In this document: positions 1 to 32,000 of the stretch, in pieces | Layout of the letters: the number at the start of each line of letters is the position of its first letter | How positions within the stretch are numbered: position 1 is the first letter of the stretch | Assembly: GCA_963706795.1 (NCBI GenBank) | Contig: OY970170.1 | Location: forward strand, 1,200,001-1,232,000 | Length of the DNA stretch: 32,000 nt | Source of the DNA: Candidatus Saccharimonadota bacterium | Lineage (GTDB): Bacteria > Patescibacteriota > Gracilibacteria > BD1-5 > UBA2023 | Direction: 5' to 3' | Position numbers and translations under genes: made by a program | The notes under the pieces: generated by a model | What the model saw: only the letters and a program-made list of their open reading frames with translations | Database searches by the model: none | What the model was told of the DNA's origin: nothing

Positions 1-1091
1 ATGATCGCGAGATTGAGTTTTTCTCCTGCAGGAATAAAAGTAGCAGCATAGAACTCAGGATCGAACTCAGCGAGATGAGCACTGAGTCGAGCATAGAGAT
101 CAGCGTCATCGAGTTTGCTGATATATTGCGCATTCATCCAGTCAAGCTTTACAGGATCGAGGATCGGACCAGATTTATTCATCCCACTGACATCGAACGC
201 AGCAATGAGCTCATCCATGCTAAAAATTTCTTGTGTAGTTTTTGGGTTCCAACCAAGAAAGGCGATAAAATTGAGAAGTGCCTCGGGCAAATACCCCTTT
301 GTAAGATAGCTCTCAACTGCCGTATCCCCTGTACGCTTGGAGAGTTTTTTACCGTCAGCGCCCATAATATTTGGCATGTGCGCAAATTCTGGGAGAGTCA
401 TACCAAGGCCTCGAGCTACGAGTACCTGCTTAGGGATAGAAGAAATCCATTCTTCTCCGCGGAAAGCATGAGTTACTCACATGAGATAGTCATCGATAAC
501 GACTGCGCCATGATATGAAGGAAAGCCATCGGACTTAAGAAGAACTTGATCATCTACAACGCTCGAACTCCATTCCATACGCCCCCTGAGAAGATCATGA
601 AAAACAATAGTCTCCGCCTTTGGAACTTTGAGACGGATTGTATACGATTCGCCGCTTGCAACGCGAGCCTTAGAATCCTCAAGAAGGAGATCCCGACAAC
701 ATCCATCGTATTTTGTAGGGAGCTTCAAAGCTTCCTGCTCTTCACGAAGGGTTGTAAGACGCTCGCTCGAGCAAAAACAATAATACGCACTTCCATTTTC
801 TACGAGGGTATGGAGATGCTTTTGATAGATTGGAAGTCGTTGAGACTGAACATACGGACCGTTTCATCCGTCCATATTTGGACCTTCGTCAGGCGCGAGA
901 CCAAATTTAGCGAGCACTGAGAGGAGATTTTCGGTTGCTCATTCTACAAGTCGCCCCTGATCAGTGTCTTCGACACGAAGCAAGAATGTACCGTTATTCT
1001 TGCGAGCATAGAGATAACAATACAGTGCAGTTCGGAGTCCACCGATATGAACATACCCTGTAGGTGAGGGTGCGAATCGAGTTTTTACCAT
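1..1091 (-). CDS. gltX: glutamate--tRNA ligase (GluRS); the C-terminal part runs off the window start
   Basis: ATG at 1089-1091. The protein begins [31 protein letters not shown] (class I HIGH-type motif) and contains [21 protein letters not shown] (KMSKS-type) and [18 protein letters not shown]. Three in-frame TGA codons (939-941, 864-866, 477-479) must be read through. The one in DDYLM-TGA-VTH falls on the conserved Gly of the GluRS HLMG(I/V)T block. Confidence 0.95.
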
Positions 1092-1092
1092 A

Positions 1093-1125
1093 GAAAAAAG
1101 AGAGTTCTCAGTATAGCGAGAACTC
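1093..1125 (-). terminator. rho-independent terminator downstream of the SLH/PKD gene, directly before the gltX ATG
   Basis: On the minus strand: GAGTTCTC (1125-1118), an 8-nt loop, GAGAACTC (1109-1102), then TCTTTTTTCT. The stem is a perfect 8 bp followed by a T-run. Confidence 0.6.
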
Positions 1126-1139
1126 AGGAAACTCCAAGT

Positions 1140-2924
1140 TTAGAATCGAATCTCAAATACTCGTCCGCGAGAATAGATTGCAGATTTATCAGGCGACAAA
1201 ATAGTTGGCACAACTACGTCACAGCTTCGAGCTTCTGCAAGATACTCTGTACTATATGCACACGGACAGCTTGTACAGCTTGCCGCTCCAAAAATCGCAC
1301 CTGTACTCTTCGCACGATCAAAATAACATTGACCACCAACTCAAGTCTGAGTGAGTGCAAAATCATTCCCTTGATAGACATCAACAAAAGGACATCATCC
1401 ATTGGTTTTTGGTCCGGCAACGAGCGGACAGCGATCATCCGAATTAAGTACTCCATCGCCATCCGTATCGATGGACTCTGTAAAGAGAAGCGTGAGATCT
1501 GCAATAGCAGTAGACCCCTGAGAATCACGCACTGTCAGAGAAACTGGAGTTACACCTGGTCGCAAAAATGTATGTACGGGCGAAATCTCAGTCGAAAAGC
1601 TTCCATCCGAAAAATCCCATCGATAGGTATATGGTCCAACTCAACCACTCACCACACCAGTGAATTTTATATCTTGCGGAACCAAACCTGAGAGTTTATT
1701 GGCAGTTGCGGTAACTGAGAGCCCGCGCAGCTGATTTTTTGGAATAGCTGCATCATCACGAATCTCAACTGTAGCAATTGCAGTCGCTGTACGTCCAGTG
1801 TCTTTATCGCGAATAGTGAGGCGCACGAGCCAAGTTCCAGAGCCATCAAGCGCAAATGACTTGAGACAGGCGCCAGATGCAGTCATTTTTTTACCATCTT
1901 GGATTCTCACAAATTCCCAAGAGTATTCGAGATTGCCAGTCGCTTCAGTAATCGCCGAAAATGTGTAATTGGTTTCTTTTTTATCAGGGAAGGTCGTCAC
2001 TGGCGTATCTTTTGAACAAGAGCTTACAGTCTTATCGAGAATACGAATTTCGGCCGTGAATTGATGCGTGCTATCTCCACCATTATTTCCATTCCCAGAA
2101 TTACCATTATTCGAAGAATTCGATCCATTCGAATTGCCAGAAGAATTATTACCGGAATTATTTGAATTATTCGAATTGTTTGAGTTGCCTGATCCATTAC
2201 CACTGCCACTTCCCTGCTTGATCGAACAGAGATTGACTGTAAAAATCTTGGACGCCATGGTGACGAATTCTTTTTTGGAGATGTATTCGTCAGGACGGAT
2301 TTTGTTGTCAGCAAATTTTTTGAGAATACCAGCGTCGAGCCCCTTTTGTGCATAGCCGTACCAGCTTGCATTTACATCCGAGAGGGTTTCACGGTGATTA
2401 AAATTGCTCGTATTGAGATCATTATTCCATAGTCCGGCCTGACGAAGTAGGACGGCAGCTGCTTCGATGCGGGTGATTTTGTTATTCGCACAAAATGGCG
2501 TCTCATTAAAGCTCGTACCATCCTGACAAGTCGAAGTATTTGATCCATTCACGACGTAACCTTCTACCATCTTTTGTTCTTTTGCGTACGAAACACAATA
2601 AAAATTGATATTCTTGCGATCAAAATCTACAAATGGAAGCGTTGTATATTTGAGAATATCATCAAAAGTCGGCATCAAACAGCGCTTACAGGTGACTCCT
2701 ACAACGATCGAGACAAATTCGTCACGATTCATGAGTGCATCTGGGAAGAATTTACCAGTTGGACTCTCTTGGATAATTCCACGTTCGTAGAGTGTTTTGA
2801 GATCTGCGTAATAGTCGTCACTTTCTTTGACATCCGAAAATGGAAGCCCTGACGCAAAAGCTGCCCCCACCGAAAACGAGAGAAGGGACAGAGCTACAAA
2901 AATACGTCAGAACAAACCTTTCAT
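1140..2924 (-). CDS. secreted surface protein: 3 SLH-like repeats, an N/S/G-rich linker, 2 PKD-like domains, a TSP3-type Ca-binding repeat and a Cys-rich tail (594 aa)
   Basis: ATG at 2924 gives the signal peptide MKGLF-G-RIFVALSLLSFSVGAAFA/SG. SLH-like blocks include FSDVKESDDYYADLKTLYERGIIQ..GKFFPDALMNRDEF, NKITRIEAAAVLLRQAGL and LSDVNASWYGYAQKGLDAGIL..IRPDEYISKKEF. PKD-like blocks are YSWEF..DGKK..GTWLVRLTIRDKDTGRT and YTYRWDFSDGSFSTEISPVHTFLRPGVTPVSLTVRDSQGS. The DTDGDGVLNSDDRCP stretch is TSP3-like. Hand translation passes 4 in-frame TGA codons (2907, 1641, about 1394, about 1340) and ends at TAA 1140-1142. Confidence 0.85.
2076..2213 (-). repeat. low-complexity coding tract (46 codons containing only Gly/Ser/Asn)
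   Basis: Encodes GSGSGNGSGNSNNSNNSNNSGNNSSGNSNGSNSSNNGNSGNGNNGG, built from degenerate AAT/AAC/TCN/AGT/GGN triplets. It links the SLH and PKD parts of the protein. Confidence 0.8.
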
Positions 2925-2979
2925 GCAAGAAGTATAGCAAGTGTGCGGAGAAAAAACAAAAACTCCGCAAAAAAATCTT

Positions 2980-4365
2980 CTAGAGTGTATATTTTACAAA
3001 ATCACCGAGTCCGACGCTGTCTACGTCATGAATTTGTTGGTATGAAATCTCATCATACTCGTCGATCTCTGGAGCTTGGATTTCACGTCGGACAATCACA
3101 CTGTCTTCTTCACACTGCATGACGTAGCCTTCAAATGTCTTTCCGATAGCTTTTTCGGCGTATTCATCATAGATTTTGTCGAGCTCTTTTCCGAGCTTTT
3201 TCATGCGTTTTCGGGCAATTTCTTCGTCAACTTTTGCATCAAGCTTGGAGCTTGCAGCGAGCTCTTCGTCATGGTATTGGAACACACCTACGCTCTCAAA
3301 TTTTTGTTTCTTAGCAAACTCAAGAAGTTCTTCAAAATCTTCGTCTGATTCGCCAGGAAAACCAACAATGAAGCTCGTTCGAATAAACGAATCCTTGAAA
3401 TTTTTACGAATGAACGCAAGGATATTTTCGATATGTGCTTGATCATAAAATCTTCCCATTCTCTTGAGAATCTTGGCACTATAGTGCTGGAACGGAATAT
3501 CAAAATACGGGATAAACTTTTTGAGTTTCGTAAGCTTCCCAAAATGCTCAAGCGTGAGTGTATCTGGATAGAGATAGAAGAGTCTAAATCGGAAATCATG
3601 CGGGAGAGCGTCGATTTTTTCGAGAAGCTCGAAAAGTCTAGATTCACCATAGAGATCAGTTCCGTAGCGGGTCGTATCTTGGCAGATGATTTCAATTTCA
3701 CGGATACCGCTCGTAACCATGGTTTCGACTTCTTTGAGGATATCCTCGATCTCGCGGGATTTTTGGCGACCACGAATCTTTGGGATGATACAAAAAGTAC
3801 AGTTGTTGTCACAACCTTCAGCAATTTTGAGGTATTCGTAACCAAATGGCGCATGGATATAGGCGCGTATTTCATCACCCTTCCAGATAAAGGCTTTTTT
3901 GCCAATCTGACTCCCACCGATGGATGAGAGATATTCGCGGAGTTTACCTTCTTTGAGATTGGAGAGAGCACCTTTGAGCTTAGCTACGCCTTCGGTTTTA
4001 ATGAGGCGATTTTCACCGAGAAGCATTTTTTCGATTGATGCGTAGTCGGTAAATGGCAGGATCGCATGGAGATTTTTGAGGCTCGCCAAAAACGCATCAT
4101 CCTTCACAGAGACATAACATCCCATAAGGATGACCTTCTTGCCCATATCATCAAAATATTTGAGCATTTGCTCAGATTCTTCGCGTGCAGTCGAGAGAAA
4201 TCCGCAGGTATTTACAAGGACATATTCAACCTCTTTGTCCTCAGGAGTATCGTAATACTCGATCGCCACACGGTCAGAAAATTTGAGAATCTGCCCGACT
4301 GCGAACTCAAGATCGACGAGATTTTTAGAACAGCCGAGATTAACGGAAGAAAAACGAAATGACAT
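2980..4365 (-). CDS. rimO: ribosomal protein S12 methylthiotransferase RimO (radical SAM MTTase)
   Basis: The protein begins MSFRFSSVNLGCSKNLVDLE (UPF0004 N-terminus). It contains VNTCGF, YLKIAEGCDNNCTFCIIPKIRGRQKSR (the CxxxCxxC radical-SAM cluster in the RimO-type context), FIVGFPGESDEDFEELLEF and a TRAM-like C-terminus. Stop is TAG at 2980-2982. There are no in-frame TGA codons. The start at 4365 was chosen over the track start at 4515 because the 50-aa extension has no MTTase counterpart. Confidence 0.92.
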   Translation of the reverse strand: MSFRFSSVNLGCSKNLVDLEFAVGQILKFSDRVAIEYYDTPEDKEVEYVLVNTCGFLSTAREESEQMLKYFDDMGKKVILMGCYVSVKDDAFLASLKNLHAILPFTDYASIEKMLLGENRLIKTEGVAKLKGALSNLKEGKLREYLSSIGGSQIGKKAFIWKGDEIRAYIHAPFGYEYLKIAEGCDNNCTFCIIPKIRGRQKSREIEDILKEVETMVTSGIREIEIICQDTTRYGTDLYGESRLFELLEKIDALPHDFRFRLFYLYPDTLTLEHFGKLTKLKKFIPYFDIPFQHYSAKILKRMGRFYDQAHIENILAFIRKNFKDSFIRTSFIVGFPGESDEDFEELLEFAKKQKFESVGVFQYHDEELAASSKLDAKVDEEIARKRMKKLGKELDKIYDEYAEKAIGKTFEGYVMQCEEDSVIVRREIQAPEIDEYDEISYQQIHDVDSVGLGDFVKYTL

Positions 4366-4542
4366 GAATGAAAAGAAAAGTCCAAAACGGCACGGATTAT
4401 ATGGAACGTGCTCTCGAGAAGCAAACTGAAAGAAATTTATGTTCTTGAATCCTGAGAGACAAGTCCATGATTTATCGAATCCAACTCCTTGACTTTTTAC
4501 GTTATTGTAGTACAAGTCAGGAAATTCATGTCATCCTCCTAA

Positions 4543-5178
4543 ATGTCAGAGAAGAATATTTTTACGCCACCCGAGCAACCAGACAACACGCCTTCGATTT
4601 TTAAAAAGAAATCTGAATCTATACGAGTTCAGAATCGAACTAACTGGGATTTTTTATCTGCAATTTCAGCGTCCATACCCTGAATCAGTCGATCTCGCCC
4701 AATCGAAAAAAGATATTACAATGTCGAACGAGGCGAGCGCTTGGTCATAGATTCTCCCTGACACGTCTATTGCGAAATATATCGCATGAAGCCTGTAAAA
4801 AGATATTCAGTAGAAACTATTCAAGATGAAAATGACAAAGAAAGAATAGTGCGCAGACAACTTGCAGTATGCAGAGGAATCTATCAAGGACCTGATATCG
4901 ATGAGGATACACCTGCACTCGCTGTACAATTTGAGTCGTATGTCACAGTGCCAATTAGAGAGTGAGATACAATCCGCTTCTATTCAAAAAGCAAAACTCC
5001 AGATGGAGAAGCTCCAGAAGTTCGCAAAGAAATCTATGTCTTCTGACTCCATACAGAGCTCGAAGAAAAAGAAACCGTCGTTACTTGGGTAAAACAACAG
5101 TTTGGTAAAATAGTGCCACCAAAAAATGTGAGAACCCCTTCTCATACGATGAAAATGACTAATATTCGAAAACGATAA
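4543..5178 (+). CDS. hypothetical protein (211 aa) with 4 in-frame TGA codons
   Basis: ATG at 4543 reads to TAA at 5176-5178 only when TGA is a sense codon (..SASIP-G-ISRS.., ..IDSP-G-HVYC.., ..PIRE-G-DTIRF.., ..IYVF-G-LHTE..). The track shows only a 76-aa piece (4862..5092). A strong terminator follows immediately. I recognise no family. Confidence 0.65.
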
Positions 5179-5219
5179 AAAAATCCTCCACACTCTTACG
5201 AGTTACGGAGGATTTTTTT
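5177..5219. terminator. bidirectional rho-independent terminator between the convergent 4543..5178 gene and lepA
   Basis: AAAAAAATCCTCC-acaCTCttacGAGttac-GGAGGATTTTTTT. An A-run sits on one side and a T-run on the other, so it can act on both strands. It overlaps the lepA stop codon. It is copy 1 of a three-member motif family described in the findings. Confidence 0.8.
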
Positions 5220-7098
5220 ATTTCTTGAGAATATTTACAAATGTTTCACTCGGGATACTGACTCTTCAGAATTGTTTCATTTTTTTCTTTCCTTCTTTTT
5301 GTTTTTCGAGGAGTTTGCGCTTACGGGAGATGTCGCCTCCATAGAGTTTAGCAGTAACGTCCTTACGGAGCGCGGAGATATCTTCGCGGGCAATGACATT
5401 AGATCCGAGCGCTGCCTGGATTGCAATCGCAAATTGCGCCTTGGGAATGGCGTCCTTGAGTTTTGAGCAAATGCGGCCACCGAGGGTTCTGGCTCGATCG
5501 CGATGAACGATCATGGAGAAGGCTTCGACTTTTTCTCCGGCTACGAGTACATCGAGTTTGGCGAGATCATCTTGCTTGTATTTGATAAACTCGTAGGAAA
5601 GACTTCCGTATCCACTCGAGAGAGATTTGAGATCATCATAAAAATCTCCAACAAGTTCCGAAAGCGGGATTTCATAGACCAAAACCGCACGTCTCGAATC
5701 AAGGAAGTACTGATTTTTAAAGACTCCACGACGCTCCTGTGAGAGTTGCATGAGATTTCCAACGTATTCCGTAGGAGTGATAATCTCAATCTTTGCAATT
5801 GGCTCCTCAATATGAAGCCAGCTTCCTGGAGGTGGTAAATCCTCAGGGTTACTGATCATGAGAGCCGTACATGTACGATTTTCAAATTGCAAAAGCTCAG
5901 GGCGACTGCGTGGATAGTCAGCCATCTTATCACCTGGAACAATCACGCGATAGGTTACCTGTGGACTTGTCATAATGACGTCCATTTCAAATTCACGCCA
6001 GAGACGCTCTTTGACGATATCAAGATGGAGAAGCCCCAAAAATCCACATCGAAATCCATGACCAAGCGCTGCCGATACCTCATGCTCAGTTACGAGCGAA
6101 GAGTCATTGAGCGTAAGTTTATCGATCGAATCCTTGAGCTTTGGATATTCGTCGGTATCAACTGGGTATACTCCCGCAAAGATAAATGGCGTAATACGCT
6201 TAAAACCGCGGATGGCATTTTTGGATTCCGCTGGACCTCTAAAAACCGTGTCTCCCACGCGGGCATCAGCGATCGTTTTGAGTCCGGTTACGATATAACC
6301 GATCTCACCTTCTTCGATTACACCAATTGGATTCCACTTTGGAGAAAAACATCCAACTTCGAGGGCTTCAATTTTGACTCCGGTATTGATAAATTCGAGA
6401 GGATCGCCCTTTTTAATCTGGCCACAAAAGAGCTTCACATAGATGACTACACCCTTATACGTGTCATACTGCGAATCAAAAATAAGTGCCTTCACTCCTG
6501 ATTTATCAAAATCTGGGCTGGCATGCAAAACGAGCTCAGATGCCGCATTGAGACCTTTAGGTTCAGGCATTCGCTCGATCACCGCATCGAGGACTGATTC
6601 GACATTTTCTCAGGTTTTGGCAGAAACCGAGATGATATCCTCGCGCTTACAACCGAGGAGACTCATAACTTCGGTACTCACGCGCTCAACATCCGCCGAC
6701 GGCAGGTCAATTTTATTAAGTACAGGAATAATCGTGAGATCATTATCGAGAGCAAGATAGACATTGGAAAGCGTCTGTGCTTCGATTCCCTGCGTGGCAT
6801 CAACAACGAGGATAGCTCCTTCAACTGAGGCAAGTGAGCGTGAAACTTCGTATTGGAAGTCTACGTGCCCTGGAGTATCGATAAGATTGAGTTCAATTCC
6901 CTTCCAGTTCATACGTACAGGCGTGAGCTTGATCGTAATTCCACGCTCTTTTTCGATATCCATAGTATCGAGTGTCTGCTCACGGATATCACGTTTTTCG
7001 ATGGTTCCAGTGATTTCGAGCATGCGATCTGCAAGGGTGGATTTCCCGTGATCGATATGGGCGATAATACAAAAATTTCGAATAGATTTTAGAGTCAT
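5218..7098 (-). CDS. lepA: translation elongation factor 4 (LepA)
   Basis: Track ORFs 6610..7098 and 5266..6582 share a frame and are split only by TGA 6610-6612. A second TGA at 5266-5268 is followed by 15 sense codons before TAA 5218-5220. GTPase motifs are present: [25 protein letters not shown]. Read-through gives SVSAKT-G-ENVESVL and [23 protein letters not shown]. Both TGA codons fall on Gly positions that are conserved in LepA (SAKTG; MKQIGNVELPQEAF in E. coli, from memory). Confidence 0.97.
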
Positions 7099-7190
7099 TG
7101 AAGGCAGAAAGCAATGGAAACAAACAAAGTTCCGAAAGTCGGATTTTCGCCGTATCTTATGGAAAAAAGCGTAAAAAGCGAAACAAAAAA

Positions 7191-7595
7191 CTATGCAACA
7201 GAGCGAGGTCTATCGCCTTTTTCTATATCTTGTTTTTGTCGATGAGTGGATTCGATAACAATGGATCATTGGCCAGAATTATCAGCATATACAACAAGAT
7301 TTTTGGATCGTGCTGTTGGATTTGAGAGAAGAACAATATTTTGATATTCTCGCGCATTAATATCTGTGGCAAGTATGCGAATACTCTGAAGAAGATCTTC
7401 AATCTCACTTCCGCCAAGAGAACCTGGATCCTGTTTGAGGATTTCTTGGATACTTTCACGCTCAGATACTATTGTATCGATTGCAGCATACACTGATTTC
7501 AAAACACGTGACATTGGCGCAAGAACCGGAGATTTTTCTTGTCAGACTTGAGGCTGATTTTTTATGAGCGGTACAACGTTATTTGATGAAATCAT
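7191..7595 (-). CDS. hypothetical protein (134 aa from ATG 7595, or 107 aa from ATG 7514)
   Basis: Track ORF 7266..7514 continues through TGA 7266-7268 to TAG 7191-7193. Upstream, the same frame stays open through TGA 7542-7544 to an ATG at 7593-7595. It lies 92 nt upstream of lepA on the same strand. I recognise no family. Confidence 0.55.
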
Positions 7596-7749
7596 GATCA
7601 GAATTGGAACTGTTTATTATAGTGTAGTCAGCGTGGACTACAAGATTTTCCCAATAAATACTGAACTTATAACAAGAGTCAACTCGGAGTAAAACTTCTT
7701 GCAAAAAGATTACCATGTATATAGTTCAAATATCGTCAAATCTCAAAAA

Positions 7750-8715
7750 ATGGCCAGAAACTATCTCCCACAAGCAGAGTATCAAGCACTCAAAGAAGAG
7801 TTTCCTAGTATCTTTGATGCCGCGAACGTTGAACACTTAAAAGGAAGCGTCTGAACTCGGACAGATCAAATTATTGAGCACTATCCTGAGGAGCTTCAGC
7901 CTGAAAACTCTTGGATGGCCTGGGATATTATTCAGCAAAGAACGCAGTTTGTTGGTAAAAAGGTCCTTGAGATCATGGATATCTCTTCTGATGAAGAAAA
8001 AGAAGCAAAGATTGGAGCGTATTACATGTCTGAGATTTTAGGGAATTCCAAAAGCGAGTACACATGGCGCAGTAAAAATGATGAACTCGTCTATAACTAT
8101 GACCTCGAGAGTACCCATGGAGATACCACTATCGTCTGCGTAAATACTCAAAATGACAGCCCCTGATCAATGCATTTCAGGCAGAGTATTTACCCGTTTG
8201 CACTCTCGCTCGTAGCATTTATCTATACTATTGACCCCACCGGAGAGAATACTCTTAAAAAATGGCCGTGGGAATATATGTATTTTAATGGCGCAAATTT
8301 CTGGAAGGGATGAATAGATCGCATTCCGCATCAGTACAATTACCACACCGAAAATAGTGATGATACTCTCGCATTTGGCCATCTTTTTGGGAGTGGGCTA
8401 CACAGAGAAGTTCCAACGAAACATATCCCCCATCTTTCTTTTTGACTCGCAAATTGAAATTTCTGCTATCCAGTATTGAACGAGCAAGAAAAAACGCTTC
8501 ATTTTTATATGCAGGACCTTAACTGAGATACTAAGATAGGGAATCTCTGAACATTCAGCTCACACTTTATCATAAAGAGCGAGGATACTGAGTCTATGTT
8601 TCTTGCTATGGCTCATCTCATAGCACGAGATCATACCGAGCTTCTTTTGGCAATCATGGAATACTTCCCTGACTACTACCAAGAATTCGAAACAAAATAC
8701 TCTGAGGCAAAATAA
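7750..8715 (+). CDS. hypothetical protein (321 aa) with 7 in-frame TGA codons
   Basis: ATG at 7750 (MARNYLPQAEYQALKEEFPSIF..) stays in a single frame, checked codon by codon, through TGA at 7852, 8164, 8311, 8443, 8455, 8524 and 8548 to TAA 8713-8715. The track shows only an 83-aa fragment (7915..8166). The composition looks coding throughout (..AMAHLIARDHTELLLAIMEYFPDYYQEFETKYSEAK). Confidence 0.72.
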
Positions 8716-8778
8716 TATTTTGAAAAGTAAAATTTTCTGCTACAGTGATTGGCTTCATTAATTTTTAAATTCAATCAC

Positions 8779-9261
8779 ATGAACGTATATGATTTTGTAG
8801 TTCCGGCTAAGGGAAACAAGACGGAAGACCTTTCAAAATATAAAGGAAAAGTGACGATTATCGTCAATGTTGCGAGTAAATGCGGACTGACTCCGCAGTA
8901 TGACGGACTTCAAAAGCTCTATGATACCTACAAGGATCAGGGGCTCACGATTCTCGGGTTTCCATGTAATCAGTTTGCCAACCAAGAACCTGGAACTGAT
9001 GAAGAGATTGCCGAAGGATGCAAACTCAACTATGGTGTTACCTTCCCAATCATGGGGAAAATTGACGTCAATGGCGACAATGCAGATCCACTCTATAAAT
9101 TCCTCAAAGACAAAAAACACGGGATTTTTGGAAAAGCAATCAAATGGAATTTTGCCAAATTCCTCGTCGATCAAAATGGTGAAGTCGTCGAACGCTACGC
9201 ACCAACCACCGAGCCAGCCAGTATGGAAGCGGATATCAAGAAGCTTCTCGGAATAGCTTAG
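8779..9261 (+). CDS. gpx: glutathione peroxidase family protein (Cys-type)
   Basis: The protein begins [41 protein letters not shown] and contains [15 protein letters not shown] and [19 protein letters not shown], the three canonical GPx blocks. ATG 8779 is preferred over the TTG at 8749. Stop is TAG 9259-9261. There are no in-frame TGA codons. Confidence 0.94.
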
Positions 9262-9265
9262 GCAC

Positions 9266-9300
9266 AAAAAAACACGCTCCTAATGAGCGTGTTTTTATTT
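9266..9300. terminator. rho-independent terminator after gpx (bidirectional geometry)
   Basis: AAAAAAACACGCTC-ctaat-GAGCGTGTTTTTATTT: a 12-14 bp stem, a 5-nt loop and a T-run. Confidence 0.85.
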
Positions 9301-9311
9301 AATATTTGAGA

Positions 9312-9437
9312 CTATCGACCCAAAATACCAACTACTGCACCGGCAACTCCAGCGAGCAAAAATTTCATCATCGTGCTCATAAAGCCGGTTCCACCTCCAT
9401 TTGAGGATGACTTTGGTGCATGACTTGGTGCTGACAT
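9312..9437 (-). CDS. possible small membrane protein (41 aa)
   Basis: The ORF is below the track's size cutoff. It encodes MSAPSHAPKSSSNGGGTGFMSTMMKFLLAGVAGAVVGILGR and ends at TAG 9312-9314. It has one Gly/Ala-rich hydrophobic helix, converges on the 9266..9300 terminator, and has a more protein-like composition than the overlapping 66-aa track ORF. Confidence 0.3.
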   Translation of the reverse strand: MSAPSHAPKSSSNGGGTGFMSTMMKFLLAGVAGAVVGILGR

Positions 9438-9691
9438 ATCTCTCTCGTAACGAATTAATATTCGCGGAATGTACGTACGATTTTTTGATTGTCAAAAATA
9501 TCCAACAAAAATACTGTGAGTTTTATGCAAAGATTGTCGCTCAGACTGCTTTGTACGTAAAAAATAGACCTGATCAAGCAAGAATTTTTTTGCGAATTTC
9601 CCATCCAGCAAGGACGAACTCTGGATGAGCAGTTTGTGGGTATTGAATATTTTGTGTCTTCACGTAATTTATAGTAAATTCAGATGGAATG

Positions 9692-9719
9692 TTGACATTG
9701 ACTAGTTAATTTGTATAAA
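9692..9719 (+). promoter_or_regulatory. candidate sigma70-type promoter for the giant surface-protein genes
   Basis: TTGACA (9692-9697), a 16-nt spacer, then TATAAA (9714-9719). It lies about 50 nt upstream of ATG 9769 in an AT-rich intergenic region. Confidence 0.45.
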
Positions 9720-9768
9720 TCACAAGTTTATGCAGTAAACTTCTCAGAAATTCTTTATCTTTTGCAAT

Positions 9769-12700
9769 ATGATGGGCGCAAACAAACTTCCTCCTTCACA
9801 CAACAATCGCAACGGGATTGTGGGTCGCGTAATCGGTGGTCTTCAGAAAAAAAAGAATGCCGCGATTCTAGCACTCGGCATCATCAGTAATTCCTATGCT
9901 GAAAATCCAAAGACTCCAGAGTTTCCACTTGAGTCTCCTGAAACATCGACGCTTGTTTTGCAAACTGCAGATCGCATCAGTGGTACAATGCAAGAAACAG
10001 ATGCAAATTCTTCTGTTTTTGTACGTAAACCGCTCGTTGTAGCACAGGCTGGAAAGCAAGCACCAGTTATCGATCTTCCTGATCTTGGTGAAAAAAAGCC
10101 AACGAGTACCAAACTCAATTATAATCTCACGCCAAATGGTGGAGCGGTAAATATGATCATGGTTGGTACCCAGATTGAGCTCGGAGTGGATTATTCAGAA
10201 TTCTCAAAAGGTGTTTTCTGAAAACTCACACAGATGGTTGGAGAAAAAAACGAATCTGCAGTATCGATCTCTGTACGCGCATGAAAGGATGAGGTAGATC
10301 TCTTTGGTAATTTTGCAACCAAAGTAAGCAGCAGTGGAATTTTGACTTTTTCACTCCGCGATCTCAGACAAAATGCAGATTTCTTGCTTGGTGATGTAAC
10401 TCGAAGAGTACGTGTACAAGAAAGTCTTGCTGGAGCGACATTTATCCTCAATGGCTCTGGAGCAATTAGCCAATTTAAGTCTTCTCTCTACGTCTCACGA
10501 GCTCCATCAAAATATCTCGGAGAAAGAACTGTAGTCATTGATAACGCAGATCTCTATCGCGAATTCACTCTTCCAGAAAATATTGCCGGAACAAAGATCT
10601 ACGGAGCTCGAACCGGAGGAACACTCAAATGAGACTTCAACCTTTCATTTGAAGCTTCAGTCGGTTACGAAAGAAGCAAAACTGACTATCTCAATCCTGA
10701 GCGCAGCACAACGCCAGCAATCCAAAATACTGCAGTATTTTCAGGAAAGATTAATTACACTGGACGCACAGGCTCAGCATATTTAGAGAGTGTGAAGAGT
10801 TACGGTTCAGTACGAACTACTATCGGAGTTACTCAAGCACTCGACACAGAGCGCAGACTCAATGCTATCATCAAAGCATATACCGTACGAGGATCTAATG
10901 GATACGGAAATGATTCTGGAGCCTCTATCCATCTCAGTTATGATTTTGGATCTGGAGTGAAACGATCTGCCAATAGTGTGTCTCTTGCTGGATACAAAAA
11001 TAGTGTAGGAAGCAGAGATGTCTTTAGTGCAGCATCGGAGCGCCCAGATTTTGCTTCTTCGACACGAGTTCATGCCCAGGCTGATAACACGGTGCTACCT
11101 ACCACAAAAATTGAGATTTCTAAGGCGGGTCTCAATGGTGTTGGAACTGTAAATAAACAGGGTGATATTCTTATCCCTGTAAATCTTGGTGAAGTATCAC
11201 AGTATGGAGCATTTCTTGGTGGTACCGATGAGACTACAGGACAGGCACTGCCAGCGGGAGCAGTCGAGGTGGTTAATGGAAACCTTGTAATTCATCCAAA
11301 AATCCTCGAGGCAGCTCTCGCAGGATCAAACGCGAGCTCGCCACACCGACTTGTCCTCAAGTTTGCAAACGGACAGATCATCGTTGGTGCCTACAAGGGA
11401 TCAGTTCACATTACCGAAGTCACTCTCGATAGCCCAACGGTGCTTTCGGCTCCAACAGTTACGAATATAACTCTCAACAGCTTTACAGTCGAGGGCGGAA
11501 TTGCAGACGCGAATGGCGTAACGAACAAGACATATTTTGTCTACGCATCTGATCCTACAGGCAACAAGGATACAAAGGTGATCACAAGTGCTCCAGTATG
11601 AAACGGAACTACTCAAATCACGAGTGATCAGTTCACTATTTCTGGTGAATACTTCGTTCGAATGAGCGGACTGGCAAAACAGGGCAAGACCATGGTTCTC
11701 GTGGACTCCCAAGTTACCAAGGTCAAACTCGCAGCACCGACAAAACCTGAAGCTCCAGCGGATTGCAAGGCATTCAAAAATGTGATTTATTGTGGATCTA
11801 ATCTTCGAAATCTCGAAGTCAGCATAAACGGTGGATCTTGGGTAAACTACGTTGATGGCGTAAGCTACGGAGTTGGTGATACATCATCAACCAAGGTCAG
11901 CATTCGAGTAAAGGCTCTGAATGGAAATCTTCCAAGTGATCCAGTGAATTTTGAACTCACTCCAGCAGCAGTAACACCTGCGGCCATTGCTGCAAAAGCA
12001 AATCAGGTAACTCGCACCATCGAGCTTCCAACTACAATTGATCCAGCAACGGTTGAAGTTTCTACTGATAAAAATACTTGGTCAGCATATTTAGCTACAA
12101 CCAAGTACAGTGGAAATACCACAGTCTATGTACGAATCAAAAAATCGAATATTCCTGCCGGCGAAATTTCATCGGTAGAGTTCAAGATTGCACAGCCGAC
12201 TATCCTCGTAGCAAATGACAGTATCGAACTCGAATCCGGTACATCTGGCGGCCTCGGAGCCCCACGCTTCAGTGACCAAAGTAGCCTTGTCCTTACATTC
12301 ACGCTTACAAATGTTGATGCACGTCTTGGAAAGGTAACTATCCAAGACAATGGAGTAATTAATTTTGGAGACAAAATCGCACCTGGAACCTACAGCGTGA
12401 CCCGAGTGATTAGTTTTGCTGGTGGAGATCCGATTACACAGGCTATCAAAGTTGTTGTTCGAGAGAAGGCCAATCCTGAGGAATTCACACCTACTATCGC
12501 TGCACCAACAGTCAGTACAACCGAAACTTCAGCAACGATTACAAATCGTATCTCGAGTCCGCAGAGTATGCAGGATGTACGATACTTCTTGTTTACTGCC
12601 AATGGTACTCCAGTAGGTAATCCAAATGGACAGAATGCTGCTACATTTAACGGTCTCACACCAGACACTGAATACTTTGCAAAAACTTCGGCACGCGTAT

Positions 12701-13941
12701 TTAATCCACCAGGAGGACTCTTACTTGTTATTTCTCCTTCGACTGCAGTTTTTAAAACAGTTGCAACAGTAATTGTAGCACCCAACAAGCCACCAGAATT
12801 CAATGGAAGCTTCTCAGATCAGAGCTTTACAAAGAATACTTTCACGAGTCTTACGCTTACAACTGCAACTGATCCAGAAGGAAAAAATGTAACGTACTCG
12901 GCAACAGGACTTCCAGCTGGAATGACTTTTGATTCAAACAATCGAGTCATCTCAGGAACACCAACTGTTAATGGCGTATATACTATTACCTATACAGCGG
13001 TAGATCCGCTTGGAGCACCTGTGTCAGCGAATTTTAAAATTACCGTTGCAGACGCACCAATCATTATCGTGCCAAATATTCCACCAGTCTTTACAGGTGG
13101 AGTCAGCAATCACCCAAGCTTCGTGCAGAATGTTGCTATCACGCCATACGTTCTTACGGCAGCTACTGACCTTCAGGCTATTACGTACTCCGTAAGCGGT
13201 CTTCCTGCTGGTCTTAGCTTTAATCCAGCTACACGTACTGTCTCAGGAACACCAACTGGAACCGGTGCATCAACTGTTACTTATACAGCAACTGACTCAC
13301 TTGGAGCTACAGCTACTCTGTCATACACCGACACCGTAAGTGCACCTATTGATACTTCACCAGATGCATTCGATATTACGAATGTCACAAATCAGTCTAT
13401 CTCTACAGTTATTACAACTGGAGCAATTACGGTAAGTGGCATTACTGCTGCAACTCCCGTCAATGCATCAACGACTCTTGGTACGATTGTTAAGAACAAT
13501 ACTGATACTGGACTCACTTCTACAACTGTAGTATTGGGCGATACAGTAGCCGTAAAGCTTACGACCTCGGCGACATATGGCGCAACACAAAATGGAACCG
13601 TAACCATTGGTGGAGAGAGTGACGGATTTTCTGTCATAACAAAGGCGAATACCCCACCAGTCATCTCATCAGACGGAGACTTCTCAGCAACCCATAATGT
13701 ACAATCCGCAGAGCGCACACTTACTGTATCGAACGCAAATGGAGGAAATATCACGGTGACCGCTGATTCGGATGACCCAACTTGTTCTATCATTTTTACA
13801 ACCACTACGACAGTAAATGGGTCGGGGGTTGTAAAATATCGAGTATTTGGTACAGCTTCAGGACTTCCAACGATTACTTTCACAGTCACAAACGATGGAA
13901 GTCTTGGCTCACAGACAGCTGTAAACGTAACTATGAATTAA
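9769..13941 (+). CDS. giant secreted surface protein 1 (1390 aa): N-terminal beta-strand-rich region followed by Fn3-like and two He_PIG-type (putative Ig) domains
   Basis: Track ORFs 9769, 10342, 10792 and 11662 are all in one frame. The gaps contain only TGA (10219, 10282, 10630, 11599) and no TAA/TAG until TAA 13939-13941. The signal-like N-terminus is ..KKKNAAILALGIISNSYA/ENP. The Fn3-like block is TPTIAAPTVSTTETSATITNRISSP..FNGLTPDTEYFAKTSARV. Two tandem repeats follow: ..VTYSATGLPAGMTFDSNNRVISGTPTVNGVYTITYTAVDPLGA and ..ITYSVSGLPAGLSFNPATRTVSGTPTGTGASTVTYTATDSLGA, which match the He_PIG/dystroglycan-type Ig signature. Confidence 0.9.
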
Positions 13942-14020
13942 TCTGAGCATTACATTCGAGACAGCCAGATTTGCCTTGCCGAGTATCTCGGTATAATCCA
14001 GCAAAGCTTCCTGTCTTTGA

Positions 14021-17000
14021 ATGAGTAAAATGAGACCCAAAAATGACCGATTCAGACGCTGTATTGCAAGCATCATAGCAACTACGCTCTTTTTGGGTCA
14101 TTTTTCTTCTATTCCAACAGCATTTGCAGCGGATACTTTCACGCTTTCTGCAACAGAAACAACTGGTCAAACTGTTATCAATCCTGGAGGAACACTCAAA
14201 TATAACGTTTTCCTCAAGAATAATACAAGTTCGTCAAACGGGGCAACTAGTCCATGAATTGGAGTTTCTTTTGATCACACAGAGTTCACCTACAGTGGCT
14301 CGACATGGTCTACCACTCAAGTACCAGCTGGCTCTGGTGGAGCAGGATTTAATCCACCAAGCAGCAATACTGGTACATTTGATGTGGGCACGCTTCAGGT
14401 TTGAAAAACCGCAAAACTCAGCGATTTTACCATCGTCTTAAACCAAAACTATACAGCTACGAGCATCACGCTTACCGCAAATGGTTTTGCTTCCAACTTC
14501 CCTACTATTACGCGAAGTGCTGCAACCATCGCAGTTAACTCAACACCGCATATTAAATCGGTCGTACTGAGCAAGGGGTCAATTATCAACAATGGAATCG
14601 ATTCTGTAAATGCGACTGTTCGTGTTTTGGATTATAACGGATGTTCGAATCTCTCAGGCGGCTCATCGACAATGACGCTCGATACGAGTGCGCTTTGAGG
14701 ATCTTCTGCACTTGCGCCATCGAGCTCGGGGTGTGATGTAGACGGAGTGACTGTTGTGTATACCTTTAATGGTATAGTGACTTCAAATGGACTCTCTGCA
14801 GGATCAAAAAATCTTACGGCAACCGCACGAGATGCTGAGTGACACCTTGCAAATTCTGATGCGAATTTTACGAGCGATGATGGCTCACCAACGGGCACGA
14901 TCACAGTCAATACTGCCACCGCACCAGTGGTAACAGCACTCTGAGCGACACCTTCACCTGTGAGGGCAGGTCAGACCGTCACAGTATCATGGCAATCGAG
15001 CCAAACAGGAAGTTATGCACTCTACTCAGGATCTGGAGCCGCCTGCTGAGCAGGAAGTCTCTTCGCATCTGGAAATGTCGCAGCAATAAATTCTCCGATT
15101 TTTTCAAATCTCTCTTCTGATACACTGCCAGAAGGAGTATTAAATCTCGCGCTTTGTGTGACTAATGCCGAGCCAACAACAGGTTCTACGCTTCAGGCAA
15201 TTACCAAGGACACGGTAGCACCAATGATCACTATTGGTGAATACTCTAACAACATTACATCGCAGAATGTTAGTTTAGGATTTCAATCAAATGAACTCGG
15301 GACATATCGTGTACTCGTAAATAATATCGATACCGGAGTCACCGGTACTGTTTCGGCAATTAATACGACGGTAACTGTAAGTGTGCCAAATGCTGCTTTT
15401 ACGATCAATCCCTGAAACAACGACGTCCGTGTCACAGTAACTGATGCTGCAGGAAATGTCGGGAATTCTAGTACTGTACAAGTCAATAAGGATTTTACAC
15501 CACCGGCTCCGGTAACCAATGTACAGCTCACAGACTGTGACTATATAGGTAATAACGGCACGCCTTGCGCACTTCTCGGTAATCCCCGCTCAGGAATGTC
15601 TGGACGAGATTTTTATGTGCAATGGGATACGCCAACCGGATCTGGAGGATTTGCGACCTATGACATATTTGTATTGCCAGTTGGAACCACAGTCGATACC
15701 AATATTCATACTCCTGTAAAAAGCGTCGGAGGATTTACAAGCACTGGAAGCTTCTTGCTTGATGGACAAGCAACTGATAGTTCCGGATCACTCTTGCCAC
15801 AAACAGGAACAGGTCAATATGTTGCATCGGTACTCGTACATAAATTTAATGGACTCTATTCAAGTACGGTATCTTCGAGTGGCACAATCATTACAGCAGA
15901 TGCAATCACCTATCCAACTATCTCGAGCGCTGCATTTACTTCGAATACAAGTCTGACTCTTACATATAACAAAACTCTCACTTGAGCTTTAACAGGATAT
16001 AATTCTAGTAAACTGAGTTCACCAAGCAGTTGTTTTGTTATAGATACGAGCACAGGCACGGGAGCAAAATCCATGACCGGAAGCATAGTCACTTTTGCTG
16101 TTCAGCCACTCTGAAATCTCTCAAAAACCTGTTCAGATCTTGCAGTCACTGGAACATGACTCGTAGTTGATTCTCAAAATCTCTATAGCGAAGAGACTCC
16201 ATCTGGTATTACTGTAAATGACTGACAAACTCCCCTGCCACTTACTATTACTGCTCCGACAAGTAATTCGTTTGTAGGAGGAAACGGAGCTTTTAATCTC
16301 GTCTACAATCTACCAGAAGCGATGTCAGGAAGCACGCTCAAAGCAACCCTCACCGATGGTTCTGGTGCAACTATCCAAGTACCACTTACACTTGCAACAG
16401 CAGGAAGTCATACAAAAACACTCACATGATCAGTGATCGGCCTCGTGGATGGGAAGGTCTATAGCATCGTAATCTCTGGACAAGATCTCGCTGGAAATGC
16501 GGGTATTTCGAGCGCCGTAACCGGTATTACCTACGATCTCACTCCGCCAAGTATTCCAGTACTTTCGTCACCCGTAGATGGAATTTATACGAACCTAACT
16601 GCTCCTGCACTTGCATGGATCATGGCGAATGATAACTATTCTGCTGCGGTAAATATCTCATATAAAGTCGAGGTTTCGCTCGCTTCAGACTTCTCGACCC
16701 TAGTATCGAGCGGATCAATATCGAGTGGTACGGGCTTTACAGTGAATCCTTCGCTCACAACAAGCGCTCCATACTACTGGCGTGTTCAGGCCATTGACCA
16801 AGCCGGCAATGTCAGCTCCTTTTGTGTAGCTCGAAGCTTCACCTTTGATAACATTGATCCAGTTATTAGTCCGATCGCAACAAATACCTACGTACAAAAT
16901 ATCAGTCGCTCATTTACTGGATTCGTACGAAATGGGGACAATATAGAAGTTCGCTCCGTGATTACGGACAATTTTAACACGCAGATGACCACTGCGAATG

Positions 17001-20000
17001 TTGTTGCGGATCTTTCGGCGCTTGGATGAGGATCTACAACGATTGCGAGCACATACAACAATCTCAGTGGCGCAGCAGTCTGGAGTCTCACTGCAACATG
17101 TACTGATGGTACAAAAAATATCCCACTTACTGCTACGGATAAAGCAGGTAATATAGTTAACTATACGGTCACAACTATCTGTGATAACACAGGGCCAGCG
17201 CTTCTTGCAAATTCGGTACTTACTCCAGCAAATGGTGCATATTTGAGTGGTGGGGTGTCGTATGACATCACATGGAATCCAGCTTTTTATAGTACTGAGC
17301 TTAGCCCAATAGGTAGCCCTATCGATATTGATTTTTCACAAACTGGAGCTTCGTGGTCTAATCTCGCAACAGCAATTCCTAATAGCGGAAGCTTCACATG
17401 GAGTGTACCATCCGTTAATCTCTCTGGTGCACAAATTCGTATCACGGCAACTGACAAGCTCGGCAATACTACAAGTGTTATCAAAACTTTTGTCATAGAC
17501 TCTACAAATCCTACTGTTGCCATTGATGCTATCACTACACCAAACGGAGGTGAATATCTCAAAGGAAGTACAGGAAGCGGTATTACCATCACTTGGAATA
17601 CTGGAAAAGTCTCTGACACCAATCTTGGAAGCACGCCAGTAACTCTCGCCTATTCAACCAACGGAAGCACCTGGAATACTATCGCATCAGGTCTTGGAAA
17701 TGCTGGAACGTATCTCTGGACAGGTGTTCCTGCACTCAATTCTGCGACTGTTCGTATAAAGCTTACAGCAACTGATCTCGCTGGAAATACTTCGACAGAT
17801 ATTTCGGATGCAGATTTTACAATAGACTCTACACTTCCAAACATTGCGGTCATTACTCCGCCAACACCAGCAACGAGCTCCTTTATCTCCGCTGGATGAT
17901 TTGATACACAGACCCAGGGATCCGACACTAATCTTTGGAAGATTGCATACTCACTCGATGATGGATCACTCTATTGGAACGAAAGTACTACAGGCTGGCT
18001 CGGAGTTCCTCAGTGGAATGATATCTGTACGAACGCTGCAACCTGTGCGACTGCAAATTACACCATCACTCCATCTATCAGCGATGGAACATCCTATCAT
18101 CTCAAATTCCGCGTAACGGATCTTGCGGGTAATATTCGTGATTCGAGCATATATACATATACGGCTGATACAGTAGCGCCGGTAGTTACAACTACGCTTC
18201 CAAATAATACTTACTACTCAGGATCTGTAAGTATTGCTGGTACAACTTCTGACGCGCGATCGGGAGTTTCGTCTACGAAGGTTTCGATTCTTCGAGAGTC
18301 AGATAATAACTACTGGAGCGGTACAGGCGGATTTACTGGTACCGCCACACTCAATCTTGCAACCACAACGAGCAATGGGTATGCAACATGGTCGTTTAAT
18401 GGATTCTCTCTGCCTGGCGGAGATGCAGACGGTACGTCATATCTCATCACTCGCAGTGCGACAGACAACGCCTACAAGATTAATAATTCCTCAACTGGAG
18501 CCACTCGTATCTATAAAGATGCTACCGGCCCAACGATTGATCCAAACGTCTGGACGAATCCTTCTACAGCAATCTTTTGGGAATGATCTGCCCCACAAAC
18601 GCTCACATGGAATACTGGAGCAATCAGCGATGCAGTCTCCGGAGTTAATCAAACAGGCGGAATTATCCTCGAGTACTATCCTACAACGGGAACTGGTTGG
18701 ATTACCATCGCATCAGGTATAGCCAATAGTGGCAGTTATATTTGGAATGTCCCAACGCTCGATACCGACCTCAATCTCCGTATCCGTGCTATCGACAATG
18801 CTGGCAATGCAGGAGCTGGAGTCACCAGTGCAACTGTTACAGTCGACAGCGTACCGCCTACGGTCTCAAGTGTATCAACTATGGATCAGTGAGCCACTGG
18901 ACAGATCGATGGACTCTTCGTAACAATGAGCGAACCAATTATTTGTTCAACTGTTCGTGCGAGCGATTTTACGATTGGCGGAATCGGCAATCCAACGAGC
19001 ATTGGTGCATGTAGCGGGAACTCAAATACATTCATTTTGAATTTTGCTCCGTTTGGGAATACTGCCTCAAAACCAACATTTACATATCTCTGAGCTGGTA
19101 CGCTTACTGACCGCGCAGCAAATCACCTCGCATCAGTTGGACCAATTACCCCAACTGATAACGCGGTACCACGTATTCTCTCTGCGAGCATTACCGATAC
19201 CAATCTCAATGGGAAGGTCGACAAAATTGCCGCTACCATGAGTGAACCAATCGCTGCTTCGAGCAATACTTCTGCATGGGCGATTGTATCCCCTGTCGCA
19301 GGAGTTGGCGCTACTCCAACTGCAGTTTCTGTATCGAGCAATATTGTAAATCTCACTATCTCAGAGCCTACAAGTTTTGATACTTCTACTGGAGGAATGT
19401 CACTTGCATTTACAACGAACTCCAATTGGAAGGACGCTGTAAATAATCCAGTTTCTTCAAATGCATCGATTAGCCTCACTGATGCAGCTCTGCCACAAGT
19501 CGTAAGTGCAAAAACAGTGGATATTGGTGGGTACTACGGTGCACAGATTGTATTCTCTGAGCCACTTTTGAGTACGACACTCGCGGGATTTGGTCTTGGT
19601 GGCACGAGCACATTTACAGGAACGATCATTAATTTGGATTCTCTCACCTATAACCTCGTAACTGCAGATGCCACTGCACTCAATACAGGCAAGACGTTCA
19701 CTCTAACATATTCAAATACTGGTCTTGTATCAGATCCAAGTGGCAATCAACTCGCAAATATCGCTTCCAAAACCGTGATCGACAACCTCGCTCCGCGCAT
19801 CATTTCACGAACAACTGCTGACACTAATCACAATGGGAAGATCGATGCCATCGTTGCCACCTATTCCGAGGTTCTCGGTGGAAGTCTCGCTGGCTATACT
19901 CCAACCGTCACAGGATATACTGTCAGTGGTTCAGTACTCTCTGGATCAACAGTAACAACACAGCTCGTCGAATGAAGCGTTCTTGATACTGACGCAACTC

Positions 20001-21613
20001 CGCTCATCCAGATCAATAACGCGAGTCTCGCCGATCAAGCAAGTAATTTCTTCCCGAGTGAATGAAGCGCAACAGCAGCTACAGATGCAGTCGGACCAAT
20101 TATTAGCGAAGCTCGTTACGATGGTACAAATACCATCTATGTCACCTTCTCAGAAGCATATTCTGGAAGCCTCTCAGCCTGATCATTTACGCTCTCAGGA
20201 TCGAGTATCACAATTACTGGAGTCGCTACACCAACAAGTACAACTGCAACTCTTACGGTAAGTGGTACAGTAAACTACGGTACGACCGAAATCTCTGCAG
20301 CCATCAATGCCATTGGAGACGCACTTAACAACAAGCAACAAGCAACTGCCTTTGTTAAGGTTAATGCTTCAGTCGTCATCAATGAAATTATGTGGTCATG
20401 AACTGGAAGCAGTGCCACTCAATATATCGAACTCCGAAATCTTGGAACTGCCTCAGTAGATATCTCCAACTGGACGATCGACAATGCAGCTTCTAACGGA
20501 ACTGCGCCACTCACGATTCCAGCAAGCAGCAGCATTGCAGCAAATGGATACTTCTTGATTGCTGCAACGAACACAAACAACGCGTCCAATCTCGTAGCAA
20601 ACAGCATTACTCCAAATGCGGTCCTAGCGCTCTCCCTCACGCCAAATCAAACAGGCAATCTCGTCCTCAAAAATAATCTTGGTACAACCTATGACCGAGC
20701 CAAGGCTAATCCTTGGGCAGCTGGAAATGATACACTTGCATACTCTATGGAGCGTAAAACAAGTGTCTGAGATGGGCTTACAGCGAGCAATTGGTATGCA
20801 GGACAGACAAACTCAGGATACTTTGATATCGCGGGCCCACGAGGTACGCCATGAAGCCCTAATGTCTTTGATGTTACACCACCAACTATTAATACGACGA
20901 GTATTGCAGACCAGCAAATTCTGCCTGCGGGGAATTACACGCAGAGTTATAGCTACACCGACGATATCAGCATAAGCGCAACTCCGGTCGTAAGCTATCT
21001 CCTCGAAAAAAACAATGGATCTGGAGCGTACACGGATGTCACAGTTGCATGAGTAAGTGCATCGTGAGCGAATGGGGCAAGCAGCACATTCACACTTCGT
21101 AATCTTGCACCTGGGGCATATCGCTCGACATTCTCAGTTCAGGATGCTGCGGGGAATAGCACTCAGGAAATCACGATATTTTATATCGACAATGCGAGCC
21201 TCAGTGTCACAAGCACTCCGATTAAAATCGGCGCAGTGAGCGCCAACACGCTCACCACCGCTGTAACCAAAGCGGTAATCACGCTCAAGACTATCGGAAC
21301 ACCGTTTAATCTCACTCTCGGCGGAAGTGGCACGCTCAGTGCGGGTATTAATAATATTCCAATTTGGGATGGAACATCAGGATATGGATATGCCTGTGCA
21401 CCAACAAATAACGCGCAACCAGATTTCTGTGATGCCACTATTCGATCTGTAACTGGCTGAGTGATCGGATCATCCCTCACAGCCAATCCAGATGTTAATG
21501 GAAACCTCAAAACCTATACATACACCATCGAGTATTCGACCAAAGTCGATGCTACAAAGCCCGCAGGAACCTATGGGGCACAATGAAAATATGACGTGCA
21601 GTTCAACTATTAA
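14021..21613 (+). CDS. giant secreted surface protein 2 (2530 aa): multi-Ig adhesin-like array, a lamin-tail domain and a C-terminal WxL-like module
   Basis: ATG 14021 gives the signal peptide ..CIASIIATTLFLGHFSSIPTAFA/ADTF. Track ORFs 14021, 15158, 15596, 16433, 17243, 19238, 20555 and 21236 are congruent mod 3. I translated every gap by hand and found 27 in-frame TGA codons and no TAA/TAG before TAA 21611-21613. At least 9 Ig-type domain ends carry D-x-[AL]-G-N (TDKAGN, TDKLGN, TDLAGN x2, IDQAGN, IDNAGN, TDAAGN, QDAAGN, QDLAGN). The lamin-tail domain lies at about 20372-20863. Confidence 0.9.
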
Positions 21614-21708
21614 TGCAGATGAAGTACTCAAAATTTTAAGCTAGATTTAAGCCTCATATCACAAACCCAAGACAGTACTAAAAACTATAAAAAGAAGGTA
21701 CTATTGTG

Positions 21709-21735
21709 TTGACTTTCCTCAAAGTTTGAGATAAT
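21709..21735 (+). promoter_or_regulatory. weak candidate promoter for the 281-aa subunit gene
   Basis: TTGACT (21709-21714), a 15-nt spacer, then GATAAT (21730-21735), about 65 nt upstream of ATG 21801. The spacer is short and the -10 element is imperfect. Confidence 0.3.
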
Positions 21736-21800
21736 GAAAGTGATAAGGATCCTCCTTACTTCATAGTCTGAATCACCTCGTTATCCCTTAGCTCTCATAT

Positions 21801-22646
21801 ATGAAAGCCAATCTCAAGAAGTCGATTGCCCTCGCAAGTGCGCTTGCAGTAGTGGCAGTTAGCACACTCTCTGTGTATGCAACCAATACTGCTATTAATG
21901 GTGCTACAGCGTCTTACTCTACAACTACAGTAACAGTTACTAACACTGCTGCTTTCACGAATGGTTCTAACGAGATTACGTTCGCTACAATCAAGAATCT
22001 TGATGGAACTGCAACAACAGGTGGACTCACGCTCACACCTTCTGGAGCAGGAACAAATGACACTTCAGTTCTTACGATCTCTGCGGATCCTTCTACTACT
22101 GATGACAACAAGGTTCTCGTAATCTCATTCGTTACTGCAACAGGTGACTTCGGTACTGCTCAGCTCACGGTTGGTACTCCAGCAAACAATACAGTAAGTG
22201 TTACTGCAAATGTTGTTCCTACACTCTCACTCACTCTTAGTGGAACGACAGTAGCTCTCGGAGCACTCGACTCAAGCACAGTGGTTACGGCAGCAACTCA
22301 CCCAACTGCGACAGTAAGAACAAATGCAATTGGAGGATTCAACCTTCTCGTTGCCAGTTCAAACAACGGACTTCACTCAACTTCTGCAAACTATACAATC
22401 TCAGGAGCAACTGCAAACTCTTCTGAAGGTTATGCACTCGCTGGTACAGAATGAGCAGATCCACAGGGAAATGGAACAACTGCTGCTTCAGTAGTTCTAT
22501 CTAACACTCCTACTCAGCTTGCATCAGGAGGACGTACAGCTGGTTACACTTCTACAATCGATGTAAAGGCTTCCATCTCAGCTCTCACTCCAGCTGCTGG
22601 AGACTACGCTGATACTCTTACATTCACTGTAACTGGTACGTTCTAG
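21801..22646 (+). CDS. secreted 281-aa protein with a C-terminal WxL-like (FxL) module; candidate abundant surface subunit
   Basis: Signal peptide MKANLKKSIALASALAVVAVSTLSVYA/TNT. Track ORF 21801..22454 continues through TGA 22452-22454 to TAG 22644-22646. The C-terminal half (VPTLSLTLSGTTVALGAL..TVRTNAIGGFNLLVAS..AGDYADTLTFTVTGTF) is paralogous to the last roughly 140 aa of the 2530-aa protein. A strong terminator follows. The CDS call is solid, but the WxL-like assignment rests on motifs and architecture only. Confidence 0.85.
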
Positions 22647-22662
22647 TCTGTCATTCGACATT

Positions 22663-22691
22663 AAAAAAGTCTCCAAAATGGAGACTTTTTT
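22663..22691 (+). terminator. rho-independent terminator between the subunit gene and the downstream operon
   Basis: AAAAAAGTCTCC-aaaat-GGAGACTTTTTT: a 12-bp stem, a 5-nt loop and a T-run, 17 nt after the stop codon. Confidence 0.85.
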
Positions 22692-22831
22692 AATCCTTGG
22701 AAATTCTAGTTGTACAGTACTCTCCCCTCTCATAAAAGTTCTCATTGCGCGAAAAAGACTTTTTCGTATGATTCATACTAATTTGAGACAAGAACGCATT
22801 CTTGTTGAGAGACTATTTCTATTTTTCTTCC

Positions 22832-24025
22832 ATGAAATTCCTTTACCGAGCAATACTGTCGATTGGACTTCTCGTATCGATGGCAGACTTGGCACACGCA
22901 GATCTGTCTATTTCTCCGCTCAAGCACGAATTCACTATCGAAGCTGGAACCGAAAAATCAGAAATCATCAAAGTAACGAACGGTACCGACAAGGCAATCA
23001 CGCTCTATACATCTAAAGAAGATTTCATTGCCGGAGGTGACACAGGTACGCCTTCGTTTGTGAAACCACAGGACCGCACAAGCGACACATATGGACTCTC
23101 TGACTGGATTACAGTCGAGGACAAAAATCTCACCCTTGCAAAGGGCGAAACTCGCGAAGTACGCTTTAAGGTCAAGGTTCCAAAAACTGGTGAACCAGGT
23201 GGACACTACGGAGCGATCTTCTTTTCTCCTTCAGCACCAAGTGGATCACAGGTAGCGGTAGTACAGCGACTCTGAGTCCTCGTGCTCGTCAACGTCCCAG
23301 GAAATGTAAAAGTAGAAGGAAAGCTCGACGGATTTGAGATCGGTATGGCCGAAGCTCAAAAGCCATTTGTACCCGCAAACGAATTTAGTGCATTCCCAAT
23401 CACATTTGAGACAAAATTCAAAAATGATGGAAATGTCCACCTCAAGCCAACTGGTAAGATCGAACTTATCGACGAAGACGGCAAGACTCTCAAAAATATC
23501 GGTAAAGAAACCCTCTCAACGCCGCAAGGTCTCTATCTTGGAGAGCAGATGGTTGACTACCTCCCAATCAACAACGGACTCGGAAGCGTTCTTCCAAAGA
23601 GCGAACGTCGATTTGATTACGCATGGGAAGGATTTGGATATTCTGTACTCAATGCTGATGGCACCAAAAGCGTAAAATTTAAGAGTCTCACCGAATACTA
23701 CGCAGATCAGGCAGCCGAAAAACGCCGATTCCTCGCCTTTTATGAGTCAGTCCACAGTAGATTAGTAACCAAAAAGATTACTGCCAATCTCTCGCTCTCC
23801 TACGACGCACCTAACAAAGACCACAAGGACTTCCGAGACTCAAAGACATTTACGGTGACGTATGACGAAGACTATGTCGGAGTGAATTACTACGTTGTTG
23901 GAGGCGTCATTGCTCTCATTCTTCTCGCAGTTTGGTATGTACTCGTATTCCTACCAAAATCACGCGAAAGACTCCGCAAGCAGCTCCTTGAGGAACTCTC
24001 TGCATCTTCTCAAGAACAAGAATAA
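22832..24025 (+). CDS. membrane-anchored two-domain beta-sandwich protein (397 aa) with WxL-interacting-protein (DUF916/DUF3324)-like architecture
   Basis: ATG 22832 gives MKFLYRAILSIGLLVSMADLAHA/DLSISP. ORFs 22802..23275 and 23282..24025 share a frame and are joined across TGA 23273-23275. The N-terminal domain reads LSISPLKHEFTIEAGTEKSEIIKVTNGTDKAITLY...LTLAKGETREVRFKVKVPKTGEPGGHYGAIFF...VLVLVNVPG. A second beta-rich domain follows. The C-terminus is a TM helix plus a charged tail (VVGGVIALILLAVWYVLVFLPKSRERLRKQ). The function is inferred from layout, not from an alignment. Confidence 0.85.
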
Positions 24026-24048
24026 GAAACGAGCCCTAATTCCTTCTT

Positions 24049-24495
24049 ATGTTTCTAAAACGAATCCGCTCGTACGCACTCACGGTTACAACGGTACTCG
24101 TTTTTGCTGTGGCTTCCTTTAGTGACTCGGTGATGGTATTTTCGGACGAGCTCGTGACGATTTTTGCAAACGTAGGAATTACGAATCAACCACCGCTCGT
24201 CACCAGTATTACGCCAAGCGCTTCACCCATGCTCGTGGCTAAAAATACCTATCAGACTTTTAGCGTACAACTCACTGATGCGGATTCGAGCAATATTCTC
24301 TATACAATCAGTACAGCGAGCGGAGTGCTCTTGCCTACATCTGGAACTGCGCCTATTACTGGTGGGAATGCGGAGATCAATTTTACGTATTTTGCGCCTT
24401 CGTATAAAGCAAAACTCGTCCCAATCTATCTCACGCTCAACGACCAATCTGGAAGCACACCAATAGTGCGCCAGATCGATGTTTATGTCTATTAA
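24049..24495 (+). CDS. small secreted Ig-like protein (148 aa)
   Basis: The N-terminus MFLKRIRSYALTVTTVLVFAVASFS is a signal peptide or signal anchor. A single beta-sandwich-like domain follows (NQPPLVTSITPS..FSVQLTDADSSNILYTIS..IYLTLNDQSGSTPIVRQIDVYVY). Stop is TAA. The start lies 23 nt after the upstream stop. There are no in-frame TGA codons. Confidence 0.75.
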   Translation: MFLKRIRSYALTVTTVLVFAVASFSDSVMVFSDELVTIFANVGITNQPPLVTSITPSASPMLVAKNTYQTFSVQLTDADSSNILYTISTASGVLLPTSGTAPITGGNAEINFTYFAPSYKAKLVPIYLTLNDQSGSTPIVRQIDVYVY

Positions 24496-24502
24496 ACCGG
24501 AC

Positions 24503-25555
24503 ATGCAAAACTCCAAAATAAAAGATCCGATATTTGTCTGGACTACATGAGTTATCCTGGTGATTATTGCGATTGCTTCCATACTCTTCCATCTCAAGCC
24601 AAACGAACTCGCCATTCCCGAAGAAACGATCTCAAATGGATCGATTGATTCTTATACTCAAAATCTTTCTGCAAGCGGATCCCACTACGAAAAATCCCCA
24701 GCCTTTGGCAAGGGCGATGAACTCGAAGTGGTCTACGTAATCACTCCAGAAAGTTCGCTGAATTTTTTGGCAGACTTCCGCAAACTCAAAGATTGGCTCA
24801 ATATCGAGACCATCGATATGAATGGCGAGAAAACGAGCCCCAACGTTCTCGATACACCTGTGAGTGGTAGCGGAACAACCGTTCTCAAGATCCGTGGACA
24901 TTCAAAGCAGCCGTCTAATACTGATAGCGCTCTCACAGATGAATCAGTCAGCATCGAGTTTACCTGAAAAAAACCTCAGACCGCCCGCTCATCCAAGATT
25001 ATCACCTCAGAAACAAAATCGAGCAAGGATCTTGTACTCGATCAAACGCAGTTTTCGGTTGGAGAGAATAGCATTCTACGAGTAAATGGCGCTCAAGATC
25101 TCATCGCAAAGATCAGATACCTCAATATCGGCGGCAAGAGCCTACCAGCGATCATCTGACAGGGTAGCGCCTATGCCGTAATCGAGCGTGGAAGCTTTGA
25201 AAAGGGCGACTATTTTGTGGGTGCATTTTTGGATGATGGAACCCTCATCGGTCTCGACGGACAAGCGAGCTTTACTGGCGAGCTCAAGGCAGTGAGTATT
25301 GTTGCAATCGTTCCAAACCGAGTATCATCAGAACACGAAACATTCGTCGTACTTCAGGGCCATGGATTCCAAAAAATGGTCTCAATCCAGCTCAGCAATA
25401 GCTTTATATTCAAAAATCCGTCATTCAGTATTACCAGCGACGAAGTAGCCATTGTAAAGATACCAAAGGGGCTTTCAGCCGGAACCTACATCTTTAATAT
25501 GATGGATACAAAAGGAATCTATACAACCGATACTACTGGATTAACCGTCTACTAA
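24503..25555 (+). CDS. N-terminally membrane-anchored protein with a C-terminal IPT/TIG-like domain (350 aa)
   Basis: ATG 24503 lies 7 nt after the upstream stop and gives MQNSKIKDPIFVWTT-G-VILVIIAIASILFHL (TM helix). ORFs 24560..24967 and 25217..25555 share a frame. In-frame TGA codons are at 24548, 24965 and 25157, with no TAA/TAG between them. The C-terminal VSIVAIVPNRVSSEHETFVVLQGHGFQKMVSIQLSN..IVKIPKGLSAGTYIFNMMDTKG has an IPT/TIG-like pattern. Confidence 0.78.
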
Positions 25556-27883
25556 ATGTCATCTTCCCTCTTCGCTCGATATTGTGCATACGCCGCCCTG
25601 TTTGCCAGCTGTATTTTTGCAGTAGTAGCTCCGGCGTCGGCGGACTATATTGTTAAAAATCTCGAGGTACGAGGCGGAACTTCGTGAGCATTTAGCAATA
25701 CGCTGAGTACAGCATCAACAGGAACTCAGATTGGATTTCGCATTGGTATTATTACGGGGCCTTCTGAGCCACTTCGAGCACATAGAGCGACCCTCGCATT
25801 ACCTATTGGACTCACAGCAAGCGGATATACCGTAGAGAGTCTTGATTGCACAACAGGTATTACCAACGTATCTCAGGCATACAATAATTTTTCGTTTGAT
25901 TATCCAGGAGGCTCAGATTGTGAAATCATTCTCGTGGCAAACTACCGCACAGCAGGACTGAGCGGAAGCCTCTATCAGCCATCAGTAACGCTATCAGATT
26001 CGGTTGACGGGACATTTTTAAATGGGAATGATCTCCTGAGCTCGAGCAATCAGGTGACGCTTAATATAACTTCACTTGTCACCATTCAATCAGCAATTAC
26101 TCGCGATACGAATGGAGATGGGTATATTGACCGCTTTGATCTCACCCTCAACAATCCTGCACCTGCAAGCGCACCGACCTGACCCATCTCGGTGGTTGTT
26201 GATGCAAAAACAGCAACGGGTGTAGTGTTTAGCGCAACACCGTGAGCATTTACCGGAACACTCTCATTTTCGGATGGATACATTCGTGGCAATGAAACAC
26301 CGCGCATCAGCATCGTGGGTGATGCATTTTATGCCTCAGGTGATTACTTTTCAGAAGTCGTAGAAGACGGTGCTGCACCAAAAATTACTGCAACGCCAGC
26401 AGGAGGAACATTCACTGGTAGTAAATCAGTAAGTCTTGCCTCGAGCGAAAGCGGTTCACTCTTCTATACATTTACTGGAAGCGCGAATAGTGGCTCGACA
26501 CTTTATAGCCTACCATTCAGCATCAATTCAAATACTACACTGAGTGTGTTCACACAAGATATTTGGACAAATAGTCGTACAACAAACTTTGTATTTACAT
26601 TCCAGTGTCCGCTTGCCGCACCAGTAAACGGAACAATCAGCGGATACCCAAGCTGTGTAGTTACATGTGACTCTGGCTACCAGCTGAACGGCGGACTCTG
26701 TACAGCAATCCCCCCACCTGCAAGCGGTGGTGGTGGTGGAGGTGGGGGCGGAGGCGGAGGATGAAGCATCGTCGTAGGAACACCGAAGGATACATGTCCA
26801 CAGGGTGATACTTCTGGTAATACCAATGATGGTCGCTGTACACCGCTCATATCAGGCAGTGGCAGTACTTCATCCGGAACCACGAGTGGCAGTGGAACAA
26901 CCGATCCTGTTATCAATCTTCCAGGAAATACCGGAACTCTGAGTCCAATCTCAGGACTTGGCTATGCAACGCTCGATCTCCCCTATTTTACATCGCTTCA
27001 GGCGGCTCGTGATTATCTAAATTCGCAGATTGCAGACACTCGTATCCGAAACTTAATCCGCACGCACTATAATCGTCTCGCCTTTGCAGATGCAAGTTAC
27101 TATCTCTCATTTGATGCGGACTTTGCAAAGACCTACAATCGATCAATTAATGCCTACGTGCTCTATATCCTAAGAAGCGAAGATGTACGAGTTGGTAAAA
27201 ATATTCTCGCATCAAGACAAGAAGTCTCAAAGTCTCTTCTGATCTTAAATACGACCTACACGACTATTAGTACCATTGATACGCGCTATGTTCGTCTTGC
27301 GAAGGTCATTGGCAAATATCCTTCGACTGTATATCGCACAAAGGTAGCTTCGCTTCGTAATAGTCTCACACGTGCTGAACTTCGATATATAGGTAAATTT
27401 AAGCGACTCGTTGTATCTGGAACTATTACTCCTGACGCATTCCAGAAAGCGGTTCAGAGCTATAATCGCTATGTTCTTGTGAAGTCTGTTGCAGTTTTAT
27501 ATGCATCTGCTGCACCTTCAGATGCTCTTGGTAATACGGCATACGACGAAATCGAGGCAATCTATGCACTCAAAATAAAACTCACGTCTCCGGTGAGTGT
27601 TACACCTATTCCGACTCCAGTTATTCCTGTAGCACTTCCAAAAGTGGGTGATTACTACAGCCTCACAAAAAATCTCCAATTCGGAATATCCGACCCTGAA
27701 GTCATGAAACTCCAAACCATTTTAAGGCACTACGGTTATATCAGCAATGAGCCAACAAACTATTTCGGCGATATTACCCGAAAAGCACTCATCAAATTTG
27801 CAGATGAGAAGCTTGGGATTAAAAATTCAAACGGCGTCTTTGATGCTACGGTGCGAAACGCGCTCCTAAATCTCAACTGGTAA
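25556..27883 (+). CDS. secreted 775-aa protein with a CHB_HEX_C/Fn3-associated-like domain, a poly-Gly linker and a C-terminal peptidoglycan-binding (PG_binding_1-like) domain
   Basis: The ATG directly abuts the upstream TAA (25553-25555/25556). Signal peptide: MSSSLFARYCAYAALFASCIFAVVAPASA/DY. ORFs 25934, 26315 and 27158 share a frame. In-frame TGA codons are at about 25685, 26180, about 26243 and 26762. The gaps were checked and are free of TAA/TAG. Stop is TAA 27881-27883. The C-terminus reads LQFGISDPEVMKLQTILRHYGYISNEPTNYFGDITRKALIKFADEKLGIKNSNGVFDATVRNALL, which matches the PG_binding_1 pattern (G..V..LQ..L...GY....G.FG..T..A...F....GL...G). Confidence 0.88.
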
Positions 27884-28771
27884 TTAGGCAGTAGTTCGGT
27901 ATTTATTACGAGGCCTGCCAGTTCAAGAAGCGACCTTGAGATATTTAGAAATTTCACAGAGACAATTTTCGACAGCCATAAGATTGAGTCTCGGGATTTT
28001 TCGATCAGAGAATATCTCATCGGGATTTTTGCCAACTGAATGAAATCCTTCTTCTTGATGCGCGACGAGCCAGGTGATAGCATCCTCGTAGCTGAGATCT
28101 CAAAGATCTGTAAATATTCGATCGAGTCATCTTTTGCAGCCTGGACCTGCAATGACATGTACGGATTCGTCATAGAGATCAGGTCGTGCATAGCCAAGGT
28201 CTACAGAGATTTGGTACGCAAGGAATTCTCAAAGACCAGGGAGCTCACGAATAAACTCATAGGTAGCTTTTGAATCCTTCGCCAGTTCGATTTGTGTCAC
28301 TGTCTTTGGAATGAGGACGGCTATATCCTCGAGCAGCTTCATAATGCGCGATATTTTGTCACCAAAACTCGCATATTGTTGATATCCAGAGACGAGATAG
28401 GCATTCGTGAAGACCTTTTCGCCAGTCGCTTTATATGCATGAAGTCGTTTGTCTGCAGCGAGACGATCAAAGCTCTGGATGGTTTGTAATCCAAGTGCAT
28501 CCATCGTTGCTCATTTATTAAAGAGACGATAGATAATGAGGTTGAAGAGGAGATTACTCGTATCTCCCTTAAGCACTGGAATAATACGATCCGTAATATA
28601 TATCGTTCCTGGATCGAGATCGCGAAAAACATTCGTAAATTTATATTCCCGCAAAATCTGATCATCCGTCCATGGAAGCGGAAGTTTTTTGAGATGCTTC
28701 TTATGAAAAATCGCATGCCTTTCTGTGATATAATACCAGAAGGTCTGAAGATTTTGTGAATGGATGTGCAT
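27884..28771 (-). CDS. aGPT-pyrophosphorylase / 5-hmdU DNA kinase helical-domain-like protein (putative DNA base hypermodification family), 295 aa
   Basis: ATG 28771. ORFs 28511..28771 and 28229..28504 share a frame, and hand translation continues to TAA 27884-27886. Five in-frame TGA codons lie at 28511, 28229, 28127, 28100 and 27923. Motifs: FWYYITERHAIFHKKHLKKLPLPWTDDQILREYKFTNVFRDLDPGT, LFNLIIYRLFN, LPGL-G-EFLAYQISVDLGY and VIAGPGCKR-G-LDRIF. These match my memory of that family (PWT.D.IL..YKF.NV.R.LD..T; G.F.AYQ...DL; GPG..RGL). The CDS call is solid, but the family call needs a profile search. Confidence 0.8.
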
Positions 28772-28811
28772 GCATGCAGTATGACTGACTTCATGTAAAG
28801 TAAAATCAAAA

Positions 28812-28850
28812 GAAGAAAAAATCCTCCTACGCTCTTACGAGCTTCGGAGG
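28812..28850 (-). terminator. rho-independent terminator after the EEP nuclease gene (motif family copy 2)
   Basis: Minus strand: CCTCC-gaag-CTC-GTAA-GAG-cgta-GGAGG, then ATTTTTTCTTCTTTT. The nuclease gene's TAA stop lies inside the loop region. Confidence 0.75.
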
Positions 28851-29806
28851 ATGGATATTAAAACAGTGTGTCAGCAAATTATTCACAGCGGTCTGAGGCA
28901 TGCGTAGACCGGCAAATGATCACTGAGTTTTCTGGAAGCTTTGAGACTTATATTAGTTATAGGCGCAAAGTACATCGCTGGGAAATCGATAACCCCAGAT
29001 TTAGTAACTTCAAAACCCTTCGTGGTGTAAATATTATCGTAGTGATTATTTTTGTGCTCGCCCTGTGGACCAACCTTTGCCTTGAGAGAAGTCAAAGTAT
29101 TGATATTTGGAGTGAGTCCTAATGGCACCAGATGAGGATCTGTTTCAGATGAGCCCAAATTGAAGTCACCCGAAAAGATTGCATATTTTGGTAGTCTCGC
29201 AAATTCGTGAGACCGTGCAATCTCTATGACTTCATTTACTGGTATTTTTTCAGTCGGTATAGTATGGATCTGGTACATCACCACTTTCTTTGAATCCACC
29301 ATGAAAGTTGCTTTGTACGGCTCCCTGTCGACCTCGTTTTCGAGCTCAGATACCAGCCCAGTGCCATCTGGAATGAGGCCAACACGACCACTTTTCCACC
29401 AATACGCGTAGAGTTCACCGCCACTACTGTATGGCTTTGGTCGGTCACTGATACTATAATTGTATTCAGTTCCCGAACTGGTGAGCTCATCTTTCATGGC
29501 TTTTACAGCGCGTTCGCCGACATACCCCAGACTAACTTCTTGTCCGGCAATGATGTCTGGATCCATGGTCATAACGATTTTGGCCATGGTGGCGATTTCT
29601 TCTGGTGATTTGGATTTCCCAAAATTTGCCAGATTCCAGGAGACGACACTGATGGTATCAGCAGGACAGCCATGCGTGACTTTTTTGCGAAGGACAAAGT
29701 TGTCAGATGACCAGGTTGAGAGTGGCTTTTTTACCGGCTCAATAGAGCTACAGCCAGCAATAAAGGCAAACAGAACGAGCAATCCATATTGCCAAATCTT
29801 CTTCAT
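28835..29806 (-). CDS. lipoprotein endonuclease/exonuclease/phosphatase (EEP, DNase I-like) family nuclease
   Basis: MKKIWQYGLLVLFAFIAGC/SS has a lipobox. EEP catalytic blocks are present: VVSWNLANFG, DIIAGQEV, SGDFN and LSDHLPVYACL. The track ORF ends at TGA 28883-28885. Under table 25 it continues for 16 codons (GIICGHTVLISILRSS, including a second TGA) to TAA 28835-28837. Confidence 0.88.
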
Positions 29807-29898
29807 GATATCTTCCTTTCTTTTGGTATTTGTGATCCAAATTGGACTGTCTATTTATACAAAGAATACTGCAACTGTCAAAAGCCATAATCTTCGCA

Positions 29899-29939
29899 TA
29901 AAAAATCCTCCGTACTCTTGCGAGCTTAGGAGGATTTTT
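29899..29939 (-). terminator. rho-independent terminator after the six-repeat protein gene (motif family copy 3)
   Basis: Minus strand: AAAAATCCTCC-taag-CTC-GCAA-GAG-tac-GGAGGATTTTTT. The outer stem is 11 bp and a T-run follows. It starts 3 nt after the TAA at 29942-29944. Confidence 0.8.
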
Positions 29940-29941
29940 GA

Positions 29942-31651
29942 TTATTGTACGTTTACTGTGACCCAACCATCTGTATATCCGCTACTTCCACTACAACGGA
30001 TTCGGAATGTTGTAGTTGTATAGACATTACCTGTGTAGGTGCTTCCTGATACTGGGAGAGCAACGGTATTGCCACTCGCATCAGTTCGTTCACATGATGT
30101 GGCATTAGTAGCATTCCAAAGAAGTGTTGTTTGACCTCCAGACTGTACAGTGCTTGGTGAAGCTGCAATAACCACTGTCGGAAGCACTCCTGTTGTTCCT
30201 CCGTTGCCAATTACGGTTCCAGATGAGTTATTTACACCAACTGTAACATATGCCTGGCTATAACCACCTGGACCAGTACATCGGATATAAAAACTTGTAG
30301 TAGTCGAAAGTGGACCAACAAACGCATTTCCTGAAACTGGTACAGATTCGAATGCACCACTTACATTTGATCGCTCACATGTTGTTGCGTTTACTGCATT
30401 CCAGATGAGGACTGCGCTGCTTCCCATTGAGACTGTACTCGATGCTGCAGTCATAGTAACTGTAGGCAGGAGAAGCGTTGTTACTGGCAATACATTTACT
30501 GTAATGGACTCTTTAGAGCTTCCGTATGAACCGCTACAATTAAAGTAGAATGTCGTGCTCGCCGTGAGTGGCCCAGTACTTACACTTCCAGAAGTATTGA
30601 TATTACCGAAGTAGTTACCCGTCGTACTTGTCTGCTCACATGTATTGGCATTAGAAGCACTCCATGTGAGAGTGACGCTTTCTCCTGAATTAACCGTTGT
30701 TTTAGATGCTGCGAGATTGATACTCGGAGTCCATGTCTGTGGAGAAATTGGAGGTACTGCATTAACCGTTACAGCTCCAAAAGCCACTCCACCTGGACCA
30801 CTACATCTAATACGGAAAGTTGTATTTTTCCAAATAGGTTCTGAGAATGCCGCACCATATACTGGTGTATTTGCAAATGCTCCAGCAGCATTTGTACGTG
30901 TACAGTATGTTGCATTGGTTGATGTCCATGTGAGAGTCGCGCTCTTACCAGAAGCAACACTCGAAGCGTCAGAACTGATACTTACTGTTGGTCGACCATA
31001 ATTTGAAGTAGATGGTGGATTGATAATCGGTGTATCAATAATGGGTGCATCCCCTACTCGCACAAGCACTGAAGCTTCAGCGATCTTGTTTTGACCAGTA
31101 CATCGGATGGTGAAAGTCGTCTCTCTTTGGAGAATCCGTACGAGTGAGCTTCCTGAAGTTTGGATAGATTCTGAGCCACCGTTACTGTCGATTCTCTTAC
31201 AAGAGAGCGCATTGGTTGAACGCCATGAGAGTGTAGCAGTATCTCCAACATAGGCTGGAAGAGTATCTGCCGAAAATGAAACCGTTGGATCAAGATTTGA
31301 TACTACCACGATGCGGATCGAAGCAGTACGAGTACCTCCTGGTCCTACACACTTGAGATTATAGCGAGTCGAGCGTGTAAGGGGTCCGACTACGAAGCTT
31401 CCAACATCGTCACCAAATATGTAATTACCAACATTGCCCGACCAGCGACATGAGTAAGCATTGCTCGCATCCCAGCTAATTGTTGTGCTTCCGCCAACGG
31501 TTACAAACATAGGATCACCCTTGATGCTGATCTCTGGAGCAGGAACAGAAGTATCTACCCCTTCTACGAAGGCTGAAGCTGATGAAGTGACTGATAGAGC
31601 AAAAATAGCTACCAATCAAACCCATCGCGCAACCGAAAGTTTTGAAAACAT
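29942..31651 (-). CDS. secreted protein made of six tandem two-cysteine Ig-like repeats (569 aa)
   Basis: ATG 31651 gives MFSKLSVARWV-G-LVAIFALSVTSSASA/FVEG (signal peptide, with the only in-frame TGA at 31616-31618). Six repeats of about 85-90 aa follow, each with [ST]-[LI]-x-W-x-[AS]-x-N-A-x-x-C ... F-x-[IF]-x-C-x-G-x-G-G. Stop is TAA 29942-29944. Confidence 0.88.
29945..31537 (-). repeat. six diverged tandem coding repeats (about 255-270 nt each)
   Basis: The protein-level repeat cores are TISWDASNAYSC..YNLKCVGPGG, TLSWRSTNALSC..FTIRCTGQN, TLTWTSTNATYC..FRIRCSGPGG, TLTWSASNANTC..FYFNCSGSYG, VLIWNAVNATTC..FYIRCTGPGG and TLLWNATNATSC..FRIRCSGSSG. Confidence 0.85.
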
Positions 31652-31833
31652 ATGCGACTAGTTAAATATATAACTTTGATTATCCACAAAAGTCTCAAAA
31701 AGTAAACTGACATATATTTTTCGTGAGATGCAAATCAAAATTTACGTTTTGGAATTTTGAAAATGATCAAAAAACAATAGGATGCACATATCTCTATCCG
31801 ATGCTTTTTCCCACAAAAAGTCACCTCCTTCAC

Positions 31834-32000
31834 ATGAATAAAACAAACGATCCAAAAAACGACCATCCTACCAATCTCAACTTTGAAGAAGTTGAGAAAT
31901 TTATTGAATGAGCAGAGCAAGCACTTCTTTCTAAAAGGAAATACAAGATTAATTCGATCTTTAAGGAACTGATCGGCACAACCAAGTCTCTTGTCAATAA
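31834..32000 (+). CDS. hypothetical protein, 5' fragment (continues past the window end)
   Basis: ATG 31834 (MNKTNDPKNDHPTNLNFEEVEKFIE-G-AEQALLSKRKYKINSIFKELIGTTKSLVN) reads through TGA 31909-31911 to the window edge. The start is uncertain, since the track uses an upstream alternative start at 31723. Confidence 0.4.

Follow-up and report, generated by a model that had tools for sequence, protein, structure and literature searches.

The closest described systems are the WxL/Csc clusters of Lactobacillales, Listeria and Bacillus (PMC1534035, PMC9772566, PMC10599100), in which CscB is a small WxL protein, CscC a large WxL protein and CscA a WxLIP of the DUF916-DUF3324 type (Siezen 2006, PMC1534035; PMC9772566; PMC10599100). 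The trio of large protein, small protein and WxLIP constitutes the minimal WxL cluster (PMC9772566, PMC10599100), and Hassan, Chaudhuri & Williamson (2023) define a cluster by at least one WxLIP and at least two WxL genes within four genes (PMC10599100). In published surveys, Firmicutes account for over 91% of WxL. The window, a stretch of 32,000 nucleotides from a CPR bacterium, encodes an arrangement similar to that of these clusters, with a small acidic secreted protein, a large multi-domain secreted protein and a WxLIP with a C-terminal TM helix in adjacent, co-oriented genes (Table 1). As in the WxL/Csc clusters, the small and the large protein carry a common domain at their extreme C-termini, and the passenger region of the large protein consists of Ig-like, adhesin-type domains.

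With table 11, ORF calling breaks the genes up and leaves the region fragmented, so that a code with TGA as sense is required for the window. When TGA is read as sense the ORFs are intact, and the two module-bearing genes lie in a single 2,539-codon ORF at 13997-21613 with 28 in-frame TGA codons and a single 285-codon ORF at 21792-22646 with one. The reading of TGA as Gly, which corresponds to genetic code 25, has three lines of support: TGA codons coincide with two conserved Gly residues in LepA and with one conserved Gly in the aligned WxLIPs, and homologues have Gly opposite TGA. Owing to code 25, some database copies, P0001, P0005 and P0008 among them, are mis-translated, and P0001, the copy of the small protein, is cut off at TGA. 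Word-indexed homologue searches returned few matches (8, 3 and 13).

Table 1. Features of the surface locus, in positions of the window.
Feature	Position	Strand	Evidence
Giant secreted protein gene, 2,530 aa, 28 in-frame TGA read as Gly	14021..21613	+	ORF calling, TGA sense
Lamin-tail domain (LTD) of the giant, aa 2115-2226, shortly upstream of the module	20363..20698	+	Pfam PF00932
C-terminal WxL-like module of the giant, aa 2393-2530, up to the stop codon	21197..21610	+	BLASTP, shuffle test, family HMM
Small secreted protein gene, 281 aa	21801..22646	+	ORF calling, orthologues P0002-P0008
C-terminal WxL-like module of the small protein, aa 141-281	22221..22643	+	Family HMM, AF2 of orthologue
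WxLIP homologue gene, 397 aa	22832..24025	+	Pfam PF06030, hhalign, TM helix
PGBD (DUF916-type) domain of the WxLIP homologue, aa 35-132	22934..23227	+	Pfam match coordinates
C-terminal TM helix of the WxLIP homologue, aa 353-375, YYVVGGVIALILLAVWYVLVFLP, then KSRERLRK	23888..23956	+	Kyte-Doolittle
Three more co-oriented genes, secreted/membrane proteins of 148, 358 and 775 aa	24049..27883	+	Pfam, neighbour clustering

The giant protein begins with a signal peptide, continues with arrays of Ig-like domains (Big_13 at E 1e-11, among other Pfam matches) and the lamin-tail domain (PF00932, E 2e-12, 47.9 bits against a gathering score of 34.3), which is also present in the homologous giant fragments P0011 and L003, and ends in the module; no C-terminal TM helix was found in it by hydropathy, and no LPXTG. 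The small protein, with a mature pI of about 4.2, is composed of a signal peptide, a variable β-rich N-domain of ~105 aa and the module, and neither a TM segment nor an LPXTG was found. Both proteins are strongly rich in Thr, Ala, Ser and Gly. The initial annotation had held, from an alignment by eye, that the two C-termini are paralogous; BLASTP, a shuffle test and a family search bear this out, and the peptide blocks that it quoted are exactly present in both proteins. The modules align in BLASTP with compositional adjustment at E = 1e-5, with 32% identity over 128 aa, and their Smith-Waterman score of 113 compares with 45 ± 8 for 2,000 shuffles (z = 8.4), none of which equals it. The best match of the small protein's module within the giant is the giant's C-terminus, the next, unrelated site scoring 77, and the N-terminal half of the small protein shows no similarity to the giant (Smith-Waterman 67 vs 67 ± 6 for shuffles).

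The module defines a larger family. The two-family profile retrieves 298 representative proteins at E ≤ 1e-3 among 1.84 billion, which stand for at least 298 protein clusters at 50% identity, almost all of them from CPR/Patescibacteria. The family HMM recognises the small protein's module at E 6e-36 and the table-11 fragment of the giant (21068-21457) at E 1e-16, and the giant's module is 63% and 46% identical to its homologues P0009 and P0010, respectively. Members range from about 200 aa to 2,535 aa, many of the ~200-aa ones being little beyond a signal peptide and the module, which forms the exact C-terminus in 144 of the 158 proteins examined. Just upstream of the module fold lies a conserved alternating-hydrophobic segment, V-x-V-T-A-x-V-x-P. 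No Pfam match spans the module in any of 125 members scanned, and an NCBIfam search gave nothing relevant.

Judged by its sequence, the gene at 22832-24025 is a bona fide WxLIP (ex DUF916-DUF3324-TM helix). It encodes a signal peptide, the PGBD (ex DUF916), a second Ig-like (HBD-like) domain, a TM helix (Kyte-Doolittle maximum 2.78 over 19 residues at aa 355) and a basic tail, which is the architecture, C-terminal TM helix included, of the published WxLIPs (PMC10599100). PF06030 matches it at E 2e-9 (37.9 bits against a gathering score of 27.3), an alignment of the CPR WxLIPs is homologous to the Firmicute WxLIPs over both domains (hhalign 98.5%, E 2e-15, 215 columns), and the CPR-derived HMM detects Firmicute WxLIP genes that adjoin genuine WxL genes. 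PF11797, the second WxLIP domain, gave a Pfam match in none of 39 CPR WxLIPs. The N-terminal NQIDKxxxYFDLK motif was likewise not found, the window protein having S-P-L-K-H-E-F-T-I-E-A-G; the CPR consensus x-R-F-E-x-x-G-x-P-G aligns to s-Y-F-D-L-x-x-x-P-G of Firmicutes, and the F-[DE]-[LI]...G core alone is retained.

The coupling of module and WxLIP extends well beyond the window, in which two module-bearing genes lie immediately upstream of the WxLIP gene. Among 51 module loci from species-representative genomes, collected with a tight sub-alignment, the WxLIP gene follows directly downstream in 44, at a median gap of 17 nt; at least two module genes accompany it in 34, in the order module-module-WxLIP in 30. 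Six loci combine a giant of 2,527-2,593 aa with a small protein and a WxLIP, and several have two to four tandem small module genes (four in L028). The arrangement occurs in Gracilibacteria, Peribacteria, Saccharibacteria, Paceibacterota, Nomurabacteria and Uhrbacteria. Provided that the module counts as a WxL domain, the window and the 34 related loci with two or more module genes would come under the published cluster definition. Clustering of the neighbours revealed no conserved sortase, signal peptidase or usher near the module loci. The three genes downstream of the WxLIP may be accessory parts of the surface locus: they are kept there in the window's own clade, most likely Gracilibacteria, with 6-8 Gracilibacteria-type loci in the neighbour clustering and the identical order in L003, and the 775-aa protein has CHB_HEX_C_1 and a C-terminal PG_binding_1 in Pfam. 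A promoter and terminator scan of 13.5-28.5 kb gave no excess over shuffles.

The initial annotation had further linked the module to the WxL domain, with Phe in place of Trp, and this link holds for the type of surface system, the WxLIP being adjacent, whereas direct tests of WxL family membership are negative. Neither module matches the PF13731 HMM even at E ≤ 10, and none of 125 family members does so at E ≤ 0.01; in the positive control, 22 of 22 genuine WxL proteins matched (best E 5e-75). In hhalign the module reaches 0.7% against the 22 genuine small WxL proteins, with just 14 tail columns aligned, about 2% against large-type (WxL2-type) WxL and about 4% against a merged WxL profile. 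The two Trp residues were not found as the defining residues of W1 and W2 in 139 modules: W1 is Y in 54, F in 28, A in 15, L in 14, W in 11 and V in 6, and W2 is F in 68, Y in 39, L/I/V in 30 and W in none, with L/V/I at the +2 positions of both motifs. The F-N-L block that had been described as shared is thus present in both window proteins, but its aromatic residue is not invariant in the family; for the second motif, the small protein has F-T-V and the giant F-N-Y. The Asp-x-Arg-Gly of WxL before motif 1 is also absent, W1-8 being V/I and W1-6 being T in 128 of 139 modules, and the GTxAG turn of WxL becomes N-A-x-x-G. The distance between the aromatic residues, 94-98 aa in both window proteins, differs from that in Firmicutes (about 106 in the small and about 68 in the large proteins).

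Other features are shared with WxL. The five-residue turn, the Gly at W1-1 (93%) and the hydrophobic residue at W1-10 recur, and W1, aromatic in 67%, and the aliphatic W1+2 stand in the same register, giving a hairpin of strand, turn and aromatic strand that reads T-V-R-T / N-A-I-G-G / F-N-L-L-V in the small protein. The tail motif Y-x-x-T-L-T-[F/Y], with Y in 138 of 139 modules and located 6 residues from the C-terminus, is in exact register with Y-x-T-T-L-T-W of WxL; in the small protein the tail is G-D-Y-A-D-T-L-T-F-T-V-T-G-T-F-COOH. As with WxL, the domain is C-terminal on signal-peptide proteins, small and large in one cluster. The nearest sequence relatives of the module belong to a WxL subfamily from high-GC metagenome contigs (L078, L152, L128, L068, L183), in which the second Trp is already aliphatic (tail A-G-N-Y-S-S-T-I-T-V-T-A-V-T-A-P) and two small genes precede a CPR-type WxLIP gene (E 1e-18 to 1e-25 with the CPR HMM). 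In contrast to the module, this subfamily keeps the canonical first motif, D-A-R-G-T-G-A-G-W-x-L, and is accepted by Pfam WxL, five of eight sequences lying above the gathering score. The module profile aligns to it over 98 columns, which run from the strand of motif 1 up to the C-terminus, with an hhalign probability of 74% (57 sequences) or 82% (139 sequences) and E 1e-5 to 3e-5, negative controls yielding 0.1-1.1%, and the subfamily in turn aligns to genuine WxL at 98.8%. The alignment reproduces the residue correspondences of the initial annotation, placing Phe on W1 and the terminal G-x-Y...L-T-F on G-x-Y...L-T-W, and it also matches the five-residue turn ahead of the aromatic residue. 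One ORF (L078 1385-1912) bridges the two groups, being matched by both the module and the WxL HMM. The profile of the bridge set had no matches in the PDB, and a WxL DNA-motif scan of a viral collection gave chance-level matches only. As the direct tests are negative, homology to WxL rests on this one intermediate link and on context; a single link of 74-82% lies under the usual level of proof for homology.

The module is predicted to be a pilin-like β-sandwich. The AF2 model of the module of a 67%-identical orthologue is all-β and has a pLDDT of 96.1 and a pTM of 0.86, with DSSP assigning both motifs to strands (54-60 and 148-154); residues 1-15, which hold the V-x-V-T-A-x-V-x-P segment, are unstructured in the monomer. 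A full-length orthologue model from 8 sequences (pLDDT 55) was left out of the fold search. The nearest Foldseek neighbours are donor-strand-complemented Ig-like pilin domains, and all of the neighbours come from subunits of donor-strand-complemented fibres (CfaB, CsuA/B, Fim, Pap, Caf1 and TasA-like), the closest solved folds being of the chaperone-usher/SCPU/Csu/TasA-like kind (PDB 4y2l, 7zl4, 6fqa, 3me0, 9ikj, 8aur). The common traits would be an Ig-like sandwich completed by a partner strand, a donor with two Ig domains and a G-x-Y-x-D-T-x-T-V-like tail. The structural similarity is weak, however (TM 0.4-0.55, E ≥ 8.5e-3), sequence similarity is not significant, and the CPR system has no usher or outer membrane and a TM-anchored partner. 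Foldseek did not place 9i25, a solved 'WxL domain surface protein', within the top 50 matches of the model, and a PDB profile search with the module was not significant, the best matches being the SCPU-domain protein 8cio (E 0.17, full length) and CsuE (E 0.8).

Taken together, the module is probably the CPR counterpart of the WxL docking domain, and the locus a minimal Trp-less cluster of the WxL type. It is rather unlikely that the resemblance is one of analogy, in which CPR bacteria recruited an unrelated Ig-fold of the pilin-like/SCPU/DUF4402 type as a WxLIP ligand, so that the module functions like WxL without common descent. Such a recruitment would fit the lack of a significant match to canonical WxL by HMM or HMM-HMM comparison, the SCPU and CsuE profile matches, the chaperone-usher pilins, CsuA/B included, at the top of the Foldseek results, a marginal Pfam SCPU match (E 0.009) in one of 125 members and the weak DUF4402 matches of the bridge WxL proteins themselves. 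The SCPU/DUF4402 families also carry the G-x-Y-x-D-T-x-T-V tail. All matches to SCPU proteins and pilins are, however, non-significant, whereas the module reaches Pfam-positive WxL over 98 columns far above the controls; the hairpin turn and the spacing of the Y-x-x-T-L-T-aromatic motif are identical to those of WxL, and the partner gene, the gene order and the pairing of small and large proteins are the same as in WxL clusters. Beyond the motifs, the locus differs from Firmicute clusters in the additional N-terminal domain of its small protein, in the length of its large protein (2,530 aa vs 500-1,000, or 2.5-5 times longer), in the lack of an LPXTG (CscD) partner and in its host, a CPR bacterium with code 25.

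With the module read as a WxL counterpart, the locus suggests a mechanism of surface retention. The giant and the small protein, by their signal peptides, would be exported via Sec. Both have no membrane or sortase anchor, and each would be retained on the cell by its C-terminal β-sandwich. The module is proposed to dock non-covalently on the WxLIP homologue, which has two Ig-like domains and would be held in the membrane by its TM helix; this functional coupling is inferred from the near-obligate adjacency of the genes. Docking would most likely proceed by β-strand complementation, in which a WxLIP strand completes the open, pilin-like sandwich of the module, as suggested by the published AF2 complexes of Enterococcus WxL and WxLIP, where the WxLIP strand is predicted to be one that 'completes the WxL beta-sandwich' (PMC10599100), and by the pilin-like fold of the module (pLDDT 96), which agrees with that prediction. 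Docking to a membrane-anchored WxLIP appears at least as likely as attachment to the cell wall. The module may in addition bind peptidoglycan directly, which has been reported for Firmicute WxL. The complex would present the giant's Ig-like and lamin-tail domains, ~2,400 aa in all, outwards, presumably for contact with the host cell that such bacteria require. SLH, LysM and PG_binding_1 anchors serve the same task of retaining secreted proteins on a monoderm-type envelope, but their folds and ligands are unrelated, and neither the giant nor the small protein carries one. The window also encodes an SLH protein and a PG_binding_1 protein.

The same fold could serve in assembly. It seems improbable that module and WxLIP form a CPR strand-complementation system in which small proteins polymerise or stack on the WxLIP into a giant-tipped fibre, and slightly more so that, specifically, donor-strand exchange links copies of the small protein into a stalk with the giant as the tip adhesin and the WxLIP as membrane base or chaperone, akin to a pilus of the chaperone-usher or TasA kind in a cell that has no outer membrane. 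The Foldseek neighbours, all of them donor-strand-complemented fibre subunits, are in line with such a stalk, as are the two Ig-like domains of the WxLIP, which recall a periplasmic chaperone, its predicted role as a strand donor (PMC10599100), the tandem small module genes and the segment before the fold that is unstructured in the monomer model. In the giants, however, the equivalent stretch looks more like the closing strand of the Ig domain ahead of it (F-Y-V-D) than like a free N-terminal extension, the conserved neighbours include no dedicated signal peptidase, usher or sortase, and the structural matches are weak (E about 1e-2). If the assembly reading were true, the system would be a monoderm relative of chaperone-usher/TasA-type pili and the structural basis of the 'fibrous' host-attachment surface of code-25 CPR predators, and WxL, SCPU/DUF4402 and chaperone-usher pilins would form one ancient superfamily of donor-strand-completed Ig folds.

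That the module is instead a C-terminal export or sorting signal of the T9SS CTD or PEP-CTERM type, recognised and removed, is very improbable: its strict confinement to the C-terminus of cargo proteins that differ widely in size and a marginal Por_Secre_tail match (E 0.005) in one member would suit such a tag, but no secretion or processing machinery is linked to it, its conserved partner is a non-enzymatic membrane protein with two Ig domains, the WxLIP homologue, and the many ~200-aa members would have no cargo. CPR bacteria are not known to have an outer membrane or a T9SS. A sorting tag like that of the T9SS was rejected on the missing machinery and the cargo-less small members. The chance that the similarity is a by-product of the T/S/A/G-rich, β-prone composition of both surface proteins, for which the absence of a Pfam match in the module might speak, is negligible, and pure compositional similarity was rejected on the test against same-composition shuffles, on the best site in the giant being precisely its C-terminus, on the equally T/S/A/G-rich N-domain being without similarity, on the 298 family members, which share invariant positions and the C-terminal placement, and on the confident AF2 fold.

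CPR/Patescibacteria make up a large share of bacterial diversity and live attached to host cells, and their giant surface proteins are thought to mediate this attachment. The fibrous surface of Vampirococcus is attributed to its ten longest proteins (PMC8080830), and no word beginning with 'anchor' occurs in the text of that paper. The locus offers a concrete candidate for such an anchoring mechanism, a Trp-less WxL-like module on a membrane-anchored WxLIP, and appears to be a divergent, hitherto unannotated means by which CPR bacteria keep giant adhesins on their surface. It would extend the WxL/WxLIP system, held to be essentially Firmicute, to another major lineage, with the name-giving Trp residues being dispensable, and would provide an annotation handle for at least 298 protein clusters. 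What is found in the window thus looks like a new, Trp-less variant of the WxL/WxLIP surface-anchoring system that is widespread in CPR bacteria.

The 2,530-aa giant protein and its 281-aa secreted neighbour share a C-terminal module of about 140 aa, as the initial annotation had proposed. The peptide blocks it quoted are present exactly in both proteins, and pairwise alignment of the C-termini gives 32% identity over 128 aa (BLASTP E 1e-5). The Smith-Waterman score of the two C-termini is 113, where 2,000 shuffles that keep the composition give 45 ± 8 (z = 8.4), the top-scoring site for the small-protein module along the entire giant is the giant's own C-terminus, and the N-domain of the small protein, equally Thr/Ala-rich, has no similarity to the giant. 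The similarity is thus not due to composition, and chance resemblance between compositionally alike sequences is refuted as its explanation. Among 1.84 billion cluster representatives, 298 match a profile of both families at E <= 1e-3 and 36 at E <= 1e-10, and in 144 of 158 proteins the match is the exact C-terminal end. The carriers are for the most part 200-360 aa long, with others of 553 to 2,535 aa, and the module follows the signature V-x-V-T-A-x-V-x-P-T-L ... L-G-x-L ... T-V-x-T-N-A-x-x-G-[YF]-x-[LV] ... G-L ... I ... [PE]-A-G-x-Y-x-D-T-L-T-[FY]-x-[VA]-T-G-x-F-COOH. None of the 125 full-length members scanned matches the Pfam WxL domain (PF13731) or has its module covered by any other Pfam family; the module is a large, uncatalogued family.

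Recognition of these genes depends on the genetic code. Under table 11 the plus strand between 11.6 and 28 kb holds only a run of short ORFs, while TGA as a sense codon yields ORFs of 2,539 codons (13997-21613, with 28 in-frame TGA) and 285 codons (21792-22646). Both TGA codons of the LepA gene align to Gly of E. coli LepA, the TGA of the WxL-interacting protein (WxLIP) gene sits at a conserved Gly, and homologues translated with TGA as Trp show W where relatives show G. These alignments show that TGA is Gly (genetic code 25) across the entire window (1-32000), which therefore belongs to a code-25 CPR bacterium; its nearest relatives are labelled Patescibacteria or Candidatus Gracilibacteria. 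In public protein sets the copy of the small protein (P0001) ends at a TGA, with 217 instead of 281 aa, and two homologues (P0005, P0008) have Trp written in place of TGA; such copies hide the family and inflate its apparent Trp content.

Features of the window and of related loci
Feature	Location	Strand	Description
SLH protein	1140-2921	-	594 aa, secreted; two SLH domains (E 4e-16), PKD domain, Asn/Ser/Gly-rich linker
LepA	5218-7209	-	
1,390-aa protein	9769-13941	+	secreted; He_PIG/Big_9 Ig domains; directly upstream of giant
Giant	14021-21613	+	2,530 aa; ORF with TGA as sense
Small protein	21801-22646	+	281 aa; ORF with TGA as sense
WxLIP homologue (third gene)	22832-24025	+	397 aa
148-aa gene	24049-24495	+	
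358-aa gene	24479-25555	+	
775-aa protein	25556-27883	+	CHB_HEX_C_1, 13-Gly run, C-terminal PG_binding_1
Repeat protein	29942-31615	-	~570 aa, secreted; ~six repeats of ~90 aa
L078	689-3210		Trp2-less WxL subfamily; high-GC metagenome contig
L152	1414-3712		as L078
L128	1638-4469		as L078
L068	11472-13923		as L078
L183	1321-4576		as L078
L069	1620-7822		hybrid locus; low-GC contig
L149	4096-14438		hybrid locus; low-GC contig
L002	3370-10267		cohesin/dockerin example
L016	11472-12407		cohesin/dockerin example

The gene downstream of the small protein encodes a signal peptide, a C-terminal TM helix (aa 353-375) and a match to PF06030, the "WxL Interacting Protein, peptidoglycan binding domain" (E 2e-9, 37.9 bits; gathering threshold 27.3). 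The window thereby shows the same layout as the published minimal WxL cluster, which consists of a small WxL protein, a large one that carries the domain C-terminally and a WxLIP of DUF916, DUF3324 and a TM helix (PMC9772566, PMC10599100). Scanning a single genome for each species yielded 52 related loci, nearly all from CPR groups (Gracilibacteria, Peribacteria, Saccharibacteria, Paceibacterota, Nomurabacteria and Uhrbacteria), with gene content called in codes 11 and 25 using our own module and WxLIP HMMs. A WxLIP-like gene lies directly downstream on the same strand in 44 of the 51 module loci (median gap 17 nt); at least two module genes accompany a WxLIP in 34, the order module-module-WxLIP is seen 30 times, and six loci combine, as here, a giant of 2,527-2,593 aa with a small protein and a WxLIP. 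PF06030 matches 17 of the 39 CPR WxLIP-like proteins. Compared with an alignment of Firmicute WxLIPs from loci that carry genuine WxL genes, theirs scores 98.5% across 215 columns that take in both Ig-like domains (E 2e-15), and the CPR-derived HMM recovers these Firmicute genes at E 1e-10 to 1e-3. By these sequence comparisons, the CPR proteins are identified as genuine WxLIP homologues.

The proposed likeness of the module itself to WxL holds in part. Genuine WxL proteins were collected by scanning metagenome DNA for D-x-R-G-T-x-A-G-W-x-L, and all 22 non-redundant small ones match PF13731 (best E 5e-75). Against these hhalign gives the CPR module 0.7%, with the C-terminal strand alone aligned (A-G-x-Y-s-D-T-x-T-x-t-v-t on A-x-x-Y-t-t-t-L-t-W-t-L-t), and about 2% and 4% against the large-protein type and a merged WxL profile. 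The scan also yielded a subfamily on high-GC contigs that keeps the first motif (D-A-R-G-T-G-A-G-W-x-L) and lacks the second Trp, with the tail A-G-N-Y-S-S-T-I-T-V-T-A-V-T-A-P. Five of its eight proteins exceed the Pfam WxL gathering score, hhalign relates it to genuine WxL at 98.8%, and it adjoins WxLIP genes of 380-530 aa that are nearer the CPR type (CPR HMM E 1e-18 to 1e-25); the name-giving second motif has therefore already been lost outside Firmicutes. With 57 sequences in its profile the CPR module reaches 74% against this Trp2-less subfamily (98 columns, E 3e-5), and with 139 it reaches 82% (E 1e-5); negative controls give 0.1-1.1%, and one ORF of L078 is matched by both HMMs. In the resulting alignment G-[FY]-x-[LV] falls on G-W-x-L and the tails coincide, in agreement with the residue correspondence suggested by the initial annotation; across the family the first Trp position (W1) most often carries Tyr or Phe. 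The register is also that of WxL: position W1-10 is hydrophobic, the turn has five residues, W1-1 is Gly (93%), Tyr stands six residues before the second Trp position (138 of 139) and T-L-T comes ahead of the second aromatic. The Asp/Arg pair and both Trp are absent. Remote homology is for this reason considered likely, short of proof, and the module is kept out of PF13731 membership. Two loci on low-GC contigs (L069 and L149, one from a groundwater 0.2-um assembly) are hybrids of both flavours, with a canonical first WxL motif, F/Y-type tails (G-T-Y-A-G-T-I-I-F-T-I-L-COOH) and several short (230-250-aa) TM-anchored WxLIP-like genes.

The AF2 model for the module of P0002, a 67%-identical orthologue, built on the 57-sequence module alignment (pLDDT 96.1, pTM 0.86), predicts an all-beta fold of about ten strands. 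Foldseek finds no PDB match at E <= 1e-3; the top hits, at E about 1e-2 and TM 0.4-0.55, make up a consistent group of Ig-like fibre subunits completed by a donor strand (CfaB, CsuA/B, FimF/G, PapG pilin domain with PapD, Caf1 and TasA-like fibres), and sequence profiles run against the PDB likewise point weakly to Csu/SCPU proteins. The solved "WxL domain surface protein" 9i25_A (226 aa) is absent among the 50 Foldseek matches listed and itself matches the genuine-WxL profile weakly (E 0.033). That the module is an SCPU/pilin-like domain resembling WxL by analogy is, given the shared register and the link to the Trp2-less subfamily, rather unlikely. The same fibre subunits would suit a strand-exchange fibre, which is improbable, and a sorting tag, though in keeping with the C-terminal position, is very improbable.

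Further surface genes surround the cluster. The 1,390-aa protein, with a homologous upstream fragment in the related locus L001, has no module, so that its retention, if any, needs other means, and the SLH protein means that the organism also owns a classical non-covalent wall anchor. The 148-aa, 358-aa and 775-aa genes are conserved 3′ of the WxLIP in 6-8 Gracilibacteria-type loci and may be additional parts of the same surface locus. Each repeat of the ~570-aa protein has two Cys and a W-x-[AS]-x-N-A-x-x-C motif, and the protein has no Pfam match at E <= 1e-3. In Saccharibacteria/Paceibacterota-type loci, genes for cohesin-domain proteins (23 loci) and dockerin-like-repeat proteins (19 loci) lie directly 3′ of the WxLIP, as in L002, L016 and about 20 more, an arrangement suggestive of a cohesin-dockerin scaffold that is coupled to the WxL-like cluster. 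Module loci in bins labelled Binatia, Gammaproteobacteria, Ruminococcus, cyanobacterium or Spirochaetes (L018, L033, L036, L040, L042, L050-L052, L055), several of which keep the module-WxLIP pair and four of which (L036, L050, L052, L055) are weak or doubtful matches, may be mis-binned CPR contigs or true transfers.

The fibrous surface with which code-25 CPR predators bind their hosts has been ascribed to giant proteins, in a paper that mentions no anchor (PMC8080830). Here two secreted proteins, one giant and one small, end in a common domain and lack TM and sortase anchors alike, and a TM-helix WxLIP homologue is encoded alongside module genes in multiple CPR lineages. The module would dock on the WxLIP, probably through strand complementation, and perhaps on peptidoglycan too, thereby holding both the giant adhesin and its small neighbour at the cell surface. 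In published surveys more than 91% of WxL falls to Firmicutes; a literature search found no paper linking WxL with Saccharibacteria, and "WxL" and "Patescibacteria" co-occurred only in a mouse surgery/gut-microbiota study, with one mention each. The locus is not a categorically new mechanism; it is probably a new, Trp-less form of the known WxL system, in a new major lineage.

Follow-up and report, generated by a model that had tools for sequence, protein, structure and literature searches.

Immediately downstream of two giant open reading frames (about 1,400 and 2,538 aa), the window analysed here (the whole stretch of 32,000 nucleotides) encodes five secreted or membrane-anchored proteins in tandem, g1 to g5, which raises the question of what they build at the cell surface. 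The original prediction was a recoded analogue of the WxL clusters of Firmicutes, organised with the logic of a pilus locus. Our results bear out the pilus logic, and suggest, with a probability of about 0.65, that the locus is a divergent, Gracilibacteria-type version of the Pam pilus of CPR bacteria, a donor-strand-exchange surface filament in a cell without outer membrane.

Recoding and gene order

Under translation table 11 the genes are fragmented, and the fragments fuse into long open reading frames once UGA is read as a sense codon (code 25); the columns of ortholog alignments that face UGA hold mostly glycine (19%, vs 0.4% for tryptophan). Read with this code, the five genes, their sizes, the gaps of 23, 7 and 0 nt separating g2, g3, g4 and g5, and the hairpin that follows g1 are exactly as originally claimed (Table 1). 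The predicted synteny was also found: the order g2-g3-g4-g5 is kept in all 22 related code-25 loci with enough flanking sequence, g3 always follows g2 in the syntenic loci, and the median gaps from g2 to g5 across related code-25 loci are 21, 5 and 7 nt. The short gaps may reflect joint translation of the subunits of a stoichiometric complex, as originally proposed. Upstream, a g1-type gene is the direct neighbour of g2 in 20 of 31 code-25 loci, and orthologs of protein B, the larger of the two giants, adjoin the operon in 20 code-25 loci. The hairpin between g1 and g2 folds at dG = -20.8 kcal/mol (z = -6.0 vs shuffles), and 21 orthologous intergenic regions were examined for an equivalent with A-tract and T-tract: nearly all have one, as expected from a conserved terminator. 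Given the conserved order, gaps and terminator, the five-gene arrangement is not due to chance.

Table 1. Features of the locus, in window coordinates
Feature	Position	Strand	Description and source
Protein B	14021-21613	+	Secreted, about 2,530 aa, Ig-like repeats and lamin-tail domain; candidate tip adhesin
B C-terminal module, ~170 aa	21100-21610	+	Homologous to g1 C-terminal domain (hhalign)
Promoter-like element 5' of g1	21709-21735	+	TTGACT, 15-nt spacer, TGaGATAAT (extended -10); read from sequence
g1	21801-22646	+	Secreted, 281 aa, two domains; candidate major pilin (divergent Pam-type)
g1 linker strand VSVTANV	22194-22214	+	aa 132-138, between N- and C-terminal domains; candidate donor strand
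Terminator-like hairpin, g1-g2 intergenic	22660-22694	+	Intrinsic type: 16-bp stem (A-U pairs counted) between A-tract and T-tract
g2	22832-24025	+	397 aa, DUF916/WxLIP family; candidate membrane-anchored two-domain chaperone (PamC/PamD-like)
g3	24049-24495	+	Secreted, 148 aa, single domain (Ig-like?); candidate donor-strand-only terminator/adaptor subunit
g3 pilin linker motif VTIFANV	24154-24174	+	aa 36-42, mature N-terminus (motif search)
g4	24503-25555	+	350 aa, N-terminal TM anchor, C-terminal IPT/TIG-like domain; candidate membrane-proximal base component
g5	25556-27883	+	Secreted, 775 aa; candidate cell-wall anchor
g5 PG_binding_1	27692-27865	+	aa 713-770 (Pfam 29.6 bits, cutoff 23)

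Conserved neighbourhood might still bring together independent surface proteins, for example a g1 S-layer or coat protein beside an unrelated envelope operon g2-g5, with no specific interaction among them or with protein B. The terminator delimits separate transcription units, g3, g4 and g5 have no detectable homology to known pilus or WxL components, and roughly one related lineage in three has unrelated genes upstream of the g2-g5 operon, so that B and g1 are separable from it. Yet 43 of 44 loci of other, distant CPR phyla have a g1-like gene next to a g2-like one, besides the 20 code-25 loci where g1 lies directly 5' of g2; B and g1 have a module in common; the fold of g2 is that of subunit-binding chaperones and of WxL-interacting proteins (WxLIP); and g1, with a mature size of about 26 kDa, is small for an S-layer protein. 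We thus regard independence of the five proteins as very improbable.

The small subunit and the pilins of CPR bacteria

The Pam system comprises pilins (PamA/PamB), chaperones (PamC/PamD), PamT, PamE and PamR (Troman et al., bioRxiv 10.64898/2026.03.03.709456; NF058581, NF058579). According to the same preprint, its cryo-EM filaments are held by donor-strand exchange in which the donated strand is the inter-domain linker; the chaperones are TM-anchored and FimC/PapD-like; an acceptor-only pilin forms the tip and a terminator has a strand at its N-terminus. In protein abundance the pilins ranked 2nd and 9th, and they are reported mainly from Saccharimonadia and Microgenomatia, with Gracilibacteria unmentioned (bioRxiv 10.64898/2026.03.03.709456).

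The g1 protein itself matched neither NF058581 nor any other Pfam or NCBIfam model, and its affiliation comes through its relatives. An HMM made solely from non-code-25 CPR family members matched residues 130-281 of g1 at E = 2.2e-20. Of these 43 non-code-25 sequences, 35 match NF058581 (CPR_Pam_pilin_C, 'Pam pilus system pilin subunit'; best 7.6e-49) and seven the PamT model. Code-25 orthologs of g1 match NF058581 over its full length at 5.8e-11 and 2.5e-4, under the curated cutoff of 55 bits. The family spans CPR, with at least 6,677 cluster representatives at E <= 1e-3, and the Saccharimonadia members of its C-terminal domain family are pilus subunits solved by cryo-EM (bioRxiv 10.64898/2026.03.03.709456). 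By this transitive HMM link, g1 is placed in the Pam pilin family.

The predicted structure partly agrees with this assignment. In a homolog that is 67% identical to g1, AF2 models the C-terminal domain with a pLDDT above 90, whereas the N-terminal domain, at about 100 aa and pLDDT 60-80, is small beside the nine-strand one of PamA/B. The only high-probability PDB matches of the model in Foldseek were the donor-strand subunits CfaB and TasA (each 0.99), at low TM-scores (0.3-0.44). Between the two domains lies a linker motif, [VI]x[VI][STYF]Ax[VI], that stays at the same position in family members from code-25 lineages and from other CPR bacteria and has a background rate of 0.11 per 1,000 aa.

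The g1 gene, which contains one in-frame UGA (codon 218), has the lowest ENC within the window (38.4). We infer a candidate promoter in the element upstream of it, which a consensus promoter scan did not report because its spacer is 15 nt.

The giant upstream protein

Protein B has Pfam matches to LTD (aa 2115-2226) and to Big_13/Ig-like domains. As predicted, its C-terminus shares a module with g1: the two families aligned with a hhalign probability of 91.7% (E = 7.7e-7), a score reached by none of 80 block shuffles. Among five alignment variants, three gave 86-91% and one, with a rough large alignment, 10.6%; neither NF058581 nor a plain HMM search detected the B C-terminus. In all eight large proteins (633-2,257 aa) from other CPR phyla, this module forms the very C-terminal end. 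The strict linker motif is found in none of 18 B-family C-termini and, because this donor-strand motif is missing, B would be acceptor-only.

A candidate membrane-anchored chaperone or a possible WxL-type scaffold

The assignment of g2 to the DUF916/WxLIP type was supported by sequence and structure. The protein matches PF06030 at 37.9 bits (cutoff 27.3), and aligned by hhalign with Firmicutes WxLIP (96.9%) and actinobacterial DUF916 proteins (97.6%); PF11797 (HBD) was undetected by sequence. Exported by the Sec pathway, it consists of a PGBD (aa 35-132), a second sandwich (~163-284), a long beta-hairpin (~305-351), a TM helix (~353-374) and a basic tail; the AF2 model of a homolog with 81% identity to g2 (pLDDT 86.9) contains the two sandwiches, the hairpin, the helix and the tail, with conserved loops of low pLDDT in the first domain. 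The best Foldseek matches of this model were E. faecium WxLIP crystal structures, 9i25_C (E = 1.8e-10, TMt 0.64) and 9i1y, including 'WxLIP bound to long WxL', followed by the chaperones CfaA, Caf1M, CsuC and FimC-type (E from 6e-10 to 1e-7). By profile and by model, g2 is thus a genuine PF06030 protein. Its architecture, fold and operon position make it a candidate PamC/PamD-like chaperone. NCBI already names homologs of g2 'DUF916 domain-containing protein [Ca. Gracilibacteria]'.

Such a protein could also act without a filament. In a display complex of the WxL type, g2 would be a scaffold embedded in the membrane or wall that tethers monomers of g1 and B by strand complementation of their shared C-terminal module, with g5 adding wall attachment. 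Firmicutes clusters, including the Csc clusters, combine a small WxL protein, a large one and a WxLIP made of DUF916, DUF3324 and a TM helix (PMC9772566, PMC10599100; PDB 9i25, 9i1y). The locus has this shape, its gene order (large, small, WxLIP) is that of loci L083, L085, L086 and L087, and the commonest CPR layout, two small genes with one g2-like gene, fits as well. Two motifs of the g1 family follow the order and approximate spacing of the WxL motifs, and a weak bridge to the g1 C-terminal domain runs through actinobacterial WxL-like proteins (46%, P = 2e-4, 0/80 shuffles). Nevertheless, the WxL-like module originally claimed for g1 was not recovered, and we rejected g1 as a recognisable WxL domain: PF13731 (WxL) matches none of 44 family members, the solved WxL domain 9i25_A is absent from the top 50 Foldseek matches of g1 and from its profile matches at E <= 10, and direct hhalign of g1 with WxL (P about 0.006) falls inside the background of unrelated beta-rich pairs. 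Furthermore, experiments have established other members of the g1 family as filament subunits, and the linker motif conserved in g1 and at the g3 N-terminus would have no role in simple docking. We therefore consider a display complex without filament unlikely.

Accessory genes g3 to g5

The three remaining proteins are unrelated by hhalign to any other component of the locus. The pilin linker motif recurs in 31 of 32 orthologs of g3, and for 29 its distance from the start is 22-36 residues, which puts it right behind the signal peptide; the consensus is V.VSAiVG in g3 and V.VTAtV.P in pilins. Two of the predicted domains are hinted at by orthologs: the Ig-like character of g3 by a sub-threshold Big_9 match in one of them, and the IPT/TIG domain of g4 by weak PF01833 (TIG) matches in 6 of 11 (best E = 9e-4), g4 itself having no Pfam match. 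The hydrophobic N-terminus of g4 was read from its sequence, and the gene has alternative in-frame ATGs at 24479 and 24485. The PG_binding_1 domain predicted for g5 was confirmed by Pfam. It ends a protein with a beta-rich N-terminal part, CHB_HEX_C_1 (aa 281-340, 34.9 bits), a Cys motif, a 13-Gly linker and a helical region. The domain is present in four of five g5 orthologs and replaced by SLH domains in the other (L022, 72.6 bits), so that the wall-binding module is interchangeable.

A model of filament assembly

If the locus encodes a Pam-type pilus, g2 would cap, in the membrane, the open C-terminal domain of freshly exported subunits by strand complementation. Protein B, being acceptor-only, is proposed to nucleate the filament as a giant tip adhesin. 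Subunits of g1 would then join at the base, the linker strand of each entering the C-terminal domain of the preceding one, until g3, proposed as donor-only, stops growth. The base may be held by membrane-anchored g4 and wall-bound g5. With its own candidate promoter, a terminator behind it and a strong codon bias, g1 could supply the major subunit in large excess over the g2-g5 machinery.

Comparison with known systems

Among fibres of monoderms, TasA of Bacillus subtilis (PDB 8aur) is also a donor-strand-complemented subunit, matched by the g1 model at probability 0.99, but the TM-score is low (TMq 0.31), and a dedicated two-domain chaperone is missing from the TasA system, whose operon is different (TapA/SipW). 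Chaperone-usher pili (Pap/Fim, CFA/I, Caf1, Csu) share several elements with the locus: the two-domain chaperone fold, a pilin-like incomplete Ig-type subunit (CfaB), a tip adhesin that ends in a pilin domain (candidate B, akin to PapG/FimH) and a donor-only terminator (candidate g3, akin to PapH). Yet usher and outer membrane are both missing here, the candidate chaperone is tethered to the membrane, the strand would be donated by an internal linker instead of an N-terminal extension, and sequence similarity is undetectable.

WxL clusters resemble the locus in having a homolog of g2, by sequence and structure, with the same C-terminal TM helix, in joining one WxLIP, in identical order, to a small protein and a large multi-domain adhesin that have their C-terminal module in common, and in partner binding proposed via beta-strand complementation. 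They differ by the WxL domain itself, with Trp-x-Leu replaced here by [F/Y]-x-[V/L], by the HBD, undetected here by sequence, by the lack here of an LPXTG protein or sortase within the locus, and by the extra 45-residue beta-hairpin ahead of the TM helix of g2. Moreover, experiments show polymerising pilins in the g1 family, whereas WxL proteins have been described as monomers bound to peptidoglycan.

The Pam pilus shares with the locus the family of the pilin C-terminal domain, the succession of N-terminal domain, linker and C-terminal domain, a chaperone-like protein encoded beside the pilin (two beta-sandwiches in a chaperone-usher-like fold, followed by a TM helix at the C-terminus), the lack of usher and outer membrane, and the pairing of a candidate acceptor-only component with a non-pilin that bears a candidate donor strand. 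In contrast, the host belongs to a UGA=Gly lineage absent from the preprint; g1 has 281 aa vs about 370-520 aa and scores under the curated cutoffs; a single pilin and a single chaperone are encoded instead of several of each; the candidate acceptor-only component is a 2,538-aa Ig-repeat/LTD giant instead of single-domain PamT; PamR has a TM helix, which is missing from the candidate terminator g3; g4 (N-terminal anchor, TIG-like) and g5 (PG_binding_1 or SLH) have no described Pam counterpart; and the ATP synthase/CorB flanks of pam operons are missing.

The novelty originally claimed is thus partial. The CPR Pam pilus system itself is already known (2026 preprint, NCBIfam June 2026), as is the DUF916 label at NCBI, but its reach into code-25 lineages, a giant protein as candidate tip, genes g3 to g5 and the connection with WxLIP appear undescribed so far, the first and last of these being absent from the preprint. 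The candidate assembly chaperone of a Pam-type pilus would thereby share its family with the WxL-interacting proteins of Gram-positive gut bacteria.

Gene layout and genetic code

UGA is a sense codon in the window (GC content 44%), where the ORF fragments obtained with table 11 merge into long ORFs under table 25/4. In ortholog alignments it stands opposite Gly in 19% and opposite Trp in 0.4%, and within the conserved g2 family the commonest residue at these sites is Gly. Under this code the five genes of the cluster, g1 to g5, have the positions and sizes originally predicted, and the gaps from g2 to g5 are indeed 23, 7 and 0 nt. The hairpin 3' of g1 is stable (-20.8 kcal/mol, z = -6); a consensus scan for promoters and terminators did not flag it, because its stem absorbs the T-tract. 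The source record was apparently gene-called with table 11 and the cluster genes are therefore fragmented in public protein sets, which hold only UGA-truncated forms of g1 (P0121, 217 aa) and g2 (P0019, 247 aa), from a 1,267,896-bp contig.

Features of the window, with strand and content
Feature	Position	Strand	Size and content
MiaB/RimO-type radical-SAM methylthiotransferase	2980-4653	-	housekeeping context
Glutathione peroxidase	8731-9261	+	housekeeping context
Giant protein A	9739-13941	+	secreted, about 1,400 aa; upstream of B
Giant protein B			2,538 aa; upstream of g1, after A
g1	21801-22646	+	281 aa
Hairpin 3' of g1	22660-22694
g2	22832-24025	+	397 aa
g3	24049-24495	+	148 aa
g4	24503-25555	+	350 aa
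g5	25556-27883	+	775 aa
HMUDK_hel protein	27884-28834	-	295 aa
Exo_endo_phos protein	28835-29854	-	lipoprotein-like, just below Pfam cutoff; candidate secreted nuclease
Ig-like repeat protein	29942-31657	-	secreted, 569 aa; about six Cys-containing Ig-like repeats, no Pfam match

Among the neighbours of the cluster, the methylthiotransferase has a homolog that adjoins the g2 ortholog in another locus (L036). The HMUDK_hel gene is convergent with g5 and directly abuts it; its product matches PF18723 (5-hmdU DNA kinase helical domain) with 225 bits, a domain typical of thymidine-hypermodification pathways.

Conservation of the locus

Our survey, restricted to one genome per species, yielded 80 loci, of which 36 form the code-25 set (Gracilibacteria, 'Peribacteria', Absconditabacteria). 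The synteny of the cluster is conserved: the order g2-g3-g4-g5 is kept in 22/22 code-25 loci having at least 4.5 kb downstream, and the median gaps across code-25 loci are 21, 5 and 7 nt. Of 31 code-25 loci, 20 have a g1-type gene immediately 5' of g2 and two have one at another place in the locus; orthologs of the giant protein B occur in 20 loci, and about one third of the lineages have unrelated genes upstream of the g2-g5 operon. Therefore, g2-g5 is an invariant core, with B and g1 as its frequent but separable partners. The terminator after g1 is also conserved, as an A-tract/hairpin/T-tract element found in nearly every g1-g2 spacer of the code-25 loci. In other CPR phyla, iterative HMMs showed genes with a g1-type C-terminal domain (CTD) flanking g2-like genes in 43/44 loci, most commonly as two small proteins and one g2-like protein, often plus a large protein. 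In the closest relative (L001), as in L020, the second giant protein, A, is likewise conserved beside B.

g1 and the Pam pilins

Troman et al. (bioRxiv 10.64898/2026.03.03.709456) solved filaments from Ca. Mycosynbacter amalyticus, a parasitic member of the Saccharimonadia, and described the Pam pilus, in which the pilin linker is donated to the neighbouring subunit by donor-strand exchange. The pam operon has genes for chaperones that resemble FimC/PapD and end in a TM helix (PamC/PamD), for a tip pilin that is acceptor-only (PamT), and for a terminator/anchor (PamR) that has a TM helix and, at its N-terminus, an additional strand. The same study ranks the Pam pilins second and ninth among the most abundant proteins of Ca. 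M. amalyticus, and its text makes no mention of Gracilibacteria, DUF916, WxL, adhesins or peptidoglycan.

A chain of HMMs running through non-code-25 members shows that the g1 CTD is homologous to those of bona fide Pam pilins. The profile built from 71 non-code-25 CPR sequences matches aa 130-281 of g1 (E = 2.2e-20), and 35 of 43 sampled non-code-25 members match NF058581, 'Pam pilus system pilin subunit' (best 7.6e-49), while seven match PamT. Direct scans with that model (CPR_Pam_pilin_C in NCBIfam release 20, June 2026; curated cutoff 55 bits) gave no match to g1 at E <= 1. The best code-25 ortholog scores 42.7 bits over the full model, 2-148 (E = 5.8e-11), and others score 21.2 and 17.6 bits (E = 2.5e-4 and 3e-3), all significant and all below the cutoff; two orthologs have no match. 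The family is large, with 6,677 cluster representatives at E <= 1e-3, and no member scanned or listed has a Pfam domain.

The layout of g1, as read from the AF2 model of a 67%-identical database homolog (P0122) and not of g1 itself, is that of an N-terminal domain, a linker and a CTD: beta strands at 30-125 are followed by an isolated strand at 143-148 and by an all-beta CTD with pLDDT > 90. The effective number of codons of g1 is the lowest in the window (38.4). This value, and the promoter-like element and terminator that g1 has to itself, are consistent with a major subunit produced in large amounts. An S-layer protein was considered as another reading of g1 and judged unlikely.

Is g1 a WxL protein?

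The original prediction gave g1 a WxL-like module, a reading that we reject. PF13731 is found in 0/44 of g1 and its 43 relatives, and neither profile searches of PDB sequences nor the top 50 Foldseek matches of g1 include 9i25_A, a WxL domain of solved structure. At the positions of the WxL motif, the g1 family has Y/F in 57/77 and W in 2/77. Several hhalign variants gave 3-7% probability for g1 against WxL (P = 0.006-0.014), at the background level set by unrelated beta-rich pairs with similar P-values in the same setup. There are signals on the other side. Block-shuffled controls never reach the g1-WxL score, three motif blocks are collinear (the FG strand; TNAxxG[Y/F]x[V/L] vs D.RGT.AGWxL; AGxYxxTLT[Y/F] vs YxxTLTWxL), and the reciprocal HMM rank enrichment is significant, although it could reflect shared composition. 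Distant homology between the g1 CTD and the WxL domain is thus unproven, because the unrelated pairs score similarly.

The canonical Firmicutes WxL loci used for comparison (L083-L089) mostly have the order large WxL adhesin, LPXTG protein, small WxL protein(s) and WxL-interacting protein (WxLIP), fitting the published definition of WxL clusters (PMC9772566, PMC10599100).

Plasmids of Arthrobacter, Streptomyces and Curtobacterium (L082, L090-L093, L095) carry a gene for a WxL-like protein of about 175 aa followed by one for a DUF916-like protein of about 340 aa, mostly annotated as 'hypothetical'. These small Actinobacterial proteins are clear WxL homologs (92% against Firmicutes WxL). Since their second motif reads THSV, not every member of the superfamily has the Trp-x-Leu signature. 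The DUF916 proteins paired with them match the g2 family at 97.6%, and that family (E = 3e-12) is nearer to them than Firmicutes WxLIP is (E = 1.6e-5). As a bridge between WxL and g1 they nevertheless failed, since the small proteins reach only 46% against the g1 CTD (P = 2e-4). Compositional bias inflates weak similarity scores among Thr/Ser/Ala/Gly-rich beta proteins, and we therefore treat as established only those links whose statistics are strong: between g2 and WxLIP, between g1 and the CPR pilin family, and between B and the g1 CTD.

g2 as a candidate chaperone

The assignment of g2 to the DUF916/WxLIP-type proteins was confirmed. Residues 35-132 match PF06030 (WxLIP_PGBD/DUF916) with 37.9 bits against a cutoff of 27.3, the family aligns with Firmicutes WxLIP at 96.9% (hhalign, E = 1.9e-10), and its Gracilibacteria homologs already bear the NCBI name 'DUF916 domain-containing protein'. 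The second WxLIP domain model, PF11797 (HBD/DUF3324), is not detected in g2 or in 10 other CPR g2-like proteins. The structure was read from the AF2 model of an 81%-identical database homolog (pLDDT 86.9) and not from g2 itself; it shows a pair of beta-sandwich domains, together with a short helix, a beta-hairpin of 45 residues and, at the C-terminus, a TM helix. Its best Foldseek matches in the PDB are two Enterococcus faecium WxLIP crystal structures of 2026, 9i25_C 'bound to long WxL' (E = 1.8e-10, TMt 0.64) and 9i1y, with which the two domains align over 332 columns. The next are the chaperone-usher chaperones CfaA, Caf1M and CsuC (E from 6e-10 to 1e-7). The model thus suggests that g2, encoded beside a pilin gene, is a two-domain chaperone of the FimC/PapD kind that ends in a TM helix, resembling PamC/PamD as these are described in print.

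Two loops of the first domain in the g2-homolog model, about 61-90 and 131-150, are highly conserved (E63, F65, P74, F76, L89; Q140, R146) and of low confidence, and resemble the WxLIP hairpin loop reported to order on WxL binding. A Parcubacteria g2-like paralog with PF06030 (L040 12338-13984) has a C-terminal LytR_C domain (53.7 bits), which suggests that some chaperone-like g2 paralogs may be coupled to cell-envelope polymer attachment. In a Cohnella herbarum plasmid (L081 1338-8834), a DUF916 protein ends a Tad/Flp-type pilus set (TadA ATPase, several small hypotheticals) with no annotated WxL gene nearby.

The linker motif, g3 and the giant protein B

The linker of g1 contains a conserved motif (VSVTANV, aa 132-138; family consensus V.VTA.V.P) that recurs, among the seven proteins of the region, only in g3, against a background of 0.11 per 1,000 aa. 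This 7-residue motif is present in 31/32 g3 orthologs (consensus V.VSAiVG), and in 29 it lies 22-36 residues from the start, just past the signal peptide. There is no TM helix in g3, and on its supposed Ig-like nature, one ortholog has an Ig-type match below threshold.

The giant upstream protein does carry the C-terminal module of g1. The C-terminus of the B family aligns with the g1-CTD family at about 92% (hhalign, E = 7.7e-7), a score reached by 0/80 shuffles; of the variants, three gave 86-91% and one, a rough large alignment, 10.6%. Thus g1 and B, one small and the other large, have a C-terminal module in common and are clustered with the WxLIP-family g2. This module forms the very C-terminus of 8/8 large CPR proteins with a significant match. 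B-family C-termini lack the linker motif, and that of B is detected by neither NF058579 nor NF058581; the rest of B includes a lamin-tail domain and Ig-like repeats. The C-terminus of A lacks the g1-type module.

g4 and g5

The IPT/TIG-like domain proposed for g4, which has an N-terminal TM helix, stands as a weak similarity, matched by 6/11 orthologs with a best E of 9e-4. For g5, Pfam identifies CHB_HEX_C_1 and bears out the predicted C-terminal PG_binding_1. One ortholog (L022 12627-14855) has SLH domains (72.6 bits) in place of the latter, and the C-terminus of g5 is thus an interchangeable wall-binding module. By hhalign, g3, g4 and g5 showed no relation to any other component, Firmicutes LPXTG proteins included, and searches of g5 against PDB sequences gave poly-Gly linker artefacts only.

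A proposed Pam-type model and its relation to known systems

The domain layout, the distribution of the motif, the module common to B and g1, and the codon bias, promoter and terminator of g1 lead us to a Pam-type model for the locus, built on the observed domain assignments, homologies and synteny of the cluster. In this model, g1 would be the major pilin, g2 its membrane-anchored chaperone, g3 a donor-only terminator or adaptor, and B an acceptor-only giant tip adhesin, with g4 (N-terminal TM) and g5 (PG or SLH binding) anchoring the filament base. We infer that g1 polymerises, in what order the parts assemble and what g3-g5 do; the distribution of the motif is the sole, indirect, pointer to donor-strand exchange.

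The existence of Pam pili and the DUF916 label on Gracilibacteria proteins are already public. In the searchable literature we did not find the distinctive six-gene form of the system across code-25 lineages, a giant protein ending in a pilin-type domain, or a conserved g3-g4-g5 set with a wall-binding terminus. Nor did we find there that Pam-type chaperones and DUF916/WxLIP proteins are one family, an identity drawn from g2 and from the published description of PamC/PamD. The newly described pilus is thereby extended to UGA-recoded Gracilibacteria and Absconditabacteria, where its g2-g5 core is invariant (22/22 loci), and g2 ties it to the DUF916/WxLIP system, long known in adhesion and virulence of enterococci, listeriae and lactobacilli.

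Given this identity of the chaperones, the WxL clusters of Firmicutes may be homologous to the Pam pili of CPR bacteria. A broader version, which we hold tentatively and think rather unlikely, is that Pam pili and the WxL/WxLIP clusters of Firmicutes and Actinobacteria are one ancient monoderm system of a membrane-anchored chaperone plus strand-complemented subunits. WxLIP would then be a Pam-type chaperone and the WxL domain a diverged pilin CTD, and code-25 CPR would use a filament fixed to the wall to display adhesins of 2,500 aa at its tip and so capture hosts or prey. If so, WxL proteins would be mechanistically donor-strand acceptors, possibly forming short polymers, and the giant surface proteins of episymbiotic CPR would gain a defined display machine.

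The prevailing view is that CPR/Patescibacteria live attached to the cells of hosts, and we know of no display mechanism given so far for their giant surface proteins. Such proteins have repeatedly been proposed as attachment devices, for example in Vampirococcus (PMC8080830). The locus suggests such a mechanism, a Pam-type donor-strand filament with a giant tip adhesin, built by a membrane-tethered chaperone and held by a PG-/SLH-binding wall anchor.

The lineage of the organism has no outer membrane and, in contrast with chaperone-usher pili, no protein of the locus has an usher-family match in Pfam or NCBIfam. Compared with PamT, B ends in a g1-type module without the linker motif, yet goes undetected by the two Pam models; compared with PamR, g3 has the strand motif without the TM helix.
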